From an uncultured Clostridia bacterium (lineage in GTDB: Bacteria > Bacillota > Clostridia > Christensenellales > UBA1242), in contig CANPWN010000005.1 in the NCBI GenBank assembly GCA_947584415.1, positions 9,142 through 73,141 of the forward strand: a stretch of DNA of 64,000 nucleotides, in the 5' to 3' direction. The notes beneath the pieces are model-generated. The model was not told the origin of the DNA. It was given only the letters and a program-made list of their open reading frames with translations, and did not search any database. The position numbers were made by a program, and so were the translations under genes. Of the stretch, positions 1 through 64,000 are shown piece by piece (position 1 is the first letter of the stretch; each line of letters starts with the position of its first letter).

Positions 1-2620
1 GTTTAATCTTATATCCCCACTTGCATTTGCGACAATTCCACCAAAATAAGCGTTTATGTCCAAAGCGTAAACGAAGGAGTCAATGGATATGTTTGCACGC
101 GAATAACTGTCGGAGATGTTGATTCCATTAGTCACCATGCCGACCATACCACCAACTGTTGGGCTTGAATACTGCCCATTAACTTTGAGCAGAGTGCCTT
201 CTTTGACTGCAATTTCTTTGAGCGTGTGGCCAGTTCCCTGTGCAACACCAATCACGCCACCGAGAGTTTGATTTGCAGATATTGAGCCAGCAACAATGAT
301 TTTTTCAAGCACATTTCTGCTGCCTGCAACAAGGCCGACAACACCGCCGACAATCCCTATCATGCCAGATTTTTCAGTTGGAAGTGTTTGTGTTGTGAAG
401 CTTTGTCCCATGTAAGCGTTTGAAATTTTTGCATCCTGGCCATCCATGATGCCGACAATTCCACCAACTGCGGCCGCTGTGTAAGGAAGTAGTGCAAATG
501 GTCTTGGAGTTGCCTCACCGGTTGTGCCAATAACATAGGCATTTTGAAGTTCACCCTCAAGTTGACCCGTTATTAGTCCACCATATTGATATGGTTTTAA
601 CACCATTGTTTCTGTCAGTGTCATGCGGATATTGTCAGCGCTTGCGTTCAATCCGCCAAACATGAGTCCCGCTTTGCCGCCCAAAATGGCCAATCTGTTT
701 TCTGAGGTGAAATCCATGTCCTCAAGCTTTGCATTGCCAACTCCTCCGCCCGCATAACCAATTATTCCGCCAGCGTAAGAAAGTTTTGTCAAATCTCCAC
801 CATCCGCATATCTGTTGGCATCATTATTTTTTGGAACATTTGAGGCAACTGCACTGATTGATGCATGAATATTTTTCATTAAGATTTTGCCCAGAGAATA
901 ACCTATCATTCCTCCAACCACATTTTTGCCTATTACGCTGATAACTTGCTCTTGGTCATCTGATTCACGAGTGGTTTCTCCTTCCAAAGTGAAGTTGAAG
1001 ATGTTTGCATTTTCTGCCCTTCCACACAAAGCGCCAACCGCTGTTGAATTGGTGAAGGTGACAAGTTGTGGCTGCAAATTTAAGTTCATGATGGCAACTG
1101 ATTTGCTTGATGAACCTGCCAAACTTCCAAACAGTCCTGCTTCATCCATCCTTTGACTTGATGTTGTTTGCAAGCCAGAAATGGTAAGTCCGTTGCCTTC
1201 CAATGTGCCACTGAAGTCAACAAGATAAAGTTTGGAATAATCTGAAGCAAAAGTGGAATAATCAACATCTTTTGCAATTCTAAAGTCAGAAGATGGGTTG
1301 AGGGAGATGTATTCTTCCATTGTTTCTGGTGAGAAGATTACATAAGGGTTGTAAGTGTTGCCTTGCTCTGGAGAATTTTCGCCTGTAACAAAGGAGTATG
1401 TGCCGTCAGTGTTTGCCTCGCCTTCCTTAACCCTTTGGCTGTAAGCAAGCACATTTGCGCTGACAAGTTCAATTCTGTTCTTTGGGAAGGTCATTTGCAC
1501 ATCACCATTTTTTACTCTTGGAGAATTGTTGAAGTAATCAATTCCAGAGTTGCTCTCTGAATAATACCAAACTGCGTTTGATGTTGCTGGAGCATAGGTT
1601 ATGGAGAACTTGTCAAACGCCGCTTTGCCTTCGTCAGTCAGCAGACTGAACTCGTTGACACTTTTTTCTTTATCAAAATTAAGAGGTTGTGGATTTTCGC
1701 CTGGGAAGACAATGTCCGCAAGATTTTTGTTGACTTCACCAGTCAAATAATAACAATCTTCAAAAGTTCCAGAACTTGCGCCAGCAAAGTAATAGTTGTT
1801 TTGAATTTCATCTTGTTGAAGCACACTTGTGGAGAAACTGCGTGTGATTGTGCCTTTGTTTGAATAACAGAAGCCAGCCGCAGTTGAAGATGTGGAGATT
1901 GGAAGGTTGGAATAACAGTCAATCACACTTCCCTCATTTTCAAAGATAAAGCCGCCTGTTGGAACTGAACTTGAAATGTAACTTGCGCCTCCAGCTGTTG
2001 TTGAATAAGGCTTGTCTGCCTCATTAAAGCCAGAGGTTAGGCTGGTCATGATAAGCCCGTTTTGACTGTTAATTGCAACCAAACCACCCATGCCAAACAC
2101 CGTTGACCTTGGAGTGTCAACCGTCAAAACGCCTTCCCTGAACGCAGAGGATGCAATATGGCCTGTGTTATATCCCACAATTCCGCCCATATTCACGCTT
2201 GTTTGAGCAGAGTAAACGCCCAAACTGTTTGTAAGTTTTCCGCTATTCGTTCCGGCAATTCCGCCGAAATAATAGCCCGCGCTGTTTGGGTTTCCGCCTT
2301 CAAAGGTCAAATACAAAACTGAACTTCCTTGTGTTTTTACTTGTGCGTTTGAAATTGTACCTTCATTTGAGCCTGCAACAAGACCAAAGGACACAGGCGT
2401 TGTGGACTGCGACTTAAAGGTGATTGGGTTTGTGCCATCACCAACAACAATTGATATGTTTTGAATTAAACATGTTGCTTCAATGTTAGAGAATAAGCCA
2501 ATATTGGCAAAGGAGCTGTCAATCAAGTAATTGTAAGCGCTGCCGGTTTGATTGTTTGCAAGCGTTAGGCCTGCGTTGAATTTGAAAGAGTAGCCGTTGC
2601 CATCAAAGTAAGCCATATTG
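1..2620 (-). repeat. GLUG-type repeat arrays (FDGNG/LEGNG entry motif followed by many GG[IML][IV]G units); approximate bounds.
   Basis: Hand translation shows FDGNGYSFKF near 2600 and LEGNGLTISGL near 1190. These are followed by motifs such as YFGGIAGTNSG, NMGGIVGYNTG, VVGGMIGYSLG, YAGGIIGYAGG, AVGGIVGIMDG and TVGGMVGMVTNG. Confidence 0.5.
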
Positions 2621-5600
2621 CCCAATTTTGGCACAAATTTGTCGCTTGGAACTTCAATGTCATTTGTCAGTATGTAATATCCATCTGGCTCCATTGCCAA
2701 GAAGTCATCATAATCATCAACAGGGTTCAAAGAACTGAGCGAACCAAGTGACACAGCGCGAACATCAATTGTCGTTCTGATTGGCGTGCCTTCGGTTGTT
2801 TGAACTTGGTAGAAACCTTTATCAACCTTAAATTTTGCCTCATACTTCAAATAATAATGTCTGTATGCTTGTGGGTCATGTGGTTGAAGTGGCAAGATGG
2901 AGTAGCCTTGTGTTATGATGTAACGCGTGGAGACAGAGGTTGTGTCGCTGAATTCAAGTCGTCTTCCCTCATTGCTGTTTTCTGGGTTAAGCGAGTGCGT
3001 CACGCTGACAAAATCATTTGCGTCTGTGTCCACAACAAGTGTCCAAGTTGCCTTTGTGCGAAGGTCTGACAAGAATTCTTCAATAGATGACGCTATGCCA
3101 TCATTTTGCTCGTTGTATTCAATGTCACCATTAAATGTTACATTAAGCGACTTTCTTTCATTGACAGGCGTGGTTATAACACCATTTCTCATATCTGAGA
3201 TGATGTCCATGGAAGAATTGATGTCATAATTGACAACATACTCATAAATGTGCATTTCATAAGAGATTTCTTTTGGAGCAAGCCCATATTTTGTTTGCTT
3301 ATAAGCCTTGACACTTATTTCAAAATCAATTCCTCCGCTTGAAGCGCTTGCTTCACGTTCATAGTCGCCGCGTGTGATGTCATTTGAAATGACAAGATAA
3401 TATCTGTTATCTTCCCTTAGTTCAATGGTTGCAAAACGCGAGCTTGATGTCACTTCCACACTATCATATCCCACCGCACGCACATCAAGCTGATAAGTAA
3501 GCCCGCGGGCAACACTGGTCTTGTTTGGATAATTCACTATGCCGACATAAAGGTCATTGGTGCTATAAAAATGATATGTGTATGTTTTTTGAATAAGCTC
3601 GTCATCATATCTGTTCTTAACAGCAACATCAAAGGCTACTGCCTGATCATCATTGATATTTCTGTTTGAGAACAAATATCTTACATATATTTGACCATTG
3701 AAACTATTTGCGTTCAAACGATTTAAAATCTCATCTTTGGACATTCTTACGCCGTCATTTAAAACCTCATAGCCATAGAACGGCACAAAGACAATCTGTC
3801 CTTCTTGGGCGGACATTGTTCCAATTTCAAGCGCCGCCATGCTTGCCCCTTCAAGCGCGTTGATTTCATTGTTTCTTATGGTGATATATTCAAAGTCGGC
3901 ATCATAAGGGGTCAGTGCAATGGAAAGCAATCCCTGTGCGCCTGGTATTACAATCTCGCCTGCGCCCTTGTCCACATATTCAGCATAAGTTGGATAGTTG
4001 TCCACGCTGACATCTCTTACAACCTCTTGAACGAGATCCAAATTGAACACTTCAAGTGGTTGATAACTGCCATCTTCCAATTGTTTTGAAGAGCATGAAA
4101 CTTCCAATTTGTAAGTTTTGTAAATATTTTTTTGATAGCGTTTTTTGAAAAGTTCACTATTGTCGTCCAAAGAAATTTTAACTTTAAATTCAAGGCCTTT
4201 TTCTGGAGTTACATCAATCTTAAACAGCTTGCCCGTGATATCCTCGTTTCCGTCCAAAACTTTGAAATAAAGTTCTTCCTCATTGCAATCGCTGTCAATT
4301 TCAAAATAGTTTTCGCTTGGCACACTTGTGTAAACAACAAAGTTGTCAGCACTGTAACTGAGCGACTTTGCACCTTCATAGTAAGTTGCTGTCAAGTTTT
4401 TAACTGTTGCAATTGTGTGGGTATACTTAACGCCATTGATTACACAACTTAAAGTCGCACGCAAAGCAAACTCATCTTTCATCTCGCTGCCTTCAGACAC
4501 TTTGCCCGTGTCCTCTTTTTTAGACAAAGTGATGGCGTCACTTGTGATTGAAAATGTGCCATAGTTAAGTGAGGACAAAGCATTTTCTGCGTTCTTGTCA
4601 AGTATGGTGGGCTGCATGCTGTTTGAAACTTTTTTGAGTTGGATAAGGTGGCTGTTAATGGTCACAAGTCCGCTTCGAGAGATTGTTGCTTTGATGTAGC
4701 CACCCTTTTTAAAGCAATCTGCAATGCTATAAGATGGGTTAATGTTGATATGCACGCTGGATGCTGAGAATACTGGAATTCTTGCGCCATTGTTCACAAC
4801 TGTGTTGCCATAAGTGAAAATGCCGTCCAAACTGCTCTCGCCATACGAGAAGACATCAAAGTAATTTACAACATACAAATAAACAACTTCTTCAACATTT
4901 CTGTTTAATAAACTTGACAATTTGACTTCAACAATTCCAGTGCCATGCACACGAATTGTGCCGTCCGAATCTATATCCAAAATGCGGTCATCTTGCGAAA
5001 CAAGCGTGATGTCTTCGCTGAGCAGCTTGATTGGATAGAATGGGTGATTTGTTGGCAGGATGTTGAAAGCATTGTCAAGCTCTTCCTGCGCCTTTTGAAG
5101 ATCTGTGGTCGAATAGCCGTTTCCGTCATACTTGCCAGCCGCTTCAAAATAATACATGAAGATGACTTTTTCAATCTTGTCTTTTGGCGTCCATTTTAAT
5201 GGAAGCATTTCAATGAAATTGTCATTTTTTTCAATCATGACTGAGGTTGTTTGCTTGTCAAAGTTCTTAACCCCATTTTCTGCAACTCTCATCACGCTTT
5301 GTTCATCAATAACAATGTAGTCACCATAATATACATCTGTGGACAACTCATCACCAATGATTGCGGAGGTTAATGACCTGTTAATGTAAGAGCGAAGTGT
5401 TGCGATGTTTGAATAAATGAGTTTTGAGGCGCTGTTACCTTCAATAATAAAGGTGTCATCCAAAGGTTTGGACTTGAGTGAGCTTATGAAGGTGCTGTCG
5501 GCAAACATAACACCCATTGACGCCAAAACACCAACTCGTTCGCCATCATCTGTTGCCTCAATAATCATCTTTAAATCTGAAGAAATGTTTTGTTTAACAT

Positions 5601-8600
5601 TAAGACCAAAAAGGGCAATGTTTTTGCCTCGGACAAACACACGAGTTGTCAAGGATGAAAATTTTGTGTTTTCGGCAAGAGAGCCAACCACACCTGCTGC
5701 ATTTTGAGCGAAAATTTCGCCGCCAGCAATGATATTTTTCATCTCTGTGCCGCCATTTTCACCAATAAGTCCGGCTGCTGTGCCAGAAAATGTTGAACTG
5801 CCTTTCATGTCGGTTGGTGCGATATTTGCCTCTTTGCGAACACTGATAAGGGCATAAACAGTGTAAGATGCATAGCCAAACAGTTTTTCGCCTTCTTCCC
5901 TGCCAACCAGCGTGCCAGATGTTGACGAGCCTATCACCCCGCCAACAACCGCTTTGCCAGACGCATCCACAACATTTAAGTAATCATCGTAGATGACATT
6001 TATGGACCTTAGTGTGCCGCCCGTCATTTGACCGAACATGCCGCCAACATAAATTTTTGCGCCCTTTGTTACAATGCTGCTTTGTGACAATGTCACCTTT
6101 ATATTTGACATTTCGCCCGCAAATTTTCCTGCAATAAGTCCAATATATAATGTTGCTTCACTGGACTCATTGGAAGTTATGTCAAAACTTCCCAAGAAGG
6201 ATATGTTCGTTATTTTTGCGCCTTCGCTGATTGAGGAGAACAAGCCAAATTGATTGTCTGTGCCTTTTCTGACAACAATTCCTTTGATTACAGCGTTTTC
6301 AGCTCCCTTTATGCTGCCTGTGAAGGCTTTTGAACCACCTATTGGGAGAGCATCTCTGTAGCCAGAAAGGTCAATTGTTGTTTCAAGGGCATAGTGAAGA
6401 GCCATAGTTTCTTCTGTTTCGCCAATTTTGATAAGTTCCTCTGGAGTGCTTAGTGAAAATGGATTTTCTTCACTTCCGTCCTCATAAGCAACATCAAATG
6501 TCACAATTGAGGACTCAAAGCCTGAAATGATTTGCCCATCAGAATACCAAGCACTTGGGATTATTTGCAAAAGGCCAGAGTGAGTGTGCGGAACATAGCC
6601 ACTTTGCTCTTTTTCAGCATTTAATTTGGCATTAAACTCGCTGCTGAATTTGATAAACACATGCCAAATGCCTTCATTGATTTTTTCTATTTCAATTTCG
6701 CTTTCCAAAATCAAAGGAATTGAACTATAAGAGATATATTTGACAATAATATTTGTGTCGGTGGCTGAAGTTGGGTTAAGATAAACACCAACATCAAACA
6801 CATCTTGAGTGTTGATTGGGCTGAACACAATCTTTTCAATCTCATCAAGATTGGTGTAAATATTTTGAACATTGTTGTAATATTCGCCTTTGATTGTGAT
6901 TGGATAATAGTCGGCATTTCCGCCATATTGTCTGAGCGCGGCAAACAAAGTCACGCTGAACTCAACGCCAGAGTCTGGGTTGATGGTGAAAATAATGTTT
7001 TCGCTGTCAATGAGGTCCAAAGTGCCATAATAATCATCAAAAGATGGCCCAATTCTATATATTTTGCCTTGTGTCATCACGCCTTGAGGTGTTCTGCCAT
7101 CATAGGCATTTATGCCCGTTGTGTTGATTGTCCAATAAATGAAAGTGCTGTCATATGGCTTTGCAACATAAGTGCTTTCATGTGGGTCATAAAAACCAAA
7201 TGCAACTGAAGGCTGGATGTTAGGTTGCAGTGTCACTGTTTGAAGTGTTTTGTCGCTGACCTGTCCAACAGAAAGAGATATGCTGTCCGCTGATGGCTTG
7301 TTGATGGCAGTAAATCTGAAATCTTCAACTGGAACAAAACTGATGACATGGATGATTATTTGACGGCTGACAGGTTTTCTATGGAAATCCTCGCCTATCT
7401 CATAGCCATCTGCAATAAAGACTATATCTGCCTCTCCAAAATATTGTGTGCGCAAAGTATAAAGACCATTTCCACCATCTGTGATATAAATGACATCAAT
7501 TGGGTCTTTGCCATCAAATTGCGGCAAGTCAACATCATCCACTTGTGAAATTGTGAAAACATCTGTGCCGTTAGTTGAAGAAATGGAGATTGTGGCATGC
7601 CTATTGTAAGTCACAACATTTGCTGAAACAGTGTTTTGAATGACAAGTTCCATTTCATCATTGTAACCTTCACTAGGTGGATTGATTTTGTTTGCACTTA
7701 CAACTCCACTTGCGTCGGTGCCATACATGTTAACACTCATGTCATCAAAAGTTCTTCTGACTTTAACATGAAATGGATAAGCAAGTTTTACACCGTTGTC
7801 CAAAATTATGTCAAACTCCACATCACCTTCACTTATCACAAAGATTGAAAGTGAAACAGCAAATTTATTGTCGCCCAAGTCTTCCTTTCCATTAAAAATG
7901 ACTTGTGCAACATCCTTCACTTTGCTGCTGTTTGTTATTGTTGCGGACTTAAACTCACCGTTTGTAATCAAATTGTTAAAAGTAACCTCAGTTGAAGATG
8001 TCGAAACAAAGACTCCGGAATTTTCATCCGCTTCGGAATATACATAAAGTGGGTTGTCAAAATCAAGTGAGCGTGCGCCAGATAAAATGCGGTATTTCAA
8101 ATTGTAAACAAGTTGTTGCTGGTCTGAAAGAATATATTTGCTTATTACTGTAAATTTTATGTCCTTATATTCATCAAAAGCCTGATTTGCAGGGTCTGAA
8201 TTTCCACGAATATAGACTGGCTGCGAAATATCATCAATTTCAACACTGCCGTTGGTGTTTGCTGTGGCTTTATAATCTTGTTTGTTATATCTTACAACAA
8301 CATCATTTGAAAACTCCAACAAAACATGCTCAAAGGTGCTGTCATCTTCAAACACATCAATTTTAAATTCTTGCCAGCCATAATCCCCTTCATAATAATT
8401 ATAAAATTCATATCCGTTTTCATCTGAATTCTGCTCAATGTTGTTGATGGTGATTTCATTTGGCAAAATTAAAACATGCACAGGGATGCTCAAATGCTGA
8501 TGAACCGAACTGTCATTTGCACCCATAAAACTTTCACCATTAAACTTGTAATACACATCCAAATTTAGGGTTGTTTCCGCAGACGAACTTACATTACTTG

Positions 8601-9681
8601 AAAGCGTCACATGATAAACCGCTTTGCCTGTTTGTGCATCTATTTTTTCGGGAGAATATATGACGCAAACTTCATTTATATTCTCTGAAGATGCAGAAAA
8701 GAAAACATAATCCTCCATTTCGTCTTCAGCGTTTTTATAGCCAGCATAAGGCACTGTGACCATTAAACTCACTTCATTTCTGTTTAAAGATGATGTGTCG
8801 TTGGCTATGATTGAAATTTCGTTAACAGCAGAGTCATCCGCACCCTTGACTTCAATCATATTTTCGCTTTGGAAACCTGAAATGACAGTGAAACGATTTA
8901 ATAACTTGTAAACTTCTGATGTTTGAGGGTTGACATATTCGCTGACAAAATCAATGGTCTGCCCGTCTTGAACATCTGGGACTGTCAGTCCACCAATAAT
9001 TTGTCCTTCTTGATTTAAAAATTCAACACTTCTTCCACCTTGACCATCTAATTTAATTCTCGCCCTTTCGAACTTGTTTTCATCATTAGTTCCGTCAAGA
9101 TTGTTGGTCTTATAAAACGAAACTTGTCTTTCTGTGACATTGCCACCCACAACAACATCTTCAAAAACAAAGAAACTGTCATTTGGGATAAAGTCTGCCC
9201 TGTCAGATACAAACAGCAAAACATCATCTTCAAATTTGAACACAGAGGCATATTGCTTTACAACAATGTTTATGCTTTTTTCTTTTTCGCCAGCACATCT
9301 TGCAACAAGTGATGTTGTTCCACCGCTTTTGCCTGTCAGTTTGACAGTGGTTGTGCTGCCTTCTTGGCTGACACGCTCAAGCACAACATGTTCGCTTTCA
9401 ATTTTTGCATCATAAGAATCCAACGAACTGATTGAAGTTGAGTCAATCAAAGTGAAACTTATATTTGGGTCTACGGAATTTTTGTAATTTCCAATAGTAA
9501 AGGACACTTCTTGGCTTTCACCATCGACAAATAAAGAAACTTCATCAACACTTGATGACAAAGTTAAGTCAGAAGTTGGGTTTGAGCCGCAGCCGACAAA
9601 AAAGATGCCAAAGAGCATAAATATCACTCCCAGGCTGACAAAAGTTATTAAGTTTTTGAAAACTTTGCTTACTCTTTGCAT
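1..9681 (-). CDS. Giant surface lipoprotein, N-terminal 3227 codons; the 3' end lies beyond the window edge. Paralogue of the 6400-aa protein.
   Basis: Not in the ORF track because there is no stop in the window. ATG at 9679-9681 is preceded by AAAGGAAAAG. The N-terminus is MQRVSKVFKNLITFVSLGVIFMLFGIFFVGCGS, a signal peptide with a lipobox Cys. I hand-translated this frame at 9681, 8040, 5760, 4140, 2640, 1320 and 60; all spots were open and protein-like (e.g. KFVPKLGNMAYFDGNGYSFK, YFGGIVANASGDIRLN). Every listed minus-strand small ORF in 1-9690 is in another frame. Confidence 0.85.
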   Translation of the reverse strand, partial: MQRVSKVFKNLITFVSLGVIFMLFGIFFVGCGSNPTSDLTLSSSVDEVSLFVDGESQEVSFTIGNYKNSVDPNISFTLIDSTSISSLDSYDAKIESEHVVLERVSQEGSTTTVKLTGKSGGTTSLVARCAGEKEKSINIVVKQYASVFKFEDDVLLFVSDRADFIPNDSFFVFEDVVVGGNVTERQVSFYKTNNLDGTNDENKFERARIKLDGQGGRSVEFLNQEGQIIGGLTVPDVQDGQTIDFVSEYVNPQTSEVYKLLNRFTVISGFQSENMIEVKGADDSAVNEISIIANDTSSLNRNEVSLMVTVPYAGYKNAEDEMEDYVFFSASSENINEVCVIYSPEKIDAQTGKAVYHVTLSSNVSSSAETTLNLDVYYKFNGESFMGANDSSVHQHLSIPVHVLILPNEITINNIEQNSDENGYEFYNYYEGDYGWQEFKIDVFEDDSTFEHVLLEFSNDVVVRYNKQDYKATANTNGSVEIDDISQPVYIRGNSDPANQAFDEYKDIKFTVISKYILSDQQQLVYNLKYRILSGARSLDFDNPLYVYSEADENSGVFVSTSSTEVTFNNLITNGEFKSATITNSSKVKDVAQVIFNGKEDLGDNKFAVSLSIFVISEGDVEFDIILDNGVKLAYPFHVKVRRTFDDMSVNMYGTDASGVVSANKINPPSEGYNDEMELVIQNTVSANVVTYNRHATISISSTNGTDVFTISQVDDVDLPQFDGKDPIDVIYITDGGNGLYTLRTQYFGEADIVFIADGYEIGEDFHRKPVSRQIIIHVISFVPVEDFRFTAINKPSADSISLSVGQVSDKTLQTVTLQPNIQPSVAFGFYDPHESTYVAKPYDSTFIYWTINTTGINAYDGRTPQGVMTQGKIYRIGPSFDDYYGTLDLIDSENIIFTINPDSGVEFSVTLFAALRQYGGNADYYPITIKGEYYNNVQNIYTNLDEIEKIVFSPINTQDVFDVGVYLNPTSATDTNIIVKYISYSSIPLILESEIEIEKINEGIWHVFIKFSSEFNAKLNAEKEQSGYVPHTHSGLLQIIPSAWYSDGQIISGFESSIVTFDVAYEDGSEENPFSLSTPEELIKIGETEETMALHYALETTIDLSGYRDALPIGGSKAFTGSIKGAENAVIKGIVVRKGTDNQFGLFSSISEGAKITNISFLGSFDITSNESSEATLYIGLIAGKFAGEMSNIKVTLSQSSIVTKGAKIYVGGMFGQMTGGTLRSINVIYDDYLNVVDASGKAVVGGVIGSSTSGTLVGREEGEKLFGYASYTVYALISVRKEANIAPTDMKGSSTFSGTAAGLIGENGGTEMKNIIAGGEIFAQNAAGVVGSLAENTKFSSLTTRVFVRGKNIALFGLNVKQNISSDLKMIIEATDDGERVGVLASMGVMFADSTFISSLKSKPLDDTFIIEGNSASKLIYSNIATLRSYINRSLTSAIIGDELSTDVYYGDYIVIDEQSVMRVAENGVKNFDKQTTSVMIEKNDNFIEMLPLKWTPKDKIEKVIFMYYFEAAGKYDGNGYSTTDLQKAQEELDNAFNILPTNHPFYPIKLLSEDITLVSQDDRILDIDSDGTIRVHGTGIVEVKLSSLLNRNVEEVVYLYVVNYFDVFSYGESSLDGIFTYGNTVVNNGARIPVFSASSVHININPSYSIADCFKKGGYIKATISRSGLVTINSHLIQLKKVSNSMQPTILDKNAENALSSLNYGTFSITSDAITLSKKEDTGKVSEGSEMKDEFALRATLSCVINGVKYTHTIATVKNLTATYYEGAKSLSYSADNFVVYTSVPSENYFEIDSDCNEEELYFKVLDGNEDITGKLFKIDVTPEKGLEFKVKISLDDNSELFKKRYQKNIYKTYKLEVSCSSKQLEDGSYQPLEVFNLDLVQEVVRDVSVDNYPTYAEYVDKGAGEIVIPGAQGLLSIALTPYDADFEYITIRNNEINALEGASMAALEIGTMSAQEGQIVFVPFYGYEVLNDGVRMSKDEILNRLNANSFNGQIYVRYLFSNRNINDDQAVAFDVAVKNRYDDELIQKTYTYHFYSTNDLYVGIVNYPNKTSVARGLTYQLDVRAVGYDSVEVTSSSRFATIELREDNRYYLVISNDITRGDYEREASASSGGIDFEISVKAYKQTKYGLAPKEISYEMHIYEYVVNYDINSSMDIISDMRNGVITTPVNERKSLNVTFNGDIEYNEQNDGIASSIEEFLSDLRTKATWTLVVDTDANDFVSVTHSLNPENSNEGRRLEFSDTTSVSTRYIITQGYSILPLQPHDPQAYRHYYLKYEAKFKVDKGFYQVQTTEGTPIRTTIDVRAVSLGSLSSLNPVDDYDDFLAMEPDGYYILTNDIEVPSDKFVPKLGNMAYFDGNGYSFKFNAGLTLANNQTGSAYNYLIDSSFANIGLFSNIEATCLIQNISIVVGDGTNPITFKSQSTTPVSFGLVAGSNEGTISNAQVKTQGSSVLYLTFEGGNPNSAGYYFGGIAGTNSGKLTNSLGVYSAQTSVNMGGIVGYNTGHIASSAFREGVLTVDTPRSTVFGMGGLVAINSQNGLIMTSLTSGFNEADKPYSTTAGGASYISSSVPTGGFIFENEGSVIDCYSNLPISTSSTAAGFCYSNKGTITRSFSTSVLQQDEIQNNYYFAGASSGTFEDCYYLTGEVNKNLADIVFPGENPQPLNFDKEKSVNEFSLLTDEGKAAFDKFSITYAPATSNAVWYYSESNSGIDYFNNSPRVKNGDVQMTFPKNRIELVSANVLAYSQRVKEGEANTDGTYSFVTGENSPEQGNTYNPYVIFSPETMEEYISLNPSSDFRIAKDVDYSTFASDYSKLYLVDFSGTLEGNGLTISGLQTTSSQRMDEAGLFGSLAGSSSKSVAIMNLNLQPQLVTFTNSTAVGALCGRAENANIFNFTLEGETTRESDDQEQVISVIGKNVVGGMIGYSLGKILMKNIHASISAVASNVPKNNDANRYADGGDLTKLSYAGGIIGYAGGGVGNAKLEDMDFTSENRLAILGGKAGLMFGGLNASADNIRMTLTETMVLKPYQYGGLITGQLEGELQNAYVIGTTGEATPRPFALLPYTAAAVGGIVGIMDGQDAKISNAYMGQSFTTQTLPTEKSGMIGIVGGVVGLVAGSRNVLEKIIVAGSISANQTLGGVIGVAQGTGHTLKEIAVKEGTLLKVNGQYSSPTVGGMVGMVTNGINISDSYSRANISIDSFVYALDINAYFGGIVANASGDIRLN
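5700..6400 (-). repeat. GLUG-type repeat array, first cluster of the truncated giant protein; approximate bounds.
   Basis: Hand translation gives ...YVGGMFGQMTGG..., AVVGGVIGSSTSG..., TAAGLIGENGG... and NAAGVVGSLAEN. Confidence 0.45.
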
Positions 9682-9690
9682 CTTTTCCTT

Positions 9691-12417
9691 TTATTCGTTT
9701 GCATTTGAGAACATGGACCTGATATAGTCCTGCGCCACAACTTGAATCATCGTTCTGTTTGTTGGGCCAGTGATAAGGAAGGCTTGTCCCAAGCCCGCCG
9801 TTACAATGGCGTTTTGCTCTTCCTCGTTGATACCACCAGATTTTTTATAAAGTTCAACAAGGTCGTTGATATCATTTGGAGCAAGTGAGAAGATTAGTGA
9901 ATACTGGCAGGCGTTAATAACCGCAGTGGACTGCCTTTGAATTTCCTCACTTCCCACAAAGTCGGTGATGTTTTGGGTGATGACAATTTGCATACCCCAA
10001 TACTTTCTGATACGCTTTGCCATTTGTGCCATAAAGTCCAAAGCAATTGGGTAACGCGGGTTGATAAAGATGTGCGCTTCGTCAACGGCAATGATGATTT
10101 TACGGTTGTTTTTCTTGTCATTTTTGTGATATTTTGCGTTGAAATCTTTGTTGTTGATGATTTCATTGTTCAAATATCTGAAAACCAAAAGCATCTGTGC
10201 GTTTGTTAAAAGTGCGTTGTTGTTGGCAATCAGAGATTGGAAGTTGAAGCAAACAAAATTTTCATTTGTTTCAATGGAAGTTGGGCCGTTCCACAACTTG
10301 CTGTTTCTTCCGCCCGCTGCAAACTTTTTGATGTAAGTTTCAATTGTCATAAGGTTTTTGAGAGTAAAATCATCTTTAGTTTCTTTAATTCTTCTCAAAA
10401 TCAACTTGTAAAGGTCATCAAAGATTGGATAATCTGCCGGCTTTTTGTTGCCAAGATAAGTGTTTTCATCAATACCTTTTTCTTTGTAAGTGTCAACAAT
10501 AAGTGAGTTCAAAAGTTCAAACGCATCTGAATTTATGCCTTCCAAAATTGACCTGAAGAATTGTTCCAGGAACTGCAAGTGTTGTGAATAAGAGTCATTG
10601 ACAACCTCAACTTTTTTCTTTTTCTTCTTAAGTTGAAGAGTACTCATGTCAACCTCTTGTTCATCCTCTTCCTGTGGGCCCTCGTCCTCCGCCTCATCAA
10701 GAGATGCAATGATGTGGAAAGGATTGATAATTCCGTGCATTGATGAACCAACATCAATGTATTTTCCGCCAAGTGATTCTGTCAAATGGGCATATTCTTT
10801 TTCTGGGTCCAAAATGAAGATTTTGCAGTTGTCTGCCGCCAAATTTGCAAGCAATGTTTTTGTGGCATAACTTTTTCCTGAACCTGATTTTCCAATTACC
10901 ATCATGTTGGAGTTAACACGCGTGTTGTCACGGGCGAAAAAGTCAACAAAAACTGGATATTCATTGTCACCAATGTAAATTCCGTTTTCATCTTGCAGCG
11001 CACTTGAAATAAATGGGAAGACTGCAGCAAGAGTTGATGTTGGTATGCCACGACGGTAATTTTTGATTGTATCTCTGCGAGAAATGTTTGAACTGATGAA
11101 AGCGTCTTGCTGGCGGGCAAACATTTCGCTGAATTTAAAGCCGCTTTGCTTGAGCATAGCCTTTACATCACGCTTTGCCGCATCTTCGCAAGTGATGAAA
11201 GTGTTAACATCATAAAGTTGCTGGTTGTTGTTTTTTAAACTTACAAGCAAATCTCGAAGTGTGTCAACATGGGTTTGAAGTTCAATTTGGCTGGAAGAAC
11301 GCCCCGTTCTTGAAAGTTTGCTTTCCATGTCCATGATGGCCTTATCAATTGAGCGTTCTGCATTTGCTTTTGGAACTGGATTGAACTTCATGACAACTTT
11401 TGTTCTGTCAAGCAGGAATATTTCCGAACCCCAAGCGTTGCCAACATTTAAAGGATAATCCGTGATTGCATAAGTTCTGAACGCTGCGTCATCAATGAAA
11501 TACTTTGCAGCTTTAAAACGCACGCTCTTTGGCTTTGCCCACTCAACATGCTTGGACAAAGGTAAACTTTCAAGTTCACGTTGGTCAAACTCACGACCAT
11601 AATTGGCACGAAGGAAAATTGCAAGGTCTTGGCCATAAAGCCTTTTTGCTGTCATAGGCGCAAGAGATGCCGCAAGTGAATTTATCATGCCGTTGACGGT
11701 GTTTTCCAAAAGTTCCATGTCTTTGTCAAACACAACAACATAAAAGTGGTCCTTGTAAACTTTGTTCTTTCTGTTTAAGTCCTCCATGTAGGACACTCTT
11801 TCTTCGAACACAGGGCTTCGCGAGTCAACTTCGGCCTCCGAAACCTGCCCTTCATATTGCATTTCAAGCAAAAGTTCATATTTTTTATTTTCGCTGTATA
11901 TGTAATTATCCAAAACCATGGCAAGATTGAGTTTTATGATTGAGCAAGTTTGGTCAGGCGTCAATCTTCGAAGTGCGTTGGCAAAACTTTCAATAACATT
12001 GTCCTGAGTGTATTCAGTCAAAAGTCCAAAAAGCACAGGTTTGATTTCAATCACTTGCCCATAGTAAGTGCCATAGTTGATGAACCTGTCCTGATAAATG
12101 CTTTCAAAAGGTATCATTTCGCTGATATCAGAGTGTTTGGATTTTTCGGTTGCGGCGGTGAATCTCTTTTTCTGCGCCATAAACCTAAACAAATGTGCAA
12201 CGGTGACATACATCCTTTCTTCATCAGAAATTTTGATGAAAATTGAAATAAAGAAAATTGTGTAAACTGCGGCTATCCAAAAATGAGCTGGAAAGTTTGA
12301 GGCAAACAAAACAATTGCAATGGCTGCGCCAAGAACAGCTAAAATGAGGTCAAGACCTGTCACGCCCCTGATAAATTCCAATTTAACTTTTGTCTTCCTA
12401 GGAATAATACGCTGCAT
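9691..12417 (-). CDS. VirB4-family T4SS-type ATPase (Gram-positive CD1110/TrsE/TcpF-like) with an N-terminal PrgI/VirB3-like two-TM segment fused to it.
   Basis: 908 aa, RBS AAGGAGA. The N-terminus has two hydrophobic helices (LDLILAVLGAAIAIVLF, FWIAAVYTIFFISIFI). Walker A is VIGKSGSGKSYATK (about 10868-10900), followed by FILDPEKEY...GGKYIDV...INPFHI; Walker B is IIIAVDEAHIF. The stop at 9691 lies 10 nt before the ATG of the giant lipoprotein gene. Confidence 0.8.
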   Translation of the reverse strand: MQRIIPRKTKVKLEFIRGVTGLDLILAVLGAAIAIVLFASNFPAHFWIAAVYTIFFISIFIKISDEERMYVTVAHLFRFMAQKKRFTAATEKSKHSDISEMIPFESIYQDRFINYGTYYGQVIEIKPVLFGLLTEYTQDNVIESFANALRRLTPDQTCSIIKLNLAMVLDNYIYSENKKYELLLEMQYEGQVSEAEVDSRSPVFEERVSYMEDLNRKNKVYKDHFYVVVFDKDMELLENTVNGMINSLAASLAPMTAKRLYGQDLAIFLRANYGREFDQRELESLPLSKHVEWAKPKSVRFKAAKYFIDDAAFRTYAITDYPLNVGNAWGSEIFLLDRTKVVMKFNPVPKANAERSIDKAIMDMESKLSRTGRSSSQIELQTHVDTLRDLLVSLKNNNQQLYDVNTFITCEDAAKRDVKAMLKQSGFKFSEMFARQQDAFISSNISRRDTIKNYRRGIPTSTLAAVFPFISSALQDENGIYIGDNEYPVFVDFFARDNTRVNSNMMVIGKSGSGKSYATKTLLANLAADNCKIFILDPEKEYAHLTESLGGKYIDVGSSMHGIINPFHIIASLDEAEDEGPQEEDEQEVDMSTLQLKKKKKKVEVVNDSYSQHLQFLEQFFRSILEGINSDAFELLNSLIVDTYKEKGIDENTYLGNKKPADYPIFDDLYKLILRRIKETKDDFTLKNLMTIETYIKKFAAGGRNSKLWNGPTSIETNENFVCFNFQSLIANNNALLTNAQMLLVFRYLNNEIINNKDFNAKYHKNDKKNNRKIIIAVDEAHIFINPRYPIALDFMAQMAKRIRKYWGMQIVITQNITDFVGSEEIQRQSTAVINACQYSLIFSLAPNDINDLVELYKKSGGINEEEQNAIVTAGLGQAFLITGPTNRTMIQVVAQDYIRSMFSNANE

Positions 12418-12476
12418 ATTTTTCTCCTTGTAAATATTTTACTACAAAGGATGTTAAAAATACAAACGATTTGACC

Positions 12477-13178
12477 TCATTTACAATTATAAAATAATAT
12501 ATTTAATTTGTTGTGTTTTCTTGCTTCAGAAATTTTTTTTGCAGTAATTATTTCGAATTTTTTTATTATTAATTCATTGTTCAGCCCAACAATGTCTTTT
12601 GTTGCCATTTTCCCAATTAAACCACTTGGGTCAGACGAAATTCTGTAAGGTGCTGCGGGCTTGGTTTCTTTCGGCGTGGCGACTTCTGTGATTTTGACAA
12701 GACGCTCAAAAGAAGGCGTCTGCAAAGGCGTTTCATTTTTTTGTAAAATAAAATTATTATCCTTTTTTTTGCCGCCAACAACAAGGAAATCTCTGCCATC
12801 AAAAGAAATGTTTTTTGAGGAAAAAATAACAAAATTTGTCAAAAATGCTTGAATTTTGCCATTTTTTAATAATATTTCTTTAATTTTTCCCAAATTTTCA
12901 CCTTTATTTGTGAAAACTTGTTTTCCAAGCAGACGCCTTTGAACAGACGACTGGACATAATTCAACTTTTCTTCCGAAGTGACAAAAACGCCCTCAACTC
13001 TAAGCATTGCGTCCTTAAAATCAATCTCCGCCTCTTCCTCTGTTTCCTCGTCCACAACAATAAGTTTGTCAACCTTGGCATATTCCCCGTCAAGAACAAC
13101 ATTAAGTACATATCCAATCTGCGAGCCGCTTGCAAAGGAATAAACTTTTTTTGAAATTATTTCTGATAATTTTTGCAT
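12477..13178 (-). CDS. PRC-barrel-like domain protein, apparently two barrel repeats plus a C-terminal tail; function unknown.
   Basis: 233 aa. The pattern KVYSFASGSQIGYVLNVVLD...KLIVVD and GKQVFTNKGENLGKIKEILLKNGKI resembles YlmC/YmxH-type PRC barrels. It is the first gene of the apparent operon with the VirB4-like gene. Confidence 0.4.
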   Translation of the reverse strand: MQKLSEIISKKVYSFASGSQIGYVLNVVLDGEYAKVDKLIVVDEETEEEAEIDFKDAMLRVEGVFVTSEEKLNYVQSSVQRRLLGKQVFTNKGENLGKIKEILLKNGKIQAFLTNFVIFSSKNISFDGRDFLVVGGKKKDNNFILQKNETPLQTPSFERLVKITEVATPKETKPAAPYRISSDPSGLIGKMATKDIVGLNNELIIKKFEIITAKKISEARKHNKLNILFYNCK

Positions 13179-13270
13179 GTTACAATTTATAGTAAAAAAA
13201 TTAAAATTATGAATTTAATAAAAAAAACGACAAAAAATGTCAAAAAAACATTTATTTTTATTGTTTTTTG

Positions 13271-13299
13271 TTGACAAAAAAATATATTAGGATTAAAAT
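13271..13299 (+). promoter_or_regulatory. Sigma-A-type promoter, TTGACA-17 nt-TAAAAT.
   Basis: TTGACA is at 13271-13276 and TAAAAT at 13294-13299. The ATG at 13307 is 7 nt after the -10 box and there is no SD sequence. Confidence 0.5.
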
Positions 13300-13306
13300 T
13301 TCTTGT

Positions 13307-13528
13307 ATGAAAAAGAAAATAAAAAATTTGGAAATCACAAAAGACACAACAATAAGGGACATCCTTGAATTTGATGAAAGCCTTGCTGAAATATTTTTGG
13401 GCTTTGACATGCACTGCATTTATTGTCCAATGAGCCAAATGGAAACAGTGGAAGAGGCCGCATCAGTTCATGGTGTTGATGTTGACTTTTTGCTTAAAAA
13501 ATTAAATGAAAACAAAAAAGGAAATTAA
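13307..13528 (+). CDS. DUF1858-type small protein (hybrid-cluster-protein-associated redox disulfide domain).
   Basis: ITKDTTIRDILEFDESLAEIFLGFDMHCIYCPMSQMETVEEAASVHGVDVDFLLKKLN matches the DUF1858 pattern. I chose the internal ATG over the TTG start in the track. Confidence 0.6.
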   Translation: MKKKIKNLEITKDTTIRDILEFDESLAEIFLGFDMHCIYCPMSQMETVEEAASVHGVDVDFLLKKLNENKKGN

Positions 13529-13543
13529 GCGTTTCCTTTTTTC
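13512..13543. terminator. Bidirectional hairpin terminator built from the overlapping ends of two convergent genes.
   Basis: AAAAAGGAAA-ttaagcg-TTTCCTTTTT with A/T runs on both sides. The two stop codons overlap at 13525-13528 (TTAA). Confidence 0.55.
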
Positions 13544-15690
13544 ATTTCTTCTTTAAATAAATCATATTTGTAAATTGCATTTATTCTTCGCCACTTTTCA
13601 AAGAATTGAGAAGTGATATTTTTAAACTCTTCTTTTTCTTCATCTGTGACTCCCGGTTGTGCATAGGTTATTTTTATGCCATCATCAGAATAAATTTTAT
13701 CACTGAAAACTCCGCTGTTTTGTGAAATTATGACATGATTTGAAATTGGATTTCCTTCCAAATCTTGACAATAGACAGGATATCCCATGTATCCCCCTGG
13801 AAGATAATTTAGGCCAAACAGGGTCATTATTGTTGCGGTCAAATCATAAGCCTCGGTGAAAGTTTTGACATAATGGCTTTGCCCTTCAAGCGCGGCGTCA
13901 TTGAGTCGCGTGGAGTAAATGAAGGCTGGAACAGAGTATCTGTTCGGGTCAAAATCATCATAGGTTTTGCTTAAGCCTGATTTTTCAAGCCAATAATATG
14001 GGTGGCCAAGTTGCTCGTCATAATAATCACTATAGAAATAAGGTTTGTAAATTAAGTCGCCATCATAATAGAAATTGTTGTGGTCGGCATAAAAGACAAT
14101 TGTTGTGTTGTCAAGTTCGCCGCTTAAAGCGAGATTGTAAACAAGATAACTCACCATAAATTCCATGTCCACTGCACCGGCATAATAGGTTCGCATGTAA
14201 TCATTCCAAAGATTATTATCAACTTGTGCTGTGGAAGGAATTTTTAGCCACGGAGATGCGTCAACAAAAGGATACATCTCTTCCAAATATGGATTGTATT
14301 CATAAGAACCATGTGTGGAAACTGAGGTGAAGAACGACATGAACGGCCCATCATGGTTTTTATGCGTGAAATCATCATAATAAAGTTGCATAAAAGCGCT
14401 GTCCTTTGCGCCAAGCCTTAGCACATCACCATGATAATTTTCCATCTTGTCCATGTCATCAATAAACAAAAGTTTGTCAAAACCAAAGCGTTTGTTCAAA
14501 GTCACTCGGTTATAGAAATCCTTGAGCCATGTGTGGAAGTAGCCGGTTTCATAGCCTTGCGCCTTAAGTTGTGAAGGCAAAGTGTAGCAATAATCAGTCC
14601 CCTCATAAAGATTTGGGATGTTGGTGTAAGTGTCCTTAAATGGATAGCCGCCAATAATCACGCTGTGTTCAGAATAGTCCGTTTTTGCCTTTGAGTGATA
14701 ATTTAAAAGCGTCAAGCCCACTTCATCACAATTAAGGTCGTCATAGTTCAAACTTGTTCTTGAAGTTGAAAATGTGCCGTCAGGATTTGGAGTGTAAGAA
14801 TAAAAATATTCACCTCCGGCAATATCCAATTTGCTGAAATCAACCCCGTTTGCCAAAGAGAAAAGCACCGGCGTCATTTCTGGAGAGATTGCATACCACT
14901 CAAAACTTTCCGCCATAATCACAACCAGATTGTCGCCCGCAAGTTTATTGAACAAAATTTGGTCTTTGACTTCATACTCTTTTGAAATCAATTGGCTTTG
15001 CGCCTCCAACTGAGTGACAACATCTTTGTTTGTGCCAAACATACGGCGGAACAAATCTTCAAAGTAAAAACCATAAGTTCCAAATTTGGCAATGCTTGTT
15101 GAACCAACATAAAAAGTTGAAAAGAGTTCCGAATCTGTTATTCTTCCCTCACTTGCGTTTGCTGTGCCTTGGATATGGCCAAGTTCAAAACTATAAAATG
15201 AAAAGGAGGACAAAAGCGCAATCACAAGCGTGTAAATTTTAACTTTTTGTGAAAACTCTTCATTTTCTCGCTTGCAAGATTTAAGTTTTGAAATTGCAAC
15301 AAGTGAAGCGACATAAGTTGCAATAATTGGAAGATAAAATGCAAGCGGTTCAAACACAAAAACATTGGCATTGACAACTTCCGCAGTTTCTTTTGCCAAA
15401 GTGAACATGTCAAAAATAAATGCAGAGGAAATATTGTGCATCACACAGATGTTGGCATACGACAAAACAAGTTGCAAACCAAGAAAGACGGACATGATGA
15501 CAATTCTAAGCCACTGCTTAGGGACAATGAAAACAACAAGAGCAATAAAAAGCATTATGCCAAAATCCAAAAGAAAATACTCTGGCATTGCTCCCCAATC
15601 AAACCAGATAAACAAAAACATTTCCATTGCAATTGCATACAACAGAAACAGTCCTGCCGAATATAAACCTTTTTTGACGGCATTTGTCAT
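13525..15690 (-). CDS. LTA synthase family / sulfatase-type phosphoglycerol transferase (LtaS-like).
   Basis: 721 aa with about 5 N-terminal TM helices. The extracellular domain carries NLVVIMAESFEW and FHTWLKDFYNRVTLNKRFGFDKLLF, as typical of LtaS-family enzymes. Confidence 0.75.
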   Translation of the reverse strand: MTNAVKKGLYSAGLFLLYAIAMEMFLFIWFDWGAMPEYFLLDFGIMLFIALVVFIVPKQWLRIVIMSVFLGLQLVLSYANICVMHNISSAFIFDMFTLAKETAEVVNANVFVFEPLAFYLPIIATYVASLVAISKLKSCKRENEEFSQKVKIYTLVIALLSSFSFYSFELGHIQGTANASEGRITDSELFSTFYVGSTSIAKFGTYGFYFEDLFRRMFGTNKDVVTQLEAQSQLISKEYEVKDQILFNKLAGDNLVVIMAESFEWYAISPEMTPVLFSLANGVDFSKLDIAGGEYFYSYTPNPDGTFSTSRTSLNYDDLNCDEVGLTLLNYHSKAKTDYSEHSVIIGGYPFKDTYTNIPNLYEGTDYCYTLPSQLKAQGYETGYFHTWLKDFYNRVTLNKRFGFDKLLFIDDMDKMENYHGDVLRLGAKDSAFMQLYYDDFTHKNHDGPFMSFFTSVSTHGSYEYNPYLEEMYPFVDASPWLKIPSTAQVDNNLWNDYMRTYYAGAVDMEFMVSYLVYNLALSGELDNTTIVFYADHNNFYYDGDLIYKPYFYSDYYDEQLGHPYYWLEKSGLSKTYDDFDPNRYSVPAFIYSTRLNDAALEGQSHYVKTFTEAYDLTATIMTLFGLNYLPGGYMGYPVYCQDLEGNPISNHVIISQNSGVFSDKIYSDDGIKITYAQPGVTDEEKEEFKNITSQFFEKWRRINAIYKYDLFKEEMKKGNA

Positions 15691-15696
15691 AAGTTT

Positions 15697-15724
15697 ATTT
15701 TATCACTTTTTTTGAAAATAACAA
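15697..15724 (-). promoter_or_regulatory. Candidate promoter, TTGTTA-16 nt-TGaTAAAAT (extended -10).
   Basis: Minus-strand reading is TTGTTAttttcaaaaaaagTGATAAAATaaacttATG. The -10 box ends 6 nt before the ATG at 15690, with no SD. Confidence 0.4.
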
Positions 15725-15725
15725 A

Positions 15726-16505
15726 TTATTTTGTTCGCTTTTCTTTTTTGCGAAGTGATTTCTTAAATATTTTCATTTTGCGTCTGCCATCACTCAAAGA
15801 TGCACGCTCAATCAATTTTGTATAAGCCTTATTGCCAATGATTGCTTTAAGGCCATGACCCAGTTTGTTTGCAAATTTGTCCAACTTTCCAAACCATGTT
15901 GCAGCATAATGGTGGATAAAATAGGAATTTTCTGTGACCTTTATCTCTCCCGTCCAGAAGTTTTTTGGGCTGAAATAGTCTTCTGGATAAATGTTGACTC
16001 CATCCTTCAGATGTTGCATTGTTCCATTTTGTTTCAAACCATGTTTTTCAAGAACTTTTGTGAAAATAATAGGCGAAGTGACCATCATCATTTTTCCTGA
16101 AACAATAAAATCACTTTTCATGTATAATTGCAAAACATCATCCAGCCATTTGCCTTGTCCTGCTATGACACTTGTGCCAAGCCAATACTTGTTTTCAAAA
16201 CCTATAAACCCTTCACAATCCAAAAGTTCATCTATTGGTTTTAAAATTTCAACATCTGTGTCCAAATAAATCCCACCATAGTTTTTGAGAGCCCAAATTC
16301 TGACAAAGTCTGATAAATATGCGAATTTTTTTGACTCATAGGTCTGTTTTGTGTAATTGCACATATTGATATCAAAATTGTCCTCGTTCCAGCACATAAT
16401 TTCATAGTCTGGGCAATATTTTTTCCAAGACGCAAGATTTTTCTTAAACTCTTCGGGCAATTCTTTTTTCCCAAACCACACATAGTGAATTATCTTTTTT
16501 ATCAT
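15726..16505 (-). CDS. DXD-motif glycosyltransferase (Gly_transf_sug / OCH1-like sugar-binding region).
   Basis: IHYVWFGKKELPEEFKKNLASWKKYCPDYEIMCWNEDNF and YLDTDVE (DXD). It shows ATGA start/stop overlap with hflX. Confidence 0.7.
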   Translation of the reverse strand: MIKKIIHYVWFGKKELPEEFKKNLASWKKYCPDYEIMCWNEDNFDINMCNYTKQTYESKKFAYLSDFVRIWALKNYGGIYLDTDVEILKPIDELLDCEGFIGFENKYWLGTSVIAGQGKWLDDVLQLYMKSDFIVSGKMMMVTSPIIFTKVLEKHGLKQNGTMQHLKDGVNIYPEDYFSPKNFWTGEIKVTENSYFIHHYAATWFGKLDKFANKLGHGLKAIIGNKAYTKLIERASLSDGRRKMKIFKKSLRKKEKRTK

Positions 16506-17599
16506 TGTAAGCGCTCCTTTATTTTTTCTTTTAACTGCTCCAAACCTTCCTTATTTTTGGCTGAAACAAAAATTTCATCATCAGAAATGGCGAATTTTTC
16601 ATCCAAAAGGTCGGCTTTGTTATAAACAATAAGTCTGTTTTTTGTCGCGCCCAGTTCATCCAAAACTTTGTTTGTCACTTGCATTGATTTTTCAAAATAT
16701 TTTTCTTTTTCAGGTGTCAGCGAAACTGCTGTCGGGTCAACAACATGCAAAATAAGGTCGGCGTCCTTTGCCTCCTCCAGCGTTGAAGCAAACGCGTCCA
16801 CGAGTTCGTGCGGAAGGTCGGAAATAAAGCCAACCGTGTCCGTTATAAGCACATTTTCACCATCCAAAAACATTTTGCGGCTGGTTGTGTCAAGCGTGGC
16901 AAAATATTTGTCCTCCGCATAGATGTTGTCGCGTGTTAAGGCGTTCAATAAACTTGATTTGCCTGCGTTTGTGTAGCCAACAATGGCAATCTTTTTTATG
17001 CCATTTTTTTGGCGCTCTCGCCTGTTGACAAGACGCTGCTGTTTGATTTTTGCAATCTCACGCTTTAAAGCGACAATTTCATTTTCCAAAATTCTGCGGT
17101 CAAGTTCAAGTTTTGTTTCACCTGGGCCACGCATCCCAACGCCGCCGCTTCCAAATCTGCCGCTTGAACCCTGAATTGCCGCAAGCCTTGGCAAATTGTA
17201 AAGATTTTGCGCAAGGCGGACTTGAAGTTTGGCTTCTCTTGTTTTCGCTCCACGAGCAAAGATGTCTAAAACAAGTCCAACTCGGTCAATCACCCTTGTG
17301 TTGAAAGCATCTGACAAGTTTTTGATTTGCGAGCCAATAAGTTTGTAATCAACAATAACAACATCAACTGGGTTGTCCTTAAGATAATCACTTATCTCTT
17401 TAACCTTCCCGCTGCCAATAACTGTTGCACGAGAAAATTCTTTTATATTTTGCGAAAAAACCTTCTCCACACTTAAATCCGTGGACAAGGCAAGACGCAC
17501 AATTTCATCAGTCTTTCTGTTTTTGCTGTCGCCCTTTTGCTCCAGCACAACAACAACTATGGCTTTTTCTTTCTCTGTTTGAGTTGAATAGGTTTTCAC
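16502..17599 (-). CDS. hflX: GTPase HflX.
   Basis: 365 aa. It has the HflX N-domain (LVLDIFARGAKTREAKLQVRLAQ) and G motifs GYTNAGKSSL, DTVGF and NKAD. The start codon is GTG. Confidence 0.85.
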   Translation of the reverse strand: MKTYSTQTEKEKAIVVVVLEQKGDSKNRKTDEIVRLALSTDLSVEKVFSQNIKEFSRATVIGSGKVKEISDYLKDNPVDVVIVDYKLIGSQIKNLSDAFNTRVIDRVGLVLDIFARGAKTREAKLQVRLAQNLYNLPRLAAIQGSSGRFGSGGVGMRGPGETKLELDRRILENEIVALKREIAKIKQQRLVNRRERQKNGIKKIAIVGYTNAGKSSLLNALTRDNIYAEDKYFATLDTTSRKMFLDGENVLITDTVGFISDLPHELVDAFASTLEEAKDADLILHVVDPTAVSLTPEKEKYFEKSMQVTNKVLDELGATKNRLIVYNKADLLDEKFAISDDEIFVSAKNKEGLEQLKEKIKERLQ

Positions 17600-17606
17600 G
17601 CCATCA

Positions 17607-18272
17607 TTATATCATAACTTGTTTGCCATCTGCAAGAATTTGCGGGGTTAAGGTGGAAATAACAAGATTTTTCATCTGTTTTTTTCCGTCCAATAAACTG
17701 AAAAGCCACACCACCTTGTCCTTTCCACCTTCCAAATAATTGGCAACTCGTAAATAGGCCTCGCCCTTAAATTCGCCATCATCACAAAGCGCGTCAACCT
17801 CATTTTTCAAATTTTCATAGGCAATTTCCAACGCTTTGTTGTGATCAACGACAAAATCATCACTCAAACATTGCATTTCCACCTTTTTGCCCATGTATTC
17901 AAACGTGATTTTTTCCGAGCCATCAAGCCTTTTTTCTAAATCAACAAAATGCAATCCCGTGACAAAGTTGAACTGCATGATAACATTTTGAACCTGCCCG
18001 TTTATTGAAATTGTTGCAAGTTCCATGTCATCACCCTCAAGCCTTGCATTGACAAGCGCAAAATCAAGTTTATCACAACTTTTGCCATCATAAATGTATG
18101 GCTCTTCGCGCTGGCCAGATGTGATTGTGACAAACATTTGCTCGTCTAAGGACATAAAATAAACCTCATTTAGTTCCGACATATTTTGCTTTAATAAAGT
18201 CAAGTTGTCCGCCATTTTACAACCAGAAAAAAACAGAACCATTGGCAAGAGGGCAAAAATAATTTTCTTCAT
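17607..18272 (-). CDS. Lipoprotein of unknown function.
   Basis: Internal start MKKIIFALLPMVLFFSGC (lipobox) with RBS GAGGTG. The longer track ORF (to 18404) would overlap the fba start and promoter. Confidence 0.6.
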   Translation of the reverse strand: MKKIIFALLPMVLFFSGCKMADNLTLLKQNMSELNEVYFMSLDEQMFVTITSGQREEPYIYDGKSCDKLDFALVNARLEGDDMELATISINGQVQNVIMQFNFVTGLHFVDLEKRLDGSEKITFEYMGKKVEMQCLSDDFVVDHNKALEIAYENLKNEVDALCDDGEFKGEAYLRVANYLEGGKDKVVWLFSLLDGKKQMKNLVISTLTPQILADGKQVMI

Positions 18273-18317
18273 TTTTTCACCTCTATTTAAAAATACGCTA
18301 TACTTTTTGCAAAAATG

Positions 18318-18326
18318 TGATATAAT
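18318..18326 (+). promoter_or_regulatory. Extended -10 promoter element, TGaTATAAT.
   Basis: TATAAT is at 18321-18326 with TG at 18318-18319. The fba ATG at 18333 lies 6 nt after the -10 box, with no SD. Confidence 0.4.
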
Positions 18327-18332
18327 TTTGAT

Positions 18333-19250
18333 ATGAAAAATTTGATTTACTATTATAAAAAAGCAATTAAAAACAACTTTGGTCTTGGCGCTTTCAATTT
18401 TCAAAATTTGGAAGAGTTGAAGGCCATTTGCGGTGCAGCCGAAGAGGAAAAAAGTCCCGTCATTGTTGCAATAAGCGAAGGGGCATTATCCTTTTTGGGT
18501 GAAAAATATCTGCTAGAGATTGTGAAAATTGCAAAAAAAGAGTTCAAAGCACCAATATTTTTGCATTTGGACCACGGAAAATCTTTTGCTGCCTGCAAAA
18601 AGGCGGTTGACAGCGGCTTTGACAGCGTGATGATTGACGCAAGCGACAAACCATTAAAAGAAAATGTGGCTTTGACAAAAAAGGTTGCGGAATACGCCCA
18701 TAAAAAAGGCGTTTTTGTTGAAGGTGAACTTGGGAAACTGTCTGGAATTAAAGATAATAAATCTGACATTTCCCCTTATACTGACCCTGACGAAGCAAAA
18801 TTTTTTGTTGATAAAACAAGCGTTGATAGTTTGGCTGTTGCAATTGGGACAAGCCACGGGGCTTACAAATTTAGCGGCAAAGCGGAACTAAAATTTGATG
18901 TGCTTGAAAAAATTGAAAAGACCCTGCCTTCCTTTCCTATTGTTTTGCATGGGGCATCTTCGGTCGACCAACAAACCATCAAAAGTTTGAACGCCTTGGG
19001 GGCGGATATTGGTTGTCCTGTGGGAGTTGACGAAAAATTGACAAAAATTGCAATCAAAAAGCACAACATTGTCAAAATCAACATGGACACTGACCTTCGC
19101 CTTGCTTACACTTTGGCAATCAAAAAATCTTTGGCAGACAACCCAAAAAACTTTGACCCAAGAAAATACATTGGTGCTGCTCAAGAGATGGTTAAACAAG
19201 TTGTTAAAAACAAAATCAAAAATTTGCTATTTTCAAACAATCAGGCATAA
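18333..19250 (+). CDS. fba: Class II fructose/ketose-bisphosphate aldolase.
   Basis: 305 aa with GLGAFNF, PIFLHLDHG, GELG and VLHGASS motifs. Confidence 0.85.
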   Translation: MKNLIYYYKKAIKNNFGLGAFNFQNLEELKAICGAAEEEKSPVIVAISEGALSFLGEKYLLEIVKIAKKEFKAPIFLHLDHGKSFAACKKAVDSGFDSVMIDASDKPLKENVALTKKVAEYAHKKGVFVEGELGKLSGIKDNKSDISPYTDPDEAKFFVDKTSVDSLAVAIGTSHGAYKFSGKAELKFDVLEKIEKTLPSFPIVLHGASSVDQQTIKSLNALGADIGCPVGVDEKLTKIAIKKHNIVKINMDTDLRLAYTLAIKKSLADNPKNFDPRKYIGAAQEMVKQVVKNKIKNLLFSNNQA

Positions 19251-19279
19251 AAAAAGACTTGAAAACCAAGTCTTTTTTT
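19251..19279. terminator. Bidirectional rho-independent terminator between convergent genes.
   Basis: AAAAAGACTTG-aaaac-CAAGTCTTTTTTT. Confidence 0.6.
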
Positions 19280-19280
19280 G

Positions 19281-21449
19281 TTATTTGCTTGCAGTGTCTG
19301 GGTCAATTGGTGCATCTGGGTCAGAAATTTTCCCTGTCTTTATGTCATCATAATAGTTGGCAATAAGGTCATTAGCAACTTCTTTTGGAGTGTAAAATGC
19401 ACAGAGATAATTGCCTGAGTGTTTATACCATATCTTTTCTGTCAACTCTTTCTTGTCCTCAATTTTCAAACTTTTTGGAGTTCCTTTATCCTTTGGAGTT
19501 TTTTTAGCATTTGAAGTTTTGTTAGCATTTGAAGTTTTGTTAGCATCAGAATATGTTGCTTGTGTTGTAAGATATTCGTTTCCTGTTTTAAGAGCATCAA
19601 ACACTCTTTCAAGCAAGGCGTCATCCGCTTTTGTTACACGCCTGGTTTTAGGAAGTATATTTTGCTTAATATTTGAATATTCTTGCTCAAAACCACCATT
19701 TCTTGAAACGTAATCAATGGCAAGAAAAGCGTTTTCTATTGCAATATTTTCAGCCTTTTCTCTTGCCTTTTTCCCTCGTGGAGCGCGCTTTAACATTTGT
19801 TTTGAAACGGCACTCGCCAATTTCACAAAAGCATTTTTTGGGTCTTTGATTTGCGCTTTGCCAAAAAGACCATATTTGCCTCCTGGAATCACCTGTTCCT
19901 TTTTAGCGTCCCAAGTTTCAGATTCGAATTCTTTTTCAGCCAACAATCCAGAGTTTTTAAAGTCTTCAAAAGCCGATTCTTCAATAAGTTTATACATCTG
20001 TTTTATTGATGGAGTTTCCATTTTGCCATAAAGTGTTGGGTCATAGCCTGCTGCTCGTGCACGAGAAACCTCAGCCCTGTTTATTGCCTCTGCATAACCT
20101 TCACGAACCTCAAGATTTGACATTGCAACAAACGCATGTTTAAGAGGAATTCCAAATATTTGAGCATAAATTTTCTTTGTGTCTTCATCTTTGACAACGG
20201 TGTTTGCAATCATACTGAAAGTTAGCAACATTTCTGCAATTTCTGGGAAAGTGTCTGGGTTGCGGTCAGCCTTATTTTCCGCGTCAAAAATTTTCTCTTG
20301 GAAATACTTAAAACCTTCCAGTGCCTCTGCAAGAGCAAGTGGTTCACCATCTCTGCCGCGTATTGCTTTGATGGCATCATCATCTGTTCTAATGGTTGAG
20401 TCAGTGTCCTTGACAATTATTTTTTCGCCATTTTCATCAATAAATATGAAAGGAAGGATACCCTCACCATCACCATAACTTGCATGAAGTTCGCCAACTT
20501 TGCTTGGAGTTTTTGCAATTTCTTCTTTAAGCACATAGTCATGAATAAGCAGTGTGAGGTCGTTTGGTCTGTCATCTTCTGATTTAAAATATTTTGAATC
20601 TGTAGGAAGATTGTCATTAAGTTCAATAACTTTTTCATTTGCAATTTGTGTTGAAAGCCTTTTTACAATTCTGCTTGAAAGACCCTCAATTTCATCATTT
20701 ATTGAAAAAGCCAATAGTGGAGTCAAACCTTCAAGCATTTCGGTGACTGCATCGCCATCCTTGTTGATTTCCTGCAAAGCAAGTGCCGTTGCAAAAAGTG
20801 CAACTGTGTCAACAATCTCTTCTTTTGCCTCTTTCTTATATTTTAAGTCACTATATAGATTCCATTTAAGCATGGCTTCAATGATGGCGTTATCACTTTT
20901 GACGCCTTCGTTATATGCTCTAACCGCTTCTCTTGCCCTTCCTCTGAAATCATCAAAAAGGCTTGCAAAAACAAAATTTGCTTGGCTCATGCCATCAGCG
21001 GCGTGTTCAGAGTTAATGTTTGCAGCCGTGCAATAAGTGTCATATGTGCCTTTAAAATCTTCTGGCATGCCAAGTGCTTTTTTCAAATTTGGTGGCATTG
21101 TTCTAAAGTTTTCAACCACTTTTCCGCCGCCCATCATTATGTCATAGGCTTTTTTAATTTTTTCAAATTTGCCTGTTTCTTTTTTGCCGTCCATAAAGGA
21201 AAACATCATGTTACGCAAGGACTCTCTGGCTTCCTTGAGTTCACTGTGCAAAAACCTCACTTTGAACTCGCCATTTTCCTTTTCAACCACAAAATTTTCC
21301 TTGCTAAAAGCACCGAAAATATCATCCGCTGGAGTGAACTTGTATTCTGTTTCAGCGGTGTTTCTTAAAGCAATGCCAAGGTTTTCAGGTGTTATTGCCG
21401 TATTATTTTTAAAACAACCTTCAATTATTTCAAAATAACTTTTTGCCAT
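19281..21449 (-). CDS. 722-aa hypothetical protein; no signal peptide and no domain recognised.
   Basis: The start MAKSYFEIIEG is preceded by AAGGAGAAAAATT and a good promoter. It is a long uninterrupted ORF with protein-like composition. Confidence 0.6.
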   Translation of the reverse strand: MAKSYFEIIEGCFKNNTAITPENLGIALRNTAETEYKFTPADDIFGAFSKENFVVEKENGEFKVRFLHSELKEARESLRNMMFSFMDGKKETGKFEKIKKAYDIMMGGGKVVENFRTMPPNLKKALGMPEDFKGTYDTYCTAANINSEHAADGMSQANFVFASLFDDFRGRAREAVRAYNEGVKSDNAIIEAMLKWNLYSDLKYKKEAKEEIVDTVALFATALALQEINKDGDAVTEMLEGLTPLLAFSINDEIEGLSSRIVKRLSTQIANEKVIELNDNLPTDSKYFKSEDDRPNDLTLLIHDYVLKEEIAKTPSKVGELHASYGDGEGILPFIFIDENGEKIIVKDTDSTIRTDDDAIKAIRGRDGEPLALAEALEGFKYFQEKIFDAENKADRNPDTFPEIAEMLLTFSMIANTVVKDEDTKKIYAQIFGIPLKHAFVAMSNLEVREGYAEAINRAEVSRARAAGYDPTLYGKMETPSIKQMYKLIEESAFEDFKNSGLLAEKEFESETWDAKKEQVIPGGKYGLFGKAQIKDPKNAFVKLASAVSKQMLKRAPRGKKAREKAENIAIENAFLAIDYVSRNGGFEQEYSNIKQNILPKTRRVTKADDALLERVFDALKTGNEYLTTQATYSDANKTSNANKTSNAKKTPKDKGTPKSLKIEDKKELTEKIWYKHSGNYLCAFYTPKEVANDLIANYYDDIKTGKISDPDAPIDPDTASK
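19504..19546 (-). repeat. In-frame 18-bp tandem repeat, about 2.4 copies.
   Basis: TTAGCATTTGAAGTTTTG occurs twice plus a partial TTAGCAT copy. It encodes ANKTSN-ANKTSN-AKKT near the C-terminus of the 722-aa protein. Confidence 0.7.
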
Positions 21450-21470
21450 AATTTTTCTCCTTACCCCTAT

Positions 21471-21499
21471 ATAATACCACATTTAATCCACTTTTTCAA
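21471..21499 (-). promoter_or_regulatory. Sigma-A-type promoter, TTGAAA-17 nt-TATTAT.
   Basis: Minus-strand reading is TTGAAAaagtggattaaatgtggTATTAT, with TGTGG just upstream of the -10 box. It lies about 22 nt before the ATG, and an RBS is present. Confidence 0.5.
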
Positions 21500-21556
21500 G
21501 ATGTAAATATAAAAAAATTTATATTTTTTCCTCTATTTTTTATTCGCAAAATTAAA

Positions 21557-21580
21557 AAAAGGCCACTTGAATAGCCTTTT
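21557..21580 (-). terminator. Weak candidate terminator after the htrA-like gene.
   Basis: Minus strand reads AAAAGGC-tattcaagtg-GCCTTTTTTTAATTTT. The stem is short and the loop large. Confidence 0.35.
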
Positions 21581-22583
21581 ATTTTAGTGTTGCAAGAAAT
21601 TCCACTCGCTTGCCGTCTCTTATGACCGAAATTTTGACGCTGTCGCCTTGATTGTAGCCAAGCACCGCTTCTTTCAAAGATAACAGGTTCGTCACATCTT
21701 TTTCACCAATTTTTGTCAATAGGTCGCCTTTTTTTAGACCTGCCTTTAACGCTGGCCCGTCAACTGACGAAACATAGACGCCAACGCTATCCAATTTTTC
21801 CCCGTGCGCCATGGCAATTTCACTGTCAAAACCAAACACACCAAGATATGCTGATTGGAACTGGGGGTTGGTTTTCAATTTGCTAACTGCCACGCTGCCA
21901 ACTTTAATTGGAATTGCAAAGCCTATTCCTTCGCCTTCTGTGGCTTTTAAGGTATTTATGCCAATGACTTTGCCTTGTCTGTTGATAAGCGGCCCGCCCG
22001 AATTGCCTGGGTTAATTGACGCGTCATGTTGGATAAGGCTTTGCAAAAAACTTGTCCCTGCACTGCTTGCCACTTCCAGCGTTCTGTTTGTGGCACTGAC
22101 AATACCATGCGTCACTGTGTGCTTAAATTCAAGTGTTAGCGGCGTGCCAAGTGCAAAAACTTCCTCGCCAATCACGGTCTCACTTGTATCAATGCCAAGA
22201 TATGGAATTTCGCGTGAGGACTGCACAACTGCCATGTCCATCCCCGGGTCTGTCCAAAGCACTTTGCCAGAGCCGGTGGTCTTGTCGGCATAATAAAGCG
22301 TGATTTTACCTCCGCCCTCAACGACATGATTGTTTGTGAGAATTAAGCCGCCATCTGATATAGCAACCCCACTGCCAATTGCATAGCCATCTTTGTAAGT
22401 TGCTGAAATCCCAACGACAGCGCTGCGTGCCGCTGTGAGCATTTCGCTGACAGAAGAATAATCTTCCGTGGCAATTTGCCTTAAACTCATGTCAACGCTT
22501 TCGTCTGAAACATTTTTCGCGCAACCTGTAAGGCACAGGCAGACCAAAACAAGACTTATCACTGAATAAAAAAATTTCTTCAT
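21579..22583 (-). CDS. htrA: HtrA/DegP-family trypsin-like serine protease with a C-terminal PDZ domain; lipoprotein.
   Basis: The signal peptide ends in LTGC. Triad context is TNNHVV, D, GNSGGPL. The PDZ-like tail is GLKKGDLLTKIGEKDV. RBS is AAGGGGG. Confidence 0.85.
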   Translation of the reverse strand: MKKFFYSVISLVLVCLCLTGCAKNVSDESVDMSLRQIATEDYSSVSEMLTAARSAVVGISATYKDGYAIGSGVAISDGGLILTNNHVVEGGGKITLYYADKTTGSGKVLWTDPGMDMAVVQSSREIPYLGIDTSETVIGEEVFALGTPLTLEFKHTVTHGIVSATNRTLEVASSAGTSFLQSLIQHDASINPGNSGGPLINRQGKVIGINTLKATEGEGIGFAIPIKVGSVAVSKLKTNPQFQSAYLGVFGFDSEIAMAHGEKLDSVGVYVSSVDGPALKAGLKKGDLLTKIGEKDVTNLLSLKEAVLGYNQGDSVKISVIRDGKRVEFLATLK

Positions 22584-22618
22584 ATTACCCCCTTTTGTGG
22601 AAGCAATAGAAGAAACCT

Positions 22619-23401
22619 TTACAACTTAAATAATGTTCCTGGGTTTGGCGAAGCAACATCAATTTTGACATGCACGCCTTCAATTATGCCATAACTTTTA
22701 AGTTTTTCAGTTATGTAATTGTAAGCAAGGTCAGGCGTGTTGTTCTCGCGGCTTAGGTGCGACAAAACAATTTGTCTGCTGCCGCTTTCAACCAAATGCT
22801 TTATCATGATTGCACTTTCATCATTGGAAAGATGCCCGTTCCCTCCCGAAATTCTATGTTTCAAAGATGGAGGATATTTTGTGCCATTTTTGAGCATTTG
22901 GCGGTCATAGTTGGCTTCAAGGTATACTAACTGACTTCCACGAATACTATCAAGTATTCTGTCATTAGTATGCCCAACATCTGTCAAAATACTTATCTTT
23001 GCACCATTATTTTCAAAAACATAGCCAAAGCATGGCACATCATGTGGAAGTGGCACGGCTGTCACTTTTATGTCGCGAAGTTGAAAGGATAATGTTTCAA
23101 AAAAACGGCGGTTTTTGGCAGGAGTTTTTGTCAATTTAAACTTCATGTTTTCCCAAACATCACGGTGGGCAAAGATGGGTTTGTCATATTTATATGAAAA
23201 TCCATCAACACCTCTGATGTGGTCCGCATGTTCATGCGTCACCAAAATTGCGTCAATTTGACCCGGCTCAATATCAATCAACTTCAGCCTCTTTACCGCC
23301 TCGGTGTATGGCAGACCTATGTCAATCAAAAGTTTGACATTTTCGCTTTCCAAATATGTTAAATTTCCGTCACTTCCTGACGCAAGAGAGATAATTCGCA
23401 T
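22619..23401 (-). CDS. MBL-fold metallo-hydrolase, YycJ/WalJ-like.
   Basis: 260 aa with LIDIG, HEHADH and GHLSN motifs. It sits immediately upstream of the HtrA-like gene, as yycJ sits before yyxA in Bacillus. Confidence 0.8.
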   Translation of the reverse strand: MRIISLASGSDGNLTYLESENVKLLIDIGLPYTEAVKRLKLIDIEPGQIDAILVTHEHADHIRGVDGFSYKYDKPIFAHRDVWENMKFKLTKTPAKNRRFFETLSFQLRDIKVTAVPLPHDVPCFGYVFENNGAKISILTDVGHTNDRILDSIRGSQLVYLEANYDRQMLKNGTKYPPSLKHRISGGNGHLSNDESAIMIKHLVESGSRQIVLSHLSRENNTPDLAYNYITEKLKSYGIIEGVHVKIDVASPNPGTLFKL

Positions 23402-23407
23402 GGATAT

Positions 23408-23436
23408 ATATTAGCATTTTTATTAAAATTTTGCAA
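23408..23436 (-). promoter_or_regulatory. Sigma-A-type promoter, TTGCAA-17 nt-TAATAT.
   Basis: Minus-strand reading is TTGCAAaattttaataaaaatgcTAATATatatccATG. The -10 box ends 6 nt before the ATG at 23401, with no SD. Confidence 0.5.
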
Positions 23437-23473
23437 GCGTGAGAAATTTGACGAAAAAAATTGTTTTTTCCTC

Positions 23474-23501
23474 TTGACATTGAAAAATTTTGGGGTATAA
23501 T
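23474..23501 (+). promoter_or_regulatory. Near-consensus sigma-A promoter, TTGACA-16 nt-TATAAT.
   Basis: TTGACA is at 23474-23479 and TATAAT at 23496-23501. It is followed by RBS AAAGGAG and the ATG at 23526. Confidence 0.55.
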
Positions 23502-23525
23502 AAAACTATTTTAAAGGAGTTAAAT

Positions 23526-24059
23526 ATGAGAAATAAACACACAAAAAAACTTGAAAATACTGCTGAAGTTAAAGCTCACGCTTTAACAGAAGAGGAAATC
23601 AAAAAACTTGATGCAAGAAATACACAACTTCTTGATGAAATTGATGCTGGCAGCACAACCGCTATGGCTGACCTTATTGTGGCAAATGGCAGATTTGTTG
23701 AAAATATTGTTCATGATTATGCTAAAGCACTTAATTCAACCGCTGTTGTTGATGAGGAAGATTTAAGGTCTGAAGCCTTCGTTTCAATTTTACAACTTTT
23801 GAAGGACAACCACTATGGAACAAGCAGAACCGCTTTGACAAGCGACATCCGTGCGCTTTTGGGCATCACCCTTTCTTCTTATGTGGCAGAGGCAAACAAT
23901 AATTTCTGTGATGAACATTTAACACAATGCGTCGCTCCTGGAAAAGATAAACTTGAAGACACAATCACAGACGGAAAATCAGAACTTGACAATTTCCTTT
24001 TAAGACAAGACATTATTCAATTCTGCAAAGAAGAAGGCGGAGATATAACAATAAGATAA
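23526..24059 (+). CDS. Hypothetical 177-aa protein with a sigma-70 region-2-like segment and no clear region 4.
   Basis: ADLIVANGRFVENIVHDYAK...EEDLRSEAFVSILQLL resembles the sigma-70 r2 pattern (LI..N..LV..I...Y...eDL.qEg...L). The remainder is not recognised. Confidence 0.4.
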   Translation: MRNKHTKKLENTAEVKAHALTEEEIKKLDARNTQLLDEIDAGSTTAMADLIVANGRFVENIVHDYAKALNSTAVVDEEDLRSEAFVSILQLLKDNHYGTSRTALTSDIRALLGITLSSYVAEANNNFCDEHLTQCVAPGKDKLEDTITDGKSELDNFLLRQDIIQFCKEEGGDITIR

Positions 24060-24086
24060 GCAAAAAAATGTCAAATATATAAAAAT

Positions 24087-24117
24087 AAAATGCTAAGCAA
24101 AATCACTTAGCATTTTT
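24087..24117. terminator. Bidirectional terminator overlapping the uvrA stop codon.
   Basis: AAAATGCTAAG-caaaatca-CTTAGCATTTTTT. Confidence 0.6.
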
Positions 24118-26943
24118 TAATATCTTTTTCAAAAATTGTCCTGTGAAAGATTTTGGATTTTTTGCCACCTCTTCTGGCGTGCCTGTCGCCACGACCTCAC
24201 CTCCGCCTGAGCCACCCTCAGGGCCAAGGTCTATGATTTGGTCGGCACACTTGATGACATCCAAATTATGCTCAATTACAACCACGCTATTGCCGTTGCC
24301 GACAAGTCTGTCCAAAATTGCCACAAGTTTTTTGACATCATACATGTGAAGCCCTGTTGTTGGCTCGTCCAATATATAAAAGGTTTTGCCTGTCTCTTTT
24401 TTTGCAAGTTCGGTTGCAAGTTTAACCCTTTGCGCCTCTCCGCCAGATAACTCTGTGGCAGGCTGCCCAAGTTTGATATATCCAAGCCCAACATCATATA
24501 GCGGCTGAAGTTTGCTTTTGATTGATGGCACAGCGCTGAAAAAGTCAAGCGCTTCTTCAACTGTCATGTCCAAAACTTCACTTATTGTCTTGCCTTTATA
24601 TTTGACTTCCAAAGTTTCATGATTGTATCTTTTGCCTTTGCAAACTTCACACGGCACAGTTATGTCTGGCAAGAAATACATTTCAATCTCTTTGACCCCT
24701 GCGCCATCACACGCCTCACATCTGCCTCCTTTGACATTAAATGAAAAACGCGAAGAAGTGTAGCCACGCATTTTGGCGTCTGGAGTTTGGGCAAAAAGTT
24801 CTCTTATAGGTGTGAAAACGCCCGTGTAAGTTGCAGGGTTTGACCTTGGCGTTCTGCCAATTGGAGCTTGGTCAATGCAAATGACTTTGTCAAGTTGCTC
24901 CACCCCTTCAATCTTGTCAAACTTGCCAGTTTCAAGTCGCGAGCCATTGAGCGCATTTGAAAGATATGGATAAATGACATCACTTACAAGACTGCTCTTT
25001 CCACTGCCAGAAACACCTGTCACCAGCGTCAAAACGCCCAAAGGAACATCAACATCCATGTTTTTAAGGTTGTTTTCCTTTGCCCCACGCACTCTTAAAT
25101 ATCCGCTTGGCTTTCTGCGTTTTGATGGAATTTCAATTTTTTCATCACCGCGCAAAAATTTGGCTGTTATGGAGTTTTTGTTTTTCAAAACTTCTTCAAA
25201 AGGCCCACTCGCCACAATTTCGCCGCCATGCACTCCGGCATAAGGCCCAACATCAACAATCCAGTCTGCCGCACGCATGGTGTCCTCGTCATGCTCAACA
25301 ACTATCAATGTGTTGCCCTTATCCCTCAAGTTTTTCAAGGTTGCAAGCAGTTTTTCATTGTCCCTTTGATGAAGGCCAATGCTCGGCTCGTCCAAAATGT
25401 ATAACACTCCAACAAGTCCAGAACCAATTTGTGTTGCAAGCCTGATTCTTTGTGCTTCGCCGCCTGAAAGAGTTTCCGCAGAGCGTGAAAGGGTCAAATA
25501 GCCAAGCCCAACATCTGAAAGAAATTTAAGGCGGGCTTTGATTTCTTTCAATATGCTTTCTGCAATGTTCATTTTGAATTTTGTCAATTTCAAGTTTTCA
25601 AAATACGGCAAAAGTTCACTCACCGGCATGTCGCAGATGTCAATTATGTCTTTCCCGTCAATTTTGATTGCAAGAGCGGATTCATTAAGTCTTTTTCCAT
25701 GACAAACTCTGCATGTTTGATTGCGGATAAATTTGCCAATTTCCCAGCGCATATATTCGCTTTTTGTTTCCGCCAAACGACGCTTTAAATTGTTGATAAG
25801 TCCTTCAAAAGCAAGCGCATGACTGCCGCGAAAACGCTCTTCCATCTTGTTTCGCTTTTCGCTGCCAAATATGTCCATTTTTTCGCCGCCATTACCATAC
25901 AAAAGGATGTCTATTGCCTTTCGTGGCAATTTGTTCACTGGCTTGTCAAGTGGGATGTCATATTTTTTGGAGAGGGCGTTAAAATAGAGCGACGCCATGC
26001 TGCCTTCCTCATATTTCCAGCCAGTCAGATTGAAAGCACCTTCAGCAATGGAAAGATTGGAATTTTTGAGGACAATTTCCTCAGAGATATCCCCCACTTC
26101 GCCAAGTCCAGAGCAATTTGGACATGCACCAAACGGAGCGTTGAAAGAAAAGAGTCTTGGCGAAATTTCTTCAAGTGTCCAACCACAAGTTGGGCAAGAA
26201 TAATTGGTGGAATAAAGTTCTTCCTTTCCATCAAAATCAACTATGGCAAGTCCATCAGAAAGTTTTAAGGCACTTTCAAGTCCTTCGGTCAAACGCGAGG
26301 CCACGCCCTCTTTTAAAATAAGCCTGTCAAGAACAACTTTGATTTCATGCTTAATGTTTTTGTCAAGCACAATTTCCTCGTCCAAAGTCCACATATTTCC
26401 ATCAACTATGACGCGAACATATCCGCTCTTTTTGAGGTTTTCAAATAGTTTTGCAAAAGCACCCTTTTCCTTTCGGACAACAGGGCTTAATATGGTCAAT
26501 TTTGTGCCTTCGTTGTGAGAAAGGACATCTTCAACAATTTGGTCAATTGTCTGTCTTGAAATGGCTTTGTGACAATGTGGGCAATAAGCAGTTCCAACAC
26601 GCGCAAACAAAAGACGCAAATAATCATATATCTCCGTCACTGTTCCAACAGTTGAACGCGGGTTGTGATTGGTCGTTTTTTGGTCAATGGAGATGGATGG
26701 CGAAAGTCCTTCAATGACTTCAACATCAGGCTTTTGCGCTTGCCCCAAAAACATGCGCGCATAGGAAGAGAGGCTTTCAATATATCTTCTCTGCCCCTCC
26801 GCAAAGATTGTGCCAAAAGCAAGGCTGCTTTTCCCAGAGCCGCTAACACCCGTGAAAACAATCAATTTGTCACGCGGAATTGTCAAACTTATGTTTTTTA
26901 AATTGTTTTCCTTTGCTCCAATAATTTTGATATTTTCGTCCAT
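24103..26943 (-). CDS. uvrA: Excinuclease ABC subunit A.
   Basis: 946 aa with two ABC modules (GVSGSGKSSL twice, LSGGEAQR twice) and zinc-finger Cys clusters. Confidence 0.95.
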   Translation of the reverse strand: MDENIKIIGAKENNLKNISLTIPRDKLIVFTGVSGSGKSSLAFGTIFAEGQRRYIESLSSYARMFLGQAQKPDVEVIEGLSPSISIDQKTTNHNPRSTVGTVTEIYDYLRLLFARVGTAYCPHCHKAISRQTIDQIVEDVLSHNEGTKLTILSPVVRKEKGAFAKLFENLKKSGYVRVIVDGNMWTLDEEIVLDKNIKHEIKVVLDRLILKEGVASRLTEGLESALKLSDGLAIVDFDGKEELYSTNYSCPTCGWTLEEISPRLFSFNAPFGACPNCSGLGEVGDISEEIVLKNSNLSIAEGAFNLTGWKYEEGSMASLYFNALSKKYDIPLDKPVNKLPRKAIDILLYGNGGEKMDIFGSEKRNKMEERFRGSHALAFEGLINNLKRRLAETKSEYMRWEIGKFIRNQTCRVCHGKRLNESALAIKIDGKDIIDICDMPVSELLPYFENLKLTKFKMNIAESILKEIKARLKFLSDVGLGYLTLSRSAETLSGGEAQRIRLATQIGSGLVGVLYILDEPSIGLHQRDNEKLLATLKNLRDKGNTLIVVEHDEDTMRAADWIVDVGPYAGVHGGEIVASGPFEEVLKNKNSITAKFLRGDEKIEIPSKRRKPSGYLRVRGAKENNLKNMDVDVPLGVLTLVTGVSGSGKSSLVSDVIYPYLSNALNGSRLETGKFDKIEGVEQLDKVICIDQAPIGRTPRSNPATYTGVFTPIRELFAQTPDAKMRGYTSSRFSFNVKGGRCEACDGAGVKEIEMYFLPDITVPCEVCKGKRYNHETLEVKYKGKTISEVLDMTVEEALDFFSAVPSIKSKLQPLYDVGLGYIKLGQPATELSGGEAQRVKLATELAKKETGKTFYILDEPTTGLHMYDVKKLVAILDRLVGNGNSVVVIEHNLDVIKCADQIIDLGPEGGSGGGEVVATGTPEEVAKNPKSFTGQFLKKILKNAK

Positions 26944-26946
26944 TTT

Positions 26947-28905
26947 TCAGTCCTTTTTTCCAATTTTTTTCTTGAGAGTGAGAATTTTGTTTCTTATCTC
27001 AATTGCTCGTTCAAAATCAAGTGAGTTTGATGCAATCTTCATCATGCTTGTCAGCCTCTCAATCTCTTTTGGGATATCCTGCTTGCTGATGTTGTCATCA
27101 CCAAGTTTCTTTGTGATTTCAAGTGTGTTCTTAATCTGCTTTTTTATTGTTTTTGGGGTGATGTGATGTTCGAGATTGTATTTTGTCTGAATTTCGCGGC
27201 GGCGGTTGGTTTCATCAATTGCCCTTTTCATAGAGTCGGTGATTTCATCCGCATACATGATGGCTCTGCCGTTTTCATTTCTTGCAACTCTGCCTATTGT
27301 TTGAATAAGCGCGCCCTCTGACCGCAAGAAACCTTCTTTGTCTGCGTCCAAAATTGCCACAAGTTCAACTTCCGGCATATCCAAGCCTTCACGCAAAAGG
27401 TTTATGCCAACAAGCACATCAAATTCGCCGCTCCTAAGCCCATTGATTATTTCAACACGCTCCATTGTGTCAATGTCAGAGTGCAAATATTTGACCTTAA
27501 ATTTGCGGTCGCTCAAATATGTTGTCAAACTTTCAGCCATCTTCTTTGTCAGCGTTGTGACAAGCACTCTTGCCCCGCGTGAAATTGTTTTGTTGATTTC
27601 GCTTATAAGGTCATCAATTTGCCCCTTTGATGGCCTAACTTCAATCTTCGGGTCTAAAAGCCCAGTTGGACGGATAAGTTGTTCAACAACTTGTCCAGCG
27701 CGTGAAAGTTCATATTCAGATGGTGTTGCCGAAACATATAATGTCTGCCCAAGTCGCTCATTAAATTCGTCAAATTTGAGAGGTCTGTTATCTCTTGCCG
27801 CTTCCAAGCGAAAACCATACTCAATCAGGCTGTTCTTCCTTGCCCTGTCACCATTGAACATGGCACGAATTTGCGGAAGTGTCATATGGCACTCATCTAT
27901 GATTGTCAAAAACCCTTTTGGAAAATAGTCCATGAGTGTGAACGGTGGCTCACCTGGTTTGCGACCGTCAAAATAGCGAGAATAATTTTCTATTCCACTG
28001 CAATATCCAATCTCTTTCATCATTTCAAGGTCATACGCCACCCTTTGACCTATGCGCTCTGTTTCGAGTGGTTTGCCGGCATCAAGAAAGTTCTTTATGG
28101 CCTTTTCTCTGTCCTCAGAAATTTCATTGATTGCCTGTTTGAGCCTTTGGTCGCCAACTGCATAGTGTGTGGCTGGATATATTGCGGCGTAGGAAATTTC
28201 ATTGAGCATATTGCCGGTCACTGGGTCAAACTCATATATCTTTTCAATTTCGTCACCAAAAAACCTCACCCTTATTGCCATTTCGGACTGGCTGGCAGGA
28301 AAGATGTCCAGTGTGTCACCTTTAGCACGAAAAGTTGAGCGTTTGAAGTCCATTTCACTGCGAGTGTATTGGATGTCTATAAGCCGCCTTATCACCTCGT
28401 CCCTGTCAACAACATCACCTTTTCTAAGTGAGATGTGAAGATTGTAATACTCCTCTGGACTGCCAAGACCATATATGCACGAAACTGACGCCACAACAAT
28501 TGTGTCGCGTCTCTCCAAAAGCGAAGATGTGGCGGAGGAGCGAAGTTTGTCAATTTCATCATTGATGGACATGTCCTTTTCAATGTATGTGTCCGTCGAA
28601 ACAATATAGGCCTCGGGTTGATAATAGTCATAATAGGAAACAAAATACTCAACGCGGTTTTCTGGGAAAAATTCCCTAAGTTCGTTGCAAAGTTGGGCGG
28701 CAAGCGTTTTGTTGTGGGCAATGACGAGGGTTGGTCGGTTAAGCGAGGCAATTATGTTTGCCATGGTGAAAGTTTTGCCACTTCCCGTGACACCCAATAG
28801 CACCTGTTCTTTAAGGCCATCATTAAACCCTTCCACAAGTTTTTCAATGGCTTGTGGTTGGTCGCCCGATGGCGCAAATGGAGAATGAAGAATAAATTTG
28901 TCCAT
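26947..28905 (-). CDS. uvrB: Excinuclease ABC subunit B.
   Basis: 652 aa with [18 protein letters not shown] and a C-terminal UVR domain ([26 protein letters not shown]). Confidence 0.95.
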
Positions 28906-28908
28906 ATT

Positions 28909-29244
28909 TTATCCTTTGAAAATTGTTTTCAGCACAAGACCAAAAATGAAACTGACAAGTGCTAAAAACAGACTTCTTAACACCAAGAGGCCAAATGTCT
29001 TTTTCTGACGCTTGGAGTCCTGCTCAAAGGAAAGCCCCTTCTTTTTTAATGTTACACAATAATAATACCCCATTTTGCTTTCTGACACAACAAAATCAAT
29101 GTAATTTTCATTGGAAAGATTTGTCATTATTTCATCTAGCTCACTGACAGAAAGCACAAACTTTTTGGAAAGCGAAGCAGCAATTTCATTGGGCGAAACA
29201 AGACAAGTGCGTTTTTTAGGACACACTTTGACAAGATATTTCAT
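28909..29244 (-). CDS. Small membrane-anchored winged-helix-like protein; paralogue of 30105-30470.
   Basis: The start MKYLVKV is preceded by AAGGAAAGG, and there is a C-terminal TM helix (LLVLRSLFLALVSFIFGLVL). The stop lies 3 nt before the uvrB start. Confidence 0.5.
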   Translation of the reverse strand: MKYLVKVCPKKRTCLVSPNEIAASLSKKFVLSVSELDEIMTNLSNENYIDFVVSESKMGYYYCVTLKKKGLSFEQDSKRQKKTFGLLVLRSLFLALVSFIFGLVLKTIFKG

Positions 29245-29266
29245 CACAAGCCTTTCCTTTCTGGAC

Positions 29267-29296
29267 AAAAAAACACCTCTTAAGAAGTGTTTTATT
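29267..29296 (-). terminator. Rho-independent terminator after the 219-aa gene.
   Basis: Minus strand reads AAACACTTCTTAAGAGGTGTTT followed by a T7 run. Confidence 0.5.
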
Positions 29297-29322
29297 GCCT
29301 TTTTGTCATTGTTTTAGTCAAA

Positions 29323-29982
29323 TTATACGCCAAGTGGATTTGGCTCATAGTTTGGAAGTTCGTCTATTGAAAGCATTGCTTTCTGATATTTTCTGTAAGC
29401 ATCCTTCTCTTCAGGTGATTCAGTGCAACTGCCGGTTATTTCTCCCCACACATCAGTCACCCTGTCGCAAATGTCTGTGTAATTTTGTTTTAAAGATGAA
29501 ATTTTTGTCAAATATGAGGAAGCCTGGTCAAATTGCATTTTAAAAACTGTTGCAAAATACTGGATAAAATTGTCAGTGCGTTGTTGCTCTTCAAAATTAA
29601 GATGTCTGCCATTTCCAGTTTTCTTACTCAGCAATTGTTTATCATTTTCAATTGCACTTAAAACTGACTGGTTTTCTTCATGAGGATAAGCGCAAGCCGC
29701 ATCAAGTAGGTTTGGATAGATTTTCTCCAAATTTTCTTTGTTTATTTCAATTTTGCCGGCACGGAACTCATAAAGCGAACTTGCAACATATTCTTGAAAC
29801 GTGCTAAGATAGCTATAAAGCACTCTTGGGTTTTCCCATTCTTTTGAAAGTTGCTCTCGCAATTTTTCTTGTGCCTCATTGTCAGTTTTTTCAACATCAT
29901 AAAAATCTGAATAAACTTCTGCACCAAAAACTGCAACCCAATCTGGTGGAATAACTGTTCCTTCAGTTTTGTTCTTTCCCAT
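29323..29982 (-). CDS. Hypothetical 219-aa cytoplasmic protein.
   Basis: RBS AAGGGGGG. The ORF is open with no recognisable domain. Confidence 0.55.
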   Translation of the reverse strand: MGKNKTEGTVIPPDWVAVFGAEVYSDFYDVEKTDNEAQEKLREQLSKEWENPRVLYSYLSTFQEYVASSLYEFRAGKIEINKENLEKIYPNLLDAACAYPHEENQSVLSAIENDKQLLSKKTGNGRHLNFEEQQRTDNFIQYFATVFKMQFDQASSYLTKISSLKQNYTDICDRVTDVWGEITGSCTESPEEKDAYRKYQKAMLSIDELPNYEPNPLGV

Positions 29983-30104
29983 ATTCCCCCCTTGCTTTAA
30001 GTTTAGTTTAACCTATTTTCAATTTTAAGTCAATAGTAAAATCAAAAATTGTCTAAAATTTACGAATTTATGTTATTTTTTTCTTATTTGCAGAAAATAT
30101 TGTT

Positions 30105-30470
30105 ATGCTTGATACAAAAACTAATTTGATATTAAAAATTTTGCAAAAAGAGTGCAAAAATGGCGGCTACAAAGTAGTGGACAAGGCCGACATTATTTCC
30201 GCTCTGCCCTCCAAATACAGAATAGACGAAGAGGAACTTGACCACATCATCACTTTTCTTGAGCGTAGTGAGTGCATACATGTCAAATATGATGACGACA
30301 ATGTTTATTGCTTGTGCATACTGCCACTTGGCAATCAAATAACCGAAAGAGAAGAAAAAAATAAAAAAGATAAAAAATCTTTTTTTAATTTTTATTTAAT
30401 TTTTTTTGTATTTTTTTCTGCAATTTTAGGGTCAATTTTAGGAAATATTATTGCAAGATTTATTCCTTAG
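30105..30470 (+). CDS. Small membrane-anchored winged-helix-like protein; paralogue of 28909-29244.
   Basis: LILKILQKECKNGGYKVVDKADIISALPSKYRIDEEELDHIITFLE aligns by eye with LVMKYLVKVCPKKRTCLVSPNEIAASLSKKFVLSVSELDEIMTNLS. It has a C-terminal TM helix. Confidence 0.5.
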   Translation: MLDTKTNLILKILQKECKNGGYKVVDKADIISALPSKYRIDEEELDHIITFLERSECIHVKYDDDNVYCLCILPLGNQITEREEKNKKDKKSFFNFYLIFFVFFSAILGSILGNIIARFIP

Positions 30471-30489
30471 TCAAATAAAGACGAAAAAA

Positions 30490-31206
30490 TCATTGAAAAG
30501 TTTCAAATTTTCGGTAAAAATTCTTTGAAATAATTCCATAAATTCCGTCTTGGCCAACAATAATATGGTCGACCAAATTAACTCCCAAAGTGCTGACCAA
30601 ATCTGAAATGATTTTTGTGCCTTCAAGGTCAGTCTGTGATGGAAGCGCGCTACCTTGCGGATGATTGTGTGCCAAAAACACATACGCAGGACAAAGACCT
30701 GTTATGTATTTTGCAATTTGATGAGTGCTTATCCCAACGCTAAGCAGCCCGCCAGTTGCAAGTTTTGTTTTAAACATGAGTTTGTTTGACGCACTGATTC
30801 CAACCAAATAAGTTGTTTCAACAGATTTAAATCTCAAAAGTTCTTCAAAAAAATCTGCAACATCTGAGCGGTATTCAAAAGCGTATTTTTTGACAAGTTG
30901 TTGTTCATTAAAATAGTCAAACACCTCGGTCAAAAGATGCAACTTTTTCGCAGATGTTTCACCCATCCCCTCTATGTCCGCAAGCAAAGTCCAGTCCGCA
31001 TTTAAAACATTGACAAACGAGCCAAAACGGTTGAGCAGTCTGTGTGCGATTTCATTTGTGTCGCAGCGCGGCATAATGTAAGTCAAAACAAACTCCAGGG
31101 CGACAACATCACTAACATTTTCAAGCCCAGCATCCATAACCGTTTTCATCAAGCGTTGTCTGTGACCAGCATGCAAATTTTTGTTTTTCTCTTCACTCTT
31201 TTTCAC
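30490..31206 (-). CDS. radC: RadC-family JAB/MPN domain protein.
   Basis: GHRQRL is near the N-terminus and the JAMM motif is AHNHPQGSALPSQTD. The start codon is GTG. Confidence 0.85.
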   Translation of the reverse strand: MKKSEEKNKNLHAGHRQRLMKTVMDAGLENVSDVVALEFVLTYIMPRCDTNEIAHRLLNRFGSFVNVLNADWTLLADIEGMGETSAKKLHLLTEVFDYFNEQQLVKKYAFEYRSDVADFFEELLRFKSVETTYLVGISASNKLMFKTKLATGGLLSVGISTHQIAKYITGLCPAYVFLAHNHPQGSALPSQTDLEGTKIISDLVSTLGVNLVDHIIVGQDGIYGIISKNFYRKFETFQ

Positions 31207-31213
31207 GAGTAAA

Positions 31214-31242
31214 ATTTTAACATTTTAACCAAATTTTGACAA
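31214..31242 (-). promoter_or_regulatory. Candidate promoter, TTGTCA-17 nt-TAAAAT.
   Basis: Minus-strand reading is TTGTCAaaatttggttaaaatgtTAAAATtttactcGTG. The -10 box ends 7 nt before the GTG start, with no SD. Confidence 0.45.
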
Positions 31243-31269
31243 ATATTTTCATGTTGTTTCCAAAAAAAA

Positions 31270-31352
31270 TATGCTATCTCTGCGACAAACATATCTTCTG
31301 CGAATAATTACGGCATAGTTATGGCAGGGCAAGGCAGCAATGGCTATCGTGG
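31270..31352 (+). repeat. Left arm of the 83-bp inverted repeat (partner 32790-32872).
   Basis: Base-by-base hand alignment gives 81/83 identical (88/92 if extended to 31361/32781). Homology starts abruptly at 31270 and flanking sequence outside it is unrelated. Confidence 0.85.
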
Positions 31353-31987
31353 GAATGACGGCTACAGTGGTAAAGACACAGATGACGGTTCATCACCAGG
31401 TGAAGGTAAAAATGGTGAAGAGGGTGGTGCCGCAGGAGACACTGGAAAGGCTTATATGTCAGGGATAACCGAACTTTCTGGTTCAAAACCTGCCAATAGC
31501 ACACCATCCGCCGGTTTAACAGGCAACACCGGTTGGGGCGGACTTAACTTATATAAATATGAATCTGTTATTAATAAAACATCAGGGGAATTTAACTATT
31601 ATAAGAGTTGGCTTAGCAGATGGAAAGATGTTCCATTAAATTATAATAATTCCGATTCTTCTCATAAGACCAATGTATATTGCGATTTCTATTTTTCTTG
31701 GGGTGGGACGACCTCAAGTACAAAAACAAACTGGGTTGAGGGTCCTGACACTAATCCTGATGGAGAAAACTATCCTTATCAAAATAGTGTTTACATCGAT
31801 TGCACATGCGGATATGATTATAATTATTATATCATCACAAGTGATAAACCTAAACTTTATGGAAATATTCTTTGGGCAGAAATTCGTGTTCACACAAAAA
31901 CATGGCTTGCAGGTAAAGGTGCTGATGTTATAGATGGATATAAGAGTTTTTATGTCATCAACCAGCCAAACAGTGCAAAATTATCAG

Positions 31988-32028
31988 AACACAAAACCAC
32001 AACCTTATTCAGGTTGTGGTTTTGTGTT
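31988..32028. terminator. 18-bp perfect palindrome with a 5-nt loop at the junction of the two convergent C-terminal cassettes; probable terminator/stabiliser hairpin.
   Basis: AACACAAAACCACAACCT-tattc-AGGTTGTGGTTTTGTGTT. It starts at the giant ORF's stop codon (32027-32029). U-tracts are weak on both sides. Confidence 0.55.
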
Positions 32029-35000
32029 ATACATTTACTTCCGTAATCTTTGACTGCTTTGATGAATCTATGACTTTTTGACCTTGAACAACAGTCCATT
32101 TAGGAACCAAATAAAGGGCTAATTCAATACCTCTATCTTCGTGATTTAGTAAATCATATTCTGCTGTTGTTAAATAGGCATTACTCCAATAATAATTTAT
32201 TAAATAATAATATCCGTTATCTTCAAAATAAGCACCATCACTCTTCATTATGCCATCCTGGCCAGAATTTTTGCCATCGCCATTAAATTCTCTCATAAAA
32301 GTATTATATCCTGGACCTTTGGCTTCAGTTATTTCGGGATATCTAATGTAACCTGTTGTATTTGCACAATATCTAAATTCAATATTAGAATCATATAAAG
32401 CAATTTGTAATTTTTCAGTATTTCCATTTACACCAACGTTCGATGCTTGTTTATATCCTCTACATTGCAAATATATGCTCCTTCCATTCCATAATTTGAA
32501 TATTTCATTAGAGGCTAACATTGCTTTTACCTTCCATCTTCCACTTTCGTATTTATGCAAATCTAAGCCGTCCCAACCGGTGTTGCCGTCCAAGGCTCTG
32601 TATTCTCCAGTCCCCTTTCCATTTTCATCTTTTATTTCAACACCATTTTTGTTTATAGCGGCTTTAATTTCTTCTTTTTTTGGCATATAGGCTACACCTG
32701 GTGCGCCATTTTCACCGCCAGTTCCTCCTGATTTGCCTTCGGTTGGCGCTGAACAATCATCTGTGTCCACACCGCTACTGCCGTCAGTTCCACGATAGCC
32801 ATTGCTGCCTTGTCCTGCCATAACTATGCCGTAATTATTCGCAGAAGGTATGTTTGTCGCAGAGATAGCATAAACGCTTTGCCCTGCGGTGCCAGTTTCC
32901 CCATAAGGATAACCCTTAAATATCCACAACACTGAAACATTAAACGCATGAACACCATCAAGACCAATAATCGTGCCAAGATTGCTGATTTGACTGCCAG
33001 TAGCCGCGTTATTGATTTTTGGGCTAATTCCAAACAAACTTCCGTCTGTTATTTTTTTAGCCTTCGTTCCGTCGTGAAAAACAATTTCCTTTGTTCCATC
33101 TTGATAGCCAATATCCTTAACACAGAAGGAAGCATAATTTGAAATAGTCAAACTGGTATTTTCTGCTTCTATTGCGTTTGCAACTGTGCCTATATTTGGA
33201 ATTCTTGTTCCGTAATTCGCTCTCGTCACAATCACGGTGCCAAAAGTTCTTATGTTGTAAGAATTTGACATTGATTCCATGTAAAGTGGATGGTTGTTTG
33301 TTGTTCCTGCAACGGTAAGGTCTTTAATAAAGCCAAAGTCGTCTGAGCCTTTAAATAAACTGTCACTGATAGAAAGGCTGAAATTAAGTGCAAATCTGTT
33401 GCCAAATATATTCACTTTTTTGCTGATATCTTTTGAGCCAAGAATAATCGGGTTGGTTTGCACGAGAAGAACATCTCGCATAAGCACAACTCCTTCGCCA
33501 GATGTTGCTGTTTGTTGACTTATTATAACACTATAATTTGTATCCGTGTAAGTGTAACCACTCTTGCCAGTGAAATCTAAAGCAAAATCTTTGACTTCAT
33601 TTGATGGTGGGCAAGTTACTGTGGAGCCAACTATAACTTCACCATTTCCGCCACCTGTGTATTCGTGCAAAGTTGCATCATATTTGAAATCAAGTGAAAC
33701 TGTTGCTTCAGCATAATGTAAGCCGAAATTAACAACATTTTCTGCCTTATCCGTTAATATGTCTGAAACAACCAGAACAGAATTGATTGGGAAATAACCA
33801 GATGAAATGGATGCAGTTATTCTTATTTTATTACTATCATCTTTTTCTGCGGCAAAAGTTACTCCTTCAAGATTGATTTGTTCATCTTCATAGTTTACTG
33901 AGTATTTAACATCTGCAATATCTATTGTGTCTTCAATATTGGCTTTTACTGCCACTTCCTTTCCATTATCTTCGTAAATGGACAAGGCTTCGCCGTCAAA
34001 CCAATAGAAATAGTTTTTGCCATTTACTGAAATCTTGCCGTCTTTTCCAATAAGCCATGCTCTTGTAAAAGTAAATTTGCCGTTTTGATATGTAATTGCC
34101 CATTCATAACCTTTAGCAAAAAACATATCTTCAATATATCCTTCTTCATCAACTTTGAACAGCTGCCCATTTACTGTCAACTCATTTTTTTCTTTGTCAA
34201 AACTGAGAGTGTATTCTTCACCATCAAGGGTCACTTTCCCTGCTGTTTCGCTAACAGTAACTTCATCAGCCTCTGCTTCTGCACGCACTAATGTTAACCT
34301 TCTTTCATAAATGCCTGCAACGAAATCTGTGCCATTTACAAGACTTGTTTTGCCAGATGGCCACACTAGGCCTGTGTCAACTGACAGGCTGTTACTTGCA
34401 GAGGATGAAACAATATATTTGTGCGAAATAATCACATCTCTGTAATAATAGAAGGATGTTAAATTTGTGCCGGCGGAGGATATCACGCTTGTGTAATAAT
34501 AGATATGGTCATCAATATTGATTGAATGACTGCTGCCATAATAATTTTTCTCGTTTTCTTCATCGCCTTTGTTTAATATCAAGAAGAGTGTGTTATCAGA
34601 ACTATCGAAATTTACATAATATTTGTTTCCATTGATAACAACCGTTTGTGTTCCATCAGTTGCTTTGTCAATGTTAACATATGTCTTGTAACTGTCAACA
34701 TTTTCATCTAGTGTAATGGAGCCATCAATTATTTTTGAATCATCTAAATAACGGCGTGAGAAAGTGATATTTTCATTGGTTTCGCCATAATATGCGTGCT
34801 CAATAGACTTTAAACGCCATGTGAGCAGTCCAGTGCAACTGTAACCAGAAGAAACTCCTGAGCCTACATCCGTGCTTTGTTTTGTTTGAGTGGAAGCGTT
34901 TCTGATAAGTTCATAAGTGTATGTATAACTTCCGTCACCTTCAACATCGACACTCTGAGTTTTTGTGCCAATAACAGCATTGGCAGTGTTAAGAATTGAG

Positions 35001-38000
35001 TTATCTAACTTAATATCCCAATAAGTGCTTGATGATGTTTCATTTGATGAAATATATCTATTCTCATACTCAGCGCGTATTTGTAAGCCTGCCAAGAAAG
35101 TGTTTTCTATTGTGCAGTCATATATTCCAATGTCATGGACAGTATTCACTGCTTCCTTGCACACAAGTTTAACATTAACAGTTGTTATGTCCGTTTTTGA
35201 ATCATAACTTGAACTTTCAATATAGAAAGAGCCTGCGACATTTTCAAGTCCTGCTCTTGTGGTGTTCAATTTAAAATCACACAATTTGACTTCTCCTGAT
35301 GCGCCAATGGTGTAAGTTGATGTGTTGGTTAAATCGAATATCCAGTAATAAAGTCCACCCGAATTGTCATGGCTTGATGCATTTATGGTTGAAGCTTTCC
35401 CTTTGATTTTTACTGGGAAAGATACTGTTAGTTTATCTGAACTGTAAGTCAAATCACCACGGGTGATTCTGTTGCCATTTGTCGGGTTGCCTGTTGAAAT
35501 CATTCCTTCGTATCCAAGCGAACCTCTTTGTAAAAGGCGCAAGGCTTGTGTGTAACTGTCATATTCCGACCAAGACACCTTTTCATACGCAGATGGCACT
35601 GAGAAGGATTCTGTTTGCAAACCAAAATCATCCATGGTTACACTTGCACTAAATCTGCCAGTGTAAGTCTCGGTTTTGCCTTGATTGATGTTAAATGTGA
35701 TAACGTTGTTCTTCAATAATTCAAATTTTCCTTTTGCATCGGCACCTGTGTAAGTGAGCTTTTGCGTCGTTGCATCTGTTGCCACTGCTTCTGCTTTCAT
35801 TGTAAGTTCAATTACTTCACCATCAGCGTTTGGAACACTAATTTTAACATCACCTGCGACAAAATCACCTTCAGAAAGGTCATAGTAAATCGTCACCACA
35901 TCATCATCTTTGCTTTCAGAGTTTTCACCTTCACTGAACAAAATGTTTGCCGCATCCACATGAACGGACACTTCTCGTGGTTCAAAGGATGCTGTGATTG
36001 TGTAAGAAATGTTGACACGTGTTGGTTTTCCATCAATAGGAACTGCAACATTAAAAGATATTGAGCCGTTGCCAGTTGTATCCACAATCAATGCACTTGT
36101 GTTAATCGTATTTTTATTGCTGTCAGTCGCTGAAACTGAGAAATCATAGCCTGCGCTATAAAGGTCTGAAATGTTTTTGCCTTTTATTTTTCCATTATAT
36201 GAAACCTTTTCCCAACTATATCCAAGTTGAGCGTTGCTTACAAAATCATCTCCATTATAAACAAAGTTAAGTGTTTTTCCTCCAACTGAAACACCGCGCG
36301 TCTCAGAGTCGTCAGTTATACCTTTTTGAATTTCCTCAAGAATTGCCGTCTTCGTGTTTGTGCCTTGTTTATCACCAGAAACACGACAGAAATCTTTGTA
36401 AGTTTCACCATAATCCAATTGAACAGTTCTTGTGTAAACTTGTTGTTTAATTTTGTTATTTCCAGGATACTCTATCTCTCTATCACAAGAGATGAAGTAT
36501 GATGACATAACCCCCAGTTCGTCAATCTCTGCAATATGCACTTTGAAATTACTAAATGTTGTTAATAGCTTGTATGAATTAAGTTCAAATTTATTTTTTT
36601 CAACTTGTTTATCTACTACTTTTTCTTCTCCTACCAACATAAATTTTTCAAAATAAAACGAACCAACTTCTGATGAGTCTGCATCAAAGCCAAATTTCCA
36701 TGGTGCCGTCCCGTTAAAGAATGCTTCTCCGGAATCATGATTTGAGCCAGTGAAAGTTGAACCACTGATACCTCCAACATAGACAAGCTGATTGGTCACA
36801 TTAATAATATCTACAGCTTGGGAGGTCTTCACAACCAACACTCCATTCGAATCGTCACTAAAAGTTACAAAAAAGTTATCGTTTACTTCATCCGCTTGCT
36901 GCAATGGCGCTGAAGGGTTTTTGCTCAACGCTTCAATAAAGCCCTCATTTGTGCAATTTGTGATTGAAATTGTTGATGATGAATAACCCAAAATTCCGCC
37001 GGCATAAACCTTAGATGCGTTTTCTTTGTTGCCTGCTTTGACCATGGAAGTGTTGTAGCAATGGTCAATTGTTGATGTTGTATTTCCAACAATTCCGCCA
37101 GCGTAGAAATTGCCACTTCCACCTGTGTAACCAGCAAAGACAGTGTTTTCATTTCCGCAATAATTGATTGCTGCTGTTGTGTTTCCAGCAATTCCACCCG
37201 CTATGCCGTCATCTGAATTTTTGTCTACCGCTATTGTGTTGATTGGAGCATAGTTGATTGAGTTGGTGATTGTGCCTGTGGCATTTCCGACAATTCCGCC
37301 AATTATTGTGGCTGTCGTGGAGTCAACTTTGACATAGTTTCGGCAATTTGTGATTACTCCTTTGGACGAGCCGAAAAGTCCGCCGGCTGTTGTGCCTGAG
37401 GTTGAACTGATATATCCTTGTGCGCTGACATTGTCCGCATTTACAACACTTTCAGCAACAACAGCATCCATTGCTACGCCTGAGTCTGGAACAATTACTT
37501 TAACATTATCTATTGTTTTAATTGAACTGAATAATGGCTTAGCTAATGCTTGATTTCCAATTGCGCCACGGTTAATGATGTGATAATTGCCATCAAAGGT
37601 CATGTTGCTATAGTCAAAGTCTTCAAATATTAAGCCTGTGTATTTATCGTCGACCATTTTGCCGACCTTTGTCAAATCAAGGTCATGATAAAGGACAACC
37701 TGACTGACACTTGCAGATTTTCCTGACAATTGTGCAAGTTTTGTCGCATTAAAGGCAACATAGTATGCACCAATTTCTTTGGAATTACATTCAACCCACT
37801 TATCATCTGTGAGTTTGGCGTAACTTGAGCGTTTGAACGCATTGAAATTGCGGTATGGATAGCCAAAGTTTATAGCCCCATCCTCTTTCCAATAAATTCC
37901 ATTGGTGAAGGAAACTGTGTTATTATCACCTTGCGTTAATTCTTCTTCAAGGTTTGTGTTTCTAATCTCCATACTTTCTGGGTCATAGGCAAAGCTTTTG

Positions 38001-41000
38001 AATATAACCCCGCTGCTTGTTGCACTAGAACCGGAAGTTATAATGCCAAGGTCACCATATATTGACAATTTGCCACTTGCATCAGCCGCTGAAATGTAAT
38101 TTTGTTGATTCAGCCAAGAAATTGTGTAACTGTTTCGAACAACTGTTTTTCCACTTGCAATATTTGCAAAGGCGTAAAGATTTGCAGAGATATAGGACTG
38201 GACATTGCCAGTTGAATAACTTGCATCAATAAAGTTGTTTTGACCGCTTATGTTTGCAACAAGACCTGCGGCGCTGCCAGTTGCAGCGGCACGGTAAGTG
38301 ATGTCCACACTGCTGTAACTTTCTGCAATTCTTCCGCCGTTCATTTCTGCCACAAGTCCACCAATGTTGCCAACTGCACTTCCGCCTATTGAAAGTTTTC
38401 CGCTGACCATTGAGGCGTAAATTATGCCGCCTGAGAGTTTTTCTGTAAGTCCGCCATAATATTTAACACCTGTGTCAGTTGTGCCTTCCTGCTTTTCAAA
38501 AGTAATGCTATCCACAGTGTCTTCCTGGCTATATTTAATGTTAAAGCCAGAGATGAAACTATGCTCTTTAATTTCAGTTGTGATGTTGGAAGTTCTTACA
38601 TTAAAATCACTGATTAAAGCAAATGGTTTCTTTGAACCATCTAATTTCAAGTTATTAATGTTTGAAGCAGATGAAATGGAGTAATAAACAATTCCATGAC
38701 TTCCAATGGCATCAGTTGAGCCTGCTAAATTTGCGTCTGAAATTGGGTTAAGTTTGCTGCCCACAACACCCGTTGAAGGCAACAATTTGTTTATGATTGT
38801 TGTTGTGTTGTCAACCACCTCGCCATAGCCTAATGTGAAGGTGTTGTATCCAACATCTTTTGCTCTTTCGCTATCACTTTTTGCAAGCACAAGTTGAGAG
38901 CAATAGAAGTTAACGGAAGGAATATCTTTAATGGTTGCTGTAAAATCATGCCCGTTTCCTATCATGGCGTCTGTAAGATAATTGTCATTGTTTTCTTCAT
39001 TGTTATTATAGCGAGCATTGTTGTTTGTGAAAGCGGTGACATTACCTGCTAAATTTATTGTTGTTACAGATGCTTCCGCTGAGCCAATCAACCCGCCAAA
39101 GGTGTAACTTTGAAGTGCCGTAAATGATGTGGAGTAAGTGTAAATTGCATCACCATAGGTTTTGTTGTTTGAAAGGTTGACTGCTCCTTTTTGCACAAAG
39201 CCGACAACACCGCCGACATAATGCTCTTTGCCTTGATTATTGTCATCATTAAATTCAAACGCACCGCCAAAGATTGTGTCACTTAAGGTGATGTCTGCAC
39301 TCACTTCACCAATCATGCCGCCAACCTGAACCTTTCCGCCAACAAAGAACACTGAATTAACTTCAGCCTTGGCAAGAGTTGTTTCTGCGCTCGTGTAGCC
39401 CACAAGACCGCCCACATAGCAGCCTTCAGCAACAAAGCCGTCAATTGAGTTAGATTTGAAGGAGAAAGTTCCATCTGATTTAAGCAAGTCAGAAGCATGG
39501 TAACCAACCAATTCACCAGCGTAAATCTTTCCTGTTGCTGTGAAAGAAATGTTTTCCTTTTGAATCCCGTCATCAGGATTATTAAAATTGATGTCGCCAC
39601 CGAGGGTTAAAGATGAATGGTTTTGTCCAACCAAGCCACCAAAATAAAGGTCGTTTCCGCTCTTGAAAGGTTCAAGTTTAAATTCAAAATTATTTGCGTC
39701 TCCCGCAGTCGCATCTTTTACGGAAGACAAAAGTTTAATGTTAATGGTGTCTACTCTAAGCGAGGCTTCATTATATCCCACAAGTCCGCCAATGCTGAGT
39801 AATTCGCTCTTTGTGTCACCTGAAGTGTTTTGAATTGTGCCATCAATTTCAAGTGACGACAAATTCAAATCTCCTTGCACATGACCCACGACAAAGCCAG
39901 CATTTGTTGTTCCTTTGATTTGACCATTAAACATGATTTTTGTTTTGAGTTGATGTTCTTCAAATGTGAAATGAGTGATTTGCATATCCCCTGCAAAACC
40001 ACCGACATTAAGTGATGATGTTGGGGCTTGACAATCAAGATAGAGTTCATGTTCGCCGCTAAGATTCTTTGTGGTTATGCTTGTTTCGGCATATCCAACA
40101 CGGCCAAAATATCCTCCAAAGTTTGCGCTGGAGTTATCCTCTGTGGAAGAGAGAAGCAGGCGTGTTTCCACATCTCCTTGGTTTAAGTCGGTTGGAGATT
40201 GAATATCAATTGTCAACTTTGCAAAGTTGCCATCTTTTTCGCCCTTTTCTATCACTCTGCCAACATACAAGCCAAAGTTCACTGATTTTGCGCCACCGTC
40301 AACCTTTGCCAAATAATATTTGTTTAAATTTGCATCATGAAGGTCGTTATGCATGATGCTGATGTTTTGCACACGCAAAGTTTGATACAAACTGTTTTGT
40401 CTGATTGTTCCTGCAACAAGACCGAATTCAACATTTCCCTCGCCACCACTTGGCTCAACAGTCACGACCGCATTTCTTCCTTCAGAGAGTTTATCGGCAA
40501 ATGAATTGCCATCATTGAATATGAAAGACACATCAAGGATTGATGAACTTACAAAACTTGGAGCAAGCAAACCTGCTGCACCACCATAAGTTGACATTTT
40601 AACCATTGAGCCAATATACATTTTGATTGATGAGAAAGAAGCATTTTCAACCTGTGTTGCGCAAAGGAATCCTCCCTGAACCGAATAGTTGTTGGTGCTG
40701 TCCTTATAAACTGAAGTTGAATCTGCAGTGCCTGTGTCACCAGAGCCTGCAATAGTTGCACCGCCGGTGTCCTCTGTGTCAACAAAGATTGTAAGATTTT
40801 GGATATAAACACCCTTTGCCACTGTATTAAGCCATGGATGACGACCAATTATCACACCTGGATAATTTGTTGTGTTTGAATAATTATTGCTGATTGGGCC
40901 AAAGCCGTCCCCCCACTCAGTGTCGGCTGTGCCACCTATAATTCTTCCGGAGAACTGCTCAATTGCATTATTGTTTTCGCTCAAAGTTTTAAGATATGGG

Positions 41001-44000
41001 CGAAGGTCAACATTTTTATATTCTCCATCTTCATTTCTGCCACGAACTCTGATTTCAATTGATGAACGGTTCATCTTGTTGAGCACATTTCTGATGCTCT
41101 CATCTGTGGCGTCAAGATAAAGATAATTTGCTGTGTTGATAAAACTTATGACTGGGAAAAGCCTGTTTTCATCATGTGTCCAGTGAGTTATATCCCATGC
41201 ACCAGAGCCCATAAATGCGCCGTTTGTTTCCGTGAAGCCCGCTGTTTGATTTTCATAATTAGAAACAGAAGTGATTTCGTAAACTCTGTCATCAAGGTCC
41301 GTTGGGGCGGTGTAACCTTCATAAGGCACAACCTCAATCTTTTTGTCTGGGTTTGATAATGCTCCCCAAGTGTATTTTTCCATGTAACCCAAGACTTTGC
41401 AATCTTTTTCGTCATCTTTGCCAGAAAATGCTGTTTCAGATGGGAAGATTGTGATTTTGTCTCCTACTTTTTCGCCTTCGGCTGGGGCAACAATTCCGCC
41501 AACAACAGCATACAATGTTGCAGATTCATAATCGTTTTCTGCAATTCCATAAAGGTTTACTGCATTGACAGAGTTAAGGACGATTGTTGCATTTTGTGAT
41601 TGTTCTTGAATTACTCCAAAAAGTCCGCCCTGTGCGTCTTTGGCATAAACATCACCAGAAGCATAAACTTCATTTAAGTAAACTGAGCATTGAACATTTG
41701 CGTTTGTGGAAGGTCTAACAACATCAAAATTGTTGGTTGGGGAAACAACGCCGCCCGCAATTCCACCAGCATAACTTAATGTTTTTGTTGTGTGGTTGAT
41801 GGCATTGATTTTGCTGTATGCCACATTGATAGCAGCTGAGCCAACAACACCAAAAAGTCCGCCAACATGGGTTGGGTTGTAATCATAAGTTCCTGACTCT
41901 TTTTCGGTAAATGTGAACAAATCAAGAATTCCGCGCTCAACTGCAATTGCGGATGCAAGAGAATTTGATTGATAGTAAGCCTTTGTGCCATCTTCAATTG
42001 TGTTTTGAAGGGTGCTTTCATGCTCTGAATAGATTTGATAGAATTGACCATTGGCATATCCTATCAAGCCACCGGCAAAGTTGTTATAAGAAAGGATGTC
42101 GGCATAGCCATCATCTGTCTTCGACAATTTGAGTGCCAAATCTTGTGCCTTTGTTTTAACGCCGCTGTAACCAATCACTCCGCCGACAACTTCGCCACGG
42201 ATGTCTATTGAGCCTTCAACATGCAACATGCGTGTTGTGTAATTGTTGAGATTTGCGTTGTAGTCAAAAAGATTTGCGTTTTGTTGCGTGTCGGAACTGT
42301 CAAGATATCCAACAATGCCGCCGGCAAATGAATAAAGCCTGATTGTTCCAGCGTCACTGGTGCCACTTCCAAGCGCGGCAAAGAATCTGTCACTATCTTT
42401 GTTTGCCCTCAATGTTTCTGGGTCAAAGATTGTCAAATATCTTGCATTATTTTCATTGTCTGATTTTGATGAACGCGTTGCCCTAACTTTGATATTATTT
42501 GCTGTCAAACCATTAAGTCTGCTGTTTCCAAACACAACACCAACAATTCCGCCAACAGCGTTGACACCATTGACGCCATATTTTTCTTCCTCTTCTTTGT
42601 CGCCTGTTGTTATGTCAGAAATTGCGTTTTGTGTGACTTCAACATCAATGATAACGCCATCATTAACCATACCTGCCAAAGTTCCAACAACTGGAACATC
42701 AGTGAAGGTGACATTTTGAATTTCTATGTTAAGATTTTTAACCATGCCGCCATCTATCTTTGAGAACAGACCAGCCGACTTAACATTGTTTTTCTGATTT
42801 TCATTAAAGCCAAGTCCTAAAAGACCAAGTGACACATCTTCAAGAGTAAAGCCGTTGCCGTCAATTCCGCCTGTTAAGGTTTTTATTATTGATGAAATAA
42901 CCGCATTTCCCTTTTCACCACCGCCCAAATCAGCGTTGATTGATGAGAAGTCTGCGTCATCAATCAAGCGGTAATAACCTTTAACTTCTTCGTCTGTGTA
43001 TTTGTTTTGAATAACAGTTGAATTTGATTCGCCCATGGCATTTTTAAAGTCTTCAGCATTTGTAATCAAAATTGGGTTGTTTTGTCCGCCATACTCACTG
43101 CCTTCCAGTGTGCTATTTGCATTTGTCATTTCAGTTGCATAGACAAACACATAAGTTTTTCCGTCCACACTGTTTTTGTATCTATGCCCAAAGGTGATAA
43201 CATCACGGCTGACAAGTTTTACGCCTTCACCCGGAACAATTTTCCATATTCCATCATTTCTGTAAGATGCCTCTGTGTTTGAGATTTCGCCTGAGTCAAC
43301 ATTTGCTGATGTGGCAAACACAAAGCCATAATATGCCTCCTCTTTGCTTGCAGAATCAGCATCTATTGGCGCAGGTGCGCCATCAATCACGCTTTGCAAG
43401 TTGTTGGAATCATCATTTTGATAGCCTTCAAGATAATAATAACAATGCTCTATTGTTCCTTTATTTAAACTTTGTCCGTTTTTGTCCACTCCAGAGAAAT
43501 TGAGTTGGAACAAATCTGCTTTTTCAACATAGCAAGCAGTGTAAGATGTTCTAACTTTCCCAAAGTTGCTGTAAACAAAGCCGGAACTCATAATGCTTTT
43601 GATTTCTGTGTCATTGGCAATTGCAATGTTTGCATAGCAGTCCGTAATGCTGCTGTTAGCATCTTCTCTGGTGCCATTGTCAACAACAAAGCCTGCAGTT
43701 GAGCCTTTTGATGAAATGTTTGTGCCCATCAAATTGTAATTTGTTGTCTGACCAGCAAGTTTCATGCCTTCAACATAACTGGAGTTAATTCTTCCTGAGT
43801 TTGAAACAACAAAGCCGGCTGTTTTTGAGGTTGTAAGAGAACTTTCATTTGTGATTTGAATTTGACCTGCACCGCTTGATGCAATAGTGCCTGAGTTGTT
43901 AAGCACAAAGCCTGCCATATCACCCTGTCCAAGCAAAGTGAATTTGCCAAGTGAAATAACCTCATAATCTGAGGTTGGATAACCGCTGCGTGTGACATGT

Positions 44001-47000
44001 CTGGTCAACTGCCCACCCACTTTTGAGTTGGTTATATTTCCAGAGTTGTCAAGAACAAAGCCTGCCACCTCACAATCAATGGTTGAGTCGGCAATATAAT
44101 AACTGTTTTCGCCACGCTTAATTTGAACTCTTAAGCCAACATCTCCACTTGCTGCGGCAACTTGTGTGTCATAAGCGACGACTTCGCAGTTTGTTATTAT
44201 TCCTCTGTTTTCCAAAGCAAAACCAGCAACATGAACGCCGGTAACCTGAGTTTCCCCTGCAATGTTGATATTGATGTTTCCACCATAATAATAGTTAACT
44301 TTCAGGTTTTTGATGATTGAGCCATCAGGTATTTCTGTGAAAAGAGCCAATCTTATATCAGAAGATGAAGGCATTTCAAAACTTTGTATGTTGATTGTAA
44401 AGCCGTTTCCGTCAAAGGACCTCATGTTCTTTGCTGAAATAGGCTTGTAACCAACAAGAGTGATGTCATTTGCCAAGATGTAATCCTGCATTGTGCCGTC
44501 ACCACCAAGGTTTTTAAAGAAATCTGCGTCCTCAACTGATATAGGCTCATCACCTGTTGAATAGTCCATGATATTAAGGCCAAAGTTTGTTTCCACAGTG
44601 TAATTAACCGCAGTTCCCACTTTGCCAAGTGAAATGTAATCTATAATTTTGATGTTGATTGGACTTGAGGTGTTTCTAAGGCCAATTGCATACAATTCTT
44701 GTGTGCTTGCAACATAATTAAGGCTGAAAGAGGTTGTTGTGTAACTCCAAACATCACTGGCGGTGTTCACAAAGTTGGCTTTTGTTGAGCCGACATACAA
44801 CCTTTCATAAATTGGAATTACATTTTGATTTTTATCACAATTTATGTAAAAATCAGAATTCGGGTCGATATAATAGCCTTGTCTTTCAAATTGTTGACGC
44901 TTGCCAAGCAAAACATTGACCTGATTTGCTTCGTTTGGGTCTGTGGTGTCATAAGCATATTCATTTGGGCTGAATTGATGTTTGAGCTTTATATCTGCCC
45001 TAAAACCATTTGGAACAATGAGGACATCTCCGCCAAAAGATGCGTCATATTCCCCGCCTTCAAGCTTTGATGCCGCTGGCAAAAAGTCGACCAAAAGAAC
45101 GGAAACATAAGAGCTTTTCTGCTCCGGAATGCCATTAACATCTCTTGCAACAGTGACAACAAGTTGGAACTGACCGTTTGTTTCTACATCTTCATATTGC
45201 ACATTTGCATTTAGGCCTGCAAACATGGTTGCAGTGAGAATTTTTGTTCTTGTGTCGGCTGGATTTTCTTTTTCTTCCCATGTTGAAACAGAAATGCCTT
45301 TGGCTCTTGGCCATGCAATTGATTGAATATTTTGATTTTTGTTAAGGATAATCTTCAAATCTGCCGTGCCACCTTTTGCAATTGCGGCAATTGCGCCATC
45401 ATTGATTGTAAGGTCTGCAATTGGCAAAACAGAAATGTTAAGGGTGTAAGTTTGTGGCGGAGTAATTACTTCACCGTCTTTATCATAGAAGGTTGCAATA
45501 ATGTCAAAGGCTGTGTCTTGGGCAATGTCTGCGCCAACATAAATTCTGAAAATATAAACGCCATTTGCATCTGGGTCATAGTCAACTCTGATGCCATTTT
45601 GTGTGTTTGTGCTGTTTGCGTCATACAAGAATTTTGCTGTTTCATTTTGATATCTCTTCAATCTTGTGATGCCAAGCACATAGGATGTTTGAGTTGAGTG
45701 CGGCAAATATGTGAGTGTGAAGTTTTCATAATAAGCAAACGCTGGGTCAACAACAAGTTGCAAGATTGATGACCTGCCCGGCGACAGAGTTGAAACAAAG
45801 TCGTCCGCTCTTGTGTAAATACGCGTGCCGTTTGGGGCAAATTCGTCTGGGTTTGAACGGTAGTTTGCCATGTCAATGTAATCAATTGGCTGGCTGGTGA
45901 AACTTATGACAATTGGCAAGCCTTCGTTGTCAGCGTAGCCAGACTCTGAATTAATCAAAAGTGTGTAAGTTTCAAGTTTGCTGATTTGTTGACGGTAATC
46001 ATTATCAAGCCAAATTGACAACATGAATTTGACGCAATTTTCTTCGTCCCATGCGTCAGCATTCTTTGTCACTTTGACATAGAACATATACTGATTTGGC
46101 AAGTTTTTAAACTTGAAAAGTTTGTCGCCATTTGCCTGATTTTGCACAACTGGTTCTAAGCCAATTTCCTCCAAAGCAAAGGTCAAATCATCATCTTCTT
46201 TGTCGGTTTGAAGTCTTACTTCAAAGGTTGCCGTAAATGCAGGCTCAATCAAAAGTTTGTCCACACTTGCAGAAATGTGAATTGAACCTTTGTTTGGAAT
46301 AACGGTAAATTTTGCTTTATTATGCTCTTTTATTACATTTTGATAGGTCGTGCCCAAATCTTTAACTTCAGGCCATGCGCTCATTTCAAGTCTTTCAAAA
46401 ACATCTGCTGCATCAATTCTTTTGCCACTTACCATTTTGCTCTTTGCAACAAGCGTTCCTGTCAGGCCATTTGTTGTGAAACTAACCAAACTCTTGTCCT
46501 CAACCTGACCTGTTTTTACTGTTGTATTGTCAGTGTTTGTTTTAATTTCAAAGTTGTCCATCCTGATGTCAAATGGTTTTGGATTATTTGCAAGATAAAT
46601 TGACTTTTCAAGGTCAAAGTCAATGAATTCTGACCTGTTTGTGCCAACAAGCAAGTTGACTTTAATGTCATTGACAACATTGTTATATGTTGCCATAAAC
46701 TTATCAACCGCATGGGTGATTTTTAAAGTTATTTGACGCTGAAGATTAAAGTTCTGTTTTGGTCTGATTTTTAAGGTGACTGAGCCTGTTTGCCTTATTA
46801 TTAAACTTGAGCCAATAACCTCAACCACTTTCTCATCACCAGAAAATGCCACAAGTTCGCTGGCAATTTCATCTTTGAACAAACTTGTAAGTGAAATTGT
46901 GTTTATTCTTTCTAACGCTGCACTTTCACTTGCAGAAAGTTCAGACGCTCTGTCAAGTTCTCTGAAGTAAATCAGCACTTCTGAGCTGTTGACATAAAGG

Positions 47001-50000
47001 GCCTTTGTGTAATCATTTTCAACAACATCTCCAATTTTAAGGCCGCTTAAAATATCCTCAGTGATTTCTTGAGGTTGGAAAATTCCTTTAAGGTGTGGCT
47101 TGCCATCTCTTACATAAGAAAGGAAGCCGGCGTCACCTGCACTTACCCAGTTTTCAGAATTGGATTTAACATCACCACTTCCGTCAAGTGTGTAATATAT
47201 GTCGCTAAGTTTGGCTGATGACAAAATTGTTGCATCATCAAGGCCAGTTTGTTTCAAAATTGCGAAAGACAATGAAATTTGTGCGCCCTCTTCCACTTCT
47301 GCTGCAAATGAGCCTGAAGTTTTGGTTGCATTTAGCACATTTGAAGTTGTGAAATTATAGGCGTAAGAATTCAAAATCTTGCCCGTTGCATCCAGTTTGC
47401 CGACAATTCCGCCAACATAAGCGCCGCTGAAGGTGTTTGCCGCCGAAGAGAACATATAAAATTCCACTTTGCTGTCAGTTATTTTGCCTGAGTTAATGCC
47501 GGCAATTCCGCCAACATAAGTGTTTTCGCCTGTTGCGGAGATTGTTGCCCCTTCAACAGAAACTGCTGAAATTGTGCCATAGTTTTCACCCACAACCACG
47601 CCAACAAATTGTTCTTGTGAGTTCACCATGCTTGGAGTTGCTGAATCCGAAGTTGCGAGAACCGAAATCTTAACATTGTTTATAAGTCCAAGGTTGGTTT
47701 GTGCAACTATGCCTGAACCTTTGACGCTGCCATTAAAGGTCAGTCTTTCAATTTTTGCTGTTTCGGAGATTTTGCCAAATAATGCACCTGAATTTGTCCC
47801 AGCGAAAGTCAAAGTGATTGAGTCATTATAACCCTTAAGTGTTCCATTGAAGGTTGCATTTTCAAAAACTGTCCAATCGGTCAAAGTCAAAGAACGCATT
47901 AAAACATAGTGCTGTGACAAATCTATGTTGGAAAGTTCAGAGGTGGAGTAAATTCGAAGTGCCGTTTCTTCACTTGAGCCATCTGCAACAACCACTCTGA
48001 GTTTTAACATCACATCCTTATAATATATTTTAATTAAAGTTGAATTGTCGCGTCTGTAAAAATATCCTTCAATGATGTTGTCATATTCGTCTGCAATTTT
48101 TGTGACTGACACATAGTGTGCTTCCATGCCTTCCGGCAAAAGTGAATTGTCCGTGTAATAAACAAGCGTATCCGTTGAACCTTTTGAAATTATGCTGTCA
48201 TCTGGATAAACATAAATATATCCTGTGCCACCTTTTGGCTTTTGTCCGTTTGAAGGACGCTCAAAAGACACAAGTCCAAGCGGGCTGACATCAACAAAGT
48301 TGTAATCAATTCCGTCATCTGCAACAAATTTATATTTTAAGGTGTTGTTTCTTGCATTGTAAGGTTTGACATCTGTGATAATAGGAAAAGATGTGTCTGT
48401 TACCAGCGAGCCTGTTGCATCCAAATATATAACGCCATCATCTGTTTGGTTGCGCCAATCAACTGATTCAACACGCTGTGAATTGATGATTTGCACCGAC
48501 ACCGAGCCTGTGTAAACACTGCCAAAAACCCTGTATTCAAGGATAATCTGGTCAATATGGCTTGAGTAACCATCAGTGGAGTCCGCAACAATATCAAAAG
48601 AGAGGTTGGTTTTGTTGTAAATGATGTTTTCTATGTGATAATATTCGTTTCCGCCGTTAATAATGAAGTCTTTTTCCTTATGAACCAAAGCCTCATTTGC
48701 AGAATAGATTTTGAAAGATGACCTCGTGTCGTTTTCATCTCCATAATATGTGATGCCTTTTGAGTCTACCCTATATTTGACTGTTATGTGCGCTCTGGCA
48801 CGTTCACTTTCATGGCTAGACACAGAATTTTGTGCTAAAAGTTCCTCACTATCACCTTCAACTTCAGGCATAAGGCTTGATGGGGCTGTGTAGGCTTCAA
48901 TATAAAATATTCTGTAGAACAAAAGTTCCGTGTGGTCATCTGTTAAACCTTCGAAAGTTATGAGTGCAAAGCCTTTAAAATCATTGGTAATGGAAATTGT
49001 GCCTTCAGAATATTCCACCTTTGTTGACGCGTCAGCTGTTTGAAGTTGAAGGATAAAATCATTGATGTTGTCAAGATTGCTTAGCCATGCTTCAGGGTTG
49101 CTGCCAAATTCCATCTCAATAAATTTTGGTGTTTCCACTTTAACTTTGGTGTTGCTCGAAAAAGCCACATTTAAGTTTGTTCCAGTTTTGATGAACACAT
49201 ATTCAAGGCTGTTGTCACCTGTGCCAACAAATTCTGGTGTGTTTGAAAAGTTTTGGGTTGCATAGCCACTCTTTGAAGCGGAAGTTGATGATGCGCCAGT
49301 AAGTTCAACTGAAGCGTTTGTCATTGATGTGAACCCGGTCACAACAAAATTGTTTTCTGATTTAAAGCCGCTTTCATGTTCAAAGTAAATAATGCACTTT
49401 TCATTGTCAAGACCAAGCTTTTTATTTCTCACGGTCAGTGATATTGTGCCATTTTTCCAATCATAACCATAATCAATAATCTCAAAGTTTTCGCTTGATG
49501 TCGCTGCCGGACGCCAAGTTATGCCTTGAATGCCAGCAAGGGCAGGAACAACAAATTCTTTTGTGAAGGTGTTGATTTGAGATGTTGTCATGAAAACTTC
49601 AACATCTCCCTCTTCTCCCAAACTAAAATTGCTGTTTGGCGCTTTAAAACAACTGAAGTTCACATCTGAACGAACATTGGTTGATTGTTCTGAGATAAAA
49701 TTAAATTTGATTTTTTCCGGTTGCTCGGTCTGTTCAGCCGGGTTGTGATTTTCAAAATATTCGTCCGCAACATAGATGTAAAGTGTTGTTTTGTTGTCAA
49801 GCAATTCGCTTTTGTATGTGTTTCCTTTAACATGAGTGAAGTTCACTTCCGTCATGCCCGTGTTGGTTGAGCCAACATTGACGGAAACCCAGGAATTAAC
49901 ATTTTCTTGGGCAGGGTCAACAGCGCCATCCAAAGGCAAAGTTACTTCAATATAGAATTTGGCTTTGTCATTGTCCACTGATTCAGGGCCAAGTTCAACA

Positions 50001-51229
50001 GTGAAAGGTTTGCCCTGCAAAAGACTTGTGTCAGCGGAATAATTGTCATAAAGGGAAATATCTTCACCTGGAACAACATCTTGCATGCCTGATAGTGAAG
50101 AAGTGGAAATTTTAATTTTATCAATCACATCAACAAGCTTAATGCCAAAGCGTTCTGTTTTTATTGAATAATTTTCAAGAGCATAACCTTCGTAATAAAT
50201 TTCAAAGTAAATGGTCAAATTTTCTCTTTCAAGATTTTCCGAATATTTCTCAATTTTGTAAACTACTGTGGAGTTCGTTGGGGAAAGTGGGCTGCTTTGA
50301 AGAGGAAAATTAAATCTGTTTGAAACTGAAGTGCCATTTAAAAGAACAACTGGAACAACTGTCACTGGCAAATCAACATCAGCCTTAAGTTGAATATATG
50401 CACTTGCCTCTTCATTTGAGTCATCATTTTTGACCAAATTAAATTCAAAGTTGTCTTCGGTGTTTATAAGGCTATCCCAAGAACCTGGCGTTCTTGCGAA
50501 TCTCTCCTCCACTGCTGGAAGAGGGTTAATAACTTTTATTACAACGGGGGTGCTAAGTTCCGTGTAAACTGATTGCACAAGCAGAGTCACTTCTTGTTCG
50601 TCATAATCCTTGTCAACAAGCAGAGTGTTATTTTCTGGGTCAAAATGCACAAACTCACTTTGAGTGGTTAGTGACCAAATAACATCTTTTCTGTTGCTTT
50701 CCCTGCCCTCGTGAGATGTGATATTCAAAAACCTGTCAGGGTCAAGATAAGTTGTTTGCCCTTTAACAATAAACTGGGTGATAGACTCCCCTTCCTCAAT
50801 TTTGTCAACATGCTGAGTGAGGGTTTCAATATCACTGTAAGAATAAATTTTGATAACTTTTTCACCATTGCCGTGTGACCTAAGCACAAGATTGATTGGC
50901 TTTTCGGTTTCTTTTTTTGCAGTGACAGTAATCAAAGTTTGTCCATTTGCGGAATTGTATTCAGCGTGAGCAGAAATTTCTTCTTGATGCTCATTGTTGA
51001 CAAAAACTTCGCCTTTTGATATGCCGCTGACAGAGGCAACAATCTCTGCGGTCAGATTGTCGGTGTTCATGTCAAATTCAATGTAAGAGTCATCTTTAAA
51101 ACTTTCGGAAGAAACATTGATTGTGGCTTGAGGTGGCTTTTTGTTGCAGGCGGCAAAAACTATGCCTCCTGCCATGAGGAAGACACCCAAAAATACAATA
51201 AACAATTTTTTCAGTTTGTTTTTCAACAT
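32027..51229 (-). CDS. Giant (6400-aa) surface lipoprotein with N-terminal Ig-like/beta-sandwich regions, central GLUG-type beta-helix arrays and a variable C-terminal tip.
   Basis: Single uninterrupted ORF with RBS GGGAGGAA. The N-terminus MLKNKLKKLFIVFLGVFLMAGGIVFAAC has a lipobox. There are dozens of GG[IL][VIA]G / AGF[VA] motifs preceded by FDGNGFTI / IDGNGFTL. Confidence 0.9.
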   Translation of the reverse strand: MLKNKLKKLFIVFLGVFLMAGGIVFAACNKKPPQATINVSSESFKDDSYIEFDMNTDNLTAEIVASVSGISKGEVFVNNEHQEEISAHAEYNSANGQTLITVTAKKETEKPINLVLRSHGNGEKVIKIYSYSDIETLTQHVDKIEEGESITQFIVKGQTTYLDPDRFLNITSHEGRESNRKDVIWSLTTQSEFVHFDPENNTLLVDKDYDEQEVTLLVQSVYTELSTPVVIKVINPLPAVEERFARTPGSWDSLINTEDNFEFNLVKNDDSNEEASAYIQLKADVDLPVTVVPVVLLNGTSVSNRFNFPLQSSPLSPTNSTVVYKIEKYSENLERENLTIYFEIYYEGYALENYSIKTERFGIKLVDVIDKIKISTSSLSGMQDVVPGEDISLYDNYSADTSLLQGKPFTVELGPESVDNDKAKFYIEVTLPLDGAVDPAQENVNSWVSVNVGSTNTGMTEVNFTHVKGNTYKSELLDNKTTLYIYVADEYFENHNPAEQTEQPEKIKFNFISEQSTNVRSDVNFSCFKAPNSNFSLGEEGDVEVFMTTSQINTFTKEFVVPALAGIQGITWRPAATSSENFEIIDYGYDWKNGTISLTVRNKKLGLDNEKCIIYFEHESGFKSENNFVVTGFTSMTNASVELTGASSTSASKSGYATQNFSNTPEFVGTGDNSLEYVFIKTGTNLNVAFSSNTKVKVETPKFIEMEFGSNPEAWLSNLDNINDFILQLQTADASTKVEYSEGTISITNDFKGFALITFEGLTDDHTELLFYRIFYIEAYTAPSSLMPEVEGDSEELLAQNSVSSHESERARAHITVKYRVDSKGITYYGDENDTRSSFKIYSANEALVHKEKDFIINGGNEYYHIENIIYNKTNLSFDIVADSTDGYSSHIDQIILEYRVFGSVYTGSVSVQIINSQRVESVDWRNQTDDGVIYLDATGSLVTDTSFPIITDVKPYNARNNTLKYKFVADDGIDYNFVDVSPLGLVSFERPSNGQKPKGGTGYIYVYPDDSIISKGSTDTLVYYTDNSLLPEGMEAHYVSVTKIADEYDNIIEGYFYRRDNSTLIKIYYKDVMLKLRVVVADGSSEETALRIYSTSELSNIDLSQHYVLMRSLTLTDWTVFENATFNGTLKGYNDSITLTFAGTNSGALFGKISETAKIERLTFNGSVKGSGIVAQTNLGLINNVKISVLATSDSATPSMVNSQEQFVGVVVGENYGTISAVSVEGATISATGENTYVGGIAGINSGKITDSKVEFYMFSSAANTFSGAYVGGIVGKLDATGKILNSYAYNFTTSNVLNATKTSGSFAAEVEEGAQISLSFAILKQTGLDDATILSSAKLSDIYYTLDGSGDVKSNSENWVSAGDAGFLSYVRDGKPHLKGIFQPQEITEDILSGLKIGDVVENDYTKALYVNSSEVLIYFRELDRASELSASESAALERINTISLTSLFKDEIASELVAFSGDEKVVEVIGSSLIIRQTGSVTLKIRPKQNFNLQRQITLKITHAVDKFMATYNNVVNDIKVNLLVGTNRSEFIDFDLEKSIYLANNPKPFDIRMDNFEIKTNTDNTTVKTGQVEDKSLVSFTTNGLTGTLVAKSKMVSGKRIDAADVFERLEMSAWPEVKDLGTTYQNVIKEHNKAKFTVIPNKGSIHISASVDKLLIEPAFTATFEVRLQTDKEDDDLTFALEEIGLEPVVQNQANGDKLFKFKNLPNQYMFYVKVTKNADAWDEENCVKFMLSIWLDNDYRQQISKLETYTLLINSESGYADNEGLPIVISFTSQPIDYIDMANYRSNPDEFAPNGTRIYTRADDFVSTLSPGRSSILQLVVDPAFAYYENFTLTYLPHSTQTSYVLGITRLKRYQNETAKFLYDANSTNTQNGIRVDYDPDANGVYIFRIYVGADIAQDTAFDIIATFYDKDGEVITPPQTYTLNISVLPIADLTINDGAIAAIAKGGTADLKIILNKNQNIQSIAWPRAKGISVSTWEEKENPADTRTKILTATMFAGLNANVQYEDVETNGQFQLVVTVARDVNGIPEQKSSYVSVLLVDFLPAASKLEGGEYDASFGGDVLIVPNGFRADIKLKHQFSPNEYAYDTTDPNEANQVNVLLGKRQQFERQGYYIDPNSDFYINCDKNQNVIPIYERLYVGSTKANFVNTASDVWSYTTTSFSLNYVASTQELYAIGLRNTSSPINIKIIDYISLGKVGTAVNYTVETNFGLNIMDYSTGDEPISVEDADFFKNLGGDGTMQDYILANDITLVGYKPISAKNMRSFDGNGFTINIQSFEMPSSSDIRLALFTEIPDGSIIKNLKVNYYYGGNININIAGETQVTGVHVAGFALENRGIITNCEVVAYDTQVAAASGDVGLRVQIKRGENSYYIADSTIDCEVAGFVLDNSGNITNSKVGGQLTRHVTRSGYPTSDYEVISLGKFTLLGQGDMAGFVLNNSGTIASSGAGQIQITNESSLTTSKTAGFVVSNSGRINSSYVEGMKLAGQTTNYNLMGTNISSKGSTAGFVVDNGTREDANSSITDCYANIAIANDTEIKSIMSSGFVYSNFGKVRTSYTACYVEKADLFQLNFSGVDKNGQSLNKGTIEHCYYYLEGYQNDDSNNLQSVIDGAPAPIDADSASKEEAYYGFVFATSANVDSGEISNTEASYRNDGIWKIVPGEGVKLVSRDVITFGHRYKNSVDGKTYVFVYATEMTNANSTLEGSEYGGQNNPILITNAEDFKNAMGESNSTVIQNKYTDEEVKGYYRLIDDADFSSINADLGGGEKGNAVISSIIKTLTGGIDGNGFTLEDVSLGLLGLGFNENQKNNVKSAGLFSKIDGGMVKNLNIEIQNVTFTDVPVVGTLAGMVNDGVIIDVEVTQNAISDITTGDKEEEEKYGVNGVNAVGGIVGVVFGNSRLNGLTANNIKVRATRSSKSDNENNARYLTIFDPETLRANKDSDRFFAALGSGTSDAGTIRLYSFAGGIVGYLDSSDTQQNANLFDYNANLNNYTTRMLHVEGSIDIRGEVVGGVIGYSGVKTKAQDLALKLSKTDDGYADILSYNNFAGGLIGYANGQFYQIYSEHESTLQNTIEDGTKAYYQSNSLASAIAVERGILDLFTFTEKESGTYDYNPTHVGGLFGVVGSAAINVAYSKINAINHTTKTLSYAGGIAGGVVSPTNNFDVVRPSTNANVQCSVYLNEVYASGDVYAKDAQGGLFGVIQEQSQNATIVLNSVNAVNLYGIAENDYESATLYAVVGGIVAPAEGEKVGDKITIFPSETAFSGKDDEKDCKVLGYMEKYTWGALSNPDKKIEVVPYEGYTAPTDLDDRVYEITSVSNYENQTAGFTETNGAFMGSGAWDITHWTHDENRLFPVISFINTANYLYLDATDESIRNVLNKMNRSSIEIRVRGRNEDGEYKNVDLRPYLKTLSENNNAIEQFSGRIIGGTADTEWGDGFGPISNNYSNTTNYPGVIIGRHPWLNTVAKGVYIQNLTIFVDTEDTGGATIAGSGDTGTADSTSVYKDSTNNYSVQGGFLCATQVENASFSSIKMYIGSMVKMSTYGGAAGLLAPSFVSSSILDVSFIFNDGNSFADKLSEGRNAVVTVEPSGGEGNVEFGLVAGTIRQNSLYQTLRVQNISIMHNDLHDANLNKYYLAKVDGGAKSVNFGLYVGRVIEKGEKDGNFAKLTIDIQSPTDLNQGDVETRLLLSSTEDNSSANFGGYFGRVGYAETSITTKNLSGEHELYLDCQAPTSSLNVGGFAGDMQITHFTFEEHQLKTKIMFNGQIKGTTNAGFVVGHVQGDLNLSSLEIDGTIQNTSGDTKSELLSIGGLVGYNEASLRVDTINIKLLSSVKDATAGDANNFEFKLEPFKSGNDLYFGGLVGQNHSSLTLGGDINFNNPDDGIQKENISFTATGKIYAGELVGYHASDLLKSDGTFSFKSNSIDGFVAEGCYVGGLVGYTSAETTLAKAEVNSVFFVGGKVQVGGMIGEVSADITLSDTIFGGAFEFNDDNNQGKEHYVGGVVGFVQKGAVNLSNNKTYGDAIYTYSTSFTALQSYTFGGLIGSAEASVTTINLAGNVTAFTNNNARYNNNEENNDNYLTDAMIGNGHDFTATIKDIPSVNFYCSQLVLAKSDSERAKDVGYNTFTLGYGEVVDNTTTIINKLLPSTGVVGSKLNPISDANLAGSTDAIGSHGIVYYSISSASNINNLKLDGSKKPFALISDFNVRTSNITTEIKEHSFISGFNIKYSQEDTVDSITFEKQEGTTDTGVKYYGGLTEKLSGGIIYASMVSGKLSIGGSAVGNIGGLVAEMNGGRIAESYSSVDITYRAAATGSAAGLVANISGQNNFIDASYSTGNVQSYISANLYAFANIASGKTVVRNSYTISWLNQQNYISAADASGKLSIYGDLGIITSGSSATSSGVIFKSFAYDPESMEIRNTNLEEELTQGDNNTVSFTNGIYWKEDGAINFGYPYRNFNAFKRSSYAKLTDDKWVECNSKEIGAYYVAFNATKLAQLSGKSASVSQVVLYHDLDLTKVGKMVDDKYTGLIFEDFDYSNMTFDGNYHIINRGAIGNQALAKPLFSSIKTIDNVKVIVPDSGVAMDAVVAESVVNADNVSAQGYISSTSGTTAGGLFGSSKGVITNCRNYVKVDSTTATIIGGIVGNATGTITNSINYAPINTIAVDKNSDDGIAGGIAGNTTAAINYCGNENTVFAGYTGGSGNFYAGGIVGNTTSTIDHCYNTSMVKAGNKENASKVYAGGILGYSSSTISITNCTNEGFIEALSKNPSAPLQQADEVNDNFFVTFSDDSNGVLVVKTSQAVDIINVTNQLVYVGGISGSTFTGSNHDSGEAFFNGTAPWKFGFDADSSEVGSFYFEKFMLVGEEKVVDKQVEKNKFELNSYKLLTTFSNFKVHIAEIDELGVMSSYFISCDREIEYPGNNKIKQQVYTRTVQLDYGETYKDFCRVSGDKQGTNTKTAILEEIQKGITDDSETRGVSVGGKTLNFVYNGDDFVSNAQLGYSWEKVSYNGKIKGKNISDLYSAGYDFSVSATDSNKNTINTSALIVDTTGNGSISFNVAVPIDGKPTRVNISYTITASFEPREVSVHVDAANILFSEGENSESKDDDVVTIYYDLSEGDFVAGDVKISVPNADGEVIELTMKAEAVATDATTQKLTYTGADAKGKFELLKNNVITFNINQGKTETYTGRFSASVTMDDFGLQTESFSVPSAYEKVSWSEYDSYTQALRLLQRGSLGYEGMISTGNPTNGNRITRGDLTYSSDKLTVSFPVKIKGKASTINASSHDNSGGLYYWIFDLTNTSTYTIGASGEVKLCDFKLNTTRAGLENVAGSFYIESSSYDSKTDITTVNVKLVCKEAVNTVHDIGIYDCTIENTFLAGLQIRAEYENRYISSNETSSSTYWDIKLDNSILNTANAVIGTKTQSVDVEGDGSYTYTYELIRNASTQTKQSTDVGSGVSSGYSCTGLLTWRLKSIEHAYYGETNENITFSRRYLDDSKIIDGSITLDENVDSYKTYVNIDKATDGTQTVVINGNKYYVNFDSSDNTLFLILNKGDEENEKNYYGSSHSINIDDHIYYYTSVISSAGTNLTSFYYYRDVIISHKYIVSSSASNSLSVDTGLVWPSGKTSLVNGTDFVAGIYERRLTLVRAEAEADEVTVSETAGKVTLDGEEYTLSFDKEKNELTVNGQLFKVDEEGYIEDMFFAKGYEWAITYQNGKFTFTRAWLIGKDGKISVNGKNYFYWFDGEALSIYEDNGKEVAVKANIEDTIDIADVKYSVNYEDEQINLEGVTFAAEKDDSNKIRITASISSGYFPINSVLVVSDILTDKAENVVNFGLHYAEATVSLDFKYDATLHEYTGGGNGEVIVGSTVTCPPSNEVKDFALDFTGKSGYTYTDTNYSVIISQQTATSGEGVVLMRDVLLVQTNPIILGSKDISKKVNIFGNRFALNFSLSISDSLFKGSDDFGFIKDLTVAGTTNNHPLYMESMSNSYNIRTFGTVIVTRANYGTRIPNIGTVANAIEAENTSLTISNYASFCVKDIGYQDGTKEIVFHDGTKAKKITDGSLFGISPKINNAATGSQISNLGTIIGLDGVHAFNVSVLWIFKGYPYGETGTAGQSVYAISATNIPSANNYGIVMAGQGSNGYRGTDGSSGVDTDDCSAPTEGKSGGTGGENGAPGVAYMPKKEEIKAAINKNGVEIKDENGKGTGEYRALDGNTGWDGLDLHKYESGRWKVKAMLASNEIFKLWNGRSIYLQCRGYKQASNVGVNGNTEKLQIALYDSNIEFRYCANTTGYIRYPEITEAKGPGYNTFMREFNGDGKNSGQDGIMKSDGAYFEDNGYYYLINYYWSNAYLTTAEYDLLNHEDRGIELALYLVPKWTVVQGQKVIDSSKQSKITEVNV
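32790..32872 (-). repeat. Right arm of the 83-bp inverted repeat, located inside the giant ORF.
   Basis: See 31270-31352. It encodes YAISATNIPSANNYGIVMAGQGSNGYRG of the expressed gene. Confidence 0.85.
36760..47850 (-). repeat. Region holding at least six clusters of GLUG-type repeats; approximate bounds.
   Basis: Cluster positions are estimated from motif positions: about 47350-47850, 43540-44430, 41500-42900, 39000-40700, 38150-38460 and 36760-37400. Example motifs are YVGGIVGKLD, VAGFVLDNSGN, FAGGIVGYLDS, SIGGLVGYNEA, YVGGLVGYTSA and YAGGIVGNTTS. Confidence 0.55.
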
Positions 51230-51310
51230 TTCCTCCCAAATTATTATTTTTAAATTACAAAAATTTATAATTTTTTGTCACAAAAAAATAATATAATTCT
51301 GGACAATAAA

Positions 51311-51340
51311 ATTATAAATCAAATTTAATAAATTTGTCAA
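51311..51340 (-). promoter_or_regulatory. Candidate promoter of the giant gene, TTGACA-18 nt-TATAAT.
   Basis: Minus-strand reading is TTGACAaatttattaaatttgattTATAAT, leaving an AT-rich leader of roughly 80 nt before GGGAGGAA-ATG. Confidence 0.45.
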
Positions 51341-51363
51341 ATAAAATCATATTTAATTTAAAC

Positions 51364-51392
51364 TTGCAAAAATAATAATTTTTGTGTAAAAT
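51364..51392 (+). promoter_or_regulatory. Promoter, TTGCAA-17 nt-TAAAAT with TGTG upstream of the -10 box.
   Basis: TTGCAA is at 51364-51369 and TAAAAT at 51387-51392, followed by RBS AAGGAA and the ATG at 51411. Confidence 0.5.
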
Positions 51393-51410
51393 AATGACAA
51401 GGAAATTGTT

Positions 51411-52121
51411 ATGAAAAAAATTGTGTCACTTGTGAGAAAAATGGTGGAAGAGCATGCGCTCATCGAAAACGGCGACAAGATTGCCGTTGGGGTTTCTGGC
51501 GGAAAAGACAGTTTGACTTTGCTGACTGCATTAAGAGAAATTCAAAAGTATGGGTCCATAAAATTTGAGCTTATGGCAATTGCAATTGACCTGTCAAATG
51601 GCGAGATGGACTTTGCGCCGACAAGAGAATATTGCGAAAAAATTGGAACTGATTTTTTGCTTGTAAATTCAAATGTTTTTGAAATTGTTTTTGATATAAG
51701 AAAAGAGAAAAACCCGTGTTCTTTATGTGCAAATTTGCGCCGCGGACTGTTGAACACTGCGGCAAAAGAAAACGGCTGCAACAAGGTTGCACTAGCACAC
51801 AATATGGACGACCTTTTGGAAACATTTTTCATGGCTTTGACCTTTGAAGGACGCCTGCAAGCCATGCAACCCAAAACATATCTTTCAAGAATGGACATAA
51901 CCGTCATAAGACCTCTGCTACTTTGCGAAGAGAAGGACATCATATCCTTTTCAAAGGGCTTGCCAGTGATAAAAAACACCTGCCCCAAAGACCATTTCAC
52001 CGAGCGAGAAAACAGCAAAAAAATAATTGAAAAATTGGAAGAAAAATATCCTGGATGCAAAAGAAATTATTTTAATGCCATCACCGACCCAAGAAGATAC
52101 AATTTATGGAATAAAAAATAA
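51411..52121 (+). CDS. ttcA: PP-loop ATPase, tRNA 2-thiocytidine biosynthesis TtcA family.
   Basis: VGVSGGKDS (PP-loop), CSLCANLRRG and HNMDD. Confidence 0.75.
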   Translation: MKKIVSLVRKMVEEHALIENGDKIAVGVSGGKDSLTLLTALREIQKYGSIKFELMAIAIDLSNGEMDFAPTREYCEKIGTDFLLVNSNVFEIVFDIRKEKNPCSLCANLRRGLLNTAAKENGCNKVALAHNMDDLLETFFMALTFEGRLQAMQPKTYLSRMDITVIRPLLLCEEKDIISFSKGLPVIKNTCPKDHFTERENSKKIIEKLEEKYPGCKRNYFNAITDPRRYNLWNKK

Positions 52122-52152
52122 TTATTCGCCTTTAAAAATAAGGCGAATAATT
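52120..52152. terminator. Bidirectional terminator with a 13-bp perfect stem.
   Basis: AATTATTCGCCTT-taaaaat-AAGGCGAATAATT lies between the convergent ttcA and spoIIID. Confidence 0.7.
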
Positions 52153-52154
52153 GA

Positions 52155-52403
52155 TTATGCTAATAAATATTTCTTTTTTGTTGCTTCTCCACCACGGATA
52201 TGTTTTTCTGAAAAATTCAAATTTAATATTTTTTCAATTTTTTGGTATTTTTTTGAATTGATTTTTTTAAGTCGCTGCGACATGTCAACATGAACTGTGC
52301 TTTTGCTTACCCCAAACAAATGAGCCGTTTGTCTTAAGGTGCTGCGTGTTGAGATGATGTAATCCGCTTCAAGCGTTACGCGTCTTGTAATACTGTTGTT
52401 CAC
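52155..52403 (-). CDS. spoIIID: Stage III sporulation protein D-type transcription regulator.
   Basis: 82 aa. LFGVSKSTVHVDMSQRL and HIRGGEATKKKY match B. subtilis SpoIIID (FGVSKSTVHKDL ... RGGEATK). The start is GTG after AAGGAGGG. Confidence 0.85.
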   Translation of the reverse strand: MNNSITRRVTLEADYIISTRSTLRQTAHLFGVSKSTVHVDMSQRLKKINSKKYQKIEKILNLNFSEKHIRGGEATKKKYLLA

Positions 52404-52467
52404 GCTAGTTACCCTCCTTAAGAGTAACTTATTCAGCGTGATGTCGAATTATGTCAATTTTTGAAGA

Positions 52468-52492
52468 ATAAAAAAACGGCATTTTTGCCGTT
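52468..52492 (-). terminator. Rho-independent terminator after acpP.
   Basis: Minus strand reads AACGGCA-aaaa-TGCCGTT followed by a T-run. Confidence 0.6.
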
Positions 52493-52712
52493 ATTTTTTG
52501 TTTATTATTTCACAGATTGCATTTACAGAACGAATTTTATCAACCTGGTCATCTTTGATTTTTACTCCGAATTCATCTTCAAGTGTCATCAACATTTCAA
52601 CAATATCAAGAGAATCTGCCCCGAGGTCCGTGTAAATATCCGCGTCATCTTTGATATCATCTGGAGAAATGCAAAGTTGGTCTGCAATCAATTGTTTGAT
52701 TTTCTCTTTCAT
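52491..52712 (-). CDS. acpP: Acyl carrier protein.
   Basis: LGADSLDIVEMLMTLEDEFG (phosphopantetheine Ser). The ATG is preceded by GGAGG. Confidence 0.9.
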   Translation of the reverse strand: MKEKIKQLIADQLCISPDDIKDDADIYTDLGADSLDIVEMLMTLEDEFGVKIKDDQVDKIRSVNAICEIINKK

Positions 52713-52766
52713 ATTTGCCTCCACAAGCTAATTATAGCATATATGAAGGTTTAAAAACAAGCAATT

Positions 52767-53339
52767 TTATTTATTTTGCAAAGAAATATAATTGTTTGGG
52801 TCGACTTCTTTGCCATCTTGAAGCAAGGTGAAATCAAGATGATTGCCGTATCCCGCTTCGCTTGCGGCAGAATTGGAAATAGTGCCAATCTTTTGCCCTT
52901 TCTGGACTTGGTCGCCTTTTTGGACATCAATGTTCTTGTCAAGAGAACTGTAGATGCTTACAAAACCATCACTGTGTTTGATTTCAACAACGTTTCCGAG
53001 CATATATTTGTAATATACATCCAAAACTTCGCCATCAAGCACACTGACAACCGTTGGGTCTTCACCTGTAAGGTCGACTGAATAATGTGTCTCCCATTTG
53101 TTTAAGGTTTGATTGTGCTGAAGTTTTTTGTCGTTGTAATCTTTGATTACTGTTGCATTTGCAATTGGCGAACAAAAAACAAGCGGATTGTTGGTGATGA
53201 CTGGTGATGTTTTCCTGTTGCTTAGCACTCCAACAACCGTTGCAGTGACAACAACCATGACAATTATTGCCCCGCCAACAATGTAAGCCCCAAACCTTTT
53301 AAAAAATGTTGAGAATTTGTTTTGCTTTTTGATTTCCAT
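52767..53339 (-). CDS. Membrane-anchored M23/LytM-domain protein (SpoIIQ-like architecture).
   Basis: N-terminal TM helix. HYSVD (HxxxD) is present. KHSDGFVSIYSSL...VQKGDQVQKGQKIGTISNS is present. The second metal motif reads NHLDF where the canonical motif is HxH. RBS is AAGGAGGG. Confidence 0.7.
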   Translation of the reverse strand: MEIKKQNKFSTFFKRFGAYIVGGAIIVMVVVTATVVGVLSNRKTSPVITNNPLVFCSPIANATVIKDYNDKKLQHNQTLNKWETHYSVDLTGEDPTVVSVLDGEVLDVYYKYMLGNVVEIKHSDGFVSIYSSLDKNIDVQKGDQVQKGQKIGTISNSAASEAGYGNHLDFTLLQDGKEVDPNNYISLQNK

Positions 53340-53396
53340 TTTTCCCTCCTTGACCCCTTTATTGACTTTTTAAATTTTTATATACATCAATTCTTT

Positions 53397-53852
53397 TTAA
53401 AACCCGGTCATTATCATTGGAAAGCCGCAAATTATTTCCTCCTCTTTTATTGCCATTTGCACATTGACTTTTTTGTTTTCAACCACCCTATATTCTGGAT
53501 ATATGGATGTGTAAGCACACAAAATTTGCATATTTTCAACTTTTTGCGTGCTTTTTGCATCTATTTTTAAATAATTAAGGATGTTATTATACTCTCCCTT
53601 ATCAAAAGTTAAGATGGCACACTTTGGGTTATATTTTTTGTAAAGTTGATGCGCCTGTGACTTGTCAGCGGTCGAAAAAATGGCGTCTTGACCGTTTTGA
53701 GTGAAAGTTAAATTTTCAGCTTTTGCTTCTTCCACATTCAATATTAAGGTGTAAGATTTTGCGTTCGCCATACCAAACACATCTGCCTTTGGAACGGCTA
53801 TGCACACACCGGCAGAAAGAATTACAAAAATAAAAACCATCAACTTTTTCAT
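53397..53852 (-). CDS. Secreted/membrane-anchored protein, possibly YwmB (DUF1779)-like.
   Basis: Signal peptide. The C-terminal VNVQMAIKEEEIICGFPMIMTGF resembles the YwmB-family ending. The assignment is weak. Confidence 0.3.
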   Translation of the reverse strand: MKKLMVFIFVILSAGVCIAVPKADVFGMANAKSYTLILNVEEAKAENLTFTQNGQDAIFSTADKSQAHQLYKKYNPKCAILTFDKGEYNNILNYLKIDAKSTQKVENMQILCAYTSIYPEYRVVENKKVNVQMAIKEEEIICGFPMIMTGF

Positions 53853-53870
53853 AAAGGAATTGTTGACAGT

Positions 53871-54407
53871 TTACATTTTTTCATATCCCCAAATTTGCTT
53901 TATATCCAAAGATGCATCCAAACTTTCGACAACTATCGTTAAAACATAGCGTTTTGTTGAATTAAAATATTTATCCGGCAAGCCTAAATATGACGCCAGG
54001 GCAATTTTGTTTGATGAAGGCAATTTTTCGTCAAAATAATAATATTCTCCCTCTTGCTGCCAATGTTCGGTTGTGCCAAGCGACATATCCGTTTCTCCGC
54101 CCTCAAGCATGACAACTGCTTTTGCACGGACATACAAATCTTTGTCAGAAATGTTTGTTATGCTTATGTTCTGGCTCAATTTTTGCTTTGGAAGATAAGA
54201 GCCAACAAATGTCAAGCCTATTGTTTCTGCGCCATTGTCAGAAACTGAAAAGTTCAAATTTTCTCCCAGCGAAACATCACTTTCAATTTTGGCTGAATTT
54301 GTGAAAAACCATCCACTTATGCCAAGATATAGTGAAATTGCCAGCAATATGCACAATAAAACTATTGCAAAAATAAAACCATAAGTTGATTTTGAAAGTT
54401 TTTTCAT
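53871..54407 (-). CDS. Membrane/secreted protein, possibly TasA/camelysin-like with a SipW-type signal.
   Basis: A TM helix is followed by GWFFTNSAKIESDVSLGENLNF, resembling the AYFTD...GTLDL signature. The start is uncertain (ATG 54407 vs TTG 54443). Confidence 0.3.
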   Translation of the reverse strand: MKKLSKSTYGFIFAIVLLCILLAISLYLGISGWFFTNSAKIESDVSLGENLNFSVSDNGAETIGLTFVGSYLPKQKLSQNISITNISDKDLYVRAKAVVMLEGGETDMSLGTTEHWQQEGEYYYFDEKLPSSNKIALASYLGLPDKYFNSTKRYVLTIVVESLDASLDIKQIWGYEKM

Positions 54408-54448
54408 AAACTTATGGTTTGCAAATTTGTTTTGAAAATTCAATTATT

Positions 54449-55738
54449 TTAATTTTTCTTAAGTTGCCTTTTGCGTCTGTATGCTCTGGCTTTGCGGAAA
54501 GATGAAATTTGCTGCTCTTTGAACGCGGCACTCTCTTGCTGCAACGCCCTTTCCACCTTTAGCCATCTGTATTTTCTGTTGCCATAGGTCATGTCATAAG
54601 TCACCATGCCGAAACCGAGGATGATATATGCATAATATGTGAAAAACCTCCAAAGCAGCAGAGCCCAAATGAGCGGTCCGTGTGAGAAATAAGGCTCAAA
54701 CATCATGCTGAAGGAAACTTCGTTCATGCCCGTTCCGCCTGGAAGAGGAATAAAACTTGAAGCCAAGTCAACAAGCACGCCCATAACAAGAAAGGTTGTG
54801 TAAAGCGACCCATCAAAGCCGTTGAAAACGCAATAAATGAAAAATGGCAGAGAATAAACAAGCACAGTTTTTGCCGCCATTGTGAAGAACATGATGATAA
54901 AGTCCTTCCAACTTTTCACATATTCGCGCATTATGTTTTGATAGTCTTCCACATAGGCTGTGACACGCTGATATTGTTTTTCATAATTCTTGACAATCTT
55001 CATCTTTTGCAAAAGTTTTAAGGTTTTTGCAACAAGTTTTTTCCCAACGCTTTTGCTAACAGAAAGAAATAGTGTCAAAAACAAGACTGCAAAACTTAAA
55101 ACAAAGCCAATATATGATGAAATGTTAACAAAGGAACTGAAAGAAGAATAGTTGACAAAAGAAATTATAAGCGAAATGGAGGAGATAATAAACCAAGTAA
55201 GTTGCTGGAAAAACAATTTTGCAATTGGGATGGAAAGCGCTTTTGTTGATGGGACATCTCGGTTCATTAAATACGCCACTTGGAAAGGCTGCCCGCCCGT
55301 TGCCAAAGGTGTGATTGCATCATAATATCTGCCGCAAAGGTTGGTTTTAAAGCCAAGAATAAATCTTGAACGCTTGCTTGCCTTCCTAATCAAATATGAA
55401 ATTGAAAAAGTGTCAAACAAAAGTTGTGTGCAAAATATTGCCACGCAAACAAACAAAAAACCTATATTGATATCCAAATCTGTCAGCGGCACAAACTCAC
55501 TTTGAAGAACTTGATACAACAAAATGCCAACCACAACACAAACATTGATAACAAACATGACGATGTTCCAAATTTTCTTTTTGTTGCCGCTGCGTTTTGC
55601 AACTGCTTGCTGAGAAGCATCTATCTTGGCTTTTTCTTCCTGAGTCATTGGCGGAATTTCAATTTCCATTTGAGAAAAATTAGCCCCTTCGGGCTCAATC
55701 TTTTCTTCCAGCTTCTTTTCTTCCGCCTTCTCTTTCAT
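54449..55738 (-). CDS. Flippase-like / lysylphosphatidylglycerol-synthase TM-region family (UPF0104) membrane protein.
   Basis: Polytopic membrane protein with ITPLATGGQPFQVAYL and IPLPGGTGMNEVSF motifs. I chose the ATG start at 55738. Confidence 0.6.
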   Translation of the reverse strand: MKEKAEEKKLEEKIEPEGANFSQMEIEIPPMTQEEKAKIDASQQAVAKRSGNKKKIWNIVMFVINVCVVVGILLYQVLQSEFVPLTDLDINIGFLFVCVAIFCTQLLFDTFSISYLIRKASKRSRFILGFKTNLCGRYYDAITPLATGGQPFQVAYLMNRDVPSTKALSIPIAKLFFQQLTWFIISSISLIISFVNYSSFSSFVNISSYIGFVLSFAVLFLTLFLSVSKSVGKKLVAKTLKLLQKMKIVKNYEKQYQRVTAYVEDYQNIMREYVKSWKDFIIMFFTMAAKTVLVYSLPFFIYCVFNGFDGSLYTTFLVMGVLVDLASSFIPLPGGTGMNEVSFSMMFEPYFSHGPLIWALLLWRFFTYYAYIILGFGMVTYDMTYGNRKYRWLKVERALQQESAAFKEQQISSFRKARAYRRKRQLKKN

Positions 55739-55753
55739 GATAATTAAGTTTAT

Positions 55754-55790
55754 CAAAAAAAACAGGCTCTTGTCAAATCAAAGAGCCTTT
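55754..55790 (-). terminator. Terminator after the prsA-like gene.
   Basis: GGCTCTT-gtcaaatca-AAGAGCC flanked by A8/T7 runs. Confidence 0.5.
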
Positions 55791-55797
55791 TGTTTTT

Positions 55798-57609
55798 TTA
55801 TTTTAACTTAGAAACTAAATCAGCATACTCATCTGGGCAATAATGAATATCCACTTCGTTTGTGAGGAAAGTCAAATTCATTGTTTGGAACACTGCAAAT
55901 CCATCAGAATTGAGTTGTTCAAAAAGTTTGTCAAACATTGTTTTGCTTTCGCCCGCCTTAAGTCTTGCCTCATTTGAACTAAGTCTGGTCAAAACACTTG
56001 GAGAGAATTGTGCTGTTGGCTCAGTGATTTGCACCAAATTGTTAACTCGTCCCATATAAATCACAATATGAACACCAAATTTTGTTTTTACCATTGCAGA
56101 TTTCACATCTTTGTCATTTGGCATATAAAAGTCACCAATCTTGCCATTGTTTGAGTTATATAAACTTATGGCTGCGTCAGTGAATTCTTGCACCATCTGT
56201 GACTTAGCCTCGCCATTTTTGTCCACGCCAATGACATAATTTCTTTCTGCGCTGAACATTGCATCATCTTGATTATATTTGTAAAAGAATTCATCTGTGA
56301 ACTTTTCTGCTTTCTTGTATTCATCATCTCCGCAAGTGGAAAGTGCCAATTTAAGTTCGTTAACAACTTGTGCAACAGATTTTGTTTTGCCATTGTCAAC
56401 CCACTCAATTGAGCCGTCCTCTTTGACAACCTTGTCGCGCTCGGTGAAAACAACTGAATCATACAAAGCATTTAACAAAACTTGTGCCTTTGCTTCGTCC
56501 AAAGAAGAATCTTCCTGTGTGGTTTCATCTGAGTCATAGTCTTTGCCGTCTATGATGCCCTTGTAAAGTTTATATTTTTCCTCTTGCCCTGTAGTGAACT
56601 TAGCAAGCAAATGTGAAACATAGAAAAATTGTGTGCCATTTTCATCAAAATAATTTATGTTTTCAACGCCGCCCAAAACATCATCATCATAACTTGATGC
56701 TTTTTCAACAATATATTTGTTATAGTCATTTGCAACATCATTTTGATATTTCTTTAACATGTTTTCAATTGTAACAGGTGAGTCCTCTTTTTGATGTATA
56801 ACCTGATATTGCCTTAACATATAGTTTTCATAAAGAGCATCATAAATTCTTCTTAACTCTCTTTTGAAAATGGAATCACTTGTTGTGGAAAGGTTCATGC
56901 CTTTTTCAAAATTTTTGATGTCACTGAGATATTTTGAATATGCCTTGGAATATTGTGGGTTGTCTGAAATATAATTTGTGCAAAGAGTGTATAAAATGTC
57001 CATATCCTCTTGCTTTGTGACATCCCTGCCCTTTGTTAAGTCTGAAAAATAGATGTGACTTTCAACTTCATCATTGATTGTGTTTTTCAAAACAATTTCA
57101 CCGTTGATGTATTCCGCTTGTGGAACAAAAGGCACTTGAGTGACAACTTCGTCATCTGACTGCTCATCTGTGTCTTTGATGCCGTTCATGTCGTTATAGT
57201 AATCAACAACATTGTCAACAAAAGTTTGATAGGTCATTTCAAAAAGATATGTTTTTTGTTTTAAGTTTAAAATTTCGCCATACTCTTCTTTTAAGTCTTT
57301 TTCAACATCCTTTGTAATCAATTTGCGGTATACCAAGAGTTGAGCTGTTTGATTGTAAGCCGCTTGTGCATCACCTGTTTGTTGATAATACTGTCCTCCA
57401 GTTGTGCCAAAAGCAGAGATAAGGTCTCTTTTTGTGATTTTGACAGTTTCGCCCGTGTCATTGTAAGTGAAATAGGCAACTGTTGCATTATAATATTTTG
57501 CCATATCTTCGCCAATAAGATTGCAACCAGCAAAAAGAGATATGCAAAGCATAAAGCAAATAAGCACAGCAATAACTATTTTTGTAATTTTAGATTTTGT
57601 GGTAACCAT
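55798..57609 (-). CDS. Large PrsA/SurA-like lipoprotein with a C-terminal parvulin-type PPIase domain.
   Basis: Lipobox LFAGC. QMVQEFTDAAISL...KTKFGVHIVIYMG resembles the parvulin pattern (..eF..Aaf.L....T.fGyHii). Confidence 0.6.
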   Translation of the reverse strand: MVTTKSKITKIVIAVLICFMLCISLFAGCNLIGEDMAKYYNATVAYFTYNDTGETVKITKRDLISAFGTTGGQYYQQTGDAQAAYNQTAQLLVYRKLITKDVEKDLKEEYGEILNLKQKTYLFEMTYQTFVDNVVDYYNDMNGIKDTDEQSDDEVVTQVPFVPQAEYINGEIVLKNTINDEVESHIYFSDLTKGRDVTKQEDMDILYTLCTNYISDNPQYSKAYSKYLSDIKNFEKGMNLSTTSDSIFKRELRRIYDALYENYMLRQYQVIHQKEDSPVTIENMLKKYQNDVANDYNKYIVEKASSYDDDVLGGVENINYFDENGTQFFYVSHLLAKFTTGQEEKYKLYKGIIDGKDYDSDETTQEDSSLDEAKAQVLLNALYDSVVFTERDKVVKEDGSIEWVDNGKTKSVAQVVNELKLALSTCGDDEYKKAEKFTDEFFYKYNQDDAMFSAERNYVIGVDKNGEAKSQMVQEFTDAAISLYNSNNGKIGDFYMPNDKDVKSAMVKTKFGVHIVIYMGRVNNLVQITEPTAQFSPSVLTRLSSNEARLKAGESKTMFDKLFEQLNSDGFAVFQTMNLTFLTNEVDIHYCPDEYADLVSKLK

Positions 57610-57671
57610 AGCGCCCTTTTAAAATAAGTCTTATTTAGTATATAATAAATATTTGTCTTTTTCAAGCAAAT

Positions 57672-60600
57672 TTAAGCATGTTTTTCAATTTTTTCGTTTT
57701 TTGCGTCCTCAAAAAAGCATATAAGTCTGTCCAGCATTTTCCCCCAAGACACCTCTTTACTCATCCTGATTGTGGGCAAACTATCAAATTTTAAACTTGC
57801 GTTATATCTGTTTAGCACCCCAATAAGCCTTGCATCTGCCACATCTTGGGACTTGTAAAGTTCAATTTTAACATCTCCGTCAAACCTTATGCTCTTAACA
57901 TCAAACTCCTCCGCCAAATTTTTGATTAAGGCAATCTTAAGCAAGTTGACAACGCTTTGTGGCGGCTGTCCAAAGCCCTCAAGAAATGACTGCAACATGC
58001 TTTGCATTTCATCACTTGTAAGGCATCCGCTGATTTTGACATAATATCCAATTCTGTCATCATCACTTGAAATGTAATCTTCTGGGATAAACGCATCAAC
58101 TGGCAAGTCTATTTTGATAGGTTTATGCTCTTTTGTTTTTTGTCCTTTGAGTTCATCAATGGTTTCATTGAGCAGGCGGACATACATGTCATAGCCCACC
58201 TTTTCAATATGCCCATGCTGCTCTCTGCCAAAAACATTGCCTGCCCCCCTGATTTCGAGGTCGCGCATTGAAATTTTAAATCCACTTCCAAGGTCGCGAA
58301 ATTGCTGTATGGCCTCCAAGCGCTTGTATGCCTCATCCGTCAGTGATTTTCCAGTTTTATAAAATAGATAGGCATAACTAAGTTTGTCGCTTCTGCCAAT
58401 TCTTCCCCTGAGTTGATAAAGTTGGCTTAAGCCTAGTAGGTCCGCATCAAAAATTATCATTGAGTTTGCAGATGGAAGGTCAATGCCGTTTTCAATGAGC
58501 GTTGTGGACAAAAACACATTATATTCACCCTTAAAGAGCCTGTCTATCACCCTTTCAAGTTCTTTTTCACTCATTTGACCATGTGCCACACCAATGTTAG
58601 CCTCTGGCACGAGGGCGTGGATGTGTGCTGCAACATTCATAATGGTTTGAACACGGTTGTAAATTATGAAAGTTTGGCCATTTCGGGCAATTTCTCGCCT
58701 GATGACAGAGGATATAATTTCGTCATCCTCATTTGTGACATAGGTTTGGATTGGCAGCCTGTCCCTAGGCGGCGTGGCAATGACAGAGATATCCCTTATC
58801 CCCGAAAGCGACATGTGAAGTGTTCTTGGGATTGGCGTGGCAGAAAGCGCAAGCACATCCAAATTTTGCTTTAATGCTTTGATTTTTTCCTTATCCGCAA
58901 CTCCAAAACGCTGCTCTTCGTCAACTATCAAAAGCCCCAAATCTTTGAATTCAACACCCTTGGCAAGCAATTTGTGTGTACCAATAATAAAGTCTATTTC
59001 TCCATTTTTTAATTTTTGGCAAATTTCTTTTGTTTCACTTGGCTTTTTAAACCTGTTTAAAACTGCAATTCTAACTCCAAAATTTCTCATCCTCTTGACT
59101 GCTGCAAGATAATGCTGTTCGCTCAAAATTGTTGTTGGGCAAAGCAATGCCACCTGTTTGGAGTTGATTATTGCCCTAAAAGCCGCCCTGTATCCTACCT
59201 CTGTTTTGCCAAAGCCGACATCACCGCATAACAGTCTGTCCATAACCTTGCCTTCTTCCATGTCAGAAAGCACTTCCTTAATTGCAACCGCTTGGTCAAT
59301 TGTTTCTTCAAACTCAAAACTTGATGCAAAGGCGTTCTCCAAAAATTCTTCACTTGCAAACTTAATTCCTTTTGCTTGCTCGCGCTGTTTGTATTGCTGC
59401 ATGAGTTTTAAGGCAAATTCTTCAAGATTTTTTTTGACTTTTGATTTTAATATTTCAAATTCATGACCGCCGAGTTTGTTCATTTTTGGCTCTTCTTGGC
59501 CAACATACGCCGACAAAGAGCCAGCCTGTTCACTTGGAAGATAAAGCATGCCGCCACCACTGTATTCAATGACGAAGTAGTCCTTTTCAAAATCGGCAAG
59601 CTTCATCCTTTCAACGCCAACGCACTTGCCAATGCCATGAAATTCATGCACAACATATTCGCCAATTTTTGGCTGATAAAAGGCGTCCTTTTTGCTTTTT
59701 CCAGAAATATTTGCTTTTTGATGTGTGAGATTGTCCGAGCCAATGGCATATATGCCAAACGAAGGAAATGAAAACGAGTTTGGATAATAAATTTGACTTA
59801 AATATATCCCATTTTCATAAAAAGGACTGTTATCATAGTCAGAAAACGCAATTTGCGCACCAAGCAGAAAATCTTTAATGCGTTTCTTTGACCTTTCGTC
59901 ACCGCAAAACAAAATCATCTTTTTACTTTGCGCATCAAAAACCTTTAAATCCTCTTTAAGTTCGGCAAAATTTTGAACATAGTTTATCTCAGCGCCTGAG
60001 CCAATATTTTCGCCACCAGAAAGTGCAAAAGCCATGTCAAATTTAAGTTCTTGAAAAGTGGCATAATCTTCAAACGAAAAACCGCTCATTGGCTCATAAC
60101 TTTTCAAAATCAGCCCCATTTGGCTTTCAACCCTTTCAATTTGGTCACAGATGACAAGTTCGGCTATGTCACTCACAACATTTTTGCCAACCGGCAAACT
60201 GATTGGATAAATGGTCGCCTTTTCAAGTTTTCCAACGCTTTTCATGTCGGATAGACTGAAATAAGTTATGTTTTCAATCTGGTCATCAAAAAAATCAAGT
60301 CTTATTGGAAGTTCACTTCCTGAAAGAAAAATGTCAAAAATGTCGCCCCTGAGCGCAAACTCGCCTTCCATGGACACAAGCGAGGTTCTTTTGTAGCCAT
60401 ATTCTGTCAATTTTTCTGCGAGTTTTTGAGGACTTACGACTGTTTTCTTATCAATCAACAACGGCTTAAAAAATAAGGACAAATCAAACTTTGTCACCAT
60501 TGAATTTGGCAAAAAAATCAGATTGTCAAGCGCTCCGCTGACAAAACCACTGATTGCACTTGCAAAGGGCTTTAGGTTTTGGTCATTTTTTATTCCAACT

Positions 60601-60815
60601 TCACGGCCAGCGGAGATGATTTCACATTTTCTGCCAAGCGCAGTGAGATTTTTTTTCATTTTAATGGCTTCAACAAAGTCAGAGGACAAAATTATGCCGC
60701 GACCCAAAGCCCCAACAATAAGTGCTTTTTCGCCCTCTTTGACACCACTGACAATTTTCTCTTGACAAATTTTGCTTTGACGCAACAAGTTTAATATTCT
60801 TTTCACGCCAGCCAC
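57672..60815 (-). CDS. mfd: Transcription-repair coupling factor.
   Basis: 1047 aa with GDVGFGKTEV, DEEQRFG and the TRG motif region. A GTG start overlaps the pth stop; an alternative GTG at 60806 gives a GTGA overlap. Confidence 0.95.
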   Translation of the reverse strand: MAGVKRILNLLRQSKICQEKIVSGVKEGEKALIVGALGRGIILSSDFVEAIKMKKNLTALGRKCEIISAGREVGIKNDQNLKPFASAISGFVSGALDNLIFLPNSMVTKFDLSLFFKPLLIDKKTVVSPQKLAEKLTEYGYKRTSLVSMEGEFALRGDIFDIFLSGSELPIRLDFFDDQIENITYFSLSDMKSVGKLEKATIYPISLPVGKNVVSDIAELVICDQIERVESQMGLILKSYEPMSGFSFEDYATFQELKFDMAFALSGGENIGSGAEINYVQNFAELKEDLKVFDAQSKKMILFCGDERSKKRIKDFLLGAQIAFSDYDNSPFYENGIYLSQIYYPNSFSFPSFGIYAIGSDNLTHQKANISGKSKKDAFYQPKIGEYVVHEFHGIGKCVGVERMKLADFEKDYFVIEYSGGGMLYLPSEQAGSLSAYVGQEEPKMNKLGGHEFEILKSKVKKNLEEFALKLMQQYKQREQAKGIKFASEEFLENAFASSFEFEETIDQAVAIKEVLSDMEEGKVMDRLLCGDVGFGKTEVGYRAAFRAIINSKQVALLCPTTILSEQHYLAAVKRMRNFGVRIAVLNRFKKPSETKEICQKLKNGEIDFIIGTHKLLAKGVEFKDLGLLIVDEEQRFGVADKEKIKALKQNLDVLALSATPIPRTLHMSLSGIRDISVIATPPRDRLPIQTYVTNEDDEIISSVIRREIARNGQTFIIYNRVQTIMNVAAHIHALVPEANIGVAHGQMSEKELERVIDRLFKGEYNVFLSTTLIENGIDLPSANSMIIFDADLLGLSQLYQLRGRIGRSDKLSYAYLFYKTGKSLTDEAYKRLEAIQQFRDLGSGFKISMRDLEIRGAGNVFGREQHGHIEKVGYDMYVRLLNETIDELKGQKTKEHKPIKIDLPVDAFIPEDYISSDDDRIGYYVKISGCLTSDEMQSMLQSFLEGFGQPPQSVVNLLKIALIKNLAEEFDVKSIRFDGDVKIELYKSQDVADARLIGVLNRYNASLKFDSLPTIRMSKEVSWGKMLDRLICFFEDAKNEKIEKHA

Positions 60816-61306
60816 TCTTTTATTTTATTGACGCCTTTTTCAATGAGTATTTTGCGCAAATTTGGGTCAAGTTTGTGTTCAACCACAAAATCACGCAAAT
60901 CACCTTTTGGCTTTCCAATGCCAAGTTTTATCCTTTCGAAGTCCTCACCAACAAGTGAAACAATATTTCTTAAACCATTATGCGTTCCGCCGCTGCCATT
61001 TTGACGATATCTGACCGAGCCTTCTTCAATGTCTATGTCATCAACGACCACCAGTATTTTTGCATCTTTAAACTTTTTTTTGGCAAGTAAGACCGCCTCT
61101 CCAGACAAATTCATGAAGGTTTGCGGCTTTAAAATTAGCACACTTTCACCACAAGCCTTGCCTGTGCCATAGACGGATTTAAAGCCCTTTTTTGAAAATT
61201 GAATTTCCATTTCCTTTGCAAAAGCGTCCACAACATCAAAACCAATATTGTGCCCCGTGCCTTCATATTGTTTTCCTGGGTTGCCAAGCCCAACAATTAT
61301 CCTCAT
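60803..61306 (-). CDS. pth: Peptidyl-tRNA hydrolase.
   Basis: MRIIVGLGNPGKQYEGTGHNIGF. It has an ATGA overlap with the upstream gene. Confidence 0.9.
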   Translation of the reverse strand: MRIIVGLGNPGKQYEGTGHNIGFDVVDAFAKEMEIQFSKKGFKSVYGTGKACGESVLILKPQTFMNLSGEAVLLAKKKFKDAKILVVVDDIDIEEGSVRYRQNGSGGTHNGLRNIVSLVGEDFERIKLGIGKPKGDLRDFVVEHKLDPNLRKILIEKGVNKIKEWLA

Positions 61307-62046
61307 ATCTCTTCCCCGTTAACTATTCTTTTGCCTTGCAAGATTGCGCCACTTTTTATAACAGAATTTTCAATGTAATTTCCGCTTTTAATCAAAACAT
61401 TTTCCTCAATCACACTGCTGCCGGTGATTATATTCATAGGCTCTATCACAACTCCGCTTTCAATTTGCACATCAGCATCAATAAAAATTGTTTTCTCGCC
61501 TTTCAAAATAACGCCGTTTTGCTTGTGAAAATCGCGTATGCGCTGCCATATTATTTCCGCTGCCTCACCAATCTGCTCAGCCGTTTCCACCTGCTGGAAC
61601 TGTTCGGGAGCAATGCTTCTTCGTGCCGGCGAAAATATCTCCTTTGCGCTGTTTAAATAATCCACCTTAAAGACATAGCCCCTGAGAAGTGAGAGCGCGT
61701 TCATGCCAAGTGAAGAAAATTCATCCAAAACTTTCAAAACAGTGTCTTGTTTTAAAAGGGGTGTGTCGCTGTAAAGCACAAGAGCAATCTTTTTGCCCTC
61801 CGCCGCTTGGCAGACAGAAGAAGCAAAATCTTCATCTCTTGGAAGAGGCATGACAATGGTTGGAATCCTCACGCAAGCAAGTTTGACCCACTGTGTCATT
61901 GTCTTTCCGCACAAATCAACATCATGGCCTTTTGTTTCAAAAATGATTGCCACAACTTCGTCCTCCACCCAATCAAAATTTTTGGGTGATAAAATTGGCT
62001 TTTCTGTTATTTTAATAGGTTCATCAAGCATCAAATCATTTATCAT
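61303..62046 (-). CDS. Short GlmU-related protein with a degenerate nucleotidyltransferase-like N-domain and only a few left-handed beta-helix turns.
   Basis: It occupies the position upstream of pth, where glmU/prs sit in Firmicutes. It has LCGKTMTQW and a C-terminal hexapeptide-like segment (IFIDADVQIESGVVIEPMNIITGSSVIEENVLIKSGNYIENSVIKSGAIL). It is 247 aa, whereas I recall GlmU being about 450 aa. Confidence 0.4.
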   Translation of the reverse strand: MINDLMLDEPIKITEKPILSPKNFDWVEDEVVAIIFETKGHDVDLCGKTMTQWVKLACVRIPTIVMPLPRDEDFASSVCQAAEGKKIALVLYSDTPLLKQDTVLKVLDEFSSLGMNALSLLRGYVFKVDYLNSAKEIFSPARRSIAPEQFQQVETAEQIGEAAEIIWQRIRDFHKQNGVILKGEKTIFIDADVQIESGVVIEPMNIITGSSVIEENVLIKSGNYIENSVIKSGAILQGKRIVNGEEI

Positions 62047-62156
62047 ACTGCCCACCTTTTACTGATAATTATTTTAATTTAAAAAATTTTTATTGTCAAA
62101 CCATTTATTATTTTTTAAAAAAATGTTAAAAACCTTTTTGTTTTGCTTTAAACTTG

Positions 62157-62165
62157 TGCTATAAT
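62157..62165 (+). promoter_or_regulatory. Extended -10 element, TGcTATAAT.
   Basis: TATAAT is at 62160-62165 and is followed by RBS AGAGAGG and the ATG at 62188. Confidence 0.4.
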
Positions 62166-62187
62166 TTGCAGTATAAGAGAGGTTAAT

Positions 62188-63318
62188 ATGAAGAATATTA
62201 AATCAAAATTGCTTCTTTCCATCATGGGTATCATAAGCATCTGTGCTGTGCTTGTGTTCTGCCTTTGCTCTGGCAGTGTTATGTCAGTGAGCGCCGCAGT
62301 AATGGACAAAAATGTAAGTCACTCATCCAACATTTCTTTTGAAGTTCACAATTATGAAGGTGAACTTGAAAACACCCCTACCAATGAAACCGCTGTCAAC
62401 CTTAAACTTAGGACAGGCAACACAAAAGAAAATTACGAAAGAAAAAGTTTTAATTGGCGCGACACACAAACCATTGATTTCACCATGGACACTTCAAAAT
62501 TGTCGACTGAAGGAAGAGAATCCTATCCTATTTTATTTGAACTGACTTGGGCCCCAACACTTATAAAGGAAAATCAAGCCAACTTTGATGTTGCTTATGC
62601 TGAAACAAAAACGCTCATTGCAAACACAGAATACAAAAATTTGGAAGACATCCCAACAAAATTCAAATTGTATTTTGATGAAACAACCCCACAAGGTGAA
62701 AATGTTTTCGGCGTGCCAAGTTTGTTTAAAGAAACTTATGCCAATGTTGGCGGCTGCTGGGGAATATACCTTTTCACCTTCACTTTAGGCGGAACTGACA
62801 TAACCGAGTCATCAAGCGTTATTGAAATCCTCCCAACTGATGTCAACACTTTGCCTAAAGCTGAAATAAATGTTGAAAAACAAACTGGCTCAACACAGGG
62901 TCTTAGAAATTACTACACTTTCTCCATCAATGATGAAAGATACAATTTCGTTGACAGCGCGCAAATTAAATGGTTCGTGACCGGCAAATCCAATGATGGC
63001 AGAACTTTTGTGCTTGAAGAAGGTGACGGCGAAGAAGGAGCAAACTTCATTTACGCAAAAGGCAGCATATTAAGAAATGGCAGAACATTTACCTTTGACC
63101 CTCCTTATGAAGGCACTTGGACAGTTAGTTACAAAATTTATCAGCCTGACAGAGCAACAGAAATTGACACTCTTGGAAGTGAAGCCGAGCCTGTTTCAAC
63201 AGTTAAAGGGCTGTCAACACAAAGCATAATTTGGATTGTTGTTGGCGCGGCGGCTGCGGCTGGAATTATTGTTGCCATTGTCATCATTGTTTCAATAAAA
63301 CGCGAAAAAGTTTATTAA
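62188..63318 (+). CDS. Type I membrane / surface protein of unknown function.
   Basis: N-terminal signal peptide (...SVMSVSAAV) and a C-terminal TM anchor IIWIVVGAAAAAGIIVAIVIIVSIKREK. Confidence 0.55.
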   Translation: MKNIKSKLLLSIMGIISICAVLVFCLCSGSVMSVSAAVMDKNVSHSSNISFEVHNYEGELENTPTNETAVNLKLRTGNTKENYERKSFNWRDTQTIDFTMDTSKLSTEGRESYPILFELTWAPTLIKENQANFDVAYAETKTLIANTEYKNLEDIPTKFKLYFDETTPQGENVFGVPSLFKETYANVGGCWGIYLFTFTLGGTDITESSSVIEILPTDVNTLPKAEINVEKQTGSTQGLRNYYTFSINDERYNFVDSAQIKWFVTGKSNDGRTFVLEEGDGEEGANFIYAKGSILRNGRTFTFDPPYEGTWTVSYKIYQPDRATEIDTLGSEAEPVSTVKGLSTQSIIWIVVGAAAAAGIIVAIVIIVSIKREKVY

Positions 63319-63351
63319 GAAAAAGGCACATCAAGTTGATGTGCTTTTTTT
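63319..63351. terminator. Bidirectional terminator.
   Basis: GCACATCA-agt-TGATGTGC followed by T7 and preceded by an A-run. Confidence 0.65.
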
Positions 63352-63742
63352 AAAACACATTGTGCAAACTTGCACCCATAAAATGCAAATAACTTTGGCT
63401 GTAAGATTTTATTGACTCTATGCTGGCGCGAAACTCGGTCAGTTCGTTTTCTAATTGATAGGCCTTTATTTTTGATATCTCCGTTCCTATCTCCTGAATA
63501 TTTTTATGATTTACCAAAAAACACATCCCGCTTTCATTGTTTGCCCAGTGATATTCCAAATCATCCACCGCAAGACTTATTTCCTCCGTCAAAAGACTTT
63601 CGCCCTGGACAAGGCTTTCAAGATAAAGGCAGTCGTTCATTGATTGTTTGAGTGAAGCCGTCACAACATAATCTTCGCCAATACTTATGCCTATCAAGAA
63701 CAAAAACATCAGCCCAACCATTATCTCCGAAAATATTTTCAT
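63350..63742 (-). CDS. DUF4363-like small membrane-anchored protein.
   Basis: 130 aa with an N-terminal TM helix. It shows ATGA coupling to an upstream DUF421-like gene, which is the usual DUF421-DUF4363 pairing. Confidence 0.45.
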   Translation of the reverse strand: MKIFSEIMVGLMFLFLIGISIGEDYVVTASLKQSMNDCLYLESLVQGESLLTEEISLAVDDLEYHWANNESGMCFLVNHKNIQEIGTEISKIKAYQLENELTEFRASIESIKSYSQSYLHFMGASLHNVF

Positions 63743-64000
63743 GCTTTCCTCACATTTTCAAAGGTCTGTCTTTGTCCCTTCTTTGTTTGCAAGAACACAG
63801 AACCATTTTTGTCTATGGTCATGACAAGCACTTCTTTAAATGATTTCGCTCCCGCCTTATCCTTTATAAAGTCAGCGACAAAACTTTCATCCACTTCTGC
63901 CACCGGAAGATTGTTTTTCATAAGTTTGCCCTCTGAAATCAAATTGACAGGAATTGTTGCTGGGTCAACTTTTGCCTTTACACTTTCATTTGTTGCGGGT
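63739..64000 (-). CDS. C-terminal part of a DUF421/YetF-like membrane protein; the N-terminus lies beyond the window.
   Basis: The frame stays open upstream of the track's TTG start to the window edge (...VKAKVDPATIPVNLISEGKLMKNNL...). The tail EVLVMTIDKNGSVFLQTKKG is YetF-like. Confidence 0.5.
   Translation of the reverse strand, partial: PATNESVKAKVDPATIPVNLISEGKLMKNNLPVAEVDESFVADFIKDKAGAKSFKEVLVMTIDKNGSVFLQTKKGQRQTFENVRKA

Follow-up and report, generated by a model that had tools for sequence, protein, structure and literature searches.

In the phages Mu and P1, the constant N-terminal part of the tail fibre is encoded outside an invertible segment and two convergent alternative C-terminal parts are encoded inside it, so that Gin and Cin switch the tail fibre between S and S'. 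Both phages have an adjacent serine invertase, 26-bp crossover sites, an enhancer that acts together with Fis and a second gene (U or U') in each cassette, and the C segment of P1 has long coding inverted repeats. The shufflon of plasmid R64 contains four segments and 19-bp sfx repeats with the tyrosine recombinase Rci encoded next to them. In the sap S-layer locus of Campylobacter fetus, RecA-dependent nested inversions take place between conserved coding blocks and result in antigenic variation. The spnIII (ivr) hsdS locus, which belongs to a pneumococcal type I R-M system, undergoes nested inversions among coding repeats of 15, 85 and 333 bp. Of these, the 85-bp and 333-bp repeats need neither the local recombinase CreX nor RecA for inversion (PMC6620402). 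How long coding repeats invert without a dedicated recombinase is the question that pneumococcal spnIII has left. Surveys of gene-altering inversions (PMC9881135) and of partial intergenic invertons (PMC10028968) covered isolate genomes, where hsdS, PilV, PglX, SusC/D and phage tail proteins were the enriched families, and both noted cases without a nearby recombinase. No mention of the giant-lipoprotein family or of the lineage treated here was found in these two papers.

The locus described here lies in a 64-kb stretch of DNA, called the window, from an uncultured gut Clostridia bacterium near Ca. Caccovivens. It is very probably a DNA inversion switch of the gene-altering (shufflon-type) class, with which the gene for a giant surface protein, lipid-anchored at its N-terminus, ends on its 3' side. 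As in other gene-altering inversions, one arm lies in the expressed gene while the other heads an inverted, homologous and unexpressed in-frame fragment. The lineage is present in human gut metagenomes, for example in a Hadza sample.

Architecture of the locus

The giant surface lipoprotein gene (32027..51229, minus strand) encodes 6400 aa with an N-terminal signal peptide and a lipobox (...VFAAC). Only weak GLUG motifs were detected in the body of the protein, and its family has 31 representatives among 1.84 billion clusters. The gene consists of a constant body of ~6120 codons, a 28-codon arm, a Gly-rich linker, a GNTGW.GL.L island, a tip of ~165–175 aa, the stop codon and a hairpin. The expressed variable tail (32030..32789, minus strand) comprises the 253 codons after the arm, namely the linker, the island as GNTGWDGLDL and a tip of ~176 aa.

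The gene-side arm (32790..32872, minus strand) is located inside this 6400-aa ORF and encodes YAISATNIPSANNYGIVMAGQGSNGYRG (codons ~6120–6147). The silent-side arm (31270..31352, plus strand) heads the silent cassette in the same reading frame and encodes the same peptide with S in place of P. The preliminary description had reported an 83-nt inverted repeat at these positions, and 81 of the 83 nucleotides were indeed identical. One of the two mismatches is T/C and leads to the Ser/Pro difference, the other is G/A and synonymous. A pattern search for the arm returned exactly two matches, while 0.00 were expected from 100 shuffles, and the 64-kb window contains no second long inverted repeat beside the arm pair. 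In a repeat search, the pair extended to 160 nt at 83% identity, with the weaker part reaching inwards to 31429 on the silent side and to 32713 on the gene side. Identical positions per 20 nt were 20, 19, 19 and 20, followed by 14, 15, 14 and 11; hence identity sets in abruptly at the outer edge and fades towards the inside, as had been noted.

A second inverted repeat was found further inside, at the island. Its copies in the silent tail (31522..31563, plus strand, GNTGWGGLNLYKYE) and in the expressed tail (32546..32587, minus strand, GNTGWDGLDLHKYE) match over 42 nt at 79% with a perfect core of 16 nt and are a candidate site for a nested inversion. The window has two repeat pairs only, coding blocks of 83–160 nt and 42 nt.

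The silent alternative tail cassette (31270..32046, plus strand) comprises 258 codons from arm to stop. Its stop-free frame on the strand opposite to the giant gene runs from 31240 to 32043 (268 codons) and is bounded by a stop at 31237–31239, which agrees with the earlier reading. At the local base composition, the chance of finding zero stops in this frame is 3e-9; the remaining two plus-strand frames over the cassette contain 5 and 32 stops. The cassette had also been described as lacking a start codon and a promoter of its own. Reading of the sequence revealed no in-frame ATG, GTG or TTG ahead of the left arm, and no promoter-like site on the plus strand was detected within the 63-nt gap. 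The sole promoter-like site in this gap (31242–31214) is directed towards radC and away from the cassette. Gene callers start the cassette at ATG 31321 and report a 241-aa ORF (P0001). "Hypothetical proteins" of 200–300 aa beside radC in these genomes are to be annotated with caution, as they are silent cassettes and not genes.

The neighbouring radC-family gene (30490..31206, minus strand) is conserved and sets the outer limit of the silent arm, and its synteny is kept in all related loci. Small conserved neighbours with 121, 219 and 119 aa gave no match in Pfam and NCBIfam. Another giant lipoprotein gene occupies positions 1–9690 of the window and is cut off at its left end.

The two convergent tails are related but diverged, as previously noted, with 57% identity over the first ~100–110 residues (E 2e-31). 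Past the island, similarity between them was undetectable (z 0.1). Pfam and NCBIfam revealed no toxin or other domain in either tail, and a homologue search with the silent tail of the window matched only itself. AlphaFold2 models of both tails, built on alignments of 13 sequences, had mean pLDDT values of 37.0 and 33.5 and were unusable for fold assignment.

Between the convergent tails lies a perfect 18-bp hairpin (31988..32028; −33.7 kcal/mol, z −8.4). It begins with the giant gene's stop codon and, being palindromic, is unchanged by an inversion. Rfam searches of the window and of the GC-rich element in its relatives yielded nothing significant. The two tails have 20 nt in common at their ends, and the silent ORF runs through the hairpin with its final ~19 codons. 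The silent tail ends ~14–16 residues past the aligned end of the expressed tail with a hydrophobic extension, and this read-through could mean slight decay.

The predicted invertible segment (31353..32789, 1437 bp) contains both variable tails and the hairpin; its borders are deduced from the repeats, and the homologous segment is inverted between two sister-species loci (L007 and L009, see below). Reciprocal recombination between the arms would invert this segment and join the alternative 230 codons in frame past codon ~6147, while the former tail of 253 codons would come to lie in the silent position. These codon counts are the same as those given in the preliminary description. In the flipped state, the radC flank would be joined to an interior of the type ...CCACGATAGCC/ACTGACGGCAGT and the gene body to GGGAATGACGGCTAC, and the palindromic hairpin would serve as terminator at the same position in either orientation. 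If the inner island repeat recombined as well and inverted the inner segment (31564–32545), the tip alone could be exchanged. Since the C-terminus is farthest from the lipid anchor, the switch would change the distal tip that is presented, and with it the binding specificity or the escape from antibody or phage.

The earlier label of an intragenic inverton holds in its noun, given the inversions in the sister species, but not in its adjective, because the segment also takes in a stop codon, the hairpin and a silent cassette that is not part of the gene. An intragenic inverton in the sense of PMC10028968 was rejected as the segment and both arms do not lie within one gene. The invertible segment extends beyond the 3' end of the gene and thus belongs to the partial intergenic or gene-altering class (PMC10028968, PMC9881135).

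Orientation in the window's own species

Five independent metagenome contigs, obtained from three ENA samples and one Logan run, match the junctions of the window at 99.2–100% identity. An assembly artefact, which had been named as a possible explanation of the repeat, is unlikely on these grounds. Short-read assemblers carry a general risk of mishandling inverted repeats, which is the only point in favour of an artefact, and a meaningless chance duplication would conflict with the chance expectation of 0.00 for the arm. Moreover, the same architecture was present in ten further assemblies, for which different assemblers had been used. Artefact or chance duplication, with a practically negligible probability, was consequently rejected as refuted by independent assemblies.

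All own-species contigs that cross an arm (the window, L001, L002, L003 and L013) have the reference orientation, and the ORF of the flipped state (MAGQG...EVNV, 264 aa) is not on record. The uniform orientation counts as weak negative evidence because these contigs represent ~2.5x coverage and are near-clonal at 99.2–100% identity. It would also be expected if an ancestral switch had become a frozen relic in this species, in which the segment no longer flips and the silent tail is decaying. Such a relic could account for the single orientation of the window and of the contigs obtained from three samples, for the unrecorded flipped ORF and for the silent ORF that crosses the hairpin into a hydrophobic extension of 14–16 residues; a related locus that has lost its cassette (L008) exemplifies such a loss. 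On the other hand, arms with 81 of 83 identical positions beside adjoining sequence of ~68% identity need a recent exchange between them, the 268 silent codons without a stop (p about 3e-9) are hard to reconcile with decay and the sample is tiny and near-clonal. We consider a frozen relic improbable; the window's own copy presumably still flips.

Sister-species loci

Scanning genomes with the C-terminal 800 aa of the giant protein had given no match because the body of this protein is too divergent. Using an alignment of four arm regions instead, the scan recovered ten syntenic loci. They stem from other samples and belong to a sister species group of the Christensenellales, which includes the MAG UBA11517 (genus Ca. 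Caccovivens). In comparison with the window, UvrB is 89% identical on the amino acid level in this group and the giant protein ~30–34%.

The layout in the sister species is giant gene, arm, tail, terminator, inverted silent tail, arm and radC. An arm repeat of 71–322 nt at 87–100% identity is present in nine loci (L006, L007, L009–L012, L014, L015 and L017). The silent cassettes of these nine are intact and end at a bidirectional terminator, except for L011, where the cassette ends after an 88-nt spacer. Tails are spaced 29–88 nt apart in the relatives with the terminator alone in between. The layout is also kept in L016, where the radC-side arm is deleted and a 41-nt island repeat is left. 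The close relative L008 lacks the cassette and has one tail only, which indicates that the switch can be lost. Stops or frameshifts in relatives, which would have pointed to simple decay of a duplicated fragment, were not found in any of the ten silent cassettes.

Both orientations of the segment occur in this group, as could be seen when the loci were compared with each other. Positions 9288–10681 of L009 correspond to positions 11400–10007 of L007 in reverse, with 98.2% identity over 1394 nt, no gaps and collinear flanks. The tip called X is accordingly expressed in L006, L007 and L014 and silent in L009, while tip Y is silent in L006, L007 and L014 and expressed in L009 as well as in L015. 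For tip Z, the expressed copy is in L010 and the silent one in L011; for tip U, they are in L011 and P0008, respectively. The comparison of orientations among relatives that the preliminary description had suggested was therefore positive in the sister group, with the segment inverted between strains and three tips found in both positions. Both orientations are also present in MEGAHIT contigs (L014 and L015) for which k was 119 and exceeded the perfect part of the arms. In addition, a nested inversion at the island repeat distinguishes L016 from L015, with the combinations linker-Y plus tip-X' and linker-X' plus tip-Y. These differences between strains mean that inversion has happened; fast reversible switching within a clone is a separate matter.

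The strains carry many unrelated tip types that are paired differently. Orthology between tips of the window and of the sister species was not detected, since their divergence has gone too far (z below 1). The locus is reminiscent of polymorphic toxins in that the constant body is giant, a demarcation motif is conserved and the C-terminal modules of ~130–180 aa are hypervariable, with many unrelated types that are paired differently among strains. In such a locus, the variable C-terminus would be an effector and the downstream module an orphan effector, kept in reserve for replacement by recombination. A toxin locus of this kind is nevertheless very improbable here. There is no space for an immunity gene, since the tails of the window overlap by 20 nt and those of the relatives are 29–88 nt apart with only the terminator between them. 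The modules are convergent instead of tandem, the tails have no match to a toxin or any other Pfam domain and the whole segment is cleanly inverted between strains. Owing to the convergent tails, the lack of a domain match and the terminator as the only element between them, this explanation was rejected in favour of the inversion switch.

Arm evolution and constraint on the silent cassettes

Within each genome the arms match, yet they differ between species and strains, which is concerted evolution. A gene-conversion tract was identified in the gene-side arm of L007, where a cluster of 8 substitutions (10069–10087) has been copied from the other arm of the same locus. Likewise, a T>C exchange at 10063 of L007 is mirrored at 11345. 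The stretches of arm identity range from 62 to 322 nt and their inner edge varies, while the outer edge of the repeat lies at the same codon within 6 nt in both species groups. Crossover points could not be mapped because the arms are nearly identical.

Judged from the substitution pattern, the silent cassettes are under amino acid constraint. Tail Y, which is silent in both L017 and L007, showed pS of 0.75 and pN of 0.34 between these loci and contained no stops. Near-identical strains offered too few substitutions for dN/dS.

Nearly all arms in the two species groups share an identical 25-nt core (CTTCTGCGAATAATTACGGCATAGT). All seven synonymous sites in it are conserved, compared to a baseline same-codon fraction of 0.49 (p about 0.007). 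However, exact runs of 23–35 nt between the two species were found in uvrA, uvrB and MBL, too. In L008, which has no partner arm, the core has drifted at 4 positions. The sister-species arms contain a loose dyad (TTCGCA-N12-TGCGAA) that is not conserved in the window, so no evidence was drawn from it.

Recombinase and mechanism of exchange

As stated in the preliminary description, the window encodes no recombinase: searches of its ORFs of at least 100 aa with Pfam and NCBIfam, covering ~30 kb around the locus, revealed no serine or tyrosine recombinase domain. The genes called within 10 kb in nine relatives did not include a recombinase either. A diversity-generating retroelement, in which template and variable repeat differ at adenines, was rejected separately. 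The window encodes no RT domain, all types of mismatch are represented among the 28 in the arms, and ~250 codons separate the repeat from the C-terminus.

Two sources of the exchange had been offered earlier, a distal enzyme or homologous recombination, and the evidence leans towards the second. Both the arm and the island recombine although their sequences are unrelated, and the edge of identity varies between 62 and 322 nt, which fits an exchange driven by homology. From this pattern, homology between coding repeats is the most likely driver of the exchange, which may be RecA-dependent or RecA-independent like that at the long spnIII repeats; a dedicated adjacent invertase is less likely.

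The same topology could also be produced by a distal site-specific invertase, either of the serine Hin/Gin type or a tyrosine recombinase, that acts on a short core inside the arms. Long arm identity would then be a by-product of the boundary between constant and variable parts together with occasional gene conversion. Distal invertases are known from gut bacteria (PMC9881135, PMC10028968), and the conserved position of the outer repeat edge (within 6 nt, see above) would suit a fixed site. The conserved 25-nt core (p about 0.007) could mark this site, all the more as it has drifted in the partnerless L008. Runs of similar length in housekeeping genes weaken this argument, though, and the distances of ~30 kb in the window and 10 kb in the nine relatives without a recombinase gene speak against it. 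The island repeat, unrelated in sequence to the arm, inverts as well, and conversion tracts and identity edges vary (62–322 nt). A distal invertase is therefore unlikely, but it has a higher probability than a frozen relic.

Going one step further with homology-driven exchange, it is possible, and we put it forward only tentatively, that inversion without a recombinase at two levels, arm and island, is maintained by selection in this uncultured Christensenellales lineage and lets each cell line alternate the distal tip of a ~6000-residue lipoprotein, with a large population-wide pool of unrelated tips being exchanged between strains via the conserved blocks.

Comparison with known systems

The locus is a new member of the gene-altering programmed inversions and a well-documented natural example of C-terminal switching by inversion in a lineage and a protein family where nothing was known of it. 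The switched tip is the distal end of one of the largest surface proteins in these small-genome bacteria and is for this reason a strong candidate for a determinant of attachment or of recognition by phage and IgA. With no invertase nearby, two unrelated recombining repeats and conversion tracts between strains, the locus offers a clean system for studying the invertase-free inversion of long coding repeats.

The closest class is that of the gene-altering inversions (PMC9881135) and partial intergenic invertons (PMC10028968), which likewise have one arm in the gene and one arm in an inverted homologous fragment and give rise to alternative alleles. The spnIII locus, also from a Firmicute, is similar in that silent promoterless domains are moved into an expressed gene, and the arm lengths of 62–322 nt are in the range of its repeats. 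It differs in its target, a DNA-specificity subunit, in the tyrosine recombinase encoded in the locus and in the exchange of internal target-recognition domains rather than of a C-terminal tip.

As with pilV of R64, the C-terminal tip of a surface adhesin would be switched by inversion, and multiple tips as well as nested or multiple inversions occur. The 19-bp sfx repeats, the adjacent Rci and the four plasmid segments of R64 were not seen here: the window has no integrase domain and two repeat pairs only. Nested inversions between conserved coding blocks of surface-protein genes, which are probably homology-driven here as well, are shared with sap of C. fetus. There, the conserved block is at the 5' end and a promoter is moved between complete genes, whereas here the block is near the 3' end and the tail alone is exchanged.

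The Mu G and P1 C segments resemble the locus in topology, in having one arm in coding sequence and in the change of a distal binding tip, and P1 also in its long coding repeats. In contrast to these phages, and to serine-invertase switches of the Hin/Gin/Cin/Pin type in general, no adjacent or internal invertase gene was found among the window's ORFs of at least 100 aa or within 10 kb in its relatives. There is no second gene in the cassettes either, and the switch is chromosomal, acts on a 6400-aa lipoprotein and has a nested second repeat. If the two-level system indeed works without an enzyme of its own, it would be equivalent, on the chromosome of a cell, to the switching of host range by phage tail fibres.

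The giant gene and its inverted second tail

The inverted repeat claimed in the preliminary description is real: positions 31270-31352 on the radC side match 32790-32872 on the opposite strand with 2 mismatches over 83 nt. Elsewhere in the window the left arm matches only this one site, against an expectation of none (100 shuffles). In a repeat search, the pair extends to 160 nt at 83% identity, and a second, inner pair was found at 31522-31563 and 32546-32587 (42 nt, 79%, perfect core of 16 nt), with no further long inverted repeats in the whole 64 kb window. Per 20 nt, the arms share 20, 19, 19 and 20 positions, then 14, 15, 14 and 11, and thus have an abrupt outer edge and a decaying inner side.

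The right arm lies inside an ORF of 6400 aa (32027-51229, minus strand) with an N-terminal signal peptide and lipobox (...VFAAC) and weak matches to GLUG motifs but to no others. The 28 residues encoded by the left arm differ from those of the right arm only once (S for P) and lie in a plus-strand frame without stops over 268 codons (31240-32043; chance approx. 3e-9 at local composition); the other two plus frames over this silent cassette contain 5 and 32 stops. Direct reading of the sequence between the stop at 31237-31239 and the left arm revealed no in-frame start codon, and the sole promoter-like site in the 63-nt gap faces radC, away from the cassette. The expressed and the silent tail converge on a perfect 18-bp hairpin (31988-32028, -33.7 kcal/mol, z -8.4) that starts at the giant gene's stop codon. 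They are 57% identical over the first ~100-110 residues, which comprise the arm, a Gly-rich linker and a GNTGW.GL.L.KYES island (E 2e-31); past the island, no similarity between the two window tails was detectable. Structure prediction of both tails reached a pLDDT of only 37 and 33.5.

The silent ORF reads through the hairpin (31985-32046, plus strand) with a hydrophobic end, ...TTTLFRLWFCVIHLLP. Compared with the aligned end of the expressed tail it is ~14-16 residues longer, and the related tails of L012 likewise stop earlier; the overrun may reflect a lost stop codon. The window arm peptide and its continuation (32790-32830, minus strand) contain five consecutive G-X-Y triplets (GSN GYR GTD GSS GVD), a short collagen-like stretch, for which the sister-species equivalent is GGN GGR GAD GVG GKD. 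A loose DNA dyad in the sister-species arms, TTCGCA-N12-TGCGAA, is not preserved in the window.

The neighbouring genes are radC, two small unknown ORFs, uvrB, uvrA, an MBL-fold protein, htrA, hflX, fba, mfd and pth, and no recombinase domain was detected among the window ORFs of 100 aa or more. Another giant lipoprotein ORF (1-9690, minus strand, lipobox ...FVGC) spans at least 3230 aa and shares only ~23% identity with the first; its C-terminus lies beyond the window's left end, and it is adjoined by a 908-aa VirB4/TraG-like P-loop ATPase (9691-12417, minus strand).

Related loci

A word-indexed protein search with the silent tail returned only itself, and the divergent gene body found nothing among species-representative genomes. 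With the arm-region alignment as query, a metagenome contig (L006) and two MAGs (L007 and L008) were obtained. L007 is the MAG 'Clostridiales bacterium UBA11517'; the GTDB genus UBA11517 now bears the name Ca. Caccovivens, within family UBA1242 of the order Christensenellales (PMC8035907). All three share with the window the order giant gene, radC, orf120, orf210, uvrB, uvrA, MBL, at a protein identity of 89% for UvrB and only 30-34% for the giant protein.

L006 and L007 have the window's architecture. Their inverted repeat measures 103 nt (62 nt perfect in L006, 98% overall in L007), its outer edge lies within 6 nt of the window's codon, the silent tail is convergent and free of stops, and an A-run/hairpin/T-run terminator separates the two stops. 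L008 has one tail of a further type (10001-10804) and a terminator, without silent cassette or inverted repeat; its flanks are ~95% identical to L007, with homology picking up again precisely where the radC-side arm has its outer edge. The L008 record is titled 'Eggerthellaceae bacterium', and with uvrA, uvrB and radC ~95% identical to those of the Clostridiales MAG UBA11517 it is probably a mislabelled bin.

In L006, radC and the silent arm are separated by a GC-rich element of ~100 nt (GAGCGCGGGAGAGCGAGCG...GCGGGCAAAATTTTTGCTCCCGC; 11402-11500). It is also present in L007, L008-L012 and L014-L017, including the cassette-less L008, and absent from the window. Gene callers translate it as a leader, MPAKFLVGSRRPRSLRSLSRAH, and Rfam gave no match; it might insulate the silent cassette against read-in transcription.

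The tail profile found just 31 representatives among 1.84 billion clusters. Most are ORFs of 200-300 aa that start within the arm peptide (MKAGDGGNG...) and are additional silent cassettes of more distant relatives; proteins of 6076 and 1494 aa also bear the tail module at the C-terminus.

Both orientations in the sister species group

The L006 silent tail retrieved eleven ORFs of 198-305 aa. Seven of them start with the leader MP[AT]KFL[VA]GSRRP..., the translated radC-side flank; among the other four, in P0004 and P0007 it follows an extension of ~19 residues, in P0005 it has diverged and in P0003 only a truncated remnant is left. The leader is followed by the arm peptide (deleted in P0003) and then by one of many different tails. 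P0006 joins the leader to the tail that L006 and L007 express. Its contig, L009, is a 243-kb Hadza gut contig, to which five similar contigs exist.

A comparison of orthologous loci for both orientations, as the preliminary description had proposed, found the segment inverted in L009 relative to L007 between collinear flanks. The gene body (92.7%) and the radC-uvrA flank (98.7%) align directly, whereas the arm-bounded 1394 nt align in reverse, gapless, at 98.2%. L006, L007 and L014 express tip X with Y silent, while L009 expresses Y with X silent and L015 Y with X' silent. Other loci carry further tips: L010 expresses Z (silent V), L011 U (silent Z), and U is silent on the P0008 contig. L012 has paralogous tips (expressed T1, silent T2), and the more distant L017 expresses X'' with Y'' silent, its arms being 99% identical over 124 nt. 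Both X/Y states occur among MEGAHIT contigs (L014 and L015) assembled with k=119, which exceeds the perfect stretch of those arms, so the assembler is unlikely to have mis-oriented them.

Relative to L015, inversion in L016 is restricted to the stretch between the island repeats (41 nt, 95%), giving linker-Y with tip X' in the gene and linker-X' with tip Y in the silent copy. A deletion in L016 (reverse complement, 2691-2860) has removed the radC-side arm together with part of the leader, so that the leader is fused to the linker (P0003). L016 is thus a partly disabled switch with the island repeat as its sole remaining recombination site.

Exchange between the arms

An alignment of all arms showed concerted evolution, with variable positions common to both arms of one genome and differing between genomes (AAT vs CAG; GGAAATGGTGG...CTTT vs GGCAACGGCGG...TGCC). 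Although L006 and L007 are 98% identical, their gene-side arms differ at 8 clustered positions (10069-10087 in L007). At all 8, L007 has the bases of its own radC-side arm, and the cluster is a non-reciprocal conversion tract. A T>C change at 10063 in L007 also has its counterpart at 11345. Arm identity ends at different inner points (62, 71, 87, about 100, 124 and 322 nt), arm and island each support inversion despite unrelated sequences, and no recombinase was called up to 10 kb away in the relatives, nor up to about 30 kb away in the window. For these reasons, homology-driven exchange fits better than exchange at one fixed site. A fixed site in the arms would agree with a 25-nt core that nearly all arms share exactly across both species groups, that keeps 7/7 synonymous sites (baseline 0.49) and that has drifted in L008, where no partner arm exists. 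But uvrA, uvrB and the MBL gene contain exact runs of 23-35 nt too, which leaves the core as suggestive. Homology-driven exchange has a precedent in pneumococcal spnIII, whose 85- and 333-bp coding repeats still invert in the absence of the local recombinase and of RecA, at frequencies in the percent range per colony (PMC6620402).

In L012 (reverse complement), 9246-9567 and 10365-10686 form a 322-nt repeat at 100% spanning arm, linker and island; apparently, a conversion tract homogenised all sequence up to the tip.

Condition of the silent cassettes

Decay by stops or frameshifts, which the preliminary description had named as evidence against a switch, was not seen in relatives: ten out of ten silent cassettes are open up to the stop beside the terminator. 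Tips Y'' (L017) and Y (L007), silent in both assemblies, differ with pS 0.75 (saturated) and pN 0.34, which shows clear amino-acid constraint. For X'' vs X, pS was 0.26 and pN 0.18; near-identical strain pairs had too few changes for such a reading.

Between L017 and L007, tip Y is far more diverged than tip X, and more diverged than the uvrB-region flank (93% nt). Tip pairings also differ among strains (Z with V, Z with U). Together, this suggests that cassettes are exchanged between lineages besides inverting.

The locus in the window

The sister species has a switch whose inversion is demonstrated, and the window locus is homologous to it. The silent frame is also intact here, and the arms are still 98% identical next to adjoining sequence at ~68%, so that they must have exchanged sequence recently. 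The locus is probably a working tip switch. Against this, only one orientation turned up among few contigs, the silent ORF reads through the hairpin to a point 14-16 residues past where the expressed tail's alignment ends, and cassettes can be lost in relatives (L008). Exact-protein look-ups yielded five short metagenome contigs 99.2-100% identical to the window (ERZ27249433, ERZ27249426, two from ERZ27249236, and ERR10663687). All four that cross an arm have the window orientation; at ~2.5x coverage of nearly identical strains, this is weak evidence on switching. An assembly artefact is excluded as independent contigs reproduce the arrangement. In the flipped state, gene calling would yield a different ORF, of which no record was found. 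Given the N-terminal lipid anchor, the C-terminus is the distal end and the switch would alter the outermost ~170 residues.

Comparison with known systems

By class, the locus is a gene-altering programmed inversion (PMC9881135). Of the earlier term 'intragenic inverton', the inversion topology holds; the segment extends past the stop codon and is hence 'partial intergenic' rather than intragenic in the terms of PMC10028968. Compared by their defining features, Hin/Gin systems, Rci shufflons, DGRs and polymorphic-toxin loci did not match it. Its interest would grow if inversion proved to be recombinase-independent, nesting to act at two levels, and a pool of unrelated tips to be shared across the population. 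Nested sap inversions occur in Campylobacter fetus, where they are RecA-dependent. In topology, the window locus equals the Mu G and P1 C segments and the R64 pilV shufflon; in repeat type and independence from an enzyme, it is closest to pneumococcal spnIII and C. fetus sap.
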